42,792 nucleotides of DNA from Anaerolineales bacterium (lineage in GTDB: Bacteria; Chloroflexota; Anaerolineae; Anaerolineales; DRMV01). The notes under the pieces were generated by a model. The model was not told the origin of the DNA, ran no database searches, and worked only from the letters and a program-made list of their open reading frames with translations. Made by a program: the position numbers and the translations under genes. This document shows positions 1 to 42,792 of the stretch, piece after piece; positions within the stretch are counted from its first letter, which is position 1, and every line of letters begins with the position of its first letter. The DNA is taken from the NCBI GenBank assembly GCA_026985995.1, contig JALSPJ010000102.1, positions 1 through 42,792 of the forward strand, given 5' to 3'.

Positions 1-52
1 TCTATGTCGTTTTGCCCAGGGGTTCAACCCTACGTCGGATAACACGCCGGGT

Positions 53-127
53 CGCCCCTACCGGGCTCCCCGCTCCCTGCTCTTATTCGTCCATCCGCGG
101 TTTCATCCCCCGGCGCACCGCCGGGCG
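53..127. repeat. Copy of a modular dispersed intergenic repeat, also present at 25585-25975
   Basis: Hand alignment: 92-127 vs 25619-25655 matches 34/36 positions plus one 1-nt indel. 53-82 vs 25823-25845 shows one substitution and a 7-nt indel. Confidence 0.7.
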
Positions 128-155
128 TCCGCGCGTTCCCCAACCCGCCAGGGGA

Positions 156-164
156 TGTTACAAT
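156..164 (+). promoter_or_regulatory. Putative extended -10 (TGtTACAAT) upstream of lepA
   Basis: tgttacaat lies 56 nt upstream of the lepA ATG. No convincing -35 element. Confidence 0.3.
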
Positions 165-219
165 TACCCCCACCAGGCGCGAGCCCTTTTCACCCCGCCC
201 GTTGGCGAGGAAGCATCCC

Positions 220-2034
220 ATGACCCAGGCGCACATCCGCAACTTCAGCATCATCGCCCATATCGACCACGGCAAATCCACTTTGGCCGACCGGCTGTTG
301 GAGCTCACCGGCACCATCTCGGAGCGGGAGCGCGCCGAGCAGGTCCTCGACAGCATGGACCTGGAGCGCGAAAAAGGCGTGACCATCAAGGCTTCCGCGG
401 TGCGCATGGCATACACGGCCCGGGATGGCCAGCGGTATGTACTCAATCTCATCGACACGCCGGGCCATGTGGATTTTGGCTACGAAGTGAGCCGCGCCCT
501 GGCCGCGTGCGAGGGCGCGGTGCTGGTGGTGGACGCTACCCAAGGTGTAGAGGCCCAAACCATCGCCAATCTCTATCTGGCCCTGGATGCGGACCTGGAA
601 ATCATCCCCGTGGTCAACAAAATCGACCTGCCCTCGGCCCGGCCCGACGAGGTGGCCCAGGAAGTGGCCGACTTGCTGGGCGTGGAGCCCGACGAGGTGC
701 TGCGCATCTCGGCCAAAGAGGGCACCAATGTGGAACAGGTGCTCGAGGCCGTGGTGCAGCGGGTTCCCCCACCCCAGGGCGACCCCCAGGCCCCCTTGCG
801 GGCGCTGATTTTCGACAGCCACTACGACCCCTACAAGGGCGTGGTGGTCTATGTGCGCATTGTCGATGGCCAGGTGCGGCCCGACGACGAGCTGGTGCTC
901 ATGGCCGGGGGCGCGCGCTTCAAACCGGTGGAAATCGGCGTCTTTCGGCCCGACATGACCCCGGTGGAACGCCTGGGCACCGGCGAGGTAGGGTACATTG
1001 CCACCGGCCTGAAGACGGTGCAAGAAGCCCGGGTGGGCGATACCATCACCCTGGCCCGCCGGCCCGCGGCCGAGCCCCTGCCCGGCTACCGGCATCCCAA
1101 GCCCGTGGTCTTCGCCGGCATTTACCCCGTCGAAAGCGACGATTACGAGGCCCTGCGCGATGCGCTGGCCAAACTGCAGCTCAACGACGCGGCCCTGGTC
1201 TACCAGCCCGAGCATTCCCACGCGTTGGGCTTTGGCTTTCGGGCCGGGTTCCTGGGCATGTTCCACATGGAAATCGTGCAGGAGCGCCTGGAGCGCGAGT
1301 ATGACCTGGACATTGTGGTCACCGCGCCGTCGGTGGAGTATGAAGTGGTGCTCAAGAACGGCCAGGTGCTGCGCATCGATTCCCCGGCCGAACTGCCGCC
1401 CCAGGAGCAAATCGAAGAAATCCGCGAGCCGTGGGTCGCGCTGCAAGTCTATACCCCCACCGAGTTTTACGGCCAGGTGATGGAACTGGTCACCCAACGC
1501 CGGGGGGTGTTCAAGGGGCAGGAATACCCCACGCCGGACCGGGTGGTGCTGGAATTCGAGATGCCCCTGGCCGAGCTCATCGTCGATTTCTTCGACCAGC
1601 TCAAATCGCGCACCCGGGGCTACGCGTCCATGGACTATCAGTTCATCGGCTACCGTCCCGGCGATTTGGTCAAACTGGAAGTGCTGGTCAACAAGGAACC
1701 GGTGGACGCGCTGGCCACCATCGTTCACCGGGACGAAGCCTACCGCCGGGGGCAACGGCTGGTGTCGAAACTGAAAGAGCTCATCCCCCGGCAGCTGTTC
1801 ACCGTGCCCATTCAAGCCGCGGCCAACGGCAAGGTCATCAGCCGGGCTAATGTGAAGGCCCTGCGCAAAGATGTGCTGGCCAAGTGTTACGGCGGCGATG
1901 TGACCCGCAAACGCAAGTTGCTGGAAAAGCAGAAGAAGGGCAAGAAGCGGCTGAAAATGGTGGGTAAGGTGGAAATTCCGCAGGAAGCCTTTTTGGCCGT
2001 GCTGCGGGTGGGGCGGGAGGAAAGCGGCTCGTAA
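220..2034 (+). CDS. lepA: Elongation factor 4 (LepA)
   Basis: N-terminus [30 protein letters not shown] and NKIDL GTPase motifs. The LepA-type C-terminus runs full length. The ATG at 220 follows GAGGAAG; the track start at 202 is a TTG upstream. Confidence 0.95.
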
Positions 2035-2052
2035 AGCCGTGGGGGGAGCGAA

Positions 2053-2445
2053 CTACGCGGCCGGAGGCTGGTTCTGCCGGGCCTGCCACAGGCGCTGAAT
2101 GAAAGTGCTCAGCATTTGCAGCGAGATGGGCTTCTCGAAGTAGTGCTCGTACCCCAAGTTGAGCAGGTCCTGCCGGTAGCGGGCCTCGGCGGTGAGGGCG
2201 ATGACTTCGGTGCCCTGGGCGTCCAGGTGGGCCTTGTAGTCGGCCAGCAGGGTAGTGGCCGTGCCGTCGGGCAGGCGAATGTCGACGATGAAGAAATCGT
2301 AGGTGTTTTGGTCGAGGAAGGCCCGGGCCTCGGCCAGGGAATAGGCCTGGTCCACCGTAAAACCACTGCGGCGGAGCACCCGGCTGTACAGGTCGTTGAG
2401 GGCGTGCTCGTCTTCGAGCACCAGGATGCGTGCATTGGCCATCAT
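2053..2445 (-). CDS. Single-domain response regulator (CheY-like receiver)
   Basis: ILVLEDE...FFIVDIRLPDG...EKP receiver signature. 130 aa with no output domain. GTGAGGTG precedes the ATG. Confidence 0.85.
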   Translation of the reverse strand: MMANARILVLEDEHALNDLYSRVLRRSGFTVDQAYSLAEARAFLDQNTYDFFIVDIRLPDGTATTLLADYKAHLDAQGTEVIALTAEARYRQDLLNLGYEHYFEKPISLQMLSTFIQRLWQARQNQPPAA

Positions 2446-2489
2446 GACAGCACCTCACGAAAAGCCCATGACCGGCCCGTTGTTATCAG

Positions 2490-2563
2490 TGGGCGGGGTG
2501 GGACTCGAACCCACGGCCTCCTCCTTGTAAGGGAGGCGCTCTAACCGGCTGAGCTACCCGCCC
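2490..2563 (-). tRNA. tRNA-Val (anticodon TAC)
   Basis: Reverse complement folds as a cloverleaf. Acceptor GGGCGGG/CCCGCCC, D arm GCTC..GAGC, anticodon stem CCTCC/GGAGG with loop CTTACAA, T arm GTGGG-TTCGAGT-CCCAC, discriminator A. CCA is not encoded. Confidence 0.93.
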
Positions 2564-2579
2564 GGGGGCCCCCATTATA

Positions 2580-2637
2580 CCATCTCCCAACCACCATCTT
2601 CCAACCGCCAACTACCATCCACTCCCCCTACCGCCCC
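2580..2637 (+). repeat. C/A-rich CCAACCACC/CCAACTACC-like tract upstream of tmRNA
   Basis: ccatctcccaaccaccatcttccaaccgccaactaccatccactccccctacc resembles the reverse complement of the heptad tract at 25396-25460. Confidence 0.5.
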
Positions 2638-2686
2638 ATGTGTGGACAAGCCCTGAAGTTCGGCGCGCAGGGCTTGCCAAAGGGGG

Positions 2687-2692
2687 TATAAT
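2687..2692 (+). promoter_or_regulatory. Putative -10 box (TATAAT) for tmRNA
   Basis: gggggTATAATaagg ends 12 nt before the mature tmRNA 5' end at 2705. No clear -35. Confidence 0.4.
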
Positions 2693-2704
2693 AAGGGTGC
2701 ACAT

Positions 2705-3098
2705 GGGGATGCATGGGTTCGACGGGAGAGCGTGGGTGCCGGATGGCGAGCCGAGGTGCGCGACCTCGTAAAACCCGCGCGAGCACAAGAAGTGCCGTGC
2801 GCACTCCTGTCTCTGCCCTGCCCGTTGCGGCCTAATGCCGCAATAGCGGGGTAGGCTCCCCACAAGGCGGGAGCCCGTCCCCCGGCCCCGAACCCCGACC
2901 GGGGCCGGTGTGGGCGGCACAAAGTCGGGGTGCCGCGCCGGGCTCGCCGCGGCCCGGCGCGTAAGACCAGCGGCGGCCTCGGAGCAGCGCCCTTTGCCGG
3001 TTGTGGGCCTTCCGAGGCGCTGCAAACAACCGGCTACGCTCGTAGAAGTCCGAGCGCCCACTCTTCCGGACGCGGGTTCGATTCCCGCCATCTCCACC
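2705..3098 (+). ncRNA. ssrA: tmRNA (SsrA)
   Basis: 5' GGGGATGCATGGGTTCGACGGG pairs with 3' CATCTCC-A-CC, including a G3:U pair. T arm GCGGG-TTCGATT-CCCGC. An internal tag frame ends ...SALPVAA-TAA (stop at 2833-2835). Confidence 0.9.
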
Positions 3099-3100
3099 TC

Positions 3101-3133
3101 CAGGGCCACCCCCGCGGTGGCCCTGCCGTTTTT
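3101..3133 (+). terminator. Rho-independent terminator after tmRNA
   Basis: 10-bp stem CAGGGCCACC/GGTGGCCCTG, loop CCCGC, followed by ccgTTTTT. Confidence 0.7.
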
Positions 3134-3262
3134 GAGCCCGGGCGCCTCGCCCGCTGGGGCCGAACGCACCGAAACTCGGCCGGGCCGGGGTGGCAAGCAG
3201 GCATCCCGGGGCGCGGCAGGGGCCAAGGCGACCGGCCGCGTGGCGATGGTCGGGAGTAGGGG

Positions 3263-3293
3263 TACAATACAAGCAACCCGACCGCGCGGTCGG
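3263..3293 (+). promoter_or_regulatory. Putative -10 (TACAAT) plus a perfect 16-bp palindrome in the leader of the CPBP protease gene
   Basis: TACAAT at 3263-3268. ccgaccgcgcggtcgg at 3278-3293 is self-complementary and abuts the SD caggagg. Confidence 0.4.
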
Positions 3294-3306
3294 CCAGGAG
3301 GTCATC

Positions 3307-3960
3307 ATGCTGCGCACCTGGTGGCAACGCTTTTGGGCCCCCGAGGCCCCGCCCACCTTCCCCCGGGAAGTGGCGTGGGCCACCCTGTTCGGCACCGGCC
3401 TCATGCTGGCCGACGGCTACAACCTGTTGGGTCTGCCCCGAGAGGAGCCCGAGAGCTTCGTGCTCTACTTCGTGGGGCTGCTGGCCGTGGCCCTGCTGGT
3501 GCTGCGCCGTCCCGTGCGCGACTATGGCCTCACTTTGGGCCGCTGGCGCGCGGGGCTGGCCCTCACCGGCCTCACCTGGGCCGTGGGTGCGGGGCTCATC
3601 CTGGGCAGCGTGCGCTTCGACCCCGCCATGTCGGCCTATTACCGGCCCCTGTGGAGCCCGGCCTACCCCCTGTGGGTGCTGATGGACATGGTAGGCTGGG
3701 AGTTCTTGTTCCGGGGTTTTTTGCTCTTTGCCTACGCCCGGACCTTTGGCCCCGGCCCCGGGTTGCTGTTGCAAATGGTGCCCTTCGCGCTTTTGCATTT
3801 GGGCAAGCCCCCGCTGGAGACCTTTTCCACCCTGTTAGGCGGGCTGTGGTTTGGCATCGTGGCCTGGCGCAGCCGCTCGGCCCTTTACCCCATGGCCGGG
3901 CATTGGTTCATCGGCTGGTTCGTGGCCTGGGCCGCGGTGCACTGGGCCCCGCCGGGGTAA
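3307..3960 (+). CDS. CPBP-family intramembrane metalloprotease (CAAX protease-like)
   Basis: Motifs WEFLFRGF, FALLHL and AGHW lie within multiple hydrophobic segments. The ATG at 3307 follows AGGAGG with 5-nt spacing; the upstream part of the track ORF is rejected. Confidence 0.8.
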   Translation: MLRTWWQRFWAPEAPPTFPREVAWATLFGTGLMLADGYNLLGLPREEPESFVLYFVGLLAVALLVLRRPVRDYGLTLGRWRAGLALTGLTWAVGAGLILGSVRFDPAMSAYYRPLWSPAYPLWVLMDMVGWEFLFRGFLLFAYARTFGPGPGLLLQMVPFALLHLGKPPLETFSTLLGGLWFGIVAWRSRSALYPMAGHWFIGWFVAWAAVHWAPPG

Positions 3961-3984
3961 ATTCTGCGGAACCGGAGCAGCACC

Positions 3985-5277
3985 ATGACCGCGGATTTCA
4001 TCGACCAGGCGTTCATTTATGTGCGCGGCGGCAAAGGCGGCGACGGCATCGTGCACTTTCGCCGGGAAAAATTCGTGCCTCGCGGCGGCCCCGACGGCGG
4101 CGACGGGGGCCGAGGCGGTGATGTCATTCTGGAAGTCAACCCCCACCTGAACACCCTGGCCCACTTTCAGCATCGCCGGCGCTTCATCGCGCCCGCGGGG
4201 GGCCGCGGCGGCCCCAACAACCGCACGGGCAAATCGGCCGAACCCCTCATCGTGCCCGTGCCCCCGGGCACCGTGGTTTACGACGCGGACACCGGCGACC
4301 TTTTGGGCGACCTCACCGAGCCGGGGCAACGCCTGGTGGTGGCCCGGGGCGGCCGCGGGGGGCGGGGCAACGCGCGCTTCAAATCGGCCCGCTTTCAAAC
4401 CCCCCGCCTGGCCGAAAAAGGCGAGCCCGGCGAAGAGCGCAACCTGCGCTTGGAGCTCCGGCTCATCGCCGATGTGGGCTTAGTGGGCGTGCCCAACGCC
4501 GGCAAATCCACCTTCCTGGCCCGGGTCACCGCGGCCAAACCGAAAATCGCACCCTACCCCTTCACCACCCTGGTGCCCAATTTGGGCGTCGCCCGCCTGG
4601 ATGACGAAACGGCGCTGGTCTTGGCCGACATCCCCGGGCTTATCGAAGGCGCGCACAAAGGCGTGGGCCTGGGGCACGACTTTTTGCGGCATGTGCAGCG
4701 CACCCGGGTGCTCATCCATCTGCTCGACGGCCTGAGCGCCGACCCCGTGGCCGATTTCGACCAAATCAACGCCGAGCTGGCCCTCTTCGACCCCCAGCTG
4801 GCCCAAAAGCCCCAAATCGTGGCCTTCAACAAGATGGACCTGCCCGAAGCCCAGGCCCGCTGGCCCCAGGTGCAGCAGGCCTTGCAAGCCCGGGGCTATG
4901 AGGTTTACCCCATCTCCGCGCTCACGGGGGAAGGCGTGCGCCGGGTGCTGTGGCGAGCCCACGAGCTGCTGCGCGCCCTGCCGCCCCCACCGCCCGAAGA
5001 AGCGCTGCCCGTTTTTCGCCCCAAGGCCGAAGACCCGCGCGCCTTTCGCATCGAGCGCACGCCCGAGGGCTTTCGGGTGCACTCCAAAGCCCTGGAGCGG
5101 GCCGCGGCCATGACTTATTGGGAATACCCCCAGGCCGTGCGCCGGTTCCAGCGCATTTTGGAGGCCCTGGGGGTCAAACAGGCCTTGCGGGAAGCCGGCG
5201 TGCAGCCCGGCGATACGGTTTTCATTGGCGATGTGGAACTGGAATGGCAGGAAGACTACGGCATCGACGAGCCATGA
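3985..5277 (+). CDS. obg: GTPase Obg
   Basis: Glycine-rich N-terminal Obg fold ([33 protein letters not shown]). G domain [25 protein letters not shown]-type C-terminal domain. Confidence 0.95.
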
Positions 5278-5286
5278 TGGTACAAT
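5278..5286 (+). promoter_or_regulatory. Putative extended -10 (TGgTACAAT) for the LysM gene
   Basis: Lies immediately after the obg stop, about 25 nt upstream of the ATG at 5311. Confidence 0.4.
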
Positions 5287-5310
5287 GCTGCCTGCATGGG
5301 AGGCATAGCC

Positions 5311-6102
5311 ATGAAACGCCTGGGATTGCTCCTGCCCCTGGTTTTTGCGTTGGCCCTGGCCTGGTTCGGGGTGCAGGCCCCTGCGCCGGCCCGGGCCGCG
5401 ACCCTGGCCCAGCCCACCCCCTTCCCCACGCCCACGCCCCGGGAAGATGGGGCCATCGTCTACATCGTGCAGCCGGGCGATACCCTGTGGCGCATTGCGG
5501 CCATCAGCGGCGTGCCCATCGAGGAACTGCGCGCCCTCAACGGCCTGCGCTCCGATGTGGTTTCGCCGGGCCAGCCCCTCATTTTGGGCTACGCGGTGCC
5601 CGGGGCTACGCCCACACCGGCCACTGCAAACCAACCAACGCCCACACCCCTGCTGCCCACGCCCACGCCGGTTCCCCAGCTGGGCGTCATTTGCGCCTTC
5701 TTGTTTCAGGATAGCAACGGCAATGCGGTCTTCGACGACGACGAAGTGTATTTGACCGGCGGCGCGGTCAGCCTGCAAAGCCGGGCCGGGTTGCAACGCT
5801 CGGGCACCACCGCGGACGAGCCCTTATGCTTCGAAGACCTGCCGCCCGGCGATTACAACCTGGCCATGGGCATTCCCGAGGGGTTCAACCCCACCACCGC
5901 CACCAACCGCCCGGTGCGGCTGGAAGAGGGCGATACCCTCTATGTGGCCTTTGGCGCGCAGCCGGCCGAGGAAAACCCGGGCCTGCTGGCCGGGGGCGGT
6001 TCCCCCTGGCTGGCCATCGTGGGCGGCGTGTTGGTGCTGGCCGGCGCGGTGCTGGGCTGGTATGCCTGGCGCGCCAGCCGCCCCGCCTATGCGCCGAAGT
6101 GA
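5311..6102 (+). CDS. Secreted or anchored LysM-domain protein with a C-terminal TM segment
   Basis: Signal peptide MKRLGLLLPLVFALALA, LysM (YIVQPGDTLWRIAAISGVPIEELRALNGL), a PT-rich linker, and the C-terminal hydrophobic helix WLAIVGGVLVLAGAVLGWY. GGGAGG lies 7 nt before the ATG. Confidence 0.8.
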   Translation: MKRLGLLLPLVFALALAWFGVQAPAPARAATLAQPTPFPTPTPREDGAIVYIVQPGDTLWRIAAISGVPIEELRALNGLRSDVVSPGQPLILGYAVPGATPTPATANQPTPTPLLPTPTPVPQLGVICAFLFQDSNGNAVFDDDEVYLTGGAVSLQSRAGLQRSGTTADEPLCFEDLPPGDYNLAMGIPEGFNPTTATNRPVRLEEGDTLYVAFGAQPAEENPGLLAGGGSPWLAIVGGVLVLAGAVLGWYAWRASRPAYAPK

Positions 6103-6111
6103 GGGCGAGCC

Positions 6112-6927
6112 GTGCTCCAACGACCCTTGCGTGACCCCCACACCCGGCCCGGCGATTGGGTGCAGCTCACCCAGGTGCAGGGACGGCGCTTTTTCCTCTT
6201 CCGCCTCACCCCCGGCGAGCAGCTGCACACCCACAAAGGCATCATTGCCCACGACGCGCTCATCGGCATCCCTTGGGGCAGCCGGGTCACCACCCATTTG
6301 GGCGTGCCTTTTTATGTCCTGCCGCCCAGTTTGTCCGATATTTTGCGGGAAACCAAGCGCCGCACGCAAATTCTGTTTCCCAAAGACATCGGCTACATCC
6401 TTCTGCGCCTGAGCGTGGGCCCGGGCACCCACATCATCGAGGCTGGCACGGGCTCGGGCGCGCTGACCACGGCCTTAGCCTACGCGGTGGGCGAGCAGGG
6501 GCGGGTTTATTCCTATGAACGCCGGCCCGAAATGCAGGCCCTGGCGCGGCAGAACCTGGCCCTGTGGGGCCTGGAGGGCCGGGTGACCTTCCACCTGCAC
6601 GACATCGCCGAGGGCTTCTTCGAGCGCGGGGTGGACGCTCTGTTCCTGGATGTGCCCACGCCCGAGGCGTATGTGGCCCAGGTGCGGGCGGCCCTGCGGC
6701 CCGGAGGCTTTTTCGGCGCGCTGGTGCCCACCACCAATCAGGTCAGCCGGCTGGTGGCCGCGCTGGCGGCCGCGCACTTTGCCTTCATCGAGGTGGCCGA
6801 AATTTTGCTGCGCTTCTACAAGCCCGTGCCCGAACGCCTGCGCCCCACGGACCGCATGGTGGCCCACACGGGCTACCTCATCTTCGCCCGCCCGGTGGAA
6901 CCGACCGCCCCACCCGAGCCGCAATGA
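6112..6927 (+). CDS. trmI: tRNA (adenine-N1)-methyltransferase TrmI/Gcd14 family
   Basis: N-terminal beta domain (GDWVQL...THKGII.HD.LIG) plus the SAM motif IIEAGTGSGALTTALA. GTG start follows GAGGG. Confidence 0.85.
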   Translation: MLQRPLRDPHTRPGDWVQLTQVQGRRFFLFRLTPGEQLHTHKGIIAHDALIGIPWGSRVTTHLGVPFYVLPPSLSDILRETKRRTQILFPKDIGYILLRLSVGPGTHIIEAGTGSGALTTALAYAVGEQGRVYSYERRPEMQALARQNLALWGLEGRVTFHLHDIAEGFFERGVDALFLDVPTPEAYVAQVRAALRPGGFFGALVPTTNQVSRLVAALAAAHFAFIEVAEILLRFYKPVPERLRPTDRMVAHTGYLIFARPVEPTAPPEPQ

Positions 6928-7571
6928 CCATTCCCTCCAGCGCCGCCTCACCCCCCTGGCAGTGGGAACCCGACCGCCTGCGCCGCGCGTTGCAGCAAGG
7001 CCAGGCGCGTTTGCCCGCGAGGGTGGACCCTTACGGCCCCGCACTGCCCGCGCCCGGCAAGCCCGCAGCCGTGCTGGTGCCCTTCGTGCCCACGCCGCAG
7101 GGCTGGCAGGTGCTGTTCATCCGCCGGGCCGAACACCCCCACGACCCCCACAGCGGACAGGTCTCCTTCCCCGGCGGCCGGCGCGAGCCCTCGGACCCCG
7201 ACGCGCCGACCACGGCTTTGCGGGAAACCCACGAAGAGGTGGGCCTCCCCCCCACGGCCATTGAGCTGTGGCTGCCCTTGCCCCGCCACCGCACGGCCAG
7301 CAACTATTGGGTGGAACCGTGGGTGGGCCAGGTGCGCGACTGGCCCCGGCCCTTGCGCTTGCAGCCCGCGGAAGTGGCCTGGACCTTCACCGTGCCCCTG
7401 GCCTGGCTGGCCGACCCGCGGCATTTGGAACGCCGCTGGCGGCGGGTGCACGGTGTGTTGGTACCCACCTACTACTTTCACTGGCCCCAGGCGCCCATTT
7501 GGGGCGCTACGGCTCGGGTGGTGGTTTCGCTGCTGAACGCGCTGGGCCTGCTGCACCTGCCGCCGGTGTAG
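6924..7571 (+). CDS. Nudix hydrolase, CoA pyrophosphatase type
   Basis: HSGQVSFPGGRREPSDPDAPTTALRETHEEVGL matches the Nudix box plus the upstream NudL-like signature. The ATG overlaps the trmI stop (ATGA). Confidence 0.85.
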   Translation: MTIPSSAASPPWQWEPDRLRRALQQGQARLPARVDPYGPALPAPGKPAAVLVPFVPTPQGWQVLFIRRAEHPHDPHSGQVSFPGGRREPSDPDAPTTALRETHEEVGLPPTAIELWLPLPRHRTASNYWVEPWVGQVRDWPRPLRLQPAEVAWTFTVPLAWLADPRHLERRWRRVHGVLVPTYYFHWPQAPIWGATARVVVSLLNALGLLHLPPV

Positions 7572-7586
7572 GCCCGCCCGCGGCCT

Positions 7587-8888
7587 TCACAGAAAGCCCA
7601 GCTTTTTGGCCTCGCGCCGCAGGTCGGCCCGAAAATCGGGGTGGGCGATGGCGATGAGGGCCTCGGCCCGCTGGCGGATGGTCTTGCCGTGCAAATAGGC
7701 CACGCCGTATTCGGTGACCACATAGTGCACATCGTTGCGGGTGGTGGTCACCCCCGCGCCCGGCTTCAGGGTGGCCACGATGCGCGAGATGGTTCCCCCT
7801 TTGGCTGTGGAGGGCAGGGCGATGATGGGCTTGCCGCCTTTGCTGCGGGCCGCGCCGCGGATGAAATCCACCTGGCCGCCCACGCCGCTGTAGAATTTGG
7901 GCCCAATGGAATCCGCGCACACCTGCCCCGTCAGGTCCACCTCGATGGCCGAATTGATGGCCACCATGTTGTCGTTTTGGGCGATGACGAAGGGGTCGTT
8001 GACATAATCGGTGGGGTGGAATTCCACCATGGCGTTGTTGTCCACGAAGTCGTACAGACGCTGGGAGCCCAACACAAAGCCGACGATGATTTTGCCCCGG
8101 TGCAGGGTTTTGCGCTCGTTGGTGATGACGCCTTGCTCCACCAGCTCCACCACGCCGTCGGAGAAGAGCTCGGTGTGGATGCCCAAGTCGCGTTTGTCTT
8201 TGAGGTAATAGAGCACCGCGTCGGGGATGCCGCCGATGCCCAGCTGCAGGGTCGCGCCATCGGGGATGAGTTCCGCAATGTGCTGCGCGATGCGCATTTG
8301 CACCTCGCCGGGCTGGCCCTGGGGCAACTCGGGCAGGTTGTAGGAAACGGGCACGAAGGCGTCGATTTTGGACACATGGATGAAGGAATCGCCCAAGGTG
8401 CGGGGCATACGATCGTTGACCTCGGCGATGACCACCCGGGCGGCCTCGGCCGCGGGTTTGGTGATGCCCACTTCCACCCCAAAGGAGCAAAAGCCGTGTT
8501 CGTCGGGGGGCGAGACATGGATGAGGGCCACATCTAAGGGCAGTTCCTGGCGGAACAGGCCCGGCACTTCGCTGAGGAACACGGGCGTGAAATCGGCCCG
8601 GCCCTCGTGCACGGCCTGGCGCACATTGGCGCTGATGAACAGGGTGTTCACCCGCAGCCGGCCTTCCAGGTCGGGGCTCACATATTCCGCGTCGCCCACG
8701 GTGAGCACCTGGACGATTTCCACATTGTCGATTTCCCCGGCCCGGGCCCGCTGCACCAGGGCCTTGAGCACGGTTTGGGGCACCGAACAGTTCCCCGTGA
8801 GGAACACCCGCTGGCCCGAGCGAATGCGTTGCACCGCGTCTTCCGCGGTGGTCATGCGTTGGTGGTAGATGCGCTCCCAGTAGGCCAT
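7587..8888 (-). CDS. Acetyl-CoA hydrolase/transferase family protein (4-hydroxybutyrate/succinyl-CoA:acetate CoA-transferase-like)
   Basis: Family-typical SAIEVDLTGQVCADSIG and GGQVDFIRGA. Start MAYWERIY is preceded by GGGGAGG, 1 nt after the ald stop. Confidence 0.9.
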   Translation of the reverse strand: MAYWERIYHQRMTTAEDAVQRIRSGQRVFLTGNCSVPQTVLKALVQRARAGEIDNVEIVQVLTVGDAEYVSPDLEGRLRVNTLFISANVRQAVHEGRADFTPVFLSEVPGLFRQELPLDVALIHVSPPDEHGFCSFGVEVGITKPAAEAARVVIAEVNDRMPRTLGDSFIHVSKIDAFVPVSYNLPELPQGQPGEVQMRIAQHIAELIPDGATLQLGIGGIPDAVLYYLKDKRDLGIHTELFSDGVVELVEQGVITNERKTLHRGKIIVGFVLGSQRLYDFVDNNAMVEFHPTDYVNDPFVIAQNDNMVAINSAIEVDLTGQVCADSIGPKFYSGVGGQVDFIRGAARSKGGKPIIALPSTAKGGTISRIVATLKPGAGVTTTRNDVHYVVTEYGVAYLHGKTIRQRAEALIAIAHPDFRADLRREAKKLGFL

Positions 8889-8889
8889 G

Positions 8890-9990
8890 TCACGCCTCCC
8901 CGTGGCTGGCCCAAACCTGGTACAGGGCCGGGTGTACGATGCGTCCATCCCGGGTTTGCACGCCCCGGGCCAGGGCGGGGAAGTCCCGCAGGGCCGCGTC
9001 CAGGCCCCGGTCGGCGATGGCTTGCACCCAGGGCAGCAGCGCGTTGCTGATGGTGTGCGTGGCGGTGCGGCCCAGCACGCCCGTAACATTGGGCACGCAG
9101 TAGTGGATGACACCCTCTTCGACGAAGGTAGGGTGGTCGTGTTGGGTGGGCCGGCTGGTTTCGGCCGCGCCGCCCTGGTCGATGGAAAAATCCATCAGCA
9201 CCGAGCGGGGGCGCATGGTGCGCAGCAGCTCCCGGGTGACGATGACAGGCGCGCGGTAGCCGGGCTGGTTGACGGCCAGCACCAGCACATCGGCGAAGGA
9301 AAGCACCTTACGCACATTGTGCGCGGTGGCCAGCAGGGTCACCACCCGACCGTGGGACCAACGGTCCACGGCTTCCAGGGCCTGGGGCCGCACATCCAGG
9401 GCATACACCGAGGCCCCTAAGGCGGCGAAGGCCAGCGCGGCCTCGCTGCCCACGGAGCCCACGCCAATGATGACCACCTCGGCGGGGGGCACGCCGGGCA
9501 CGCCGCCCAGCAAAATGCCTTTGCCGCCGGCGTCGTTCCGCAACAGGGAACCGGCGATGGTGGGCGCGAAACGCCCGGCCAGTTTGGCAATGGGGTGCAG
9601 CAGGGGTTTGTAGCCGTCGTCTTCCTGAATGGTTTCCAGGGCGATGGCCGTGACCCGGTTTTCCAGCAGTGTGCGCACTTTGTTGGGGTGGGCCGAGGCC
9701 AGGTGCAAAAAGGCCATGAGAACCTGGCCCTCGTGCAAGCGTTCCAGCTCCTCTTGCAGCGGCCGGGTGACTTTGACCACCAGTTCCCCGCGCTGGTAGG
9801 CTTCTTCCGCGGAATAGACGATGGTCGCGCCCGCGGCTTCGTAGTCGGCGTCCCGAAAGCCCGAGCCCGCGCCGGCCTGGTGTTCCACATACACCCGATG
9901 CCCCCGTCGGGTGAGCTCGTGCACCGCGGCCGGGGTCAGAGCCACCCGATATTCGCAGGGGCGACGCTCTTTGGGCAGGCCGATGTCCAT
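8890..9990 (-). CDS. ald: Alanine dehydrogenase
   Basis: MDIGLPKE..EYRVALTP N-terminus and NAD fold VVIIGVGSVGSEAA. GGAGGG lies 5 nt before the ATG at 9990. Confidence 0.92.
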   Translation of the reverse strand: MDIGLPKERRPCEYRVALTPAAVHELTRRGHRVYVEHQAGAGSGFRDADYEAAGATIVYSAEEAYQRGELVVKVTRPLQEELERLHEGQVLMAFLHLASAHPNKVRTLLENRVTAIALETIQEDDGYKPLLHPIAKLAGRFAPTIAGSLLRNDAGGKGILLGGVPGVPPAEVVIIGVGSVGSEAALAFAALGASVYALDVRPQALEAVDRWSHGRVVTLLATAHNVRKVLSFADVLVLAVNQPGYRAPVIVTRELLRTMRPRSVLMDFSIDQGGAAETSRPTQHDHPTFVEEGVIHYCVPNVTGVLGRTATHTISNALLPWVQAIADRGLDAALRDFPALARGVQTRDGRIVHPALYQVWASHGEA

Positions 9991-10110
9991 CGTTTCCCTC
10001 CGGTCAAGGCTACTTTGATTATACCGACGGGCAGGGGTGCAGGAAGGCACGCGTCGCGGACGCCAGTTCCCCTGAAAACCCACGGCCCCCAAAAGCGGGG
10101 GCCACGCGGG

Positions 10111-10563
10111 TCATTCCTCGAAAATCCAGCGGTCCAGGTCTCGCTGCCACTCGACCAATTCTTCGGGGCGGAACCACAGCCCGATTTCGAAGGCCGCGGT
10201 TTCGGGGCCGTCGGACGCGTGGGTGAGGTTGCGCCCGATTTGCAGGCCAAAGTCGTGGCGAATGGTGCCGGGCGCGGCCTCGGTGGGCCGGGTGGCGCCC
10301 ATGGTCTGCCGCACCGCGGCGATGGCGTTGGGGCCTTCCCATACCATGGCCATCACCGGCCCCGAAGTGATGTAGGCGATGAGGCCCTCGTAGAAGGGCT
10401 TTCCTTTGTGCACCGCGTAGTGTTGTTCGGCCAATTCGCGGGAGACCCGCATGAACTTGGCCGCCACCAGGCGCAGGCCGCGGTTTTCGAGCCGGCGAAT
10501 GACTTCGCCAATCAGGCCCCGTTGCACGCCGTCGGGTTTGACCATGACGAAAGTGCGCTCCAT
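10111..10563 (-). CDS. ndk: Nucleoside diphosphate kinase
   Basis: [22 protein letters not shown]...NLTHASD (active-site His). Confidence 0.95.
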
Positions 10564-10577
10564 GAAAACGCCTCCTG

Positions 10578-10606
10578 AAAAAGAAATGGGGCCCCGTTGG
10601 GGGCCC
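10578..10606 (-). terminator. Possible terminator hairpin after the giant repeat gene
   Basis: The minus strand reads GGGCCCCC-AAC-GGGGCCCC (7 bp with one C:C mismatch) followed by ATTTCTTTTT. It abuts the ndk SD. Confidence 0.4.
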
Positions 10607-10627
10607 TTGGATTGTACCCGGGTTGGC

Positions 10628-13600
10628 TCAGCGAAGCAACTCTTCGGCCTTCATGTAGGTGTCCAAGGCGTCTTGCAGCCGTCCGGCTTTGGCAAACGCG
10701 TCGCCCAGGAGTTGCAGCAGCTCCACGCTCATGGGGTAGTAGTACTGGGCCTGCAGCAGGTCCTCGATGACCTCGGTGAGGTATTTGCGCCGACGCACCA
10801 AGCGGCGGTAGTAACGCAGACCGGTTTCCAGCTCGTAACGGGCGATGGCCTCCCGGGCGCGGCGCAGGTCCTCTAAGTAGGGGTCGGCCTCCACCGGCAA
10901 GGGCTTGAGGGGCATGGTTTCCGGCGGCGGGATGTGTTGTTGCGTGGGCACCCACGCCGGTGGGGTGATGTCCACGGCTTCCTCTTCGTCGCTTTCGGTG
11001 ACCTCCTGGACCCACTCCAAGGCTTCTTGCCCCAAGGGGTGGGTTTCGCGCGCCTGGGCCGGGGCTTCGGCTTCGGTCGTGGGGGCCGGTGCTTCGCCGG
11101 TGGTGGCCCACTCCTGCGGTGGGAGCAGCCACTCGGGGGGTTCTTCCTCCACCTGAGGGCGCTTTCGCGACCCGGCTCCGCGGGGTTGGGCCTCCATCCA
11201 GGCCAGGTTGGCGATGGCGTCTTCCAGCGCCTCGGGGGAGGGCGGTGCCATGTCTTCCTCGGCCTCGGGGCCGGGCGGCGCTTCGGTCTTGCCGGGTTCG
11301 GGTTGGGCCTCGGCCGCGGCTTCGGCCAGCCAGTCGGGCAATTCGCCGGCTGCCGCGGCTTCGGCCTCGGCTTCTGGACGAGGTAGCGCCTCGCCCCTAC
11401 CGGGTTCGGGTTCGGGTTCGGGTTCGGCCGTGGGTTCGGACTGGGCTTCGGCCAGCCACTCGGGGAGTTCCGCGGCCTCCGAGGCTTCGGCCTCGGCCTC
11501 TGGGCGAGGCAGCGCTTCGTCCCTACCGGGTTCGGCTTCGGCCGTGGGTTCGGGTTGGGTTTCGGCCGCGGCGGGCGCTTCCGCGGCTTCGCGGAAGGTT
11601 AGCAGCTCCTCGGTCTTGGCCCCCTGCCGCGCGGCCAGCTGTTCCAGCCAGGCCAAGGCCGCCTCTTCATCGCTCAGGGCTTCCAGGGGAATTTCTGCCT
11701 CGGCCGCGGCTTCGGCTTCGGCCTCTGGGCGAGGCAGCGCCTCGCCCCTACCGGGTTCGGGTTCGGCCGTGGGTTCGGGTCGGGTCTCGGCCGCGGCTTC
11801 GGCCAGCCAGTCGGGGAGTTCCGCGGCCTCCGCGGCTTCGGCCGCGGCCTCCGGGCGAGGCAGCGCTTCGCCCCTACCGGGTTCGGGTTCAGCCGTGGGC
11901 TCGGGTTGGGCTTCGGCCGCGGCTTCGGCCAGCCACTCGGGGAGTTCGCCGGCTTCCACGGCTTCGGCCTCGGCCTCCGGGCGAGGCAACGCTTCGCCCC
12001 TACCGGGTTCGGCTTCGGCCCCGGCGGGTTCAGCCTCGGCCGCGGCTTCGGCCAGCCATTCGGGCAATTCGCCAGCGGCCGCGGGCTCGGCTTCGGCTTC
12101 CGGGCGAGGCAACGCCTCGCCCCTACGGGGTTCGGGTTCGGCTTCGGGGCCGGGCGGCGCTTCGGCCGCGGCGGCTTCTTCCGCGGCTTCGCGGAAGGTC
12201 AGCAGCTCCTCGGTCTTGGCGCCCTGCCGCGCGGCCAGCTGCTCCAGCCAGGCCAAGGCCGCCTCTTCGTCGCTCAGGGCCTCCAGGGGGATTTCTGCCT
12301 CGGCCGCGGCTTCGGCTTCGGCCTCTGGGCGAGGCAACGCCTCGCCCCTACCGGCTTCGGCTTCGGCCGTGGGTTCGGACTGGGCTTCGGCCGCGGCTTC
12401 GGCCAGCCAGTCGGGGAGTTCCGCGGCCTCCGCGGGTTCGGCCTCGGCCTCCGGGCGAGGCAACGCCTCGCCCCTACCGGGCGGCGCTTCTGCCCGGCCT
12501 TCGGCCTCGGCGGGCTCTTCCGCGGCTTCGCGGAAGGTCAGCAGCTCCTCGGTCTTGGCGCCCTGCCGCGCGGCCAGCTGCTCCAGCCAGGCCAAGGCCG
12601 CCTCTTCGTCGCTCAGGGCTTCCAGCGGGATTTCCGCCTCGGCCGCGGCTTCGGCCTCAGCCTCTGGGCGAGGCAGCGCTTCGCCCCTACCGGGTTCGGC
12701 CTCGGCCGTGGGTTCGGGTTGGGTCTCGGCCGCGGCTTCGGCCAGCCAGTCGGGGAGTTCCGCGGCCTCCGCGGCTTCGGCCGCGGCCTCTGGGCGAGGC
12801 AGCGCTTCGTCCCTACCGGGTTCGGGTTCGGCCGTGGGTTCGGGTTGGGTCTCGGCCGCGGCTTCGGCCAGCCAGTCGGGGAGTTCCGCGGCCTCCGCGG
12901 CTTCGGCCTCCGGGCGAAGCGGCGCTTCGCCCCTACCGGGTTCGGCCTCGGCGGGCTCTTCCGCGGCTTCGCGGAAGGTCAGCAGTTCTTCGGTCTTGGC
13001 CCCCTGCCGCGCGGCCAGCTGCTCCAGCCAGGCCAAGGCCGCCTCTTCGTCGCTCAGGGCTTCCAGGGGGATTTCCGCCTCGGCCGCGGGCTCGGCTTCG
13101 GCCTCGGGGCGAGGCAGCGCTTCGCCCCTACCGGGTTCGGGTTCGGCCGTGGGTTCGGGTTGGGCCTCGGCCGCGGCTTCGGCCAGCCAGTCGGGGAATT
13201 CGCCGGCTTCCGCGGGTTCGGCTTCGGCTTCTGGGCGAGGCAACGCCTCGCCCCTACCGGCCGTGGGTTCGGCCTCGGCCCCGGCGGGTGCGGCCTCGGC
13301 TGCGGCTTCGGCCAGCCACTCGGGCAATTCGCCGGCGGCCGCGGCTTCGGCCTCGGTCTCCGGGCGAGGCAACGCCTCGCCCCTACGGGGTTCGGGTTCG
13401 GCTTCGGGGCCGGGCGGTGCTTCGGCCGCGGTGGGTTCTTCCGCGGCTTCGCGGAAGGTCAGCAGTTCTTCGGTCTTGGCCCCTTGCCGCGCGGCCAGCT
13501 GTTCCAGCCAGGCCAAGGCCGCATCTTCGTCGCTCAGGGCTTCCAGGGGGATTTCCGCCTCGGCCGCGGCTTCGGCCTCGGCCTCCGGGCGAGGCAACGC

Positions 13601-16264
13601 CTCGCCCCTACCGGGCGGCGCTTCTGCCCGGCCTTCGGCCGCGGCGGCTTCTTCCGCGGCTTCGCGGAAGGTCAGCAGTTCTTCGGTCTTGGCACCCTGG
13701 CGGGCGGCCAGCTGCTCCAGCCAGGCCAGGGCCGCATCTTCGTCGCTCAGGGCTTCCAGGGGGATTTCTGCCTCGGCCGCGACTTCAGCCTCGGCTTCTG
13801 GGCGAGGCAGCGCTTCGCCCCTACCGGGTTCGGGTTCGGCCGTGGGTTCGGACTGGGCTTCGGCCGCGGCTTCGGCCAGCCACTCGGGGAGTTCACCGGC
13901 TGCCGCGGCTTCGGCTTCGGCCTCTGGGCGAGGCAGCGCTTCGCCCCTACCAGGTTCGGGTTCGGCCGTGGGTTCGGGTCGGGCTTCGGCCGCGGCTTCG
14001 GCCAGCCAGTCGGGCAATTCGCCGGCTTCCACGGCTTCGGCTTCGGCCTCTGGGCGAGGCAGCGCCTCGCCCCTACCGGGTTCGGGTTCGGCTTCGGGGC
14101 CGGGCGGTGCTTCGGCCGCGGTGGGCTCTTCCGCGGCTTCGCGGAAAGTCAGCAGTTCTTCGGTTTTGGCCCCCTGCCGCGCGGCCAGCTGCTCCAGCCA
14201 GGCTAAGGCCGCATCTTCATCGCTCAGGGCTTCCAGGGGGATTTCTGCCTCAGCCGCAGGTTCGGCTTCGGCCTCGGCTTCTGGGCGAGGCAGCGCCTCG
14301 CCCCTACCGGGTTCGGGTTCGGCCGTGGGTTCGGGTTGGGCTTCGGCCGCGGCTTCGGCCAGCCAGTCGGGCAATTCGCCAGCGGCCGCGGCTTCGGCTT
14401 CGGCCTCTGGGCGAGGCAGCGCCTCGCCCCTACCGGCTTCGGCTTCGGCCGTGGGTTCGGACTGGGCTTCAGCCGCGGCTTCAGCCAGCCACTCGGGGAG
14501 TTCGCCGGCTGCCGCGGCTTCGGCCTCCGGGCGAAGCGGCGCTTCGCCCCTACCGGCTTCGGCCTTGGTGGGCTCTTCCGCGGCTTCGCGGAAGGTCAGC
14601 AGCTCCTCGGTCTTGGCACCCTGGCGGGCGGCCAGCTGCTCCAGCCAGGCCAAGGCCGCCTCTTCGTCGCTTAGGGCTTCCAGGGGGATTTCTGCCTCGG
14701 CCGCAGGTTCGGCTTCGGCTTCTGGGCGAGGCAGCGCCTCGCCCCTACGGGGTTCGGGTTCGGCCGTGGGTTCGGACTGGGCTTCGGCCGCGGCTTCGGC
14801 CAGCCACTCGGGCAATTCGCCGGCTTCCGCGGGTTCGGCCTCGGCTTCTGGGCGAGGCAGCGCTTCGCCCCTACGGGGTTCGGGTTCGGCTTCTTCGACC
14901 GCGGCCGCGAGCCAATCGGGGAGCCCGGTTTCTTCCACGGGCGCGGCGGCTTCTTCCATCGGCGTGCTTTCCAGCCAGGTGGCCAGGTCTTCTAACGCGC
15001 TCTCTGCGTCGCCCTCGGGAAGCCAATCCGCGGTCCCCGCGGGCCCCTCTTCGGCTTCTGCCGCAGGCTCGGCCGCGGTTTCCGCTTCGGCCGCGGCTTG
15101 CTGGGCGCGCAGGGCTTGCAGCCACTCGGGAATTTCGCCCTCGACCAGCTCGGCTTCTTCTTCCTCCTCGGCCTCATCCCCGACCGGGGCCTGGGCTGCT
15201 GCGGCGTCTAAGGGAACGGACGGGTCGCGCGGCGCCCAGCCGCTCTTCTGCATCCACTCGGGGATGAGCTCCTCGGCCTGCTCGGGAGGAACATAAGGGC
15301 CACTCTCGGCCGATGTTTCCTCGGCCTCGGCCGTTTCTACCGCCTCGCTGAGGGCGAAAATTTCGTCCTCGGGTGGGCCGGTGTCCTCTTCCTCGTCCAG
15401 CAGGCCCGTTTGCCGGGCCACGGCTTCCAGTTCCTCCAGCATGGGCATTTCGGCCTCGTCGGGCGCGGGCAGGGCATCTAAGTCGCTGGTGAACTCCATC
15501 TCCAGCCGCGGGATGCGCACCTTTTCGGCCGGAACCTGCTCCGCGGTGGGGAATTCGTTGCCGACGAAGGCCTCGTAGGGGTCCAGCTCCAACACCCGGG
15601 ACCAGTATTGCTGGGCTTCTTCCTCCCGGCCCTGACGCCGCAGGATGGCGGCCATGATGCGGTTGGCCTGCAGACAGTAGGGCAGTTTTTGCAGCAGGCG
15701 CTGGGCTGTGTCGATGGCTCGCGCCCATTGCTGGGCCTCGAAGTACGCCTGGGCCAGCAGGGCCTGGGCGTCCAGGCGGCGCGGGTCTTGCTGCAGCACG
15801 GCCTGCAATTCGATGATGCTTTGGTTGTACAGTCCACTTTGCAGATAGACGCGCGCCAGAGCCACCCGGGTGAAACGAATACGCGGCGGGGCAACGCCAT
15901 CCCGCTCCCGATACAGGCGGCGCAGTTCCTCCTGGATGGCGACATGGGTGGGCTGGGCCTCGAACGCGCGCTCCATGTGCCAGATGGCCGCGTCCAGGTT
16001 GCCCTCTTCTTCGCGGATGGTGGCCATGCCGAAATGGGCCAAAAAATCGTCGGGCACAGCCGACAGCACCCGTTGGAAGAGGTCCGCGGCCTCGGGAAAA
16101 CGCCGGTTGCTGAGGTAGATTTCCCCCAGCACCCGATAGACAGGCAGATATTTGGGGTAATGGCGCAGGATGTGCCGGGCGTGCAGAATCGCCTCTTCGT
16201 AGCGCTCGTCCTGCACCATTTCTACAATTTGTTGCAGATAAGTGCGCAAACCGATTTCGTTCAT
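10628..16264 (-). CDS. Giant (1878 aa) TPR-flanked, highly acidic modular repeat protein
   Basis: N-terminal TPR region (about 290 aa) and a C-terminal TPR-like region are joined in one frame by an Ala/Glu/Pro-rich array. The ATG at 16264 begins [14 protein letters not shown]; the track ORF starts 29 codons upstream. Confidence 0.85.
11290..14893 (-). repeat. In-frame tandem array: 23 H modules ([14 protein letters not shown]) followed by 15 W units (ELP[ED][17 protein letters not shown]) or 8 B units ([11 protein letters not shown][ED][29 protein letters not shown])
   Basis: Counted by hand on the DNA. Each H module contains the 21-nt palindrome GGGCGAGGC-nnn-GCCTCGCCC (example 11727-11747). 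First copy at 11376-11396, last at 14850-14870. Units are near-identical at DNA level. Confidence 0.9.
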
Positions 16265-16308
16265 GGTCGTGCCTCGCCGCGCGCCGAAATGCGGGTGAAC
16301 CTGGCAAT

Positions 16309-16337
16309 AGTATATCAACAATCCACAACCTTGTCCA
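16309..16337 (-). promoter_or_regulatory. Putative sigma-70-type promoter of the giant gene (TGGACA-17-TATACT)
   Basis: On the minus strand the -35 TGGACA is at 16337-16332, followed by a 17-nt spacer and the -10 TATACT at 16314-16309. This lies about 45 nt upstream of the ATG. Confidence 0.5.
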
Positions 16338-16369
16338 TGACCCGCGACCATATAAGAGGAAGTCGCGGC

Positions 16370-16846
16370 CTACCCATCGTCGCCTGCGCCTCGGGAGGAA
16401 GGCCCTTGGGGAGGACGCGCGCTGGGCGGCGCGTACAGGGGAAGCAGGTCCTCTAAATCGGGATGCCGCGCCAGCATGGCCCGCACCAGGCGCAGCAAAT
16501 GCTCCCGGGGCCAGCGGGCCAGGCTTTGCCGGTAAACCGACGCCGGCCGGAACTGCCCGGGGTGGGCCAGCCAGTGCAGCAGCACCGCGGCCACATGCTT
16601 GCAGCGCCCATCTCGGCCTGCGGGGCAGGTGCACCAGGCCTCGCCGATGCCCGCGGGCGTCAGGCGCACTTCCACCCGGTAAGGCTCACGCGCCTGGCCC
16701 TGGCACCAGGCTTTGAGGCGCCAGCCCTCCCGCCGGGGGTGCAGCACCCGCCCCTGGCGCTGATACCACTGCCCCCGTTTGAACGCGTTGGGGCCCACCC
16801 ATTGCTGCACCGCGCGCGCGTCCAACGACGGTTCCACCGAGGACAT
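16370..16846 (-). CDS. SWIM zinc-finger protein
   Basis: CTCPAGRDGRCKHVAAVLLH matches the CxC..CxH SWIM signature. GGAGG lies 8 nt before the ATG at 16846, and a TACAAT lies at 16881-16876 on the minus strand. Confidence 0.8.
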   Translation of the reverse strand: MSSVEPSLDARAVQQWVGPNAFKRGQWYQRQGRVLHPRREGWRLKAWCQGQAREPYRVEVRLTPAGIGEAWCTCPAGRDGRCKHVAAVLLHWLAHPGQFRPASVYRQSLARWPREHLLRLVRAMLARHPDLEDLLPLYAPPSARPPQGPSSRGAGDDG

Positions 16847-16985
16847 GACAGGTGCCTCCAACCCGGGCTGCTTTCATTGTAGAAAGCCCGGCGGGCGAGG
16901 TCAAGCCACGGGGTCATATCCCACACCAACGCGGGGAGGACGGCGATGGGGAGCGGCGTCCTCGGTGGCTGGCGGCTGGCGGCTG

Positions 16986-17015
16986 TTGACGCGCGACGCG
17001 CCTCGCGTCTATACT
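16986..17015 (+). promoter_or_regulatory. Putative promoter TTGACG-18-TATACT
   Basis: -35 at 16986-16991 and -10 at 17010-17015, 30 nt upstream of the ATG at 17046. The spacer contains GACGCG/CGCGTC dyads. Confidence 0.5.
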
Positions 17016-17045
17016 TGGCCCATCCCGACCCCTGGGGAGGCGTTC

Positions 17046-17813
17046 ATGGTGACCATGCCCGATCCGGTGGAAATTCTGCACGCGTCGTTCCCCGCGCTGG
17101 CGAGGCCCACCCGGCCGGCCATCACCCTTACCTATGCCCAAACCCTCGACGGTAGCATCGCGGTGCGCGCGGATGCCCGGCTGGTCATCAGCGGGCCGGA
17201 GACCAAACACCTGACACACCGCCTGCGCGCCGCGCACGATGCCATTCTGGTGGGCGTGGGCACGGTGCTGGCCGATGACCCCAAGCTGACCGCGCGGCGG
17301 GTGGGCGGCCCGCACCCTAAGCCCGTGGTGCTCGACAGCCGGCTGCGCACGCCGCCCACCGCGCGGGTGCTGCAACATCCCCGGGGCGTCGTCATCGTCA
17401 CCACACAGCAGGCCGATGCGCAGCGGGCCGCGGCCCTGCAGGCCCAGGGCGCGCAAGTGCTGCGGGTTCCGCCCGGGCCCAACGGCGTGGACCTGCCGGC
17501 CGCGCTGGCCGCGCTGCGACAACAGGGCATCGTCAGCCTGATGGTGGAAGGCGGCGCGCGCGTGCTGACCGCGTTCCTGCGCCAGCGGTTGGGCGACTGG
17601 CTGCTGGTGACCATTGCGCCCTTTTTGGTGGGCGGCGTGCCCGTGCTGGCCCAACCCGTCGCGCCCCAGCCCAACCCGCCGTCGGACCTGGCTGCGTTCC
17701 CCCGGGTGGCGCGCCCCCAATGGCAGGCCTATGGGCGGGACTGGGTGGTGTGGGGCCGTTTGGCCTGGCCCAAGGCCACTGCCCCCGAGCCGGTGCACGG
17801 AGGCGCCCCATGA
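17046..17813 (+). CDS. RibD C-terminal-domain (DHFR-like) reductase, no deaminase domain
   Basis: ITLTYAQTLDGSIA...RLRAAHDAILVGVGTVLADDPKLTAR...SLMVEGGARVL. GGGGAGG lies 6 nt before the ATG. Confidence 0.8.
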   Translation: MVTMPDPVEILHASFPALARPTRPAITLTYAQTLDGSIAVRADARLVISGPETKHLTHRLRAAHDAILVGVGTVLADDPKLTARRVGGPHPKPVVLDSRLRTPPTARVLQHPRGVVIVTTQQADAQRAAALQAQGAQVLRVPPGPNGVDLPAALAALRQQGIVSLMVEGGARVLTAFLRQRLGDWLLVTIAPFLVGGVPVLAQPVAPQPNPPSDLAAFPRVARPQWQAYGRDWVVWGRLAWPKATAPEPVHGGAP

Positions 17814-18865
17814 GCGCTTTGCGCGAACGCCGGGTGTTGCTCTTTGCCGGGCCGCGGCGCCTGGCCTGGCGCACCGAGCCGTGCCCCTCACCGGGGCCGG
17901 GCCAGGTGCAGGTGCAGGTGCACTGGAGCGCGCCCAGCCCGGGCACCGAAATGCTGCTCTACCGCGGCCAATGGCCGCCCGAAGTTCCCCTGGACGACGC
18001 GCTGCCCGCGCTGCAGGGGCGCTTCGCCTACCCCGTAGCCTATGGCTACAGCACCGTGGGCCGGGTGGTGGCCGTGGGGCCCGAGGTGGCCGAAGAGTGG
18101 GTCGGCCGTTGGGTGTTCGCGTTCCAGCCCCATGCCAGTTGTTACACCGCGGCCGTGGACCAGGTGCGCCCCCTGCTCCCGGGCCTGACGCCCGAAGACG
18201 CCCTCTTTCTGCCCAACTTGGAAACCGCGGTCACTTTTGCCTTGGACGCTGCGCCCCGCATTGGCGAGCATGTCATCGTGCTGGGTCAGGGCGTGGTGGG
18301 TTTGCTGACCACGGGTGTGCTGGCGGCCATGCCGTTGGGTTCCCTCACGGTGGTGGACCGCTACGCCCAGCGCCGCGCGCTGGCCCTGGCCTGGGGCGCG
18401 CAGCAGGCCGTGCCGCCGCCGGTTTCCGCCGAGGAACTCGAGGCTTTGCGGGCGCACAAAGCGCCGCATCCCCGTTACCCCGGCGCGGATGTGGTGTTGG
18501 AAGTCTCGGGCGCGCCCCAGGCCCTGCAAACGGCCATCGAGGTAGCCGGCTTTGGCGCGCGCATCGTGGTGGGCTCGTGGTACGGTGCCAAGCCGGTGAC
18601 CTTAGACCTGGGCGGGCGGTTCCACCGGGCCCGGCTGCAGCTGGTGAGCAGCCAGGTGACCACTTTGGCCCCGGGTTTGGGGGGCTTGTGGAACCCGCAG
18701 CGGCGCTGGGCCGTGGCCGAGCGGGAAGCCCAACGCCTGCGCCCGGCCCGGCATCTGGTGACCCACCGCCTGCCCGCGGCCCAGGCCGAGGAGGCCTATC
18801 GCCTGCTGGACCAGCACCCCGAGCGCACGGTGCAGGTGCTGCTGCGCTGGCGTTCCGCCCCATAG
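17810..18865 (+). CDS. MDR-superfamily oxidoreductase, BchC-like subgroup that appears zinc-independent
   Basis: SPGTEMLLYRG...YPVAYGYSTVGRV resembles the BchC-type pattern and lacks the catalytic Cys/His. Rossmann motif VLGQGVVGLL. ATGA overlap with the upstream gene. Confidence 0.75.
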   Translation: MSALRERRVLLFAGPRRLAWRTEPCPSPGPGQVQVQVHWSAPSPGTEMLLYRGQWPPEVPLDDALPALQGRFAYPVAYGYSTVGRVVAVGPEVAEEWVGRWVFAFQPHASCYTAAVDQVRPLLPGLTPEDALFLPNLETAVTFALDAAPRIGEHVIVLGQGVVGLLTTGVLAAMPLGSLTVVDRYAQRRALALAWGAQQAVPPPVSAEELEALRAHKAPHPRYPGADVVLEVSGAPQALQTAIEVAGFGARIVVGSWYGAKPVTLDLGGRFHRARLQLVSSQVTTLAPGLGGLWNPQRRWAVAEREAQRLRPARHLVTHRLPAAQAEEAYRLLDQHPERTVQVLLRWRSAP

Positions 18866-18886
18866 CCCCGTCAGGAGGACATGACC

Positions 18887-19666
18887 ATGGCTTCGGCCCC
18901 CCGGTTTTTGCTTTTGCAGGCTCGCAACCCCAACGACCCGGTGCGCGAAGAAGAGCGGCAGGCTTTCGTGGTGGCTGCCGGCCTGCCCGACGACGCGGTG
19001 GTCACCCACGACCTGCTGCAGGGGCCGCCGCCCAGGGCCATGTGGCAAGCCTTCGACGGCCTGTTCGTGGGCGGCAGCGGCGAATACAACCTCTCCGACG
19101 GCAGTTGCCCGCACCTGGCGGCCACGCTGGATTTTCTGCTGGAAGTCGTGGCCGCGGGCAAGCCCATGTTCGCCTCGTGCTTTGGCTTTCAGATGCTGGC
19201 CGTGGCCTTGGGCGGCACGGTGGAGCGGGATGTGCACCGGGCCGAAATCGGCACCTTCCCCATCACCCTGACCCGGGAGGGCCGTGCGGATGACCTCTTC
19301 GGCCAGCTACCGCCCCGCTTTTGGGCCCAACTGGGGCACAAGGAACATGTGACCCGCTTTCCTTTCGCCAAGGCCGTGCTGCTGGCCCGCTCCGAGCGTT
19401 CGCCCTATCAGGCGCTGCGCATCCCGGGCGCGCCCATTTGGGCCACCCAGTTCCACCCCGAGCTGGACCAGCAGCGCAACTTAGACCGCCTGCTGCGCTA
19501 CCGGGATTTGTATGTGGCGCATTTGGGGGAAGCCGGCTTTCAGGCCCTGCTGGACCAATTTCGGCCCAGCCCCGCGGCCGACGAATTGTTGCCCCGCTTT
19601 CTGTATCTGGTATTTGGCTGGCTGGGCCCCCGCTGGAAGCACAATCACGGCTCAGGAGGGGCTTGA
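18887..19666 (+). CDS. Class I glutamine amidotransferase-like protein
   Basis: CFGFQMLAVALGG (nucleophile Cys) and ATQFHPE. AGGAGG spacing favours the second ATG at 18887 over 18881. Confidence 0.85.
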   Translation: MASAPRFLLLQARNPNDPVREEERQAFVVAAGLPDDAVVTHDLLQGPPPRAMWQAFDGLFVGGSGEYNLSDGSCPHLAATLDFLLEVVAAGKPMFASCFGFQMLAVALGGTVERDVHRAEIGTFPITLTREGRADDLFGQLPPRFWAQLGHKEHVTRFPFAKAVLLARSERSPYQALRIPGAPIWATQFHPELDQQRNLDRLLRYRDLYVAHLGEAGFQALLDQFRPSPAADELLPRFLYLVFGWLGPRWKHNHGSGGA

Positions 19667-21075
19667 GGCGTCGCGGATGCGGGTTCCAACCGCTGCAAAG
19701 AGCGCCGGGCCAGCACAGCCACGGGGTCGCCGGACGGCGCCCATTGCAGGGCCTGCCGCAGGTGGTCGCGGGCCTCGCCGGTGCGCCCCGCCTGCGCGGC
19801 CAGCCAGCCCAGGTAGAGGTGCGCCTCGGCCAGGGTGGGGTCCTGGGCCAGGGCGCGGTCGAGGAACCGGCGGGCCAGGGTCATGTCGCCTTGCTGCAAG
19901 TAAGCATACCCCATGAGGGCCAGCGCGGTGGGGTGCTGCGGGTGTTGGGCCAGCACCGCGCGCAGCGCGGGCAGCGCGACGGGTTCCGCCAGGCCCCACT
20001 GGAGGGCCAGGCGGGCCAGGGTGAGCCGCGCCCGGGGGTCCTGGGGGTGAATCCGCACCGGGTAACGCAACAGCGCCAGGGCCGGTTCCACCTGGCCGGG
20101 CAGGGCTTGCGTGAGCGCGGCGGCCAGGTTAGCGGCCAGCGCGGGGTTGTCGGGTTCCAGGGCCCAGGCCCGGCGGGCCCAGGCCAGCGCGGTGAAGGGC
20201 CGGTTTTGCCCCTGGGCCCAACGGGAAAGGAGCAGCATGGGCAGGGGGTCGTGGGGGGCCAGGCGTCGCGCCACCCACAGCGCGCCCGCGGCCCTTTGGG
20301 GCCACCCCAGGCGCAGGGCCCCTTCCCCAAAATAGGCCCACGCCGGGGGGTAGGCCGGGTTGTGGCGCACGGCCAGGGCCCAGGACCAGGTGGCCAGGTC
20401 CCAACGGCCTGCGGCGGCCAGGGCGCGGCCCACGAAAGTGCGGGCGTACGCCGGGTCGTCGGCCAGGGTGGCTTCGGCCAGGGCCTGGGCCACCCGCTGT
20501 GCGGCCCGGGCCCGGGGGGATGCGTCCTGGGCCAGTTCGGTGAGCAAGGCGCGCGCCTCGGGCGCGGGGAAGGCGGCCGCGGCCAGGTGCAGCGCGTATT
20601 CGTAGCGGTAGGCTGCCGGGGGCTGGGGCGCGGTTTGCACTGCCGCGCGCCAGGCCGCGGTGGCCCGGGGCCAGGCGTGGGCCTGGTCCGCGGCGCGGGC
20701 ATAGCGGGCCCACAGGGCCGCGGCCGTGGGGTCGGGTGTGGCGGCATAGCCCGGCAGGGTGAAGGCCAGGCCCGCGCGGTCCAGCGCGGGGCCGAAGAGG
20801 GCCTCCCACGCCGCGAGGGCCCGGTCCCATTGCCCGCTGCGGGCCAGGGCCAGCGCGTAGCGGTAGGTCGCGGCCGGGTCCGCGGCCGCGTCGGCGTCCT
20901 GGGCTGCCAGCCACGCGCCGGCCGCGGCGAAGCGCGCCTCGCGCCAGGCGCGCGCGGCGCGCTGCTGTGCAGCAGCGTAAGGCGCAGCCTGGGCCCAACG
21001 GTGGGCCGCATACAGCGCACCGGCCAGCAGCCCGAGCAACAGCCAGGGGGCGAGACGATGCCAGTTCCACGGCAT
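19645..21075 (-). CDS. Membrane-anchored TPR-repeat protein
   Basis: N-terminal hydrophobic anchor APWLLLGLLAGALYAA, followed by Ala/Leu/Trp-rich TPR-like repeats to the C-terminus. The 3' end overlaps the GATase gene by 22 nt. Confidence 0.75.
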   Translation of the reverse strand: MPWNWHRLAPWLLLGLLAGALYAAHRWAQAAPYAAAQQRAARAWREARFAAAGAWLAAQDADAAADPAATYRYALALARSGQWDRALAAWEALFGPALDRAGLAFTLPGYAATPDPTAAALWARYARAADQAHAWPRATAAWRAAVQTAPQPPAAYRYEYALHLAAAAFPAPEARALLTELAQDASPRARAAQRVAQALAEATLADDPAYARTFVGRALAAAGRWDLATWSWALAVRHNPAYPPAWAYFGEGALRLGWPQRAAGALWVARRLAPHDPLPMLLLSRWAQGQNRPFTALAWARRAWALEPDNPALAANLAAALTQALPGQVEPALALLRYPVRIHPQDPRARLTLARLALQWGLAEPVALPALRAVLAQHPQHPTALALMGYAYLQQGDMTLARRFLDRALAQDPTLAEAHLYLGWLAAQAGRTGEARDHLRQALQWAPSGDPVAVLARRSLQRLEPASATPQAPPEP

Positions 21076-21081
21076 GGCCGT

Positions 21082-21087
21082 ATTGTA
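21082..21087 (-). promoter_or_regulatory. TACAAT box 6 nt upstream of the TPR gene ATG (possible leaderless transcript)
   Basis: The minus strand reads GGGTACAATACGGCCATG with no SD. Confidence 0.3.
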
Positions 21088-21111
21088 CCCGGCAACGCCG
21101 CAGGGGTGCGG

Positions 21112-21117
21112 TATAAT
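21112..21117 (+). promoter_or_regulatory. Putative -10 TATAAT for the HxxEH-holA-PLD-LysM operon
   Basis: gcggTATAATgg lies 53 nt upstream of the ATG at 21171. No clear -35. Confidence 0.35.
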
Positions 21118-21170
21118 GGCTCTGGCCGATGGCCCCCAACATTCCCCGCCACCGGCAGGAGCACACCCTC

Positions 21171-21707
21171 ATGGCCTGGTTGGATACGATTTTGCGTTGG
21201 TTCCCCGCGCTGGCGCGCACCCGGCAGCATCATGCGCTGGAGCACGCCACCCTGCACCTGTTGGCCAAACGGTTCCCCCAGCAGGCGTTGGCCGGGCATT
21301 CGGACCCGGCCGGCTTTTGGATTTTGGGCGCAGTGCCCACCGAAGCCGTGGAGCAAGCCGTGGCCGAGGCCCTCACCCGCCTGCAGCAGGGGGAACACCA
21401 CCTGGCGCTGCACCCCGGTTGCGGCACCAACTACCTGGCCCTGGGCAGCCTGGCGGCCGCGGCCGGGCTGGTGGGCTTCGCCGGCACCCGGCGCTGGCGC
21501 GAGCGCTGGGAGCGGTTCCCCCTGGTGGTGTTTTTGAGCATGTTGGCGCTGATTTTCGGTCGGCCGTTGGGCTTTTGGCTGCAGCGGGAAGTGACCACGG
21601 ACCCGCGCGTGGACGATGTGGAAATCGTGGCCGTGGAAGCCGCGCGGCGGGGCCGTTTCCCCGCCCACCGGGTGACCACCCGTCGGGTTCCCCCCACCAC
21701 GCCATGA
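21171..21707 (+). CDS. Conserved-looking hypothetical membrane-associated protein with HHALEH and HPGCGTN motifs
   Basis: The ORF has AGGAG 9 nt upstream, His/Cys-rich motifs in the N-terminal half, and a hydrophobic segment FPLVVFLSMLALIFGRPLGFW. Its stop overlaps the holA start (ATGA). Confidence 0.65.
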   Translation: MAWLDTILRWFPALARTRQHHALEHATLHLLAKRFPQQALAGHSDPAGFWILGAVPTEAVEQAVAEALTRLQQGEHHLALHPGCGTNYLALGSLAAAAGLVGFAGTRRWRERWERFPLVVFLSMLALIFGRPLGFWLQREVTTDPRVDDVEIVAVEAARRGRFPAHRVTTRRVPPTTP

Positions 21708-22738
21708 GCGCCGCGCGACCGGTTCCCAAGGTTTACATTTTCTACGGCGACGACCACGCCCGCCGGGGGTTGTATCTGGCGCGGGTGCGGCAGCGCCTGG
21801 CCGAGCGCAGCGGGGCCGCCTGGGCCGAGCTGAATTACCAGCGCCTGAGCCCCGACACCCACAGCCTGGACGACCTGCGCACCGCGGTGCTGGCCGCGCC
21901 CCTTTTCGTGGCCCGCCGGCTGGTGCACGCGGTGGAACCCCTGGCCTGGGCCAGGGACGCGGCCAGCCGGAGCCGCTTCCTGCGCATTTTGGAGGAAGTA
22001 CCCGCCAGCACCGCACTGGTGCTGGACATTGGCCAGCGCCTGGACGAAGGACGCCGCAACCGGCCCGCGCACTGGCTGCTGGCCTGGGCCCGGCAGCAGG
22101 GACCCGAACGGGTGTATGTCAAGGCCCTGCCCGCGCCGCGCGATGTGCACGGCATGGTGCAGTGGTTGTTCCAGGCCGCCCGCGACGAGGGCGCGCGTTT
22201 CACCCCCCAGGCCGCGCAGGCCTTGGCCGCCATGGTGGGCACCGATACCCTGCGCGCGCTGCAAGAGGTGCGCAAGCTGGCCCTCTATGCCGGCGAACGC
22301 GCCATCACCCCCGAGGATGTGACCGCGCTGGTGCAGGGCGATTGGGCGCCCAATGTGTTCGAGTGGCTGGACCTGGTGGGCGCGGGGCAAACCCAGGCCG
22401 CATGGCGCTATTTGCAGCGGCTGCTGGAACACGACGACGCGGCCCGGGTGTGGAATTTGGTGCTGCGCCACTTTCGCCTGCTGCTGGCCGTGCGCGATGC
22501 CCAGGCTCGCGGCGCGGACCTGGCCGCGGTGCTGGCCACCTGGCGCGTGCCGCCTTTTGCCCATGGCCGCTACGCCCGGCAGGCGGCGCGCTTTTCCCTC
22601 GACGCGCTGCGGGCGCTGTATCGGCAGCTCTACGCGCTGGAAGCCCGCTTTCGGCGGCATGAAATCACCCTGGAAGAAGCCCTGGAAGCCCTGCTGGTGT
22701 ATCTCACCGCCCCTCAAACGAGGCCGAACCCGGCATGA
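21704..22738 (+). CDS. holA: DNA polymerase III delta subunit
   Basis: VYIFYGDD...L..LR....A.PLF..RRLV N-terminal pattern, with length and helical C-terminus typical of HolA. This is motif-level recognition only. Confidence 0.75.
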   Translation: MSAARPVPKVYIFYGDDHARRGLYLARVRQRLAERSGAAWAELNYQRLSPDTHSLDDLRTAVLAAPLFVARRLVHAVEPLAWARDAASRSRFLRILEEVPASTALVLDIGQRLDEGRRNRPAHWLLAWARQQGPERVYVKALPAPRDVHGMVQWLFQAARDEGARFTPQAAQALAAMVGTDTLRALQEVRKLALYAGERAITPEDVTALVQGDWAPNVFEWLDLVGAGQTQAAWRYLQRLLEHDDAARVWNLVLRHFRLLLAVRDAQARGADLAAVLATWRVPPFAHGRYARQAARFSLDALRALYRQLYALEARFRRHEITLEEALEALLVYLTAPQTRPNPA

Positions 22739-23862
22739 ACACCGCACCGCGAGGACGCACGACGCGCCTTTTGGCCGCGTTGGTGGCCCTGCTGCTGGCC
22801 GTGTGGTATGGCTGGCGGGGGCTCACCGAGCCCGCAGTCCCGGTCGCTACGCCCGCGCCGGCCACGGTCGCGGCGTCGTGGCTCACGCCCCTGCCCCGGG
22901 AGCCGGGCCAACCCGTGCTGGCCTTTCGCGGCCGCGGCTGGGAGATTTACTTCACCCGGCCCGACCTGCCCACGGCCCGGCTGCACCAGGGCGGCCCCGA
23001 CGCAGCCCTGGCCCGGGCTCTGAACAGCGCCCAACAGCGCATTTGGATGGCGGCTTATGACCTGAACCTGTGGTCCCTGCGCGATGCGCTGCTGGCAGCC
23101 CATCGCCGAGGCGTCCAGGTGCGCCTGGTGGTCGACGAGCAGCACATCACCCCCGAGGTGCAGGCCTTGCAGGCCGCGGGGGTGCCCGTGGTGGTCGACG
23201 ACGGCCCGGGGCTGATGCACCACAAGTTCGTGGTCATCGACGATGCCGAGGTGTGGACCGGCTCCATGAATTTCACCCTCAACGGCGCGTATCGCAATGC
23301 CAACAACCTGATTCGGGTGCGTTCCACCCGTTTGGCCGCAGATTACGCCCGGGAGTTCGCCGAAATGTTCGACGAGGGGCGTTTTGGCCCGCGCTCGCAG
23401 GCCGACACCCCCTACCCCCGGCTCACCGTCGACGGCGTGCCCTTAGAGGTGTACTTCGCACCCGACGACCACCCGCAAAAGCGCCTGGTGGCTTTGCTGC
23501 GCAGCACCCAAAGCCGCCTGTTCATCTGGGCTTATATCTGGACCGCGGACCCCCTGACCGACGAGGTGCTGGCGCTGGCCCGCCGCGGGGTGCAGGTGCG
23601 GGGCTGGTTCGAGGCCGAGCAGCTGGACGCGGCCGGGCACGATTACCCCCGCTTCAAAGCCGCGGGCCTGGCCGTGGAACCCGACCCCCTCCCCGGCCTG
23701 CTGCACCACAAGGTGCTGGTGCTCGACGGCCAGACCGTGGTGCTGGGTTCCTACAACTTCACCCGCTCGGCCGATGTGCGCAACGACGAGAATGTGCTGG
23801 TGGTGCACGATGCCGATTTGGCCGCCGCCTTCGTCTTTTGGTGGGACCAGGTCGCGCCTTAG
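22735..23862 (+). CDS. Membrane-anchored phospholipase D-family protein with two HKD motifs
   Basis: LMHHKFVVIDDAEVWTGSMNFT and LLHHKVLVLDGQTVVLGSYNFT. N-terminal anchor LLAALVALLLAVWYGW. ATGA overlap with holA. Confidence 0.85.
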   Translation: MNTAPRGRTTRLLAALVALLLAVWYGWRGLTEPAVPVATPAPATVAASWLTPLPREPGQPVLAFRGRGWEIYFTRPDLPTARLHQGGPDAALARALNSAQQRIWMAAYDLNLWSLRDALLAAHRRGVQVRLVVDEQHITPEVQALQAAGVPVVVDDGPGLMHHKFVVIDDAEVWTGSMNFTLNGAYRNANNLIRVRSTRLAADYAREFAEMFDEGRFGPRSQADTPYPRLTVDGVPLEVYFAPDDHPQKRLVALLRSTQSRLFIWAYIWTADPLTDEVLALARRGVQVRGWFEAEQLDAAGHDYPRFKAAGLAVEPDPLPGLLHHKVLVLDGQTVVLGSYNFTRSADVRNDENVLVVHDADLAAAFVFWWDQVAP

Positions 23863-24823
23863 GCGGCTGGGGCTGCTGGCTGCGCTGCTGCTGGTTCTGG
23901 GGGGAACCGGCTGCCGCGGCGGGCCGACCGCGGCCGCGACGGCCACCCCGTCGCCCACCCCCTGGCCCACGCCCCGGCCCTATCATTCGCCCACGCCCAC
24001 GCGCCCCATGCCCACGGTCACCTTTCCTGCGGCCAGCCCCCAGGCCCCAACGCCCACGCCCATCGTCCATATCGTGCAATCCGGCGACACCTTCTCGGGC
24101 ATCGCACTGCGTTATGGCGTGAGCGTCGAGGCTTTGCAAAAGGCCAACCCGCAGCTCAACCCGCAGGCCCTGCCCGTAGGCGCGCAGGTGCTGGTGCCCC
24201 AGGCGGGGCAGGCCTTGGGGCTGCTGGCCACGCCCACGCCCCACCCCGCCCGGCTGCGGGGGCCATGGTGCTTTGCCACCGCGGAGGGCAGCGTGTGCAC
24301 CTTAGCGGTAGTCAACCCATCTCAGGCCCCTTTGGTGGGCGTGCGGGTAGTGCTGGAAGTGCTGGACCCCACCTGGCCCCAAGGGGAAGTATGGCGCACG
24401 GTGACCCAGCCCTGGTTGATGTTCGTGCCCCCCGAGGACGAACTTCCCCTGGCGGTGGCGCTGCCTCGGGCCCTGAGCCCGCGCGCCGCGGTGCGGGCCG
24501 CGTTGGTGGCCGCGCTGCCGGCCGGCAGCACACCTTTGCCCGTGGTGCGCATCGACGAGGTGCGGTTGAGCGTGGTGCGTCAGGGCCCCTGGCTGCTGAC
24601 CCGGGCCCGGCTCTGGATGGAAAAGCAGCCGATGGTGGCGCAGCTGCAGCGCGTGGGCGTGCTGGTGGCCGCCTACGATGCGCAAAAACGGGTGGTGGCC
24701 CTGCGTTACACGGAGGGGAAGGCCGCCGCGTGGTTCGCCGCGGCCCAAGAGGTGCCCCTGTACCCCCTGGTGCCTGCCAACCAGGTGACCGACCTGCGGG
24801 CCTGGGCCGAAGGCTATCGCTGA
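23810..24823 (+). CDS. Secreted LysM-domain protein (start uncertain)
   Basis: Signal-like LGLLAALLLVLGGTGC, a PT-rich linker, and LysM (HIVQSGDTFSGIALRYGVSVEALQKANPQL). The C-terminal domain is uncharacterised. In-frame ATGs lie at 23774, 23792 and 23810. Confidence 0.7.
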   Translation: MPIWPPPSSFGGTRSRLRRLGLLAALLLVLGGTGCRGGPTAAATATPSPTPWPTPRPYHSPTPTRPMPTVTFPAASPQAPTPTPIVHIVQSGDTFSGIALRYGVSVEALQKANPQLNPQALPVGAQVLVPQAGQALGLLATPTPHPARLRGPWCFATAEGSVCTLAVVNPSQAPLVGVRVVLEVLDPTWPQGEVWRTVTQPWLMFVPPEDELPLAVALPRALSPRAAVRAALVAALPAGSTPLPVVRIDEVRLSVVRQGPWLLTRARLWMEKQPMVAQLQRVGVLVAAYDAQKRVVALRYTEGKAAAWFAAAQEVPLYPLVPANQVTDLRAWAEGYR

Positions 24824-25341
24824 AGGAGCCGACGCAGGCCCAACACTGCCAGCGCGGGGAAAGTCACGCCCAACAGCAAGGCCCATTTGAGCCCCGCGGC
24901 CAGCGCGGCCAGCGCCACGGCCCACCCCGGCGGCTGGGCCAAAGGCAGCAGCCAGGCGTGCAGGCCGTTTTCGAGGCCATCGCCCAGGGCGGCCAGCCAC
25001 GGCAACGCGATGAGGAACCGGCGCCCGCGCGGCCCGCACCCCTTGGGCCGGCGGCACAGCAAGGCTGCCGCGCAGCTCAAGGTCGCGGCGTAGGCCGCGG
25101 CGTAGAGGGTGTCGAGGCCCAAACTGCGGCGATAACGCGCCACGCCGTCCGCGCCCCACAGGGCTTTGGCCTGGGCCAGGGCTTCGGGCGTGGGGGCCAA
25201 TTGCAGGCGAAACACGCCAGACCAGCCGGGGGCCTGGGGGCCCAAGATGCCCTGCATGGCCCAAAAGAGCGCGGCCGTCATCAGCAGCAAAGCCAGCTCG
25301 CGGGGCCAGGAGCAATGGAAACCAAAAGGCCAAAGCTTCAT
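24814..25341 (-). CDS. Hypothetical integral membrane protein
   Basis: Start MKLWPFGF follows GAGAGGAAA. Several hydrophobic helices and no recognisable motif. The upstream part of the track ORF translates repeats (TTNYQLPTT) and is rejected. Confidence 0.6.
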   Translation of the reverse strand: MKLWPFGFHCSWPRELALLLMTAALFWAMQGILGPQAPGWSGVFRLQLAPTPEALAQAKALWGADGVARYRRSLGLDTLYAAAYAATLSCAAALLCRRPKGCGPRGRRFLIALPWLAALGDGLENGLHAWLLPLAQPPGWAVALAALAAGLKWALLLGVTFPALAVLGLRRLLQR

Positions 25342-25360
25342 CGATTTCCTCTCACATGGC

Positions 25361-25383
25361 GGGGCGGGGAAGGCGGGGGCGGG
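25361..25383 (+). other. Canonical G-quadruplex-type motif (four G runs of 3-5 with 1-5 nt loops)
   Basis: GGGGcGGGGaaggcGGGGGcGGG lies on the template strand of the leader of the 24814-25341 gene. Confidence 0.5.
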
Positions 25384-25395
25384 AAGGTAGAGGCT

Positions 25396-25460
25396 GGTAG
25401 TTGGTAGTTGGTAGTTGGTAGTTGGTGGTTGGTGGTTGGTGGGTTGTGGTTGGTGGGTGG
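25396..25460 (+). repeat. Heptad tandem repeat GGTAGTT x4 degrading to GGTGGTT/GGTGGGT
   Basis: Directly visible: ggtagttggtagttggtagttggtagttggtggttggtggttggtgggttgtggttggtgggtgg. Confidence 0.9.
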
Positions 25461-25584
25461 CGGGGTCGCGCTTTTTGAACCGGCGCGCGTGCCGCTTTGG
25501 TTCCCAGAGCCCTGGGGCCAGGGCTCGCGTGCATCGGGGTGCGGCGCATGAAAGCGCCGTCGGCTCGCCGCATTCCAAAAGGCG

Positions 25585-25975
25585 CCCTGCTCCCCGCTGA
25601 CCGCTGACTGCTGCTTTTCATCCGCGGCTTCATCCCCCTGGCGCACCGCCGTGCGTTTGGGTGCCTTGCCGTGCGCCCCACCGTTTCCCGCTTTTTTTCT
25701 GTGTTCATCCGCGTTTTTCTGTGTTTTTTCATCGTATCCGCGTATATCCGCGTTTATCCGCGGCTTCATCCTCCGCGGTTTCATCCTCGGGTCGCTCCCA
25801 CCGCGCTGGGCGCACCGCCGTGCGCCCCTACCGCGCTCCCTGCTCACCGCTGACTGCTGACCGCTGTTTTTCTTCCGTGTCCATACGAGCTCGTCCGTGG
25901 TTTTCTCATTATCCGCGTTTATCCGCGGTTTCATCTTCATCCTGCATCCGTGTGCATCGCCGCGGTTTCCTTTCC
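25585..25975. repeat. Complex block of modular non-coding repeats
   Basis: Modules are ATCCGCG-type cores, CCGCTGACY 9-mers and the GGCGCAC-cgcc-GTGCGCC hairpin. At least 7 ATCCGCG cores are visible. atccgcggYttcatcc occurs at 25620, 25756, 25772 (without the leading a) and 25921. ggcgcaccgccgtgcg occurs at 25641 and 25809. ccgctgac repeats occur at 25594 and 25846. No credible ORF. Confidence 0.8.
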
Positions 25976-25990
25976 ACCAGGGAAGGGGGG

Positions 25991-28036
25991 TCAGGGCGCG
26001 CGCACTTCCAGGCGGTAACGGGCCGGGAAGCGGGTGAAGCGGGTCACATCCATGAGCACCAAGGTGGCGCTGCGCCATTCCCCATCCAAAGGCAGCTCGG
26101 CCTGCAGCCGCAGGCCTTCCGTTATGGGCAGGTAACGCACCTGGGTTTGGCCCCGGCCCTGCAAAATCAGCGCCGCCCGATAGGCCCGCGGGATGCGGTT
26201 GGTGGCCCGGGCCCAACCTTCGGCCTGCCAGTCGCCCAGGCCGGTCTCGAAGTCTTCGGCGTAGCCGGCCTCGGGCACGGCCAGGTCGTCCAACAGCCAC
26301 CCCCAGCGGTTGACCGCCGCGTCGGTGAGGTATTCGAAGCGCACCTGCACCCGCTGGCCGGCGTAGGCGCTGAGGTCCACCTGTTCCTGCACCCAACCGC
26401 CCGAGGCGTCGGTATAGCCCCAGCCGTAATTGTTGCCTACCGGGTTGCGGTCGGTTCCCCCTGGGGGGCGCAGCATGTGCCAGGTTTGCCCGTCGGTGGA
26501 AGCCAGCACATAGCCGTAGTCGTAATCGGCTTCGATGTCGTACCAGGTCCAGTAAGTGAGGGTGAGGGGGCTGCCCGGCGGGTAGGCGGTGAAGTCGAAG
26601 GTGCGGGTCAGACGCATGTCGCTGCTGTCGCCGTAGGTGGACCACACGGCAAAGTCGCCGCTGTGGGGTTCCACGGGCCACAGCCGGGCCCAGGGGTCGA
26701 GGGTGACTTCCAGCTGCCACACGCCGCGGCAAGCGATGGTGATGTAATCCACGCCAAAGGGCGCGACCTCGCCGCTCACCGGCCCCTGGGGGCAGCGGTC
26801 GAGGCGCAAAGAGGGTTCCGCCGGGCGGATGCGATGGCGGGTGTAGCCGAAACGCCCGTCTTCCAGGTCGGGGTCGGCCAGAAAATTGGCGATGGCCCAA
26901 TCCAGGAACAGGTCTTCGGCGCGCAAGGGCTGGCCTGTGACCGGGTGGCGGGCGCCGATGCGCTGCAGCACGGCTTCGACCGCGTCCACACCATTGGCCG
27001 GCGCCGCGACCAGCGCACGAGTAGCCTGCTCGCCGAAGCGTTCCAAAAAATAAAGGGTAAAGAGGAACCCGCCGCCGTAGTAGGGCAGGGAACTGCCTTG
27101 CGCGGGGTCGGGCCAGTGCAGCAAGGGGAAGTCGGGATTGCGCAGGTACAGCAGGTCAAAGAAGCCACGGTCGTAGCCGTTGAGCAGCACGGCCAGTTCC
27201 GAAAAGCCTTCGTTGAGCCAGGCTTCCTCGTTGGGGTCCCGGGCCTGGTGAATCATGTGTTGGAACTCGTGGGCCAGCACCGCGTAAGTGTCGGTGTTGG
27301 CGTCCAGCATGGACGCGCTGAGGATGAACATCTCGTGGGCGTTGGAGAAGGGGTGTACCTGGGGCGGCAGCGCGTCGGCGGCGGAGAAGTAGCCGGCCAC
27401 CGAGCCCACGCCCTGGGCGAACAGGATGTAGAGATGCGGGTCGCCGTCAATGCCCGGCGACGGTTCCGCACCGAAAAAGGCGCGGGTGGTGGGGTAGATG
27501 TGAGCCTCGAACTCCCGGGCCAGGGCCTGCGCGGTGGCCGGGTCGTAACGCACCCGTTGGTCGACCCACACATAGGCGTGCTCGGTGACCGCGGCCAATT
27601 GGGCCTGAATGGGAAAGGCTTGCACGCCGTCGGTGTCGGTGACATAGAAAGTGCGCACCGTGCCCACGGGAAGGGGTGCGGCCGGGGTGGGGGTGGCCCA
27701 GGTCACAGGCTGGCCGGTAAGGCGGGTGAACACGGTCACGGGGTCGTGCAAGGGGGGGCGGGCCTGCAGCAGGGCCTGGTAGGTCTGGTGGGCCGGGTCC
27801 GTGGGGGGGGCGGGGGAACCGGCGGGGGCCGGGGCCGCGGTGGGTGGCGCGGCGGTGGGTAGGGACCAGGGGGGTGTGGGCCAGGGAGTGGCCGTGGGTG
27901 CGGCCGGTTGGGGGGCGCGGCGGCCTAAGGTGACCGCGGCCCAGCCCAGCCAGAGGCCCGCGTTACAGCCCAGCAAGGCCAGGGCGGTCAGGACCAGGGG
28001 CCACCAACGCGGTGGGTGTTTTGCGTTTGGGAGCAT
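25991..28036 (-). CDS. Secreted zinc metalloprotease (HExxH) with an InhA/M6-like C-terminal architecture
   Basis: Signal anchor WWPLVLTALALLGC and active site VLAHEFQHMIH...NEGFSE. The C-terminal WTWYDIEADYDYGYVLASTDGQTW segment is typical of M6-like proteases. GGGAGAG precedes the ATG at 28036. Confidence 0.8.
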   Translation of the reverse strand: MLPNAKHPPRWWPLVLTALALLGCNAGLWLGWAAVTLGRRAPQPAAPTATPWPTPPWSLPTAAPPTAAPAPAGSPAPPTDPAHQTYQALLQARPPLHDPVTVFTRLTGQPVTWATPTPAAPLPVGTVRTFYVTDTDGVQAFPIQAQLAAVTEHAYVWVDQRVRYDPATAQALAREFEAHIYPTTRAFFGAEPSPGIDGDPHLYILFAQGVGSVAGYFSAADALPPQVHPFSNAHEMFILSASMLDANTDTYAVLAHEFQHMIHQARDPNEEAWLNEGFSELAVLLNGYDRGFFDLLYLRNPDFPLLHWPDPAQGSSLPYYGGGFLFTLYFLERFGEQATRALVAAPANGVDAVEAVLQRIGARHPVTGQPLRAEDLFLDWAIANFLADPDLEDGRFGYTRHRIRPAEPSLRLDRCPQGPVSGEVAPFGVDYITIACRGVWQLEVTLDPWARLWPVEPHSGDFAVWSTYGDSSDMRLTRTFDFTAYPPGSPLTLTYWTWYDIEADYDYGYVLASTDGQTWHMLRPPGGTDRNPVGNNYGWGYTDASGGWVQEQVDLSAYAGQRVQVRFEYLTDAAVNRWGWLLDDLAVPEAGYAEDFETGLGDWQAEGWARATNRIPRAYRAALILQGRGQTQVRYLPITEGLRLQAELPLDGEWRSATLVLMDVTRFTRFPARYRLEVRAP

Positions 28037-28372
28037 GGGGCTCTCCCTGCGGGGTGGGGCGGGGCTATCGAAAAAGCCCCGAGCAGGCACCCCGACGGCA
28101 CCCGGAGACACCACCTTAGGGCTGCTTCCTCTCGGACCTGACCCGGTTCGGTGGGCTCCGCCGCGTCGGACCCACTCGGGGCGCCTCTAACTATACCCAA
28201 AAACCCGGCCCGCGTCAACGGCCGAGCAACACGGCCCCGGGGCTTTTTAACGCCCACGGCCTCCACAACGCCGATTCACACATCGTCCTCCTTGGGCGGT
28301 TACGCGAGCTTTGGTAACATTTCAAGCAACGGCGCGCCAGGAGCGGGACGGCAGACAACCCAGGAGACGACG

Positions 28373-29164
28373 ATGACTTTGGCCTGGATGCAGCAAGGCG
28401 AAGGCCCGGCGGTGGTCTTCTTACATGGCTTTGCCGGCAGCCGCTGGCAGTGGCAAGCCTATGTGGAAGCCGTCGCCGCGGCCGGCTTTCGAGGCTACGC
28501 GGTGGACCTCCCCGGCCATGGGGATAGTCCCGAGCCCCCCGCGGAGCGCCCGGCCTCCCCGTGGGCGTGGGCCACACCCCTGCTCCGCTGGCTGGAAACC
28601 CACACCGGCGCCGGGCCCATCCACCTGGTGGGGCATTCCCTGGGCGGGTATCTGGCCCTGGCCTACGCGTTACACGCGCCGCAACGCGTGGCCAGCCTGA
28701 CCCTGTTCACGCCCCTGGTGGCCCAGGCCGCACTGCGCACCAGGCAGCGCGTGCTGGTAGCCTTGGTGGGCCGGTGGCCATGGCTGCCGGCGCGCTGGCC
28801 GGGCTGGGTGCGCCAGGCCCTGCGCTGGAGCCTGCGGTTTTACCCCGAAGCCCGGCGCATGAGCCCGATGCAACGCCAACGCCGCATTGCCGAATTGCAG
28901 CGCATATCCCCGCGGGTGGTGTGGGCCGTGAGCCGGGTGCCGGACCTGCGCCCCCGGCTGCGCGCGCTGACCGTGCGCACCTGGGTCATCGGCGGCGCGC
29001 GCGATTCCGTGCTCGACCCGGCTTCGTATGCCGCGTTGGGTCACATCATGCCCCACGCGCGGGTCACCATGCTGCCCCACGCGGGGCACATTCCGCACCT
29101 CACCGAGGTTGCCGAATTGCGGGTTCAGCTGGTGGCCTGGCTCAGAGGCCGCGCGTCGACGTAG
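28373..29164 (+). CDS. Alpha/beta-fold hydrolase
   Basis: VVFLHGFAGS, the nucleophile elbow GHSLGG, and a C-terminal HAGHIPHL. AGGAGA lies 6 nt before the ATG. Confidence 0.85.
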   Translation: MTLAWMQQGEGPAVVFLHGFAGSRWQWQAYVEAVAAAGFRGYAVDLPGHGDSPEPPAERPASPWAWATPLLRWLETHTGAGPIHLVGHSLGGYLALAYALHAPQRVASLTLFTPLVAQAALRTRQRVLVALVGRWPWLPARWPGWVRQALRWSLRFYPEARRMSPMQRQRRIAELQRISPRVVWAVSRVPDLRPRLRALTVRTWVIGGARDSVLDPASYAALGHIMPHARVTMLPHAGHIPHLTEVAELRVQLVAWLRGRAST

Positions 29165-29168
29165 GTTC

Positions 29169-29323
29169 CCAGGGCTTTTTCTTTCTCTAACACCACCGGC
29201 ATCTACAACATCAAGTTTAAATTTCACACAGAGACACAGAGAACACGGAGAGAACAATTTCTCCCATTTCTCTGTGTTCACCGTGCCTCCGTGCGATTTT
29301 ATTCGTACTTGGAAAAGCCCTGG
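29169..29323. repeat. AT-rich insert flanked by 11-bp inverted repeats (CCAGGGCTTTT / AAAAGCCCTGG) with an internal imperfect long hairpin
   Basis: Arms at 29169-29179 and 29313-29323. The interior is about 44% G+C by hand count (58/132). It contains CACAGAGA-type repeats and a stem 29234-29243/29268-29277. The motif ttctctgtgttca resembles ttctgtgttca at 25697. Confidence 0.6.
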
Positions 29324-30075
29324 TCGGTTCCCCACACCGCCTGAACCAACGCCGGCAGCACCTGACCCGCAGGGCCGCGCAGCGTGTGGTCCATCAGCGG
29401 CGAAAGCGCGCTGGGCCGGGGGTTGACCTCCACCAGGTACGCGCCGGCCTCTTTGGCCATAACGGGCAGCGAAGCCGCGGGCTGCACCAGCCCCGAAGTG
29501 CCCACCACCAGCATCACATCGGCCCTTTGCGCCGCGCGCACCGCGGCCTGCCACGCATCCTGGGGCAGGCCTTCGCCGAACCACACCACATCGGGCCGCA
29601 GCAGGCCACCGCACGCCGGGCAGCGGGGCACCCCCTCAGGGCCGGGTGGGCCCCAGGCCTCGGGCGGAACCACACGCCGGCATTGGGCGCACACCGTGCG
29701 GTGCAGGTTGCCGTGCAGCTCAATGACCCGCCGGGAACCGGCCTGCTGGTGCAGGCCATCCACATTCTGGGTCACCACCGTCACCTGGGGCACCCAGCGT
29801 TCCAGGCGGGCCACGGCCTCATGGCCGGGGTTGGGTCGGGCGCGGCGCACCAGCTCCCGCCGCCAGGCGTACCAATCCCACACCCGTTTGGGGTGGCGGC
29901 GAAAAGCCTCGGGCGAAGCCAGCTCGGTGGGGTCATAGCGGGCCCACAGGCCCGTTTGTGCATCACGAAAAGTGGGCACGCCGCTTTCGGCTGACATGCC
30001 CGCGCCGCTAAAAACGACCAGATGCCGGGCCGTGCGCAGGCGCTCCACCAGGGGCAGGGGAAAAAGATGCGGCAT
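29299..30075 (-). CDS. cobB: NAD-dependent protein deacylase (CobB-type sirtuin)
   Basis: FSGAGMSAESGVPTFRD, the catalytic HG within IELHGNLH, and a Zn ribbon CAQC...CPACGG. SD spacing favours the ATG at 30075 (the third codon of the track ORF). Confidence 0.9.
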   Translation of the reverse strand: MPHLFPLPLVERLRTARHLVVFSGAGMSAESGVPTFRDAQTGLWARYDPTELASPEAFRRHPKRVWDWYAWRRELVRRARPNPGHEAVARLERWVPQVTVVTQNVDGLHQQAGSRRVIELHGNLHRTVCAQCRRVVPPEAWGPPGPEGVPRCPACGGLLRPDVVWFGEGLPQDAWQAAVRAAQRADVMLVVGTSGLVQPAASLPVMAKEAGAYLVEVNPRPSALSPLMDHTLRGPAGQVLPALVQAVWGTDQGFSKYE

Positions 30076-30095
30076 AAGCATGGCCTCCCGGGCGA

Positions 30096-30120
30096 GAAAA
30101 GCGCTTTTCGCGCCATTATA
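30096..30120 (-). promoter_or_regulatory. TATAAT box followed by a perfect 14-bp palindrome GAAAAGCGCTTTTC upstream of the sirtuin gene
   Basis: The minus strand reads gggggTATAATggcgcGAAAAGCGCTTTTCtcgcccGGGAGG. The palindrome at 30096-30109 lies at the predicted transcript start. Confidence 0.45.
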
Positions 30121-30202
30121 CCCCCGCCAATTTGCCTACCGCGCGCCCGCCGCCCGGCGCACTGCTTGCTGTATACTCTAAATCCCCCTAAAGGAGCGCC
30201 CC

Positions 30203-31906
30203 ATGACTGCTCAAGCCCACCACCGCTACATCCTGCGCATCACCGGCATGACCTGCGACGGTTGCGCCCAACATGTCACCCAGGCCCTGCAGCAGGTGCC
30301 CGGCGTGCTTCAGGTCCGGGTGCCCGGCTGGCAGTCGGGACGGGCCGAAGTGGTGGCCGAGGCCCAGGTGCGCGTCCAGGCCCTGGTCGACGCGGTAGCC
30401 CAGGCCGGCTACCGCGCGCGGGTGCTCCTTGAGGAACCCGACAGCGAGGGCCCTGGCCGGCCGCGTGCGCCCCAGCCGCAGCCCACCCCCATGGTCGCTT
30501 CCGAAGCCGACTTCGACCTCATCGTCATCGGCGGCGGCTCTGCCGGCTTCGCCGCGGCCATCCGCGCGGCCGAAGAGGGCGCGCGGGTGCTCATGGTCAA
30601 CCAGGGGCCCATCGGCGGCACCTGTGTGAACATCGGCTGCGTGCCGTCCAAGTTCCTCATCCGGGCCATGGCCCACTACCACCGCGCGGGGGAAGCCCGC
30701 TACGCGGGCGTGCACACGACCCAGGCCGCGCTGCACTGGTTCCGCCTGACGGCCCAAAAGGACGCGCTGGTGGCCGACCTGCGCCGGACCAAATACGAAG
30801 ATGTGCTCGCGGCCTACCCCACCGTCACCTACACGCAGGGGAAAGCCCGTCTGGCCCCGGGCCCCACGGTCCAGGTCAACGGCGCGTCCTACCGGGCGCC
30901 CAAGGTGGTGCTGGCCACGGGCGCTCGGCCCTGGGCGCCGCCCATCCCCGGGCTGGCCGAGGCGGGCTACCTGACCAGCACCACGGCCCTGGCGTTGCGC
31001 AGCCTGCCCCGAACCCTGGTCGTGCTGGGCGGCAACGCGGTGGGCCTGGAGCTGGCCCAGCTTTTCGCCCGCGCCGGCGTGGCCGTGACCCTGGTGGAAC
31101 GCCTGCCCCGCATCGCGCCTTTCGAAGACGAGGAAGTGAGCCGGGAACTGACCCGTCACCTGGAGGCCGAGGGCCTGCGCATTCTGACCCGGGCGCGAAC
31201 GGAGCGGGTCGAGCGCACCCCCGCGGGCTACCGACTACACCTTACCCTGGCCGACGGCCAAACCCACACCCTGAAAGCCGAGCGGCTGCTGGTGGCCACG
31301 GGCCGGCGGCCCAACACCGCGGGCCTGGGTCTGGAGGCCCTGGGCATCGCCACCGACCGCCGCGGGGCCATCCGGGTGGACGAGTACGCCCGTACCACGC
31401 ATCCCGATGTGTACGCGGCCGGGGATTGCGCCGCCCTGCCCCAGTTCGTCTATGTGGCCGCGCACAGCGGCACCGTGGCCGCGGCCAACGCCCTGCGGGG
31501 CGACCACCACACCCTGGACCTGAACGCGCTGCCCCGGGTCATCTTCACCGACCCGCAAGTCGCGACCGCGGGGCTGACCGAAGCCCAGGCCCGGGAGCAG
31601 GGCCTGGCCGTGGAGGTCCGAACCCTGGCCCTGGAGCATGTCCCCCAGGCCCTGACCGCGCGCGATACCCGGGGGGTCATCAAGCTGGTGGCCGATGCAA
31701 CCTCGGGTCGGCTCCTGGGCGCGCACATCGTGGCCCCGGAGGCCGGGGAAGTCATCCAGACCGCGGTGCTGGCCATCCGGGCCGGGATGACGGTACACGA
31801 GCTGGGCCGCATGCTCTTCCCCTACCTGACCCTGAGCGAGGGCCTGAAACTCGCGGCCCAGACTTTCGAGAAAGATGTGACCCGGCTGAGCTGCTGCGCG
31901 GGCTGA
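30203..31906 (+). CDS. merA: Mercuric reductase with an N-terminal HMA (NmerA) domain
   Basis: GMTCDGC metal-binding motif, FAD motif VIGGGSAG, redox-active GGTCVNIGCVPSK, and the C-terminal LSCCAG cysteine pair diagnostic of MerA. Confidence 0.93.
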   Translation: MTAQAHHRYILRITGMTCDGCAQHVTQALQQVPGVLQVRVPGWQSGRAEVVAEAQVRVQALVDAVAQAGYRARVLLEEPDSEGPGRPRAPQPQPTPMVASEADFDLIVIGGGSAGFAAAIRAAEEGARVLMVNQGPIGGTCVNIGCVPSKFLIRAMAHYHRAGEARYAGVHTTQAALHWFRLTAQKDALVADLRRTKYEDVLAAYPTVTYTQGKARLAPGPTVQVNGASYRAPKVVLATGARPWAPPIPGLAEAGYLTSTTALALRSLPRTLVVLGGNAVGLELAQLFARAGVAVTLVERLPRIAPFEDEEVSRELTRHLEAEGLRILTRARTERVERTPAGYRLHLTLADGQTHTLKAERLLVATGRRPNTAGLGLEALGIATDRRGAIRVDEYARTTHPDVYAAGDCAALPQFVYVAAHSGTVAAANALRGDHHTLDLNALPRVIFTDPQVATAGLTEAQAREQGLAVEVRTLALEHVPQALTARDTRGVIKLVADATSGRLLGAHIVAPEAGEVIQTAVLAIRAGMTVHELGRMLFPYLTLSEGLKLAAQTFEKDVTRLSCCAG

Positions 31907-31986
31907 GCCCCAAGGAGCCCGCGCCGGTCAGGAGATGTAGGCGCTGCCCATGAGCACGGCTCAGGCCCTGGATGGACCGCGCGGCT

Positions 31987-32331
31987 TCAAGCGCCCGCGC
32001 CGGCCGCGCCACACGCCCCGCCCCCGGCAAACACCGCGGCCAGCAACAGGCCAATCGCGCCCCCACGCAGGAAGAGGCGCGCCAGCTCCAAATACCACAC
32101 CAGCGTGGCCAAATCCAAACCCACCGCGCGCGGGCGCAGCAAAGGGAAAAGCGCGACGCGCGCCGCCCAGGCCAGGCCCAGCAACACCATGGCCCCCGCG
32201 GTCAGCCACGCAGCCCGCGGGCAGCGACGGCCATGCCGCCAGGCCAGCAACAGGCCCACGCCGTAAAGGCCCAGCTCGGCGAAACGAAACAGCCACCCGA
32301 TGATAAGCCCGAGAACGAAAGGCATCGGCAC
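31987..32331 (-). CDS. Small hypothetical membrane protein
   Basis: 114 aa with three or four hydrophobic segments and no recognisable motif. Weak SD (AGGTG). Confidence 0.45.
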   Translation of the reverse strand: MPMPFVLGLIIGWLFRFAELGLYGVGLLLAWRHGRRCPRAAWLTAGAMVLLGLAWAARVALFPLLRPRAVGLDLATLVWYLELARLFLRGGAIGLLLAAVFAGGGACGAAGAGA

Positions 32332-32384
32332 ACACCTGACGCGGAAAGGTCACGGCGTCAAAAATTATACACAAATTCTGGCCG

Positions 32385-32413
32385 TTGACAAGTCCACCCG
32401 GCTGTGCTATAAT
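32385..32413 (+). promoter_or_regulatory. Consensus sigma-70 promoter TTGACA-17-TATAAT for the initiator tRNA
   Basis: TTGACA at 32385-32390, a 17-nt spacer, and TATAAT at 32408-32413, 26 nt before the tRNA 5' end. Confidence 0.8.
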
Positions 32414-32439
32414 GCCGGGCGGCTTGAGCAAGCACACGG

Positions 32440-32513
<74 letters not shown>

Positions 32514-32517
32514 TGGC

Positions 32518-32550
32518 AAGAGCCGCAGGTAGCGCCTGCGGCTCTTCTTA
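32518..32550 (+). terminator. Hairpin terminator or attenuator between the tRNA-fMet and nusA
   Basis: 12-bp stem AAGAGCCGCAGG/CCTGCGGCTCTT, loop TAGCG, followed by cTTaT (short T tract). Confidence 0.65.
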
Positions 32551-32586
32551 TAGCCCTTCGCATCCCTCCCTGGGGAGTAAACCGGC

Positions 32587-34629
32587 ATGGCCAAAAGCAG
32601 CGAAGTCTTGCTGGCTTTCAACGAACTCACCCAAACTCGCGAACTGCCCCCCGAACGCATCCTCGACGCGCTCCGGGACGCGCTCATCGCGGCCTATCGC
32701 AAGGTGCACAACGCGCCCGCCTCCCAACAAGTCGAGGTGGAATTCGACCTGCCCAACGGGCGCATCACCCTGCTGGTGGAAAAAGAAGTGGTGGACGAAG
32801 TGCGCGACCCGCGCACCGAAATCTCCCTTGAGCAGGCGCGCCGCTTTCGCCCCGATGCCCAGGTGGGCGACATCGTCATGGTGCCCATGGACCCGTCCAC
32901 CTTTGGGCGCATCGCCGCGCAGGTCAGCCGCCAGGTCATCAAACAGCGCCTGCAAGACGCCGAGCGGCAAATGCAATATGAATACTACAGCCAGCTCAAG
33001 GGCGAAATCGTCCACGGCATCGTGCAGGCCATCAACGCCCACGAAGTGGTGGTCGGGCTCGACAAGCGCGCCGAAGGGCACCTGCTCAAAAAGGAACAAA
33101 TCCCCGGCGAGCGTTTTCAGGTGCACGACCGGGTGCGGGCCCTGCTTTTGGATGTGGAAAAGACCACCCGCGGGCCCTACATCATCCTCTCCCGCGCGCA
33201 TCCCAACTTCCTGCGGCGCTTGCTGGAGGAAGAAGTACCCGAAATCCACCGGGGGGAAGTGGAAATTCGCGCCGTGGCCCGAGAAGCCGGTCGGCGCTCC
33301 AAAGTGGCCGTGTCGGCCATCGCGCCCAACATCGACCCCGTGGGCGCGTGCGTGGGCATTCGCGGCTCCCGCATCCAAACCATCATGCGCGAGCTGCACA
33401 ACGAGAAAATCGATGTCATCCAGTGGGACCCCAACCCCGCGGTGTTCATCGCCAAGGCCCTGAGCCCGGCCCGGGTGCTGGGCGTTTACCTGCAGGAAGG
33501 GGAAGGGCCCCGCACCGCGGTGGTGGTGGTGCCCGAAGACCAGCTCAGCCTGGCCATTGGTCGGGAAGGGCAAAATGTGCGCCTGGCGGCCAAACTCACC
33601 CGCTGGCGCATCGACATCAAGAGCCTCAGCGAAGCAGCCCAGGACGCGCTGAGCAAACTGTATCGGGACGAGGCCTTCGCCCCCCTGCTGGAGGCCGAAC
33701 ACGACACCCTGGAGCAGGTGGAGGCCATCTTAGAGAAGAAACAGGCCGGCCGGCCCCTGACCCCCGAGGAATACAACTTCCTCTTCCAGTTCGTGGACCG
33801 GGTGGAGCGGGGCATGTTGGCCGAGCTGCGGGCCCGCCGGGAAGCCGAAGTCGCGGCCCTGGCCGAGCTGCGCCGCGGCATTCCCGAGGCCGCGTTCGAA
33901 ACGCCCCTGGACGAGCTGGGCCTCTCCCCGCGGCTCATCATCAGCCTTACCGAAGCCGGCTACCACAGCGTGGGCGACCTCATCATGGCCCTGCGGCAGG
34001 ACCCGGACGCCATTCTGGCCCTGCAAGGCGTGGGGCCGCGCACCATGGAAGCCCTGCAGCAGGCGGTGGAAGCCTACCTGGCCGAGCATGCGGCCGAAAT
34101 CGAAGCCGAAGCCGCGGCCGAGGCCGAGGAAGAAGCCGCGCCGGGCCCCGAAGAGACCGAAGCCGCAGCCGAACCCCAGGCCGAAGCGCCCCAGGCCGTG
34201 GAAGCCACCGCAGCCGAGCCGGTCTCGGGCGAAGCCCTTCCCCCTGACGAAGCCCCCGAGGCCGAACCCGAGGCCGTGCCCGTGCCCGAGCCCAGCGTGG
34301 CGGACCTCATCGTGGCCGAAGCCGAGCCTTTGCCCCCGGCCCCCGAGGCCGAAGCCGAACCCGAACCCCGGAGGGGCGAAGCGTTGCCTCGCCCAGAAGC
34401 CGAGGCCGAAGCGCCTTCCCTGGAAGAGCTCTTCTCCACCGAGCGGGTGCTGGGCACGCCCGAAAGCGCGCTGCTGACCGAAGCCGACGAGGAAGAAGAG
34501 GCCGCGGAGCCCGAGCCGCCCAAGAAGAAGAAAAAGAAGAAGCGCAAGAAGCGCGGCCCCCGCTACCGCGACCTGGAAGACGACGACGAGTACTTCGGGG
34601 GCCGACGCCGCGGCGATTGGGATTGGTAA
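32587..34629 (+). CDS. nusA: Transcription termination/antitermination factor NusA with a long acidic C-terminal extension
   Basis: NusA N-terminal domain, S1 (GEIVHGIVQ), KH1/KH2 (EIRAVAREAGRRSKVAV...GACVGIRGSRIQ...LAIGREGQNVRLA), a helix-hairpin-helix region, and then a roughly 180-aa Ala/Glu/Pro tail ending KKKKKKKRKKRG...RRRGDWDW. Confidence 0.93.
   Translation: MAKSSEVLLAFNELTQTRELPPERILDALRDALIAAYRKVHNAPASQQVEVEFDLPNGRITLLVEKEVVDEVRDPRTEISLEQARRFRPDAQVGDIVMVPMDPSTFGRIAAQVSRQVIKQRLQDAERQMQYEYYSQLKGEIVHGIVQAINAHEVVVGLDKRAEGHLLKKEQIPGERFQVHDRVRALLLDVEKTTRGPYIILSRAHPNFLRRLLEEEVPEIHRGEVEIRAVAREAGRRSKVAVSAIAPNIDPVGACVGIRGSRIQTIMRELHNEKIDVIQWDPNPAVFIAKALSPARVLGVYLQEGEGPRTAVVVVPEDQLSLAIGREGQNVRLAAKLTRWRIDIKSLSEAAQDALSKLYRDEAFAPLLEAEHDTLEQVEAILEKKQAGRPLTPEEYNFLFQFVDRVERGMLAELRARREAEVAALAELRRGIPEAAFETPLDELGLSPRLIISLTEAGYHSVGDLIMALRQDPDAILALQGVGPRTMEALQQAVEAYLAEHAAEIEAEAAAEAEEEAAPGPEETEAAAEPQAEAPQAVEATAAEPVSGEALPPDEAPEAEPEAVPVPEPSVADLIVAEAEPLPPAPEAEAEPEPRRGEALPRPEAEAEAPSLEELFSTERVLGTPESALLTEADEEEEAAEPEPPKKKKKKKRKKRGPRYRDLEDDDEYFGGRRRGDWDW
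34351..34410 (+). repeat. In-frame copy of the H module of the giant-gene array inside the nusA tail
   Basis: 58/60 nt identical to the reverse complement of 14834-14893. Encodes [20 protein letters not shown] in both genes. Palindrome at 34374-34394. Confidence 0.9.
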
Positions 34630-34650
34630 CCCATTCCCCGGAGGTGGGCC

Positions 34651-34995
34651 ATGGCCAAACGCCGACGCGGCAAACACATTCCCCAGCGCACCTGCATCGG
34701 CTGCCGCACCACCTCCTCCAAGTGGGAACTCATTCGGGTGGTGCGCACCCCCGAGGGCGTGCAGGTCGACCCCACCCGCCGCCTGCCCGGACGCGGGGCC
34801 TATGTGCACGCCCGCCGCGCCTGCTGGCAAGCCGCGTTCAAGCGCCGGGCCTTCGCCCACGCGCTGCGCACCACCTTGCAGCCCGCGGACCTGGAACGCC
34901 TGCGGGCCTTCATGGAAACCTTACCCCCCGACGATGACGAGGGTGCCACCCCCGCCACCGCCGGGCAGGGCCCCGTCTCGGAGGAACCAGTATGA
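34651..34995 (+). CDS. ylxR: YlxR/RnpM family RNA-binding protein (DUF448)
   Basis: PQRTCIGCR...L.R.V...G.V..D......GRGAYVH. GGAGGTG SD. The position between nusA and infB is conserved synteny. Confidence 0.85.
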   Translation: MAKRRRGKHIPQRTCIGCRTTSSKWELIRVVRTPEGVQVDPTRRLPGRGAYVHARRACWQAAFKRRAFAHALRTTLQPADLERLRAFMETLPPDDDEGATPATAGQGPVSEEPV

Positions 34996-36791
34996 TGATG
35001 GCCAAATCCGATGTCATCGAACTCCCCCCACATTTGACGGTGCGCGAGCTGGCCCAAAAGCTGGATGTCTCGGCCATCGACCTCATCAAGACCCTGATGA
35101 ATGTGGGCGTGATGGCCAGCCTCAACCAGACCATTGATTACGAAACCGCGGAAATCGTGGCCGCGGAGCTGGGCAAAGAAGTGCGCCTGGCCGTGCCCGA
35201 AACCGAAGAAAAAGAAGAAGAGGCTGGCGAGCTCCCCCTGTGGCGGCAATGGCTGCTGGCCGAACCGGCCGCCAGGCTCCGGCCCCGGCCGCCCGTGGTG
35301 GCCATCTTGGGCCATGTGGACCACGGCAAGACCACCCTGCTGGACGCCATCCGCAACACCAATGTGGCCGCCCGAGAAGCCGGCGGCATCACCCAGCACA
35401 TCAGCGCCTATCAGGTGGAACACGACGGCCGCACCATCACCTTCCTCGACACCCCCGGCCACGCGGCCTTCACTTCCCTGCGGGCCCGGGGCGCCAAGGG
35501 CGCGGACATCGTGGTGCTGGTGGTGGCCGCGGACGACGGCGTGATGCCCCAAACCCGGGAAGCCATCGCCCACGCCAAGGCCGCCCAAGTGCCCATCGTG
35601 GTGGCCATCAACAAAATCGACAAGCCCAACGCCCAGCCCGACCGGGTGCGGCAACAGCTCAGCGACCTGGGCCTGGTTCCCCAAGAGTGGGGCGGCGACA
35701 CCATCATGGTGGAAATCTCGGCCAAGCAGCGCCTCAACCTGGATGAACTCCTGGAAGCCATCCTGCTGGTCGCGGACACGGCCGACATTCGGGCCAACCC
35801 CCAGGGGCGGGTCTTCGGCACCGTCATCGAGGCCCAGGTCAAGAAAGGCCAGGGTGTGGTGGCCACCCTGCTGGTGCAAAACGGCACCCTGAAAGTGGGC
35901 GATGTGCTGGTCGCCGGCACCACCTACGGCAAAGTGCGGGCCCTCATGGACTTCCGCGGCAAGCGCATCAAGCAAGCCGGCCCCTCCACCCCGGTGGCCA
36001 TGCTGGGCTTCCACGACATTCCCGAGGCCGGCAGCCTGTTCTACAAGGTCAAAAACGAAAAAGAAGCCCGCCAAATCGTGGAAGAACGCTTAGAAGCCCA
36101 AAAGCGCCAGGCCCAGCAGGCCGCCGCGCCCCGCATGAGCCTGGAAGACTTCTTCAAGAGCCTGCAAGAGGGCAAGGTCAAAGAACTGCCCCTGGTGGTC
36201 AAAGTCGATGTGCAGGGCTCCTTGGAGCCGGTGGTGAAGGCCATCGAAGAAGTGAGCGAGCGCAACGAGGCCAAAGTGCGCATTTTGCACGCGGATGTGG
36301 GCAACATCACCGAAAACGATATCATGCTGGCTGCGGCTTCCAACGGCGTGGTCATCGGCTTCAATGTCAAGGCCGACGCCGCGGCCCGCAAAGTGGCCGA
36401 GCGCGAAGGCGTTTCCATCCGCACCTATCGGGTCATCTACGACCTGCTGCACGACATCGAAAAGGCCCTGCGGGGCTTGCTGGAGCCCGAAAAGCAGGAA
36501 GTCATCTTAGGCGAAGCCGAAGTCCTGGCCGTGTTCCCCTCGTCGCGCTTTGGCAAAGTGGCCGGCGGCCGGGTGCGCCGGGGCGTCATTCGCCGCAATG
36601 CCCGGGTGCGGGTGCTGCGCGACGACCAGGTGCTCTTCGACGGCGAAATCGGCTCCCTCAAGCGCTTCCAGGAAGATGTGCGGGAAGTCCGGGAGGGCTT
36701 CGAGTTCGGCATTGGCCTCAAGGGCTTCAAGGACTTCCAGGTCGGCGACCGCCTCATCGCTTACACCGTCGAAAGCGCGCCCGCGGCCTAA
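34992..36791 (+). CDS. infB: Translation initiation factor IF-2
   Basis: G domain [29 protein letters not shown]. Conserved C-terminal domains. The ATG overlaps the ylxR stop. Confidence 0.95.
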
Positions 36792-36812
36792 CCCCGCGGC
36801 AGGAGGAAAACC

Positions 36813-37244
36813 ATGGTCGGTGAACTGCGCCTGCGCCGCATCGAAGCGCGTATCAAAGAGGAACTGGCCGAAATTCTGCTGTTTGAAGTGGCCGACCCAC
36901 GGCTGCAAGGCGTGACGGTGACCGATGTGGAAGTGGACCGGGAGCTGGCCTACGCCGACATCTTCGTCTCAGCCGTTGAAGGCCAGGCCCGCAAAGACGA
37001 AGTGCTGGCCGGGCTGGAGCACGCCAAAGGCTTCTTGCGCTCCCAGCTGGCACAGCGCCTGGCCCACTTGCGCACCTTCCCCCGGCTGCGCTTTCACTGG
37101 GACCCGACCCCCGAACGGGCCGCGCGCTTGGAGCAGCTGTTTGCCCAGCTGCGGGCCGAGCGCCAGGCCACCGAGGAACCCACCCCGGGGCCCGAGGCCC
37201 CCGCGGAGGACCAAACCCATGCCGACGACGCTGGCACCGCCTGA
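36813..37244 (+). CDS. rbfA: Ribosome-binding factor A
   Basis: RIEARIKEELAEILLFEVADPRL..VTVTDVEVDRELAYADIFV. AGGAGG SD. Confidence 0.9.
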   Translation: MVGELRLRRIEARIKEELAEILLFEVADPRLQGVTVTDVEVDRELAYADIFVSAVEGQARKDEVLAGLEHAKGFLRSQLAQRLAHLRTFPRLRFHWDPTPERAARLEQLFAQLRAERQATEEPTPGPEAPAEDQTHADDAGTA

Positions 37245-38205
37245 GGCCGTGCGCCGCCTGTGGCAGCCCGGCCGCACCGTGGTCATCGCTTCCCACATCA
37301 ACCCCGACGGCGACGCGGTGGGCTCCCTGCTGGGCTTAGGCCACATGCTGCGCGCCGCGGGCCTCACCGTCACCCTGGCCCTGGCCGACCCCGTGCCCAA
37401 CAACCTGCGCTTCCTGCCCGGCGTCGAAGCCATCGTCGCCCGGGTCACCCAGCGGCCCGACCTGCTCATCGCGGTCGACAGCGGCGACCGGGAGCGTTTG
37501 GGCGCCGCGGTGCCCGCGGATTGGCCCGTGGACCTCAACATCGACCACCACAAAACCAACACCTTCTTCGGCCGCCTCAATGTGGTGCTGCCCCAGGCCC
37601 CTTCCACCACCGCGGTCATTGCCCAACACGCGACCGCGTGGGGGCTGCGCATCACCCCGCCGGCCGCGCAGGCCCTGCTCACCGGCCTGCTCACCGACAC
37701 CCTGGGGCTGCGCACCGCGTCGGTGCAGCCCGACACCCTGCGCTTAGTGGCCGCGCTCATGGAACACGGCGCGGACCTCAGCACCGCGTACTACGAAGCC
37801 CTGGTGGCCCGCACCTTCGCCGAAATTCGCTACTTAGGCCTGGGCAAGGCCCGGGCCCAAATGCAAGGCCGGGTCATCTGGTCCCATCTCACCCGCCACG
37901 ACCGGGAAGTCACTGGCTTCCCCATCCCCGACGATGCCGGCCTGGTCAACGCGCTGCTCAACGCCCGGGAAGCGGACCTGGCCGTGGTGTTCATCGAAAC
38001 CGACGAGCCCGAGGTGGTCAAAATCAGCTGGCGGGCCAAAAGCGGGTGGGATGTGGGCGAACTGGCGCGCGCCTTTGGCGGCGGTGGTCACGCCGCGGCC
38101 GCCGGCGCGCGCGTGAGCGGAACCTTGGAAGCCGTGCAACAACGCGTGTTGCCCGCAACCCTGGAATATCATCGCACCCGGCAGGTACCCCAAACCGCGC
38201 GCTGA
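37219..38205 (+). CDS. nrnA: DHH/DHHA1 phosphoesterase (NrnA-like oligoribonuclease/pAp phosphatase)
   Basis: VIASHINPDGDAVGS, DHH (NIDHHKTN), and C-terminal GGGGHAAAAG. GGAGGA lies 8 nt before the ATG. Overlaps the rbfA 3' end by 26 nt. Confidence 0.85.
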   Translation: MPTTLAPPEAVRRLWQPGRTVVIASHINPDGDAVGSLLGLGHMLRAAGLTVTLALADPVPNNLRFLPGVEAIVARVTQRPDLLIAVDSGDRERLGAAVPADWPVDLNIDHHKTNTFFGRLNVVLPQAPSTTAVIAQHATAWGLRITPPAAQALLTGLLTDTLGLRTASVQPDTLRLVAALMEHGADLSTAYYEALVARTFAEIRYLGLGKARAQMQGRVIWSHLTRHDREVTGFPIPDDAGLVNALLNAREADLAVVFIETDEPEVVKISWRAKSGWDVGELARAFGGGGHAAAAGARVSGTLEAVQQRVLPATLEYHRTRQVPQTAR

Positions 38206-38317
38206 GGCCGGGCCCCAGGCTCGCGGGCCCAGCCCTGCTCCGCGCGCCAGGTGGCGGCGCTTGACGCGTCGCATCGTCGAACGCGCGCCGTCCGACTCCG
38301 CTTTGGAGGTAGAAGCC

Positions 38318-39340
38318 ATGGCTTGGCAAACGCCCCCTCGTTCTTCTCGCCCCCGCCGGGGACGCAAACCCCGCCGACGGCGACCGGCCGCGCCCCCCAT
38401 GCGCGCCCCCTTAGGCGCTCGCACCGACCCCGACCTGCTGCGCAACGCAGTCTCGGGCGTGCTGGTCATCGACAAACCCGTGGGCATGACCTCCCACGAT
38501 GTGGTGCAAATCGTGCGTCGCGGCACCGGCATCCGCCGTTCGGGCCACGCCGGCACCCTGGACCCCCGGGCTTCGGGCGTGCTGGTGGTGCTCCTGGGCC
38601 CCGCGGTGCGCCTCAGCGAGTGGGTAGCCGCCTCCGACAAACGCTACATGGCCACCCTGCGCTTAGGCGCCCGCACCGATACCTACGACGCGGAAGGCCG
38701 GGTGCTGGAGGAACGCTCCTGCCCGGACCTCACCCCCGAGCAATTCCGCCAGGTGCTGGAGCAATTCAAAGGCGAAATCGAGCAGGTGCCGCCGTCGTAT
38801 TCCGCGGTGCGGGTGAAAGGCCGGCGGGCCTACGACCTGGCCCGCCAGGGCAAAGAGGTGCGCCTCAAACCCCGCAAGGTCCACATTTACGAGCTGGAAC
38901 TGTTGGAATGGGAACCGCCCGAGGCCGTGCTGGAAGTACACTGCTCCTCGGGCACTTACATCCGCACCTTGGTGGACGACATCGGCAAAGTCGTCGGCTG
39001 CGGCGCGCACCTGGTGGGCCTGCGGCGCACCCAAAGCGGGCACTTCACCCTGCGCGACGCGGTGCCCCTGGCCCGCCTGCAAGAAGCCTTTTTGGCCGGC
39101 GATTGGTACAAATATCTGCTGCCCGCGGCCGACGCGCTGCCCGACTGGCCCCTGGTGGAACTCAACGCGGACGAAGTGGACAAAGTGCGCTTTGGCCACA
39201 GCCTGCCGGCCCGCTGGGAGAACCTGCCCGAAGGGCAGCTCATTCGCGCCATCGGCGACCAGGGTGACCTGGTGGCCATTATGGAGTATAATGCAGAAGA
39301 AAACTTGTTGAAGCCACGCAAGGTCTTTTTTGTCACTTAG
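38318..39340 (+). CDS. truB: tRNA pseudouridine-55 synthase
   Basis: GVLVIDKPVGMTSHDVV...GHAGTLDPRASGVLVVLLG (catalytic Asp) and a PUA-like C-terminus. GGAGG SD before the ATG at 38318. Confidence 0.9.
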   Translation: MAWQTPPRSSRPRRGRKPRRRRPAAPPMRAPLGARTDPDLLRNAVSGVLVIDKPVGMTSHDVVQIVRRGTGIRRSGHAGTLDPRASGVLVVLLGPAVRLSEWVAASDKRYMATLRLGARTDTYDAEGRVLEERSCPDLTPEQFRQVLEQFKGEIEQVPPSYSAVRVKGRRAYDLARQGKEVRLKPRKVHIYELELLEWEPPEAVLEVHCSSGTYIRTLVDDIGKVVGCGAHLVGLRRTQSGHFTLRDAVPLARLQEAFLAGDWYKYLLPAADALPDWPLVELNADEVDKVRFGHSLPARWENLPEGQLIRAIGDQGDLVAIMEYNAEENLLKPRKVFFVT

Positions 39341-39431
39341 GGGGTGCTCATCGAGTAAAATCGTCGTTGTTCGCTGGCAGGCGCCCCCCTTCCCGCAGGG
39401 AGGCCCCCTATCCCTTCTGAGGAGGTGAAGC

Positions 39432-39842
39432 GTGGCGAAGAAACGCATCCAGGACATCGAGGGCATCGGCCCCACCTACGCCGAAAAGCTGGCTTCCATC
39501 GGCATCACCACGGTGGAAGCCCTGCTCGAGCAGGCCGGTACGCCCGAAGGCCGCAAGAGCATCGCCGAACGGCTGGGCATTTCGCCCAAGCGCATTTTGG
39601 AGTGGGTCAACCACGCGGACCTCTACCGCATCAAGGGCGTCGGGTCCGAATACGCGGACCTGCTGGAGGCCGCGGGGGTCGACACCGTCATGGAACTGGC
39701 CCGCCGCAACCCCGAATCCCTTTACGCCAAACTGGTAGAGGTCAACCAGGCCAAGAACCTGGTGCGCCGCGTGCCTTCCCTCGACCAGGTGCGGGACTGG
39801 ATCGAGCAGGCCAAGGCGCTGCCGCGCAAGGTCTTCTACTAA
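39432..39842 (+). CDS. DUF4332 (helix-hairpin-helix) domain protein
   Basis: IEGIGPTYAEKLASIGI...LYRIKGVGSEYADLLEAAGVDTV...P. GTG start follows GGAGGTGA. Confidence 0.8.
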   Translation: MAKKRIQDIEGIGPTYAEKLASIGITTVEALLEQAGTPEGRKSIAERLGISPKRILEWVNHADLYRIKGVGSEYADLLEAAGVDTVMELARRNPESLYAKLVEVNQAKNLVRRVPSLDQVRDWIEQAKALPRKVFY

Positions 39843-39857
39843 ACCTCAGGGGGCGCG

Positions 39858-40739
39858 ATGGCCATGCGACCACGCCGTGCGCTACTCTATGTCCCCGGCG
39901 ACCAGGAGCGCAAGCTGCGCAAAGCTGCCGGGTTGACCGTCGATAGCGTGTGTTTCGACCTGGAAGACGGTGTGGCATGGCCGCACAAGGCCGCGGCGCG
40001 GGCCCTGGTGGCCCGCGTCCTGGGGGAGCTCACCTTTGCGGCCGGGGAGCGCTTAGTGCGCATTCACCCGCCGCAGGGCCCCGACGGCGGCCCGGCCGCG
40101 GCCGATTTGGACGCTGTGCTTTCGGCCCACCCCGACGGCATCGTGGTGCCCAAGGTGGAAGCCCCCTGGCAACTGCACTGGGTGGCCTACCGCCTGCAGC
40201 AAGCCGAGGAACGCTACGGCTGGCCCGTGGGTTCGGTGCGGCTGCTGGCCATTCTGGAGACGGCCCGCGGGGTCGAGGCCCGCAACAGCATCGCCCGGGC
40301 CACCCCGCGCCTGGATGCCCTGCTCTTTGGCGCGGAAGACTACACCGCGGACCTGGGCGCGCAACGCAGCCCCGACAACCGGGAAGTGCTCTACGCCCGG
40401 CAGGCCGTGGTGGCCGCGGCCAAAGCCCACAACCTGCAGGCCATCGACATCGTCTACATTCGCTATAAGGACCTGGAAGGCCTGGCGCGCGAAGCCCGCG
40501 AGGCCGCGGCCTGGGGCTTCGACGGCAAGCAGGTCATTCACCCCGCGCAGGTGCCCGTGGTGCAGCAGGCCTTCACCCCCACGGCCGACGCCGTGGCCTA
40601 CGCCCGTCGGGTGCTGGAAGCCTACGAACGCGGCCGCGCGCAGGGCTTGGGCGTGGTGGCCCTGGACGGCAAGATGATTGACATGCCCATGGTCAAGGCC
40701 GCCCGCCGGGTGCTGGCCCGGGCCGGTGAAGCGGCCTAA
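39858..40739 (+). CDS. HpcH/HpaI aldolase / citrate lyase beta (CitE)-like acyl-CoA lyase
   Basis: RRALLYVPGD....KA......D.V.FDLEDGV...K..AR motif, and later ...FGAEDYTADLG...GKQVIHPAQ. Confidence 0.85.
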   Translation: MAMRPRRALLYVPGDQERKLRKAAGLTVDSVCFDLEDGVAWPHKAAARALVARVLGELTFAAGERLVRIHPPQGPDGGPAAADLDAVLSAHPDGIVVPKVEAPWQLHWVAYRLQQAEERYGWPVGSVRLLAILETARGVEARNSIARATPRLDALLFGAEDYTADLGAQRSPDNREVLYARQAVVAAAKAHNLQAIDIVYIRYKDLEGLAREAREAAAWGFDGKQVIHPAQVPVVQQAFTPTADAVAYARRVLEAYERGRAQGLGVVALDGKMIDMPMVKAARRVLARAGEAA

Positions 40740-41533
40740 GCCCCCTCCGTGGCCGCGTCCGACGCCGGTTCCCCCACCGGAACCCGCTGCGGCACCCACC
40801 GCACCCCCCGCCGCAACACTCGGGCCGGATGCCCACCCAACACCACCCCCGGCTCGGCAAAGGCTTTGGTCACCACCGCGGCCGCGGCGACCACGCTGTC
40901 GTCGGGGATGCGCGCGCCTTTGAGCAACATGGCCCGCGCGCCCACCCACACCCGCGCGCCCACCTCCACATCCGCGGCCGGGTTCAGGCGCTGGCCCGTG
41001 CGCGCGTCCAAAAGGCTGTGAGAATCGCCGGTGCGCACTTCGATGTCGTAGGCGAACAGACTGCCCGCGCCAATGCGCAGGCGGGTACCCTCGATGACCG
41101 ACAGGCGGGCGTGCACGATGGTGGTGCCTTCGCCGATGAGGAGCGAGCCGCCCTGGTCCTCCATCCAGATTTCGCCCCCCCGGGTGAAGCGCACCCCGCG
41201 CGCCAGCTGCAGCCGATGCCCCTGCCCCCGCAGGCGCACATACACCTGGTTGAGCACGCAACCCGCCGCGATGTGCACCGTGTGCCCCTCCCCCGCGAGG
41301 TCGAACACCACATTGCGCAGCACCGCGCCGGGTTCCACCACCAGCCGATGACCTGTGCCCTGCACGGTGACCTCGACGCCATGGGCCGCGGCCTGCCAGC
41401 GCACCTGATTGCCCGGGGCCACCCACCACCCCCAGCGTCGGGCCGCCGGCACCAGCCGGGTAAACGCCCGCCACCACCAGGGGCGCTGGCGCTGCAACAC
41501 CCGGGCCAACGCGCGCAAGCCAGTGGGGGCCAT
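40736..41533 (-). CDS. Left-handed beta-helix (hexapeptide-repeat) acyltransferase
   Basis: Hexapeptide periodicity (IGAGSLFAYDIEVRTGDSH...VEVGARVWVGARAMLLKGARIPDDSVVAA). GGAGGTG SD. Confidence 0.8.
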   Translation of the reverse strand: MAPTGLRALARVLQRQRPWWWRAFTRLVPAARRWGWWVAPGNQVRWQAAAHGVEVTVQGTGHRLVVEPGAVLRNVVFDLAGEGHTVHIAAGCVLNQVYVRLRGQGHRLQLARGVRFTRGGEIWMEDQGGSLLIGEGTTIVHARLSVIEGTRLRIGAGSLFAYDIEVRTGDSHSLLDARTGQRLNPAADVEVGARVWVGARAMLLKGARIPDDSVVAAAAVVTKAFAEPGVVLGGHPARVLRRGVRWVPQRVPVGEPASDAATEGA

Positions 41534-41564
41534 CGCTGCACCTCCGGGGGAACCGACGGCCGGC

Positions 41565-42176
41565 CTATTCGTCGGGCGGCCAAGTCAGAGTATCGACCGG
41601 CGCGGTGTTGAGGAACACGGTATACTGGCCCGGCGGCAGGCCCTGGAGCCACGGGGTCAGGTCCACCACGCCCTGGGTGGGGGCCAGCATTTCCACGCAC
41701 AACATGCGGGGGTTGGCAATGCCGAAGACCTCCACCTCAATGCGCGCCGCGTCGGGCGCGACCCGCACCTGGGCCCGCACGCCGTCACAAGGCCGAGGAC
41801 GCTGGCCGCGCACCTGCAGCACAAGGCGCTCCTTGTCCATTCGCGCCAACCGCGCGTCTTCCACATAAAAGGGCACTTTTTGCACCTGGCTCCAGTCGGG
41901 CGGCTCGGTGGGAATCTCGGTCCAGCCCTCTGGGCCGGGCTGCGGTTGAGGCAGCATGGTCACCTCCGCGGGGCGGTTGGGTTGGGCCGTGCTCACCTGG
42001 GGTTGGCCCGCGGCGCGGGTGGGCGTAGCCGCGGGGCGAACCGTTGGCGACGCCGGAGCCAAAGCCGTGGGCCTGGGCGGCGCGGGGGGTTCCGTGGCCG
42101 GGGAACCGCCGGCCTGGCAGGCGGCCAACACCACCGCGACCCACCACGCCAGGGCCAAAAGCGTAAAACGGCGCAT
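41565..42176 (-). CDS. Hypothetical lipoprotein
   Basis: MRRFTLLALAWWVAVVLAAC lipobox (LAAC) and a Pro/Thr/Ala-rich linker. GGGAGGTG precedes the ATG at 42176. The upstream part of the track ORF is rejected. Confidence 0.65.
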   Translation of the reverse strand: MRRFTLLALAWWVAVVLAACQAGGSPATEPPAPPRPTALAPASPTVRPAATPTRAAGQPQVSTAQPNRPAEVTMLPQPQPGPEGWTEIPTEPPDWSQVQKVPFYVEDARLARMDKERLVLQVRGQRPRPCDGVRAQVRVAPDAARIEVEVFGIANPRMLCVEMLAPTQGVVDLTPWLQGLPPGQYTVFLNTAPVDTLTWPPDE

Positions 42177-42241
42177 GATGCACCTCCCTACCATGGGGCT
42201 TGCGCCTTTTCCAACGCCGCGGGGCCGTCGCCGGTTCCCCC

Positions 42242-42792
42242 TCACCCTTTGACCACGGCCACAGGGCGCAGGCGGGCCACCTTGCGGGCCAGGCCCGCGC
42301 CCACCACGGTTTCCACCACCGCGTCCACATCTTTGTACGCGAAGGGCGCTTCTTCGGCCAGGCCGCGCAGGGAACCGGCCCGCACCCGAATGCCCTCGCC
42401 TTCCAGCTCCCGGCGCAGAACCTCCCCGCGCACGGTCTTCTTGGCTTTGGCCCGGCTCATCACCCGCCCCGCGCCGTGGCACGACGAGCCGAAGGACTTC
42501 TTCATGCTGCCCTCCGCGCCCACCAGCACCCACGACGCGGTGCCCATGCTGCCGGGCACCAGCACCGGCTGGCCAATGTCCCGATACTCCTCGGGCAGGC
42601 CGGCCGCGCCCGGCGGGAAGGCGCGGGTAGCGCCCTTGCGGTGCACTACCACCTTCACCCGCCGGCCGTCTACAGTGTGCACTTCCACCTTGCCGATGTT
42701 GTGGGCCAGGTCATACACCTGGCGGGGGTACCACTCCCGCTGGGGGGCCTTACCGGCGAAAGTTTCCTCAAAGGCCCGGCGCACGAAGTGGG
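42242..42792 (-). CDS. rtcB: RNA ligase RtcB (C-terminal part; the gene runs off the window)
   Basis: [16 protein letters not shown]...[12 protein letters not shown] (catalytic His region) and the C-terminal [12 protein letters not shown]. Confidence 0.9.

Follow-up and report, generated by a model that had tools for sequence, protein, structure and literature searches.

By sequence comparison, the 1878-residue protein encoded in the window (the whole stretch of DNA analysed, 42,792 nt) is an unusually expanded member of a widespread family of the Chloroflexota, mainly Anaerolineae, that is without prior study. Relatives are encoded at no fewer than 536 loci in species-representative genomes, all of them Chloroflexota and mostly Anaerolineae. 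Literature searches found no paper on the family, and in the source databases its members are merely named “hypothetical” or “TPR repeat protein” (Chloroflexota, Anaerolineae or Aggregatilineales). Members conserve four parts: a 7-repeat N-terminal TPR domain (N-TPR), an acidic region with W motifs, one or more B motifs, and a small C-terminal TPR-like domain (C-end). In the lineage of the window organism, an H-W/H-B module was amplified to 23 copies, yielding one of the longest members of the family, and purifying selection has preserved the motifs in every array copy. The architecture suggests, as the most likely role, a cytoplasmic, multivalent “stickers-and-spacers” scaffold, a reading that we regard as about evenly poised between right and wrong.

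Gene, domains and repeat array

The 1878-residue gene is real. An uninterrupted ORF of 1878 codons specifies 1878 amino acids plus stop, homology at both ends of the protein backs the coding frame, and the B copies, which differ synonymously at 16 of 17 variable codons, support it further. The frame is open for 1907 codons (10628..16351, −); the ATG at 16264 agrees with the N-termini of all orthologues (M..I.LR.Y), and the longer ORF to 16351 probably goes unused. Two ORFs of 1392 and 1362 aa on the + strand across the array were dismissed as compositional shadows. A tRNA-Arg called by ARAGORN inside the array was rejected, as Rfam gives it no support. Coordinates of all features are in Table 1.

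Table 1. Features of the gene and its immediate surroundings (positions in the window; residues of the 1878-aa protein).
Feature	Position	Strand	Basis or remark
Complete CDS, 1878 aa plus stop	10628..16264	−	ORF and orthologue N-termini
N-terminal TPR domain, residues 1-250	15515..16264	−	14 helices, 7 TPR-like hairpins
Acidic linker, residues 251-464	14873..15514	−	Older degenerate W motifs; AlphaFold2 short helices, pLDDT 70-84
Family-wide IP[DE]WM.x.GW motif, residues 334-343	15236-15265	−	In acidic linker 251-464
Repeat array, residues 465-1667	11264..14872	−	23 modules: H unit (RGEALPRPE), then W unit (ELP[ED]WLAEAAAE) x15 or B unit x8
B unit 1, residues 526-558	14591..14689	−	AlphaFold2: helix-turn-helix at 535-548 / 552-563
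B unit 2, residues 675-707	14144..14242	−	Regex / module comparison
B unit 3, residues 834-866	13667..13765	−	Regex / module comparison
B unit 4, residues 905-937	13454..13552	−	Regex / module comparison
B unit 5, residues 1065-1097	12974..13072	−	Regex / module comparison
B unit 6, residues 1212-1244	12533..12631	−	Regex / module comparison
B unit 7, residues 1325-1357	12194..12292	−	Regex / module comparison
B unit 8, residues 1525-1557	11594..11692	−	AlphaFold2 pLDDT about 82
Post-array linker, residues 1668-1794	10883..11263	−	Kept in P0121, L001, L002, L012
C-terminal TPR-like domain, residues 1795-1878	10631..10882	−	AlphaFold2: 5 helices (1795-1877), pLDDT 96-98
Promoter-like site TGGACA-17-TATACT, upstream TG	16309..16337	−	~45 nt 5' of ATG 16264; consensus match only
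Terminator-like GC hairpin GGGCCCC-AACG-GGGGCCC, then T-rich run	10579..10606	−	Between stop codon and ndk; consensus match only
ndk (nucleoside diphosphate kinase)	10111..10563	−	Pfam NDK 9e-58, NCBIfam equivalog; starts 64 nt past stop
SWIM zinc-finger ORF, 163 aa	16370..16861	−	Upstream of the gene; context only

The original prediction of a TPR block at either end of an acidic modular array is borne out by Pfam, AlphaFold2 and composition. The N-TPR matches the Pfam model TPR_2 (5e-20), is modelled with a pLDDT of 97-98 over residues 1-250, and carries the family signature that includes PK(H/Y)...YR. It shares 47-54% identity with 179 database proteins (about 50% family-wide) and 85-90% with the orthologues at loci L001, L002 and L012, and its dN/dS against close orthologues is about 0.05-0.09. 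For either TPR end, searches by Foldseek and against the PDB returned generic TPR matches only, with high rmsd; the neighbours include peptide-binding modules (OGT, PEX5, HOP TPR1, Hip, Sgt2), and those nearest to the C-end are 3-repeat TPR modules. Two named TPR families, the best NCBIfam matches, were considered and set aside, as the protein scored far below the cut-off for each: MamA (NCBIfam NF040959, 63.1 bits vs 200) and PilW (TIGR02521, 42.1 bits vs 154).

No hydrophobic segment of membrane-helix strength was found (the maximum 19-residue Kyte-Doolittle mean is 0.84, well below membrane-helix values), and a signal peptide is absent, the protein beginning directly with TPR helix 1. This points to a soluble, cytoplasmic protein. 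A search for LysM gave no Pfam match at E≤1.

The protein is rich in Ala (24%), Glu (22%) and Pro (11%), with a pI of 4.06 and a net charge of −327; for residues 251-1794 the corresponding values are about 4.05 and about −320, and the array alone carries −245. The array had been described as almost entirely Ala/Glu/Pro, a slight overstatement, as these residues make up about 67% of it and the remainder is chiefly Leu, Arg and Gly. The predicted unit counts agree exactly with regex searches: taking the assembly as given, on which both count and order rest, there are 23 H units (R[GD]EA[LP][PL]RPE), 15 W units (E[LF]P[ED]WLAEA) and 8 B units, in the order WBWWBWWBBWWBWWBWBWWWBWW. Modules ending in W are 40-45 aa long (mostly 42) and those ending in B 65-77 aa; TRF reports tandem repeats, scoring as high as 1907, at periods of 126, 213, 339, 441 and 483 nt.

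The degenerate W motifs that had been noted around the array were likewise recovered (IPEWM at 334, IPEWL at 378, LPDWL at 448, PPEWL at 1709). The acidic linker before the array holds IPEWLQ (378), ATWLES (~425) and LPDWLA (448) in addition to the family-wide motif, while the linker after it contains a degenerate B-like helix (~1677-1691) and the W motifs PPEWLL, EALEWVQ and PPAWVP. AlphaFold2 models the motifs as short helices (pLDDT 70-84) amid otherwise low-confidence sequence. W motifs reach a pLDDT of ~70 when the N-TPR is included in the model vs 46-59 when it is not, too small a difference to count as evidence of docking. Attempts to assign the B unit to a known family gave partial Pfam/NCBIfam helix matches below cut-off and of no consistent meaning (DUF7793, GSU3529 family, ANTAR, DUF2610, DUF494, EF-Ts_N), and a B-motif profile found nothing among PDB sequences at E≤10.

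A Chloroflexota family and its gene neighbourhood

We define the family here as “TPR - PxWL - AWLExLAAxQGA - C-TPR”. No Pfam or NCBIfam model covers it, and its two peptide motifs have no match among PDB sequences. The middle region is long, polyanionic and largely disordered, and in it the [ILF]P[DE]W[LM] motifs form short helices. The B motif is a ~30-residue helix-turn-helix (D.DAA.AWLE.LAA.QGA..EEL), present in one to many copies per member and invariant at W, L, E, L, A, G and L in 22 family instances. Members are usually about 1100 aa long with 1-4 B motifs, and most complete orthologues consist of one ORF, 750-1730 aa long, in which N-TPR, PxW motifs, B motifs and C-end all recur. Length and motif number both vary among relatives; there are 19 [ILF]P[DE]W[LM] motifs in the window’s protein vs 3-28 in orthologues.

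The B unit had zero matches in a word-indexed homology search. A homology search with the C-terminal 209 aa retrieved a single fragment (P0121, 70% identity); the C-end was instead followed via orthologous loci, and its signature (...LGDA[YF]...LQ.AL..Y..A..L) is present in the window’s protein and most complete orthologues. A HMMER scan with the B motif retrieved 503 cluster representatives; among the best 150 of these 503, the same C-end occurs in 132, B copies number up to 15-20 in some proteins, and the greatest length is 2378 aa. PxW motifs at two or more per ORF are confined to the family gene in a six-frame survey of about 1.3 Mb of flanking DNA, as are B motifs, and proteins with the N-TPR show a 2.4-fold higher density of PxW motifs.

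Orthologues with the TPR parts as separate genes, a case that the original prediction had raised, were found, but in minority lineages and with the parts side by side. At L081, a 263-aa TPR gene is followed by a 1032-aa gene for the motifs and C-end and then by ndk; at L082, a 1270-aa gene for TPR and W region is followed by a 1000-aa gene for the B array and C-end. The gene has undergone fission in two lineages at differing break points, its products always being adjacent genes. Since the split genes stay adjacent, the parts of the protein appear to work together and to be functionally coupled; we argue that these loci speak for coupling, not against a fused gene.

Downstream of the family gene, ndk lies on the same strand at 51 of 60 loci (effectively 56 of 60), a near-universal pairing that the scaffold model leaves unexplained. 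The SWIM zinc-finger gene was rejected as a family partner, its upstream position being shared with no relatives but the three closest. A ComEA-like HHH_3 domain sits just before the C-end in about 27 of 207 members, one of them from an Anaerolinea thermophila MAG. This is a hint of some role connected with DNA, for which the scaffold model has no need.

Expansion of the array and selection on its motifs

That the array is a recent expansion of an older motif had been predicted, and two observations uphold this: [ILF]P[DE]W[LM] and the B motif occur in all orthologues, and dS among array copies (0.2-0.35) is lower than between orthologues (0.7-1.3). Because copies differ less than orthologues do, amplification or homogenisation followed the divergence from the closest relatives sampled. 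Comparison of the copies gives a dN/dS of 0.026 for B and 0.06-0.08 for H, where dS is about 0.25-0.35; the W core has about 0.45-0.49 and the spacers 0.46-0.7. The moderate constraint on the W core chiefly reflects E/D and G/A alternation. Among close orthologues, spacers are wholly different and W and B cores are retained.

These values bear on whether the array is neutral replication-slippage “junk” in a disordered linker, only the TPR ends being functional. The simple Ala/Glu/Pro composition of the spacers, their dN/dS and the freedom of repeat number to vary among relatives would fit such an origin, but it is already contradicted for the motif cores by the low ratios of B and H and by the family-wide retention of B and PxW motifs at dS saturation, and we consider it very unlikely. 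Somewhat less remote, and still quite unlikely in our judgement, is that the gene is real but owes part of its extreme length to mis-assembly of its near-identical repeats, the 23 modules being too many or in the wrong order. The lack of exact repeats longer than 104 nt (none reaches 125 nt), a frame open across 5.6 kb, and lineages that have independently grown to 1700-2378 aa, their B motifs numbering up to 15-20, all stand against this, and the many synonymous differences among copies (B units are 89-98% identical) point to distinct loci rather than a duplicated consensus. What keeps it in view is that the three closest relatives, each with a single gene, have only 1048-1137 aa and 3 B units, that 37 exact internal repeat pairs of at least 75 nt exist, and that frameshifts or fragmentation affect the family gene in several MAG assemblies.

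A candidate scaffold and the systems it resembles

In the scaffold model, the two TPR ends would be peptide-binding modules, and the W and B motifs would be docking sites. What docks there could be client proteins or the protein’s own TPR ends, in which case networks or condensates would form. Spacers of Ala/Glu/Pro would keep the chain extended and self-repelling, and motif copy number would tune valency. Common descent alone could explain the co-occurrence of B motif with C-end and of PxW motifs with N-TPR, which counts against the scaffold reading, as does the moderate constraint on the W core. A more specific version, which we offer tentatively and think doubtful, is a Chloroflexota-specific, self-assembling hub. 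In cis as well as in trans, its N-TPR would bind PxWL helices and its C-terminal mini-TPR the B hairpins; with 1 to about 20 motif copies fixing its valency, the resulting cytoplasmic network or condensate would organise core machinery of these multicellular filamentous bacteria (NDK, or the chromosome via HHH in some members), and the protein would be an independent bacterial counterpart of eukaryotic TPR/Trp-motif systems.

Alternatively, the giant acidic region might be a nucleic-acid mimic or a tether to the chromosome or RNA polymerase, fixed to a partner through the TPR ends. The net charge of the protein would suit that role, as would the HHH_3 domain of some members, the adjacency of rpoD at 39 of 80 loci and the information-processing genes in the window’s region (holA-like, obg, tmRNA, SRP RNA). 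However, HHH_3 is a minority accessory domain, the window’s protein and its three closest relatives contain no HHH or other nucleic-acid-binding domain, and rpoD synteny is partial and missing in the window. The strongest constraint, moreover, falls on hydrophobic Trp-centred motifs rather than on the charge pattern, and we hold this reading to be unlikely. Far less credible still is that the protein is a true, divergent FimV/HubP homologue acting as a polar landmark. HubP/FimV proteins have an N-terminal periplasmic LysM-like peptidoglycan-binding domain, a large, acidic and mostly unstructured part in the cytoplasm (in HubP it contains imperfect acidic repeats) and a C-terminal TPR-type domain presumed to bind clients (PMC12918733). 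A signal peptide and a single transmembrane segment also mark the family. The likeness put forward in the original prediction holds in part: like the proteins of Vibrio, Shewanella and Pseudomonas, the window’s protein has a low-pI unstructured region, imperfect acidic repeats whose number and length vary among close relatives (a HubP/FimV feature, PMC12918733) and a C-terminal TPR-type end (likewise). It lacks LysM, signal peptide, transmembrane segment and FimV domain, with no match to the C-terminal or N-terminal FimV models of NCBIfam on the whole protein (E≤1) or the C-end (E≤10, where the sole match was PrsT TPR, E=0.013). A highly conserved, cytoplasmic 7-TPR domain sits at the N-terminus where a periplasmic anchor would be, the repeats have Trp-centred motifs, and the host phylum is the monoderm Chloroflexota, not the Proteobacteria. 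Three of the four defining features have already failed, and the resemblance is functional at most.

Hub or scaffold function is, by analogy with other systems, a reasonable proposal for the window’s protein. The WxxxF/Y motifs of PEX5 and the W-acidic motifs of kinesin light chain (KLC) are established, and KLC TPRs bind SLiMs (PMC13078783). As in these proteins, a TPR domain is combined with multiple Trp-centred motifs in acidic disordered sequence, and PEX5 TPR domains are among the Foldseek neighbours of the N-TPR, but they are eukaryotic, only the generic TPR fold is common to them and the window’s protein, and the motif is [ILF]P[DE]W[LM] rather than WxxxF/Y or [LM]xW[DE]. PopZ, of about 180 aa and without TPR or repeated Trp motifs, offers an analogy only: like the window’s protein, it has an acidic Pro/Glu-rich disordered linker between helical modules, and multivalency would tune assembly, but there is no homology. 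MamA and PilW(PilF) have a similar generic TPR superhelix of about 200-250 aa; the window’s gene, however, is without lipoprotein signal and without magnetosome or pilus context, and both families lack the acidic array and the C-end.

The Anaerolineae are abundant filamentous bacteria, most of them uncultured, whose cell biology is to our knowledge essentially undescribed. A class-wide protein family near housekeeping genes is now defined, a definition that would still be useful, if of modest interest, were the array merely a tolerated linker expansion. The window’s protein, a very regular and highly expanded example, would lend itself to assays of peptide binding and condensate formation. Should the family prove to be a multivalent hub, the Chloroflexota would have in it their first candidate organiser of subcellular architecture, and it would provide a natural valency series, from 1 to about 20 motifs, for relating repeat number to scaffold behaviour.

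The gene and its repeat array

The protein encoded at 10628-16264 belongs to an unnamed but widespread family of Chloroflexota, of which it is an expanded example; the gene feature is real and the original prediction described it accurately. The open frame extends beyond the proposed ATG to 1907 codons, and translation from 16264 gives the predicted 1878 aa. This is the right start, since every orthologue has its N-terminus (M..I.LR.Y) at the equivalent position and a sigma-70-like site lies upstream.

Features of the window around the family gene
Feature	Position	Strand	Remark
tmRNA	2705-3099	+	Rfam, 112 bits; ARAGORN tag peptide ARAQEVPCALLSLPCPLRPNAAIAG, atypical in appearance and possibly mis-framed
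Obg GTPase, DNA polymerase III delta-like protein, InhA-like peptidase, SRP RNA	3985-5277, 21074-22738, 25991-28114, 28078-28177	+, +, -, -	housekeeping context
ndk (nucleoside diphosphate kinase)	10111-10563	-	directly 3' of the family gene, 64-nt gap
Terminator-like GC hairpin and T-run	10606-10589		in the 64-nt gap
Family gene	10628-16264	-	open frame 10628-16351
Opposite-strand ORFs, 1392 and 1362 aa	11089-15267, 11208-15296	+, +	rejected
Repeat array	11264-14872	-	residues 465-1667
tRNA-Arg(tcg) call, 93 nt	12866-12958	+	ARAGORN; rejected
Sigma-70-like site, extended -10	16337-16309	-	5' of ATG 16264
SWIM zinc-finger ORF, 163 aa	16370-16861	-	directly upstream of the family gene
Second, unrelated TPR protein, 476 aa	19645-21075	-	Ala 28%, Trp 5%; N-terminus hydrophobic; surrounding stretch 78% GC
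GC-skew excursion	27-28 kb

Each module of the array consists of an H unit (RGEALPRPE-type) followed by a W unit (ELP[ED]WLAEA-type) or a B unit (~30 residues, containing AWLE). Regular expressions applied to the sequence as assembled returned 23 H (R[GD]EA[LP][PL]RPE), 15 W (E[LF]P[ED]WLAEA) and 8 B units, identical to the numbers first counted, in the order WBWWBWWBBWWBWWBWBWWWBWW, with W modules of 40-45 aa and B modules of 65-77 aa; the degenerate motifs said to flank the array are found at residues 334, 378, 448 and 1709. TRF periods in the array are 126, 213, 339, 441 and 483 nt. The longest exact repeat inside the gene is 104 nt, and synonymous differences among the copies show that they are distinct sequences. 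Ala, Glu and Pro dominate the array as described, but they make up about two thirds of it rather than nearly all. The whole protein has a pI of 4.06 and a net charge of -327, and no segment anywhere in it reaches the hydrophobicity of a membrane helix. The H unit is the sole source of basic residues in the array. The two long ORFs on the opposite strand are not genes and only shadow the composition of the GC-rich repeat, and the tRNA-Arg call on the non-coding strand is almost certainly a false positive, since Rfam places no tRNA there at gathering score.

Folded ends and selection on the motifs

Pfam identifies TPR repeats across residues 1-240 and returns only a weak TPR_8 match at the C-terminus. 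An AlphaFold2 model of the N-terminal part, built on a 69-sequence alignment, has 14 helices in residues 1-250 (pLDDT 97-98). From residue 250 onward only two kinds of element escape low confidence: short helices located exactly at W-type motifs (pLDDT 70-84) and the B unit, modeled as a helix-turn-helix (535-548 / 552-563). A second model (residues 1506-1878) contains a five-helix domain at 1795-1877 (pLDDT 96-98); the last B unit and a degenerate 15-residue B-like segment are helical in it as well. Foldseek and PDB sequence searches recovered only generic TPR proteins: the N-terminal end drew consensus TPR, OGT, PEX5 and APC subunits, the C-terminal end 3-repeat modules (Hip, HOP TPR1 and Sgt2 among them). 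The description ‘TPR-flanked’ is therefore correct.

The eight B units differ at 17 variable codons, with 16 synonymous changes and a single E/D replacement. By the Nei-Gojobori method, dN/dS between copies is 0.026 for the B core and 0.06-0.08 for the H unit, compared with 0.45-0.49 for the W core (mostly E/D and G/A alternation) and 0.46-0.7 for spacers. Judged from these sequence comparisons, the motif of each copy is kept by purifying selection. Spacers are wholly different between close relatives; the W and B cores persist. Among the close relatives the H unit is shared with L002 only, though its constraint is as strong as that of a functional motif. Copies differ by a dS of 0.2-0.35, while the TPR ends and ndk differ from those of the closest orthologous loci (L001, L002 and L012) by 0.7-1.3; the copies therefore arose after the divergence from the sampled relatives, or were homogenized more recently, in keeping with the recent expansion originally proposed.

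The Chloroflexota family and its gene neighborhood

A search with the N-terminal TPR domain (N-TPR, residues 1-250) found 179 database proteins at ~50% identity; those with names are called ‘tetratricopeptide repeat protein’ and come from Anaerolineales or Chloroflexota. A species-level scan (one genome each) found at least 536 loci; the best 80 of these are all from Chloroflexota, mostly Anaerolineae, and include Bellilinea caldifistulae GOMI-1 and the three close relatives (85-90% identity). Each locus read has one gene, mostly of 750-1730 aa where the call is intact; frameshifted assemblies account for five shorter calls (337-765 aa). In the MAG assemblies of L011, L030, L031, L059, L065 and L071 the gene appears to be frameshifted into several pieces, probably because this repetitive acidic region was wrongly sequenced or assembled. 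The layout is the same among orthologues: N-TPR first, then an acidic middle region that holds PxW[LM] (PxW) and B motifs, and a C-terminal domain (C-end) ending ...LGDAY.R...LQ.AL.AYTKAEELLR; members without a strict-regex B have looser B motifs.

The 52 fused orthologues sampled irrespective of B have a median length of 1116 aa, reach at most 1730 aa and contain 0-4 B motifs by the strict regex, so that the window's protein stands at the far upper end of this sample in length. The length and repeat comparison proposed earlier gives 1048-1137 aa and 3 B units in each close relative, versus 1878 aa and 8. A single B unit, run by HMMER against 1.84 billion representatives, retrieved 503 proteins, of which some contain as many as 15-20 B motifs and the largest has 2378 aa; the window's protein is not unique in length or B number. 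The same C-end occurs in 132 of the best 150 of these 503, and all named B-motif proteins are from Chloroflexota. No entry describing the B motif or C-end was found in Pfam, NCBIfam or PDB sequences, and our literature search found no paper on the family.

Separate genes for the TPR parts had been named as evidence against the original prediction. Most orthologues are single genes, but two loci are split. L081 (6434-10407) has a 263-aa TPR gene, a 1032-aa gene (7309-10407) whose start lies close to the conserved IPDWMKEAGW motif and whose product has PxW motifs, an HHH_3 domain of the ComEA type and the C-end, and then ndk. L082 (Aggregatilineales, 2006-9003) has a 1270-aa TPR and W-region protein lacking the C-end, followed by a 1000-aa protein with at least 6 B motifs and the C-end. 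Since fission occurred at different points and left adjacent genes every time, we argue that the parts function jointly. Some sizeable clusters in the N-TPR search consist of stand-alone TPR proteins of 263 aa. With kinship ignored, PxW density is 2.4-fold higher with N-TPR than without, and PxW and B motifs are confined to the family gene within ~1.3 Mb of flanking DNA.

The downstream ndk, absent from the original account, is far more constant than any other neighbor. Where the family ORF is complete (60 loci), ndk follows immediately at 51 (median gap 72 nt) and is absent at 4; at the other 5 a frameshift of the family gene in the assembly is the sole reason that it lies further along (effectively 56/60). 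Upstream neighbors vary (rpoD at 39/80 loci, H+-pyrophosphatase at 47/80), and the SWIM zinc-finger ORF holds that position only in L001, L002 and L012.

Proposed function

Both the definition of the family and the evidence that its motifs are under selection are solid, whereas the function of the protein is one that we infer. The protein has confidently modeled TPR folds at both ends, a middle that is polyanionic and mostly disordered, three short peptide elements whose constraint is strong or family-wide, a cytoplasmic character (no export or membrane signal was found in the protein) and a motif valency that differs between relatives; together these point, with moderate confidence, to a scaffold that is soluble and multivalent. 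In this model its TPR ends would bind peptides and its W and B helices would dock either those ends or client proteins, with the A/E/P spacers serving as extended, self-repelling linkers. A nucleic-acid-related role is weaker and, we think, unlikely: a ComEA-type HHH_3 lies just before the C-end in ~27/207 members, kinship ignored (L081, L004, L005, L034, L014 and others), which may hint that some members contact DNA, and synteny with rpoD fits such a role, but HHH_3 is absent from the window's protein, which itself lends the idea no support.

For the scaffold, a likeness to HubP/FimV landmark proteins had been drawn from architecture. Proteins of that group have, according to PMC12918733, imperfect acidic repeats and a periplasmic LysM-like peptidoglycan-binding domain at the N-terminus. 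Of these features only the acidic repeats agree; LysM, a membrane segment and a FimV domain were each sought in the protein and not found, so it is not a member of that group, although by analogy it may work similarly. Matches to MamA and PilW fell far below family cut-offs. PEX5 and the kinesin light chain (KLC) W-acidic system pair TPRs with Trp-centered motifs. The window's protein resembles them, by analogy only, in combining TPRs with many Trp-centered motifs in acidic disorder; the binding of SLiMs by KLC TPRs is the topic of PMC13078783. In function, the window's protein is best regarded as a variant on the acidic TPR-scaffold theme.

Follow-up and report, generated by a model that had tools for sequence, protein, structure and literature searches.

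GTAG-tagged REPs and their RAYT (TnpA-REP) transposases are the closest described relatives of the sequences that we examine here (Nunvar 2010, PMC2817692; Di Nocera 2013, PMC3733652; Ton-Hoang/Messing 2012, PMC3479197). Such elements also occur within genes: the intragenic REPs, which give rise to "REP-decorated" proteins, include the GTAG-23 elements of Roseiflexus, present both singly and in clusters that encode 43-82 aa, and they add 8-30 residues per element, often in proteins of DNA/RNA transactions (PMC3733652). The intergenic REP clusters and BIMEs, for their part, arise by the tandem reiteration of REPs together with their flanking DNA (PMC3733652, "GTAG families").

Here, we analyze a palindrome that is repeated 23 times within a single gene, in a stretch of 42,792 nucleotides of Anaerolineales DNA (hereafter, the window). 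A further precedent is provided by the Rickettsia palindromic elements (RPEs), which, as Ogata and coworkers reportedly described in 2000 (a study cited in PMC3733652), are inserted in frame in protein genes. The RPEs are about 100-150 bp long and specific to Rickettsia, and to our knowledge they do not occur as the units of a tandem coding array. Imperfect palindromes are also subject to quasipalindrome correction, a process of intramolecular template switching studied by Ripley and by the Lovett laboratory. A sequence-only reading of the window had counted the copies, named the RPEs as precedent, and considered that the hairpin might drive the amplification, have been left by a mobile palindromic element or function in RNA; it had also proposed a search of the whole genome for the palindrome and a comparison with orthologues.

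Results

The host gene and its tandem array

The palindromes lie in a minus-strand gene (Table 1) whose translation probably begins in fact at the ATG near 16267 (MNEIGL...). The encoded protein begins with a TPR domain (Pfam TPR matches) and ends with a TPR-like domain; between these termini is a long, acidic and disordered repeat region with (E)LP(D/E)WL and a 14-residue motif. Its homologues are from Chloroflexota/Anaerolineales, and ndk lies directly downstream, as it does in the positional orthologue L127. The modules of the array, each of 40-77 aa, also bear conserved protein motifs. The REP-to-REP distance is 120-129 nt in the short modules and 195-231 nt in the long ones, with higher-order periods of 339, 441 and 483 nt, and all 23 REPs are arranged head-to-tail in the same reading frame of the ORF. 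A protein search with a 151-aa super-module of this low-complexity array gave no match at E <= 0.001.

Several other identities were considered for these repeats. The "tRNA-Arg" that ARAGORN places over one palindrome (12866-12958) is spurious, being within the ORF and unsupported by the Rfam tRNA model. In a CRISPR array, which is non-coding, short repeats of identical sequence alternate with unique spacers of one constant length; the "spacers" here are mutually homologous, fall into two length classes and together form one long ORF. An intrinsic terminator combines a GC hairpin with a U/T run directly after it; no T run is present here, the sequence after the hairpins being AGAR/GGAR on the coding strand and CTACC on the plus strand.

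Table 1. Coordinates of the features in the window. REP starts are the starts of the palindromes on the plus strand, and each REP spans start to start+24.
Feature	Position	Strand	Description
Host gene	10628-16351	minus	TPR/"PDWL"-repeat protein, 1907 aa; ORF and translation
Array	11376-14874	minus	23 REP-bearing coding modules in tandem
REP copy 1 (coding order)	14850-14874	minus	GTAG + GGGCGAAGC-GCT-GCCTCGCCC; A·C on coding strand; RRGEALPRP
Perfect REP, GAGGC/GCCTC	14724-14748	minus
Further perfect GAGGC/GCCTC REPs	starts 14409, 14283, 14052, 13587, 13362, 13233, 12453, 12327, 12102, 11727
Compensated perfect REPs	14529-14553; 12912-12936	minus	GAAGC-GCC-GCTTC; peptide GEAPLRP
REP with GAA opposite CCT	13926-13950	minus	A·C on coding strand, G·T on plus strand
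Same GAA/CCT class (7 in all)	also starts 14850, 13800, 13107, 12666, 11979, 11853
GRDE variants	12792-12816; 11502-11526	minus	GAC GAA; two mismatches
Terminal REP copy	11376-11400	minus	Most degenerate (CTA, CGT)
NusA-linker block	34349-34412	plus	About 63 nt; palindrome at 34374-34394; about 94% identical to array modules
Intergenic sister REP, GTAG-tagged	25800-25831	minus	GGTAGGGGCGCACGGCGGTGCGCCC; in composite repeat region of about 600 nt (25400-25990)
Intergenic REP cut by contig end	1-61	minus	Complete in L137 as GGTAGGGGCGACCCGGCGGGTCGCCCC

The copies of the palindrome

The palindrome has a 9-bp stem and a 3-nt loop, and the window holds one copy in nusA in addition to the 23 of the array. 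Searched as the IUPAC pattern GTAGGGGCGARGC-N3-GCYTCGCCC, it gave 20 exact matches within 11727-14870 and none in 100 shuffles, and all 23 array copies were recovered when up to three mismatches were allowed; only two other perfect 9-bp-stem hairpins with loops of 3-5 nt occur in the remaining 39 kb or so. Our recount agreed with the earlier tally of 23 copies at 11376-14870, namely 13 perfect, seven with one mismatch, two of the GRDE variant and one degenerate, the perfect class being composed of 11 GAGGC/GCCTC and 2 GAAGC/GCTTC copies. What that tally overlooked is that, read on the coding strand, the palindrome is directly preceded at its 5' side by a GTAG tag in every array copy (23/23). 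A 3' CTAC, as seen in many of the free copies, is not present in the array.

On the coding strand the copies read GGT/CGT AGG GGC GAR GCG YTG CCT CGC CCN. The claim that they encode RGEALPRP on the minus strand is correct in that all 23 are in frame and mostly give (G/R)RGEALPRP, except that the two GAAGC/GCTTC copies encode GEAPLRP. It had also been stated that every imperfection is a GAG-to-GAA or GGC-to-GAC change in one arm; the copy at 11376 is altered in the other arm (CTA, CGT). Nor is every change silent: the two GAAGC/GCTTC copies owe their different peptide to compensated substitutions in the two arms together with a change in the loop.

Identity with a REP family

A GTDB scan with a 22-nt REP core gave at least 120 stretches with at least 127 sites, and the matches listed come from Anaerolineae, Chloroflexus, Thermomicrobium, Acidobacteriota, Nitrospirota, Desulfuromonadales, Planctomycetota and others, in genomes that range in GC content from 0.39 to 0.73 and often contribute several contigs each. 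Among the 127 sites listed, 88 have GTA immediately 5', which completes the GTAG tag, and the two free positions of the pattern are complementary in 121 (91 G:C and 30 A:T). A 3' CTAC end is found at 27 of these sites, and a second hairpin, GGGCGACCC...GGGTCGCCCCTAC, follows 22 of them. The GAAGC/GCTTC sequence type also occurs among these free REPs (8/127). The sites have unrelated flanks and are mostly non-coding, with a median open length of only 69 codons in the GEALPRP frame. The REP itself is open in five of its six frames. In a Thermomicrobium MAG with four REPs (L022), TRF found no tandem unit, and these are clustered but separate insertions. A UvrD/PcrA-like ORF of a Pelobacter MAG reads the same REP type in the RGEALPRP frame. 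A metagenome scan for the REP in its coding context from the array (CCSGKAGGGGCGARGCGYYGCYTCGCCCRGARGCC) found none.

RAYT genes adjoin the same REPs, or are flanked by them, in L005, L011, L075, L089 and L100, and also in L003 and L015. The RAYT assignment draws on tblastn with the E. coli RayT and of the RAYTs against one another, and on the Pfam Y1_Tnp and NCBIfam REP_Tyr_transpos models; the matches to the latter have E values of 1e-18 to 1e-21 and scores of 67-75 bits, below its cut-off of 80, and those to Y1_Tnp score 22-28 bits. No Rfam family covers the element, either in eight REP loci or in the window, and a full-text literature search for the palindrome sequence returned only chance matches, for example primers. 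The array element is a short, GC-rich palindrome with GTAG at one end and with compensatory variation that keeps the stem. Judged by its sequence, this palindrome forms the stem-loop part of a REP that carries the GTAG tag and belongs to the RAYT-associated class.

Intergenic sister REPs reside in the source genome as well: GGTAGGGGCGACCC... and GGTAGGGGCGCAYGG... (types GACCC and GCRCAYGG). Elements similar to the one at 25800 occur in L137 (2731/2761) and L129 (303). In the approximately 75 kb that is available from the source lineage there is neither a RAYT gene nor an extragenic copy of the GAGGC type, which occurs only in the two ORFs, and any activity of this REP type in the source genome would therefore be hypothetical.

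Orthologues and the NusA copy

The orthologue L127 has the same N- and C-termini as the host protein, about 20 xPDWL motifs and three MAWLESLAAKQGA modules, and contains neither GRGEALPRP nor the GTAGGGG/CCCCTAC tag; the comparison with orthologues thus provides a gene of the same architecture that lacks both the peptide and the palindrome. The peptide GRGEALPRP is in none of 120 homologues.

Outside the gene, the palindrome recurs at the REP sites of many phyla and, in the window, as a 24th copy that had been overlooked, within nusA (32587-34629, plus strand). The latter copy, whose tag is mutated to GGAG, lies in a block that encodes 21 residues of the disordered C-terminal linker of NusA. 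The block is identical in P0121/P0243; L129, at 97.4% nucleotide identity, has another patch of 45 nt instead, and in L130 (92%) and the relatives P0122-P0132 the block is absent. It carries 22 and 18 nt of coding flank around the palindrome and looks like the product of conversion rather than of REP transposition. Upstream of nusA, synteny is broken in L124, a relative at 89% identity.

Codon usage and variation of the stem

The REP is written in codons that are rare in the source genome, where AGG makes up 1% of Arg, CCT 5.5% of Pro and GGT 9% of Gly codons. Within the array REPs AGG occurs in 23/23 copies, CCT in 21/23 and GGT in 19/23, as against 0/20 for AGG and 3/110 for CCT in the rest of the array (Fisher tests). 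The T's of the rare GGT and CCT codons are unchanged in all 23 copies despite the preferred synonyms, which could mean that the REP sequence is constrained and not a pure passenger, although the independent mutational events are too few to tell.

The sequence-only reading took the hairpin to be maintained. The copies are, however, related by recent tandem duplication, and the only freely synonymous site of the stem (GAR) is as variable as the GAR codons that flank it. The R:Y pair is complementary in 14/23 array copies, and an A·C mismatch is present in the other 9/23, as against 2/127 of the free REPs listed. Differences amount to 26/483 positions in the palindrome and to 236/1449 in its flanks. 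This comparison is non-discriminating, since distal flanks of different module types lack homology, GAR sites are equally variable, and the near flanks (EPEP, PEAEAE) are as conserved as the palindrome. With so many array copies carrying the mismatch, there is no clear selection for the hairpin.

Some variants nevertheless restore the stem at the expense of the peptide: in GEAPLRP here, and in GEALLRP in a sister strain, CCT has become CTT opposite GAA, which regains perfect pairing and replaces Pro by Leu. Such variants suggest that the hairpin occasionally forms in the DNA and then acts as the template for its own correction. They resemble the products of quasipalindrome correction, by which they may have arisen; alternatively, another REP, of the GAAGC/GCTTC type, could have donated them by conversion.

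Discussion

The array element shares with the GTAG-REP/RAYT system a GC-rich palindrome in the 21-29 nt range, the 5' GTAG and stem covariation, and in other genomes its sequence type has the same second-hairpin dimers, dispersed copies, unrelated flanks and RAYT genes flanked by these REPs. It differs in that the array copies are all in ORFs, lack the 3' CTAC and are head-to-tail, an arrangement reported to be rare for REP dimers; unlike the known systems, this sequence type spans many non-proteobacterial phyla, and its source lineage is without a RAYT in the sequence covered. As in the intragenic REPs, the reading is in frame, and the copies in NusA and in the Pelobacter UvrD/PcrA-like protein match the pattern of DNA/RNA proteins; here, however, 23 copies occupy one ORF, in modules of 40-77 aa that probably stem from module duplication and not from repeated insertion. 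REP clusters and BIMEs similarly amplify REP and flank in tandem, but in the array the flanks are coding and in frame. With the RPEs the array REP shares the in-frame tolerance of a selfish palindrome and the resulting lineage-specific peptide segments, so that the precedent named earlier was apt on this point; it is not an RPE, being a 25-nt element of different sequence in a Chloroflexota genome.

We consider it probable (roughly 0.7) that a disordered acidic spacer took up a REP in frame and that the REP was then co-amplified through tandem duplication. One copy would have entered the reading frame of a Glu/Ala/Pro-rich spacer of the TPR/"PDWL"-repeat protein, as xGT AGG GGC GAG GCG CTG CCT CGC CCx, to give (G/R)RGEALPRP. 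Tandem duplication, unequal recombination and concerted evolution may then have brought the REP-bearing module to 23 head-to-tail copies. A piece of about 50-63 nt that included the REP would recently have been copied to the NusA linker, where microhomology at GAR/GCC probably allowed ectopic conversion. Meanwhile the hairpin would be decaying at its only synonymous stem site, with occasional stem-restoring changes. Observed directly are the identity with the REP family, the in-frame reading, the rare codons, the absence from orthologues and the NusA polymorphism between strains; the order of events and the mechanisms of duplication, conversion and quasipalindrome correction are inferred. Since the module was multiplied in tandem, the palindrome would have been kept mainly through recent common descent. 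That the hairpin was left by a mobile palindromic element, one of the earlier suggestions, is strongly supported: the 25-nt unit of GTAG and palindrome matches a RAYT-associated REP type of many phyla, and orthologues lack both the peptide and the palindrome.

A more active role is conceivable, in which the hairpin, through replication stalling or slippage, cruciforms or RAYT, seeds the array, drives its expansion and exports REP patches. REP clusters typically reiterate in tandem with their flanking DNA (PMC3733652), and REP plus flank is duplicated in tandem in L051 and L112. The array differs in structure in a strain that is about 99.7% identical (L134), the NusA patch is very recent, and the variants that restore the stem while changing the peptide would also fit. 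Nevertheless, we regard such a driver as unlikely: the linker of L127 is highly repetitive, with the same motifs and without any REP, and the host gene is therefore repeat-prone on its own. Moreover, whole modules of 126-231 nt are homologous, as ordinary unequal recombination predicts, the coding flanks of the NusA patch resemble conversion and not REP transposition, and the available sequence of the lineage yielded no RAYT. It is similarly doubtful that slippage or template switching promoted by the hairpin, or the action of RAYT, lets REPs seed and go on remodelling coding arrays and donate patches to the disordered linkers of even essential genes such as nusA; if true, REPs would be not mere passengers but, in Chloroflexota, a source of diversity in protein linkers at the level of strains.

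Selection could instead act on RNA, with the hairpin serving as an mRNA or antisense structure, for example to make ribosomes pause between modules, to protect against RNase or to regulate. In folding, the perfect copies form the 9-bp hairpin on both strands, GAA copies still pair on the plus (antisense) strand through G·U, and the rare-codon T's of tag and stem are invariant. But in the mRNA the GAA copies carry the A·C mismatch that free REPs seldom have, so that the sense-strand hairpin is weakened or lost; in-context folding z-scores are only -2 to +0.1, no Rfam family matches, and GAR is equally variable inside and outside the stem. We find no support for this suggestion of the earlier reading and judge it improbable. 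Even less credible is a reading in which GRGEALPRP functions as a short linear motif whose codons merely happen to produce the palindrome. An identical peptide is encoded by 19/23 copies, most changes being synonymous, and NusA carries it too; yet the codon string, given the peptide, has p of about 1.6e-6 under local codon usage, and the nucleotides, GTAG included, are those of a non-coding REP of many phyla. Furthermore, the orthologues and the NusA relatives lack the peptide, and the GEAPLRP and GEALLRP variants preserve the stem at its expense.

Under capture followed by co-amplification, the hairpin that looked conserved 23 times over within one gene is a translated selfish REP that hitch-hiked on the expansion of a coding repeat. 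The array is a new case of the known intragenic REP/RPE phenomenon, large but not unprecedented, the share of the host protein encoded by REPs being, at about 200 residues, of unusual scale. It extends in-frame domestication of the REP/RPE type to Chloroflexota. Annotators should be aware that predicted proteins contain translated REPs, in peptides such as VGATRRVAPT and one of 17 residues. The transfer of a REP patch into NusA, polymorphic between strains that are about 97% identical, offers a tractable natural system in which to study both the uptake of mobile DNA by protein linkers and hairpin-biased mutation (quasipalindrome correction) inside genes.

Copies of the Palindrome in the Window

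A scan of the window with the pattern GGGCGARGC-NNN-GCYTCGCCC gave 20 matches in 11727–14870 and one more within nusA, missed by the sequence-only reading; 100 dinucleotide shuffles gave none. With up to three mismatches all 23 array copies were recovered, and our recount of their classes was identical to the earlier tally. Outside the array there are only two perfect hairpins of similar size. A single frame of one minus-strand ORF holds all array copies, which read GGT/CGT AGG GGC GAR GCG YTG CCT CGC CCN, that is (G/R)RGEALPRP. The earlier statement that the palindrome encodes RGEALPRP holds for most copies; in the two GAAGC/GCTTC copies, however, the stem is kept and the peptide becomes GEAPLRP, a change that had been overlooked, as had the GTAG preceding every array copy on the coding strand. 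A tRNA-Arg(TCG) called by ARAGORN over one palindrome (12866–12958, plus strand) is almost certainly spurious, and the Rfam tRNA model finds no match there.

Palindrome classes and features of the window and source genome
Feature	Position	Strand	Remarks
Perfect copies			13 (11 GAGGC/GCCTC, 2 GAAGC/GCTTC)
Copies with one G:T	 	plus	7
GRDE variants			2
Degenerate copy	11376		1
ORF holding the array	10628–16351	minus	1907 aa
nusA	32587–34629
Palindrome in nusA	34374
Sister REP GGTAGGGGCGCACGGCGGTGCGCCC	25831	minus	intergenic
Sister REP GGTAGGGGCGACCCGGCGGGTCGCCCC	cut by the window's own end		complete in retrieved stretch L137
Sister REP tandem pair	6 kb further on from the GGTAGGGGCGACCCGGCGGGTCGCCCC site
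tmRNA	2705–3099		tag peptide ARAQEVPCALLSLPCPLRPNAAIAG by ARAGORN, atypical
SRP RNA	28078–28177
tRNA-Val	2489–2563
tRNA-Met	32440–32513		just upstream of nusA

The window also holds an RtcB RNA ligase gene (~42242 to the end; 10335–13106 in stretch L121), adjoined by an archease gene and interrupted by an intein, as judged from Pfam Intein_splicing between two RtcB halves.

A GTAG REP in Other Genomes

Where the sequence-only reading had advocated a search of the whole genome, the 22-nt core GGGGCGARGCGYYGCYTCGCCC was run against one genome per GTDB species and matched at least 120 stretches. Those listed come from Anaerolineae, Chloroflexus, Thermomicrobium, Acidobacteriota, Nitrospirota, Desulfuromonadales, Planctomycetota, Armatimonadota, and Gemmatimonadales, in genomes of 39–73% GC, often with several contigs of one genome. 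The matches listed comprise 127 sites: GTA stands directly 5′ at 88, completing GTAG; CTAC follows at 27, giving a 29-nt perfect palindrome GTAGGGGCGAGGC-NNN-GCCTCGCCCCTAC; a second hairpin, GGGCGACCC-NNN-GGGTCGCCCCTAC, follows at 22, forming a dimer; and the two degenerate positions are complementary at 121 (91 G:C, 30 A:T). The flanks of these sites are unrelated, and the GEALPRP frame is open for a median of 69 codons. The element was found neither in Rfam nor by a full-text sequence search.

When tblastn was run with E. coli RayT and then with the RayT hits so obtained, genes for REP-associated tyrosine transposases (RAYTs) were found directly adjoining a REP match in stretches L005 (Leptolinea), L075 (Anaerolinea), L011 (Terriglobia), L089, and L100; L003 and L015 hold a second RAYT type. 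In L005, L011, and L075 GTAGGGGCGA... elements lie on both sides of the gene. The ORFs match Pfam Y1_Tnp; in NCBIfam they match REP_Tyr_transpos best (E 1e-18 to 1e-21), with the match split by an insertion and falling just short of the equivalog cut-off. Several of them (L005 5653–6309, L075 6584–7186, L011 5497–6234, L100 2374–2997) carry in-frame REP-derived segments, of a type that differs between genomes, in a variable loop that separates the HUH motif (MP[DN]H[VL]HG) from a conserved GSIGAIVGQFKS block; it seems that this loop of the transposase gene has received insertions of its own REPs more than once.

Such features define GTAG repetitive extragenic palindromes (REPs) and REPtrons (Nunvar et al. 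PMC2817692; Di Nocera et al. PMC3733652). The palindromic form, the GTAG tag, the covarying stem, and, in other genomes, the association with RAYTs mark the array palindrome as a REP, and the earlier suggestion of a mobile-palindrome footprint is strongly supported. It is not a Rickettsia palindromic element (RPE), a CRISPR repeat, or a terminator.

Codon usage and sister REPs are signs that the array copies are non-coding in origin. Across 4235 codons taken from reference genes of the window, AGG makes up 1.0% of Arg, CCT 5.5% and CCA 3% of Pro, and GGT 9% of Gly; the array outside the REP segments has AGG at 0/20 and CCT at 3/110, and the REP segments have AGG at 23/23, CCT at 21/23, and GGT at 19/23 (Fisher p = 1e-34 and 1e-20 for the excess, the copies not being independent). 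Conditional on the peptide, the probability of the codon string is ~1.6e-6. Intergenic sister REPs with the same GGTAGGGGCG head occur in the source genome. A composite intergenic repeat of ~300–600 nt (window 25400–25990 and 1–120; L137 8440–8740), unusually A/T-rich for a 69% GC genome, contains TGGTAGT/TGGTGGT heptad runs, repeated TATCCGCGTTTATCCGCGG(C/T)TTCATCC motifs, a CAGGGAGCSCG box, and GTAG REPs; the window contig and sister-strain short-read contigs end in such regions.

The Host Gene and the NusA Copy

In the host protein a very acidic repeat region separates an N-terminal TPR domain from a TPR-like C-terminal end. The N-terminal domain has homologues among TPR proteins of Chloroflexota/Anaerolineales, with identities no higher than 54%; most of these are truncated in the linker, and their linkers contain repeated xPDWL motifs. 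The orthologue comparison proposed earlier was made with L127, which is orthologous by position (ndk is the next gene downstream both there and in the window); it shares both termini and has ~20 xPDWL motifs and three MAWLESLAAKQGA modules, but holds neither GRGEALPRP nor the GTAGGGG/CCCCTAC tag. The peptide occurs in 0 of 120 homologues. The module's two real protein motifs are therefore ancestral, and the nonapeptide encoded by the REP was gained lineage-specifically, in the spacer that separates them.

A block of ~63 nt (22 identical nt upstream, the palindrome, and ~18 nt downstream) is common to nusA and the array modules at ~94% identity, and its flanking 15–22-mers occur nowhere else in the window. 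In the NusA proteins of relatives (72–91% core identity) the anchors ADLIVAEAEPLP and LEELFSAER are conserved, but the linkers are unrelated and lack the peptide. Within the same 90% cluster, the block is carried by the window's own NusA (P0243) and by P0121; at its site a different patch, 45 nt long and encoding VAAGAAEGEAAPQPEA, stands in L129 (97.4% nt identity), and L130 (92.3%) is 26 nt shorter. To judge from these strains, the block is thus a very recent entry into nusA, as a patch with coding flanks. It is bracketed by an 11-nt direct repeat, GAGGCCGAAGC, and looks less like a separate transposition of a REP than like ectopic conversion with the array as donor. In this clade NusA ends in a conserved poly-Lys tract KKKKKKKRKKRG and an acidic/aromatic tail ending DWDW/DWEDW (34527–34629 in the window), preceded by an acidic disordered linker of ~150 aa; such a C-terminal extension is unusual for NusA and is conserved across the relatives.

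Maintenance, Amplification, and Spread

The hairpin had been described as maintained 23 times. The array units are tandem copies, 85–91% identical, with higher-order periods of 126/339/441/483 nt, and shared ancestry therefore explains most of this conservation. The palindromes differ from their consensus at 26 of 483 positions, 11 of them the third position of GAR, and GAR codons in the flanks are equally variable (7–11 of 23); the remaining synonymous sites of the stem and the GCC codons of the flanks are equally invariant. On the GTAG strand an A·C mismatch occupies the degenerate R:Y pair in 9/23 array copies, against 2/127 free REPs among the matches listed. Perfect copies fold into the hairpin on both strands; GAA copies have a weakened sense hairpin, and the plus strand alone retains it, via G·U; folding z-scores in context are −2.1 to +0.1. 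There is thus no positive evidence of selection for the mRNA structure earlier suggested. Two observations point towards hairpin maintenance: the rare-codon T's of GGT (tag) and CCT (stem) have changed to the preferred C in none of 23 copies, and both peptide-changing variants restore Watson-Crick pairing. These variants equal natural REP sequence types: GAA...CTT (GEAPLRP; two copies, one event) and GAAGC-GTT-GCTTC (GEALLRP), at the array edge of sister strain L134, 99.7% identical in the unique 3′ region. They suggest a DNA-level process, either hairpin-templated (quasipalindrome) correction or conversion from another REP. In L134 (1–30) the perfect REP that encodes GEALLRP is joined directly to EAEEDMAPP, where the window has an extra segment (~11150–11400); array structure is polymorphic between strains ~99.7% identical.

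We propose that a REP, open in 5/6 frames, would have been taken up, in frame, by an acidic disordered spacer; the module bearing it would then have been amplified in tandem and homogenised, and a patch exported to NusA, with the stem decaying slowly at GAR under occasional templated repair. The REP probably persists since disordered linkers tolerate it. That the hairpin drives amplification, as once suggested, is possible: known REP clusters reiterate together with flanking DNA, as stretches L051 and L112 show, and the array differs between strains. Such an active role is nevertheless not required, because the REP-free orthologue is equally repetitive.

In-frame REPs and RPEs are already known; Di Nocera et al. 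(PMC3733652) catalogue numerous REP-decorated proteins, among them Roseiflexus genes and clusters that encode 43–82 aa. A UvrD/PcrA-like helicase ORF (1865–4249) of L069, from a Pelobacter MAG, likewise reads the array's REP type as RGEALPRP, which fits the reported bias of intragenic REPs toward repair and replication genes; there an in-frame REP dimer lies in the linker ahead of the C-terminal domain. What is unusual here is the presence of 23 head-to-tail REP copies integral to a higher-order coding repeat, together with a strain-polymorphic REP copy in an essential gene, nusA.

Follow-up and report, generated by a model that had tools for sequence, protein, structure and literature searches.

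In-frame GTAG-tagged REP-like palindromes in a TPR repeat gene of an Anaerolineales bacterium, and a compensated variant that a single template switch may have written

The window analysed was a 42,792-nucleotide stretch of DNA from an Anaerolineales bacterium (contig JALSPJ010000102.1 of assembly GCA_026985995.1, a 281-contig MAG, G000, that is 94% complete). Positions 10628–16351 of the minus strand carried a reading frame open across 1907 codons, in which an acidic Ala/Glu/Pro array of 23 modules linked the N- and C-terminal TPR blocks. At the start of every module was a peptide encoded by the REP-like element described below, and after it came either a short unit (ELP[ED]WLAEAAAEA...) or a long one, a 34-residue stretch. 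The array was 3.6 kb long, and its units of 126 and 213 nt were 85–90% identical. The TPR repeat protein is conserved, with orthologues present across the order, and the REP-encoded linker of the 1907-aa ORF is 23-fold amplified. The encoded peptide, GRGEALPRP, was absent from the orthologues in G003, G005 and P0003–P0007. A protein search returned six homologues only, with the peptide in the orthologue of the same-genus genome G002 alone, where about half of the in-gene copies had neither the GTAG head nor the palindrome.

The 23 in-frame GTAG-headed palindromes, one per module, lay at 11372–14875 on the minus strand. Their coding-strand consensus was (G/C)GT AGG GGC GAR GCG YTG CCT CGC CC. 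The element read GTAG + GGGCGARGC-GYT-GCCTCGCCC, with the GTAG head in all 23 copies, and its stem form over these copies was GTAG + GGGCGARGC + 3 nt + GCYTCGCCC. Seven of the 21 element positions were variable among copies, all variation being transitional, and 35 matches to the palindrome were observed when 0.04 were expected by chance. GAG was present in 12 of the 23 copies, 11 of them with a perfect 9-bp stem and one (11376) degenerate. Nine GAA copies (11502–14870, minus strand) retained CCT and were uncompensated, resulting in an A·C mismatch on the coding, GTAG-bearing strand and a G·T pair on the plus strand; this recount agreed exactly with the original prediction. Their 21-mers started at plus-strand positions 11502, 11853, 11979, 12666, 12792, 13107, 13800, 13926 and 14850, and GAC was also present in the copies at 11502 and 12792. 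The other two of the 23 combined GAA with CTT (the APL variant). YTG (CTA in one case) together with CCT was found in the 21 non-variant in-gene copies, in a copy within nusA, and in the palindrome-bearing in-gene and the dispersed copies of G002.

The nusA copy was a tenth uncompensated GAA-type copy (34374–34394), with its head mutated to GGAG. It was located in a 60-nt patch (34351–34410, plus strand) within the part of nusA (gene 32587–34629) that encodes the acidic C-terminal tail. The patch was identical at 58 of 60 positions to 14834–14893 of the repeat gene and was absent from the nusA of three same-genus genomes.

The 21-nt palindrome was the stem-loop of a 25-nt GTAG-tagged REP-like element, composed of GTAG, a 9-bp GC-rich stem and a 3-nt loop. 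The in-gene copies thus had the form of the REP super-family, namely a 20–40-nt palindrome with a 5' GTAG/GTRG, a GC-rich stem and a short loop. Genome-wide, 239 GTAGGGGCG heads were counted versus 87 for the reversed control. Outside the gene there were 216 heads on 86 contigs, 164 of which were followed by a 7–11-bp hairpin with at most one mismatch. The flanks of the dispersed heads were without coding periodicity (median period-3 GC of 0.125 versus 0.35 genome-wide). The GTAGGGGCG-headed hairpins were high-copy, dispersed and mainly intergenic, as is expected of REPs. Complementary stem sub-families were found among the other families of this genome, e.g., GCAGC/GCTGC versus GCGGC/GCCGC. 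The in-gene stem family itself was confined, within this genome, to the repeat gene and nusA. The exact in-gene 25-mer was dispersed in non-coding-looking contexts of G002 (8 copies outside the gene), G009 (22), G012 (13) and G013 (20), and it occurred also in Leptolinea, Aggregatilineales and Thermomicrobium MAGs. Among the matches listed in a broad contig scan of genomes, in which chance matches were mixed, the paired ones had a GTA prefix. A metagenome contig scan with the REP and its coding flank gave one match, a dispersed intergenic copy, and no further in-gene carrier. No match to a RAYT/Y1_Tnp gene (PF01797), the transposase typical of REPs, was obtained in this genome or in G002. Y1_Tnp genes were present in 27 of 41 relatives, and the one inspected, in G009, had no GTAGGGGCG head within ~1.5 kb. 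The region 10400–16600 contained no known RNA family of the Rfam type on either strand.

A GGGCGAAGC-GGC-GCTTCGCCC palindrome had been described at 12912–12932 and 14529–14549, and the sequence readout was the same at both sites (plus strand, GGGCGAAGCGGCGCTTCGCCC). With the GTAG head, the variant copies occupied 12912–12936 and 14529–14553 on the minus strand, and their identical 25-mers formed a perfect 10-1-10 palindrome, GTAGGGGCGAAGCG-C-CGCTTCGCCC, in which the reverse complement of positions 1–10 equalled positions 12–21. The coding strand of both read GGC GAA GCG CCG CTT CGC CC, at residues 600 and 1139 of the ORF. Copy 1 was changed at plus-strand positions 12918 (G to A; coding C15 to T, Pro to Leu) and 12921 (A to G; coding T12 to C, Leu to Pro), and copy 2 at 14535 and 14538. 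The two changes were on the same side of the palindrome, 3 nt apart. The amino-acid cost attributed to this swap in the original prediction is probably negligible, because other orthologues lack the encoded peptide.

The two variants had been suspected to share flanks and to descend from a single event, and the alignments agreed. Their element-masked flanks matched at 123 of 140 positions, compared with at most 90 of 140 at any other placement, making them the closest paralogues of each other. They were contained in a duplicated block at 12645–13265 (REP with a long unit, APL-REP with a short unit, and the next REP) and its paralogue at 14262–14882, both on the minus strand. The two blocks were ungapped over ~620 nt at ~90% identity, with an offset of 1617 nt. 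Descent of both variant copies from one origin is, as judged from these alignments, well supported.

The hairpin was clearly constrained at the level of the REP element family. Over 34 distinct 25-mers, pair 7:15 was GC in 19, AU in 5, CG in 2, GU/UG in 2 and unpaired in 6. The observed double-change count was reached in none of 500 shuffles, and the pair was almost always complementary in dispersed copies of relatives. Across the family, the covariation check proposed earlier was therefore strongly positive; within the gene, position 7 behaved like a Glu wobble site. The GAG:GAA ratio there was 12:11, comparable to adjacent Glu wobble sites. The REP wobble sites showed no clear difference from the flanking ones, substantial variation being confined everywhere to Glu GAR and a single Pro site. 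A covariation test within the gene has no statistical power, because the variant is a single event. A functional RNA hairpin under compensatory selection would be expected to keep its pairing, to be compensated independently and to leave few members unpaired. In this gene, 9 of the 11 GAA copies were unpaired, compensation occurred in one event, half of the G002 in-gene copies were stemless, and no Rfam family was recognized. No sign of selection for pairing was thus seen inside the repeat gene, and the GAG to GAA change spread freely there because pairing is not visibly constrained. By a hand count, perfect-to-centre loops were not enriched in dispersed copies (~13 of 44 genome-by-loop sub-types versus 25% at random), so that there is no general drive towards such palindromes; this lack of drive is itself evidence against a template switch. 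An association of A:T stem sub-types with perfect-centre loops was considered and discarded, the difference by hand count (3 of 5 A:T versus ~30% of G:C sub-types) not being significant.

We proposed the following history, to which we assign about an even chance, the template switch being its inferred step. A REP copy came to sit, in frame, within the Ala/Glu/Pro linker of the TPR protein, the GAA form spread, one copy was rewritten by a template switch, and its block was duplicated. The in-frame copy, encoding GRGEALPRP, reached a number of 23 as the modules were amplified. During DNA synthesis, a short template-switch (quasi-palindrome) event would then have rewritten coding positions 12–15 of one GAA-type copy, the nascent strand briefly copying the complementary arm. 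The rewritten stretch equals the reverse complement of positions 7–10 (AGCG to CGCT), and the putative template corresponds to plus-strand positions 12923–12926 in copy 1. A single event of this kind would yield both T12 to C (Leu to Pro) and C15 to T (Pro to Leu), converting GGGCGAAGC-GCT-GCCTCGCCC into the perfect palindrome GGGCGAAGCG-C-CGCTTCGCCC. A cross-fork (intermolecular) switch would fit better than a nascent-strand fold-back, because position 12 adjoins the centre. The block of ~0.6 kb with the new variant was then duplicated 1617 nt away.

The loop change, which the original prediction took as unrelated, became the key clue, since together with C15 to T it is exactly the outcome expected if the opposite arm had been copied. 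It makes positions 12 and 10 complementary, and its predicted stability gain was 0 kcal/mol (RNA −17.4 versus −17.4, DNA −11.3 versus −11.3). Because both changes complete an exact reverse complement and the loop change brings no stability, a single template switch is favoured. A pre-existing imperfect inverted repeat of known ancestral state was available in the nine GAA-type quasi-palindromes, and the variant had two clustered one-arm changes, each turning that arm into the reverse complement of its partner, two being the minimum looked for. Multibase compensatory stem changes created by template switching have been reported (PMC8794818), and the arms become identical over a longer stretch through quasi-palindrome mutations, as summarized in PMC3820800. 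The argument favours the switch on parsimony, from one event noticed post hoc and without a dated phylogeny. Neither hairpin selection nor a protein-level benefit is needed for the variant. Between selection and a mechanistic constraint on the hairpin, both offered by the original prediction, the mechanistic half fared better; the selective half was weakened by the 12:11 wobble ratio, the nine uncompensated copies and the decay in G002.

The strongest rival, which we consider rather unlikely, is stepwise selection through two or three independent point mutations, where G to A weakened a functional mRNA or ssDNA hairpin, a selected C to T restored the pairing, and the loop changed separately. 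The covariation of pair 7:15 across the REP family and the almost invariable pairing of dispersed copies in relatives agree with it, as does the 4.4 kcal/mol (RNA) or 4.0 kcal/mol (DNA) that the compensated copy regains on the coding strand in predicted folds. This gain of 4.0–4.4 kcal/mol and the complementarity kept in dispersed copies count equally as evidence against a template switch. Hairpin-dependent selection exists somewhere in the life cycle of the REP family and could in principle act in the gene. However, 9 of the 11 in-gene GAA copies and the nusA copy were uncompensated, position 7 varied as any Glu wobble site, and in-gene copies of G002 had lost the palindrome. Stepwise selection also has to invoke a further non-synonymous change, itself unexplained, which lies at a distance of 3 nt and happens to complete the palindrome without added stability. 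Hairpins have no known function in this coding region, where no Rfam match was found, and no Y1_Tnp/RAYT was detected in the genome.

Two independent neutral transitions at positions 12 and 15 of a dispensable linker, before the block duplication, are improbable. Such a coincidence would suit an element whose variation was entirely transitional, with 7 of 21 positions variable, and whose peptide is not conserved, and the pattern was picked post hoc from a large window. Yet, starting from a GAA ancestor, the perfect 10-1-10 palindrome results from only 4 of the 210 double transitions (or 4 of the 1890 double substitutions) and a perfect 9-bp stem from 6 of the 210, and no intermediate with T12 to C alone or C15 to T alone was present among the 24 copies (23 in-gene and nusA).

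A donor origin was judged very improbable. Here a pre-existing REP sub-type, GTAGGGGCGAAGCGCCGCTTCGCCC, from the genome or an ancestor, for example a dispersed GAAGCGCCGCTTC copy in this species, would have overwritten the copy in the gene, either through ectopic short-patch conversion or through replacement of the REP. The nusA patch indicates that such exchanges occur in the lineage, and other A:T sub-types were present in G028 and G043. Moreover, a distant Anaerolineae MAG (G041) carried two dispersed copies of the identical variant 25-mer, which weighs against a template switch and leaves room for a donor. Against this, no variant-type copy at up to 4 mismatches was found outside contig C102 of the 94%-complete genome, nor in 22 same-family genomes; frame and flanks were untouched, and the usable homology was only ~25 nt. 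Short-patch conversion from nearby GAA GCG CCG CCC (AEAPP) linkers was also considered as a source of CCG and was rejected, as it explains T12 to C only and not C15 to T. An artefact is the least probable; in this case the array would have been assembled wrongly, or an error of polymerase or assembler at a hairpin would have made the variant and placed it twice. An array of 126-/213-nt units at 85–90% identity in a short-contig MAG speaks for it (a point that also counts against the template switch), and in vitro polymerases switch templates at hairpins too, but the flanks of the two variants differed at ~10% of sites, so that they are distinct loci in the assembly, and the frame was open throughout.

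A lone "compensatory" pair of changes is thus no proof of structural selection, since one template switch can write both and the loop change betrays it. Here a REP has become a fixed linker, amplified 23-fold, of a conserved repeat protein, a reminder that a palindrome found in repetitive coding DNA may have been captured as a mobile hairpin and need not have been shaped by the protein or its mRNA. It is a long shot that the in-gene REPs are not passive at all, their hairpins driving expansion and shuffling of the protein's module array, seeding ectopic transfers such as the nusA patch and renewing themselves in place by arm-templated repair. If true, new stem sub-types (here G:C to A:T) would arise within coding sequence and show up as variant peptides.

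Earlier papers have described REPs within genes, stem sub-families with complementary residues and compensation through template switching, and no ingredient is new alone. Template-switch and quasi-palindrome mutations (Ripley model; Loytynoja & Goldman 2017, PMC5453318; Monttinen & Loytynoja 2022, PMC8794818) likewise start from an imperfect inverted repeat, where clustered one-arm substitutions give an exact reverse complement and an apparently simultaneous compensation. Those studies concerned rRNA and other RNA genes, human genomes and bacterial or yeast reporters, whereas here the substrate is a translated REP with a Leu-Pro to Pro-Leu readout, from a single event. The Rickettsia palindromic elements (RPE), as summarized in PMC3733652, are also selfish palindromes tolerated in frame as an extra peptide of conserved proteins; by that summary, they are longer, have other tags (CGTC for RPE-4/6) and are single insertions in many genes, not an amplified array unit.

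The closest relatives are the GTAG-tagged REPs (Di Nocera, De Gregorio & Rocco 2013, BMC Genomics 14:522, PMC3733652; Nunvar et al. 2010, PMC2817692), with a 5' GTAG, a 6–13-bp GC-rich stem and a 2–3-nt loop, occurring in hundreds of mostly intergenic, often grouped copies with complementary stem sub-families, in Chloroflexi as well. GTAG-23 is a published family of Thermomicrobium roseum. Published GTAG REPs inside genes are translated as short inserts, and their clusters encode 43–82 aa (PMC3733652; PMC2817692). In contrast to these, no RAYT/Y1_Tnp was detected here or in G002, REP families without an obvious transposase being known from published surveys. The dispersed pairs are arranged head-to-tail here, an arrangement called rare in the paper, and one stem family is found only inside genes of this genome. 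It forms part of every protein-repeat module, 23 in one ORF, having multiplied by module duplication and not by separate insertions.

The repeat gene (10628..16351, minus strand) was an open reading frame of 1907 aa in a genome bin of 2.35 Mb (67% GC, 281 contigs), in which the window is contig C102. Its product contained an acidic Ala/Glu/Pro centre of 23 modules between two terminal TPR blocks. Every module began, on the coding strand, with GGT AGG GGC GAR GCG YTG CCT CGC CC, and GTAG was present in 23 of the 23 in-gene copies, from GGT AGG or CGT AGG. The stems of the 12 GAG copies were perfect, except for one degenerate stem. Nine copies with GAA and CCT had an A.C mismatch on the coding strand, and two with GAA and CTT were perfectly paired. 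The latter, at 12912-12932 and 14529-14549, read GGGCGAAGC-GGC-GCTTCGCCC on the plus strand and encoded the variant peptide at residues 600 and 1139. This palindrome sequence and all other factual statements of the original prediction were confirmed, including the nine uncompensated GAA copies, which were recovered by the codon-type count over the 23 copies.

On the coding strand, the GAA-type ancestor was GGGCGAAGC-GCT-GCCTCGCCC and the variant was GGGCGAAGCG-C-CGCTTCGCCC. The two changes, T12->C and C15->T in the numbering of the 21-nt palindrome, lay on the same side of it at a distance of 3 nt, and through them the variant's positions 12-21 matched the reverse complement of its positions 1-10 exactly. 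The position-12 change matched position 10 across one central base, a pair that is not possible in a real hairpin, and the predicted stability was unaffected by it (RNA -17.4 kcal/mol, DNA -11.3 kcal/mol, both ways). No copies with only one of the two changes were found among the copies in the window. The loop change had been taken for a separate event; as both substitutions jointly complete the reverse complement and the loop change adds no stability, it would more likely have arisen together with the stem change.

We proposed that at least 4 bases would have been copied from the complementary arm, bringing in both changes in one step. Because the rewritten tract extends to the centre, a cross-fork switch would be favoured over a fold-back of the nascent strand. 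Template switching is known to yield multibase "compensatory" stem changes in one event (PMC8794818), and at quasi-palindromes it is an established mutation class (PMC5453318, PMC3820800). The paired change had been attributed to selection or a mechanistic constraint on the hairpin; a mechanistic reason was retained, and it was most likely mutational, not selective.

The palindrome has the anatomy of GTAG-tagged REPs. When 185,579 species genomes were scanned for the stem pattern, positions 7, 15 and two loop bases being left open, at least 141 matches were obtained; among the matches listed, 95 had a Watson-Crick pair at 7/15, and GTA preceded almost every match paired there. The host genome contained 239 GTAGGGGCG heads (reversed control: 87), with 23 in the repeat gene and 216 over 86 other contigs. 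A hairpin of 7-11 bp with at most 1 mismatch followed 164 of these 216, and the flanks of the dispersed copies were without the period-3 GC coding signal (median 0.125 vs 0.35 genome-wide). At least three stem families were seen among the ~216 dispersed REP-like hairpins (GGGCGACC..GGTCGCCC, GGGCGCAGC-GT-GCTGCGCCC and GGGCGCAC-GGCG-GTGCGCCC). Frequently, two hairpins from different families were paired head to tail at a distance of 30 nt, in ~180-nt repeat units (for example, contig C225, 7375-7720, minus strand). The in-gene stem family was confined in this genome to the repeat gene plus one nusA copy. Its exact 25-mer, GTAGGGGCGAGGCGCTGCCTCGCCC, was a dispersed repeat in non-coding-looking contexts of related genomes, with 8 copies outside the gene in the same-genus genome G002 and 22, 13 and 20 in the same-family genomes G009, G012 and G013, respectively; it was also dispersed in Leptolinea, Aggregatilineales and Thermomicrobium MAGs.

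A Y1_Tnp/RAYT gene, the transposase feature of GTAG REPs, was detected neither in the host genome (94% complete) nor in G002. Many relatives carried a ~500-630-aa open frame, far above IS200-type or RAYT transposases in length, with a C-terminal end matching Pfam Y1_Tnp at 42-60 bits (G018:C102:1632-3230, in the coordinates of locus L164; others in G021, G007, G010, G020, G015, G008 and G039).

Covariation was assessed on 34 distinct 25-mers, taken from the repeat gene, from nusA and from copies dispersed elsewhere in other genomes; the retrieval pattern held the other stem positions fixed, leaving 7:15 as the sole pair free to vary. This pair was GC in 19, AU in 5, CG in 2, GU in 1, UG in 1 and unpaired in 6, four of the unpaired sequences being A.C forms from the repeat gene and nusA. 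The observed double-change count was matched by 0 of 500 shuffles. The hairpin is clearly constrained in the dispersed REP population, the propagation of which presumably depends on it, and the constraint is relaxed inside the gene, where module duplication multiplies the copies. Stepwise mutations with selection for pairing keep some weight but are unlikely. The constraint is real at the REP-family level and compensation recovers ~4 kcal/mol on the coding strand; however, as the loop change brings no gain in stability, such selection accounts for one change and leaves that at position 12 an unexplained coincidence.

Further, no evidence of selection on pairing or on the exact peptide was seen inside the gene. 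GAG and GAA were split 12:11 at stem position 7, and nearby Glu codons (7/23, 11/23 and 4/23) showed the same kind of polymorphism. The protein was conserved order-wide, the GRGEALPRP segment being present only in the host and G002 orthologues; G003, G005 and remoter homologues kept the ELPEWL and AALAWLE.LAAKQGA..EELLT units and had no such segment. G002 had 11 homologous segments, about half of which retained neither the GTAG head nor the palindrome (for example, GGT CGG GGC GAG GCG CCG TCC CGC GGC), and head and stem seem to have been lost jointly. The REP-derived segments of this orthologue (L021, G002:C74, coding strand) occurred in two states: intact, GGT AGG ... TTG CCT CGC with head and palindrome retained, and decayed, GGT/GGC CGG or CAG ... 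CCG TCC / GTG TCT / GAG TCC CGC GGC. Judged from these comparisons, the REP-encoded peptide appears dispensable, and the amino-acid cost ascribed to the ALP to APL swap was probably nil, as the peptide is missing from the other orthologues and decayed in about half of the G002 segments.

Pure chance is conceivable at a low probability: a perfect palindrome is reached from the GAA ancestor by 4 of 210 double transitions (4 of 1890 double substitutions), and the event would represent a 2% tail of a post-hoc pattern.

It is improbable that an existing REP copy overwrote the in-gene copy. The identical 25-mer was found twice, dispersed, in a distant Anaerolineae MAG, and a 60-nt REP-bearing patch had moved into nusA in the same lineage; however, neither the host genome nor 22 same-family genomes contained a donor copy. 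The patch (34351-34410, plus strand) lay in the acidic C-terminal tail of nusA (32587..34629; Pfam domains NusA_N, S1 and KH_5), encoded 20 residues and was identical at 58 of 60 positions to 14834-14893, where the repeat gene has its first module, 20 kb apart on the opposite strand. Its REP head was mutated to GGAG. NusA of G002, G003 and G001 had an unrelated acidic segment at this place, and therefore the patch was a recent ectopic transfer.

The nearest paralogue of each variant copy was the other one. With the element masked, their flanks were identical at 123 of 140 positions, any other ungapped placement giving at most 90 of 140, and both copies lay within a ~620-nt block of ~90% identity recurring at a 1617-nt offset. 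This agrees with the shared descent originally proposed, and the two copies represent a single event followed by block duplication. An assembly artefact is improbable; the two flanks differ at ~10% of sites.

A survey of GTAG-tagged REPs recorded Chloroflexi among the carriers, sub-families differing by complementary stem residues, and intragenic, translated REPs (PMC3733652). A Thermomicrobium sp. MAG (G045; L117, L122) had 36 copies of the same GAGGC-stem GTAG element as in the repeat gene, mostly in arrays with 220-270-nt spacing; this arrangement agrees with the description in print of Thermomicrobium roseum GTAG-23 as 'clustered in large blocks', and the two elements may be identical. The element of the repeat gene belongs to known kinds, an intragenic GTAG REP and a putative template-switch compensatory mutation, and is no new phenomenon; its unusual feature is the 23-fold amplification of a REP as the fixed linker of a protein repeat, and otherwise it is a tidy teaching example.

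Follow-up and report, generated by a model that had tools for sequence, protein, structure and literature searches.

A GTAG-type REP hairpin in the nusA gene of an Anaerolineales bacterium, probably copied from the coding repeat of a giant TPR gene

The locus

The DNA analysed, referred to below as the window, is a 42,792-nucleotide stretch (contig JALSPJ010000102.1) of an Anaerolineales bacterium (GCA_026985995.1). Its nusA gene and a giant gene on the opposite strand share a short block of sequence, and the features concerned are as follows:

10628..16351, minus strand: giant TPR-repeat gene, a 1907-aa ORF
11376..14871, minus strand: span of the REP core (GTAG + GGGGCGARGCGYTGCCTCGCCC), 23 in-frame copies encoding (G/R)RGEALPRP
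14834..14893, minus strand: best-matching extant donor-type unit (58/60), the first array unit in gene orientation
32587..34629, plus strand: nusA, 680 aa, with NusA_N, S1, KH and HhH domains
34351..34410, plus strand: the 60-nt nusA block, aa 589-608, 58/60 to a segment of the giant-gene repeat

The giant gene encodes TPR domains at both termini; judged by its orthologues, translation probably starts from the Met at 16267. The units of its central array are 126, 213, 339, 441 and 483 nt in length, each a multiple of 3, and the array specifies 13-letter and 33-letter motifs connected by linkers beginning (G/R).

The nusA product shows Pfam matches to NusA_N (1.7e-32), KH_5 (1e-27) and S1 (1e-7), and in relatives the gene order is nusA-ylxR-infB-rbfA-truB. 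NusA carries here a C-terminal extension of ~160-180 aa which is predicted to be largely disordered. With 24 orthologues as input AlphaFold2 models the NusA fold confidently for residues 1-517, while the pLDDT is below 50 for residues 518-609, bar two isolated residues; the block (589-608) lies within the latter region. It is followed by a short helix at 612-617 (LEELFS), in which L612 and F616 vary little or not at all. Among orthologues the linker between the conserved ADLIVAEAEP and PLEELFS varies in sequence and in length. Low pLDDT and a variable linker together place the block in a disordered, hypervariable, acidic and proline-rich linker directly upstream of a conserved motif.

A 60-nucleotide block shared by nusA and the giant gene

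The original prediction claimed that nusA and the giant gene share 58 of 60 bases, differ only synonymously and specify the same 20 amino acids, and recomputation gave the same result: 34351-34410 of the plus strand equals the reverse complement of 14834-14893 at 58/60 bases. The mismatches fall at 34371 (G versus T; CGG/CGT, Arg) and at 34384 (T versus C; TTG/CTG, Leu), both synonymous, and the two segments translate to one identical 20-residue peptide. When the window was scanned with the nusA 60-mer at ≤3 mismatches the sole other match was 14834-14893 on the minus strand, with 2 mismatches; the same search of shuffled sequence returned 0 matches. Against the best donor copy the identity ends sharply at either side, as had also been claimed, and the palindrome at 34374-34394 was found where it had been placed, together with the two flanking GAAGCCGA octamers (34351-34358 and 34396-34403). 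The 60-nt block matched no Rfam family.

Convergence between low-complexity sequences, or descent of both segments from an ancient shared domain, might be considered, both regions being rich in E, A and P, and matches of 24-35 nt do arise by chance between tails of this kind. However, when all other nusA 60-mers, those of the acidic tail included, were slid along the giant gene the best ungapped identity was 45/60. If the peptides are taken as identical and the codons follow local usage, 8.5 of the codons should coincide; a count of 18/20 or more has a probability of ~1e-5. The original prediction had held convergence to be impossible, and this codon-level identity excludes it. The ancient domain fares no better, since only two near-identical strains have the block and all other NusA orthologues are without it. 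We consider either explanation extremely improbable.

The likeness had also been thought to continue downstream of the block, where PSLEELFS was compared with IPLEALSD of the giant gene. That part of the prediction did not hold. The conserved LEELFS-type motif is native NusA, L612 and F616 being (near-)invariant in 24 block-free orthologues, so the resemblance is not part of the transfer.

Strain polymorphism and the replaced patch

The NusA cluster formed at 90% consists of four contigs. The nusA gene of L127 (GCA_054023055.1) is 99.7% identical to that of the window and has the block; 5 of 2043 nt differ, with 0 of these in the block. That of L124 (GCA_054026775.1), 98.4% identical over the first 1500 nt, is without it and has at the same site a different 47-nt segment, encoding EVAAGAAEGEAAPQPEAAEAEA. 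L125 (GCA_054017975.1; 97.1%) also lacks the block and has a shorter segment, ESPAPTEEAPT. At ~80-82% nucleotide identity L120 and L121 possess unrelated linkers of similar length without the block, and every other NusA protein inspected, including P0003-P0018, is block-free with an unrelated linker. On the alleles compared the nusA block is a strain-level presence/absence polymorphism. The claim of recent transfer is thereby borne out, the block being polymorphic among strains 97-99.7% identical in nusA and absent from distant orthologues. An alignment of nusA orthologues had been proposed as a check for an ancient shared domain; the orthologues are without the segment and no such domain was seen.

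The source is probably a metagenome assembly, and a repeat array is difficult to assemble, which might raise the suspicion of a chimeric join or of misplaced repeat reads. Against this, the patch is of ~44 nt, in frame, and bordered on either side by genuine nusA sequence; none of the giant-gene copies comes closer to it than two mismatches; and the block is identical in the independently assembled L127, which has 5 other nusA differences. An assembly artefact is therefore very unlikely.

The limits of the exchange can be read from the comparison with L124, in which 24 of the 57 differences lie within 34355-34398 while the other 2000 nt differ at 1.6%:

34355..34398, plus strand: minimal replaced tract versus L124, ~44 nt in place of ~47 nt
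34399..34412, plus strand: right microhomology GCCGAGGCCGAAGC, present in the window allele, in block-free L124 and in giant-gene units

On the left a microhomology, GAAGCCGAAG, ends at 34354 and is common to the window and L124 alleles and to giant-gene units. The patch thus ends on either side in sequence that nusA had before the event, GAAGCCGAAG and GCCGAGGCCGAAGC, as is looked for at the ends of a conversion or template-switch tract. The new tract also contains 17 nt, CCGAACCCGAACCCCGG, to the left of the palindrome's REP sequence (described below) which correspond to the giant-gene flank, lie outside the REP consensus and are missing from every other nusA allele. The L124 segment EGEAAPQPEA was tried as a decayed or reversed REP or giant-gene unit and rejected, since its best match to the arrays (33/47) equals background.

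The tail of nusA is mosaic among strains: the window and L125 are 97.1% identical in the first 1500 nt and 84.9% in the last 540. This mosaicism, together with the fact that there is no local 60/60 unit, would suit a history in which conversion took place elsewhere and homologous recombination brought in the complete block-bearing nusA allele from another strain or population, the local giant gene not being the donor. Against it, differences between the window and L124 outside 34355-34398 do not rise above background, and no long divergent stretch is seen there; moreover the cassette would still have originated in a giant-gene-type repeat. We therefore think import of the whole allele unlikely.

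The hairpin core is a GTAG-tagged REP

The core of the block is a GTAG-tagged REP hairpin, GTAGGGGCGAGGCGCTGCCTCGCCC, which in nusA occupies the following position:

34370..34394, plus strand: REP-like core in nusA, with the tag GGAG (donor copies: GTAG)

The nusA hairpin consists of the stem GGGCGAAGC (34374-34382), the loop GTT (34383-34385) and the stem GCCTCGCCC (34386-34394), and contains one A.C mismatch. At ≤3 mismatches the giant gene has 23 copies of the 22-mer core GGGGCGARGCGYTGCCTCGCCC, nusA has one and the rest of the window 0. GTA stands before the hairpin in 23/23 giant-gene copies, making the tag GTAG, and the GGAG of nusA is a degenerate tag. The family consensus has a 9-bp GC-rich stem, GGGCGAGGC/GCCTCGCCC, and a 3-nt loop, within the range which defines the GTAG-REP stem-loop (stem 6-13 bp, loop mostly 2-3 nt).

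Across 35 REP copies 87.7% of the cells are paired. No covariation among these copies was significant or went beyond that of shuffles, and the A.C mismatch is found in 9 distinct copies, a sign that the hairpin is degenerating. Two units, 12912-12933 and 14529-14550, have a compensated GAAGC/GCTTC stem, by which the peptide becomes GEAPLRP. Fold energies are unexceptional (z = -0.32 for the nusA block, z = +0.34 for the best donor copy).

In a scan of one genome per species the 22-mer core was recovered at at least 119 loci in many phyla, the matches listed including Anaerolineae, Thermomicrobium, Nitrospirota, Acidobacteriota, Desulfuromonadales, Abditibacteriaceae and other groups. Among the matches listed GTA precedes 106 of 130, and 44 of these 130 have within 70 nt downstream a second hairpin ending GCCCCTAC (CCCCTAC), forming a head-to-head doublet. 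Beyond these elements the flanks of the listed REPs differ and are unrelated between loci, and many of the listed loci hold several copies per 8 kb. Three Acidobacteriota loci (L044, L088 and L107) have the doublet in frame inside RAYT ORFs, recognizable by the motifs YFVTVCT, VMPNHLHGI and YIxNNPL. These ORFs match Pfam Y1_Tnp and NF047646 (NCBIfam 'REP-associated tyrosine transposase') at E ~1e-18, the scores of the latter lying under the curated cut-off because the match is split. The tag, the stem-loop, the doublets and the link with RAYTs in other genomes identify the palindrome within the block as a REP of the GTAG-tagged superfamily.

The coding status of the matches elsewhere was checked through Pfam in 10 cases, 3 of which were convincing; a stop-free stretch proved uninformative as a coding test in GC-rich DNA. 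In L031 the REP is in frame as RGEALPRP in the linker of UvrD/PcrA, between UvrD_C and a tudor domain, and in L081 it is likewise RGEALPRP in MurD, between the N and middle domains. In L017 it is reversed, as QGEAAPRPY, in a Trans_reg_C-TPR protein. A metagenome scan with the flank-restricted pattern CCSGKAGGGGCGARGCGYTGCCTCGCCC returned 13 loci, none of the source lineage; these are non-coding REPs or short REP arrays of other organisms.

REP copies in the source lineage

Approximately 150 kb of DNA is available from the lineage (the window and L120-L128). Every REP copy in it is intragenic, in the giant gene or in nusA; this REP was not found between genes there, no second GTAG-hairpin family emerged convincingly, and neither the window nor related loci yielded a RAYT. 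The many dispersed and mostly extragenic copies typical of REPs are therefore a feature of the other genomes and not of these ~150 kb. Since the same DNA holds neither an intergenic REP nor a RAYT, the amplification of the REP inside the giant gene looks like tandem duplication of a coding unit and not like transposition. The source being probably a short-read metagenome assembly, the copy number and order of the array as given may be imperfect.

These observations bear on the second of the two routes offered by the original prediction, the insertion of a palindromic element tolerated in frame. The element itself is real, the palindrome being a GTAG REP. Its independent insertion did not stand, on account of the 17 nt of giant-gene flank. 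By that route a RAYT would have moved a REP as single-stranded DNA into nusA, and the matching flanks would reflect a similar EAEPEP low-complexity target. The core does belong to a bona fide GTAG-REP family linked to RAYTs in other genomes, it is found in frame in unrelated proteins of other phyla (the UvrD/PcrA linker, MurD and RAYTs), and intragenic REPs are on record (PMC3733652). On the other hand, the left flank specific to the giant gene is part of the new tract and is not found in other nusA alleles, whereas REP flanks in other genomes are unrelated; the lineage DNA shows neither of the usual companions, an intergenic REP or a RAYT; and the tag in nusA is GGAG. Independent transposition is, in our judgement, improbable. 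The 17 nt argue that the tract was templated on a giant-gene-type unit and that it is no bare REP insertion.

No extant unit of the giant gene matches at 60/60 (the form CCCCGG/T-AGGGGCGAAGCGTTG...), 58/60 being the best. The nusA copy joins the variants CCCCG-, GAAGC and the GTT loop, and no single present unit has all of these. The donor unit may have been altered since the event or may lie in a part of the genome outside the sample, its array may be imperfectly assembled, or 1-2 substitutions may have followed; a third locus could have been the donor, and a RAYT could be present elsewhere in the genome. A search of the window and its relatives for further giant-gene patches yielded just low-complexity matches of 24-35 nt, which equal background.

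Direction of transfer

The polarity of the exchange is provided by a sister species, GCA_964446575.1. Its NusA (L123, P0002) is without the block, while its giant-gene orthologue (L128, P0124) holds 3 exact copies of GGTAGGGGCGAGGCGTTGCCTCGCCC and ~8 decayed ones, in which AGG has become CGG and the stems are broken. A further giant-gene orthologue, L142 (P0125), has just GGCGAGGCCCTGCTGCCCGAGGCC, which may be a decayed relic. With the REP present in the giant gene of this species and missing from its nusA, the direction is from the giant gene to nusA; the comparison of L128 with L123 makes the donor family older than the recipient copy. By the distribution among these orthologues the REP of the giant gene predates the split of the species, and the nusA copy postdates the divergence of the strains.

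A proposed mechanism

The block is best explained, and we think probably so, by short-patch ectopic gene conversion or a template switch from a unit of the giant gene into the disordered NusA linker, anchored on microhomologies. In outline, a fossil GTAG-type REP hairpin would have become part of the coding repeat of the giant gene, and the REP-bearing unit would have been amplified there via tandem duplication. A segment of one unit would then have been copied non-reciprocally into the linker, anchored by GAAGCCGAA-type sequence on the left and by GCCGAGGCCGAAGC on the right, both of them in nusA beforehand, and ~47 nt of native linker would have been overwritten by ~44 nt with the frame kept. 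Stalling of a replication fork at the hairpin is a plausible trigger. Ectopic conversion through GAAGCCGA-type microhomology was the other route put forward in the original prediction, and the ~44-nt patch between the pre-existing GAAGCCGAAG and GCCGAGGCCGAAGC agrees with it.

With the best extant unit the left anchor is 4-10 nt, a length under that usually required for RecA-dependent conversion; with CCCGGCCCCGAAGCCGAA-type units it reaches ~18 nt, allowing for a one-base indel and a 6-nt slip. The short left anchor would thus favour template switching over classical RecA-dependent conversion.

Since we saw no evidence of selection on the structure or the peptide, neutrality is taken as the default, and the block in NusA is probably neutral. 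A bolder interpretation is that the hairpin stalls forks and that template switching repeatedly seeds (R)GEALPRP into unrelated linkers, or that the peptide is a linear motif tying NusA to partners of the giant TPR protein; we consider this improbable, slightly more so than transposition or import of an allele. Repeated seeding would cover NusA here and UvrD/PcrA, MurD and RAYT in other phyla, UvrD and MurD having the same frame, and if it were true REPs would be a generator of linker diversity.

Relation to known systems and significance

Bacterial repeats undergo non-allelic gene conversion or template switching, one example being the cassette-to-expression-site conversion of antigenic variation. 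Short-patch conversion into nusA would resemble this in the short non-reciprocal tract between short shared sequences and in a donor that is part of a multi-copy array. It differs in that nothing seen here points to a programmed system or to selection, in anchors of ~4-14 nt and in a recipient which is an unrelated housekeeping gene.

The Rickettsia palindromic elements (RPE), reportedly described by Ogata et al. in 2000 and cited in PMC3733652, are selfish palindromic DNA lying in frame in protein-coding genes; RPE-1 elements are ~100-150 bp and dispersed over many genes by insertion. The likeness is that of a palindromic repeat tolerated in frame in an essential or housekeeping gene, where it adds a short extra peptide. 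The core described here is of 25 nt and unrelated in sequence, has one secondary host gene and arrived by replacement, not by pure insertion; the parallel is one of analogy only. The REPIN-RAYT systems, reportedly treated by Bertels and Rainey in 2011, are a further parallel: doublets of the type GTAG-hairpin ... hairpin-CTAC are built from the 22-mer in other genomes, where RAYT genes occur alongside it. The window, unlike these, has single REPs only, no doublet and no RAYT.

GTAG REPs have been described in the Chloroflexi, with clustered arrays in Thermomicrobium roseum (Di Nocera et al. 2013, PMC3733652). Their link with RAYTs and their occasional in-frame occurrence in proteins are documented (PMC3733652; Nunvar et al. 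2010, PMC2817692); proteins with in-frame REPs include UvrD and TPR proteins, tolerance by flexible linkers has been suggested, and REP clusters are reiterated in tandem along with flanking DNA (PMC3733652). NusA does not figure among the proteins with REPs that the supplement of that paper gives (PMC3733652). The present family shares with the published ones the GTAG tag, the 9-bp GC-rich stem, the 3-nt loop, its multiple copies, its doublets and its link to RAYTs. It departs from them in three respects: the REP here belongs to a coding unit repeated 23-fold within one gene, the sampled ~150 kb of lineage DNA contains no dispersed extragenic copies, and the nusA copy came with a non-REP flank of the giant gene.

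In-frame REPs and ectopic conversion are both established, and this is no new kind of system. What is new is a REP fixed in a 23-fold coding repeat and then spread secondarily, by recombination, into nusA. The locus offers a clean case of such a transfer soon after the event, in which the donor family, the polarity, the bounds of the patch and the pre-event allele are all visible. It shows that a REP can settle in a gene as a coding repeat unit and then spread through recombination besides transposition, and that the disordered C-terminal linker of the Chloroflexota NusA tolerates such overwriting.

REP sequences in frame in other genes

The palindromic GTAG-tagged REP found in nusA is also carried in frame by real proteins of other phyla:

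L031:1865-4249 (+), UvrD/PcrA of a Pelobacter MAG, with RGEALPRP at aa 696-703 in the linker
L081:2947-4623 (+), MurD with an in-frame REP, RGEALPRP at aa 179-186, at the junction of the N-terminal and middle domains
L017:3555-5429 (+), a Trans_reg_C plus TPR protein, with the REP in reverse orientation (QGEAAPRPY, aa 127-134)

In UvrD and MurD the REP is read in a frame identical to that used in the giant TPR gene and nusA. The ORFs of REP-associated tyrosine transposases (RAYTs) in three Acidobacteriota MAGs contain a 57-nt REP doublet in frame:

L044:2374-2997 (+), RAYT ORF with in-frame doublet
L088:7121-7807 (-), RAYT ORF with in-frame doublet
L107:2927-3556 (+), RAYT ORF with in-frame doublet

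The doublet has the form GTAG-hairpin/hairpin-CTAC and lies after the HUH motif and before the C-terminal Tyr region, cutting the NCBIfam match of each ORF into two parts. No description of a REP doublet in frame within RAYT ORFs was found in the paper on GTAG REPs (PMC3733652).

REP tandem arrays

At five loci from Thermomicrobium, Anaerolineales and metagenome contigs (L009:4195-4973, L076:4000-4659, L131, L140 and L141) the REP occurs in tandem arrays, repeating together with flanking DNA every 30-270 nt. These arrays are similar to the clustered GTAG-23 blocks on record for Thermomicrobium roseum (PMC3733652).

The giant gene and other features of the window

Two units of the giant gene, at 12912-12933 (-) and 14529-14550 (-), contain the compensated stem variant GAAGC...GCTTC, in which the hairpin is still perfect and the peptide changes from GEALPRP to GEAPLRP. 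The mechanical start of the ORF (16351, -) is 28 codons upstream of a Met at 16267 (-) which is aligned with the start of the orthologues P0124 and P0125; on this alignment the true start is probably 16267. The window also contains:

2490-2563 (-), tRNA
2705-3099 (+), tmRNA
25395-25460, 9.4 tandem copies of the heptamer TGGTGGT
28078-28177 (-), small SRP RNA
32440-32511 (+), tRNA directly upstream of nusA

Approximately 7 kb downstream of nusA the two sister strains possess an intein-containing gene for the RNA ligase RtcB (L125:19663-22043, -; L127:10240-12627, -); its counterpart in the window extends past the window end.

The C-terminal extension of NusA

At its C-terminus, NusA of this Chloroflexota lineage is extended by ca. 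180 aa (34090-34629, aa 500-680). The extension is made up of a linker rich in acidic residues and Pro and predicted to be disordered, the short helix LEELFS, which is conserved, the poly-Lys sequence KKKKKKKRKKR and, at the end, an R-rich ...GDWDW/DWEDW motif. Upstream of the 60-nt block, the tail includes a second GEALPP-encoding stretch, GGGCGAAGCCCTTCCCCCTGAC (34227-34248), common to the sister strains, whose product SGEALPPD is similar to the REP-derived GEALPRP. This stretch was not outstanding in a scan of nusA 60-mers; it could be an older decayed REP copy, or could have arisen by chance. The tail is a mosaic between strains (34089-34232 compared with sister strain L125). Since the last 540 nt of the L125 gene are 84.9% identical to those of the window, with large indels, versus 97.1% over the first 1500 nt, the sequence comparison suggests that the linker has been replaced repeatedly or is subject to indel turnover.
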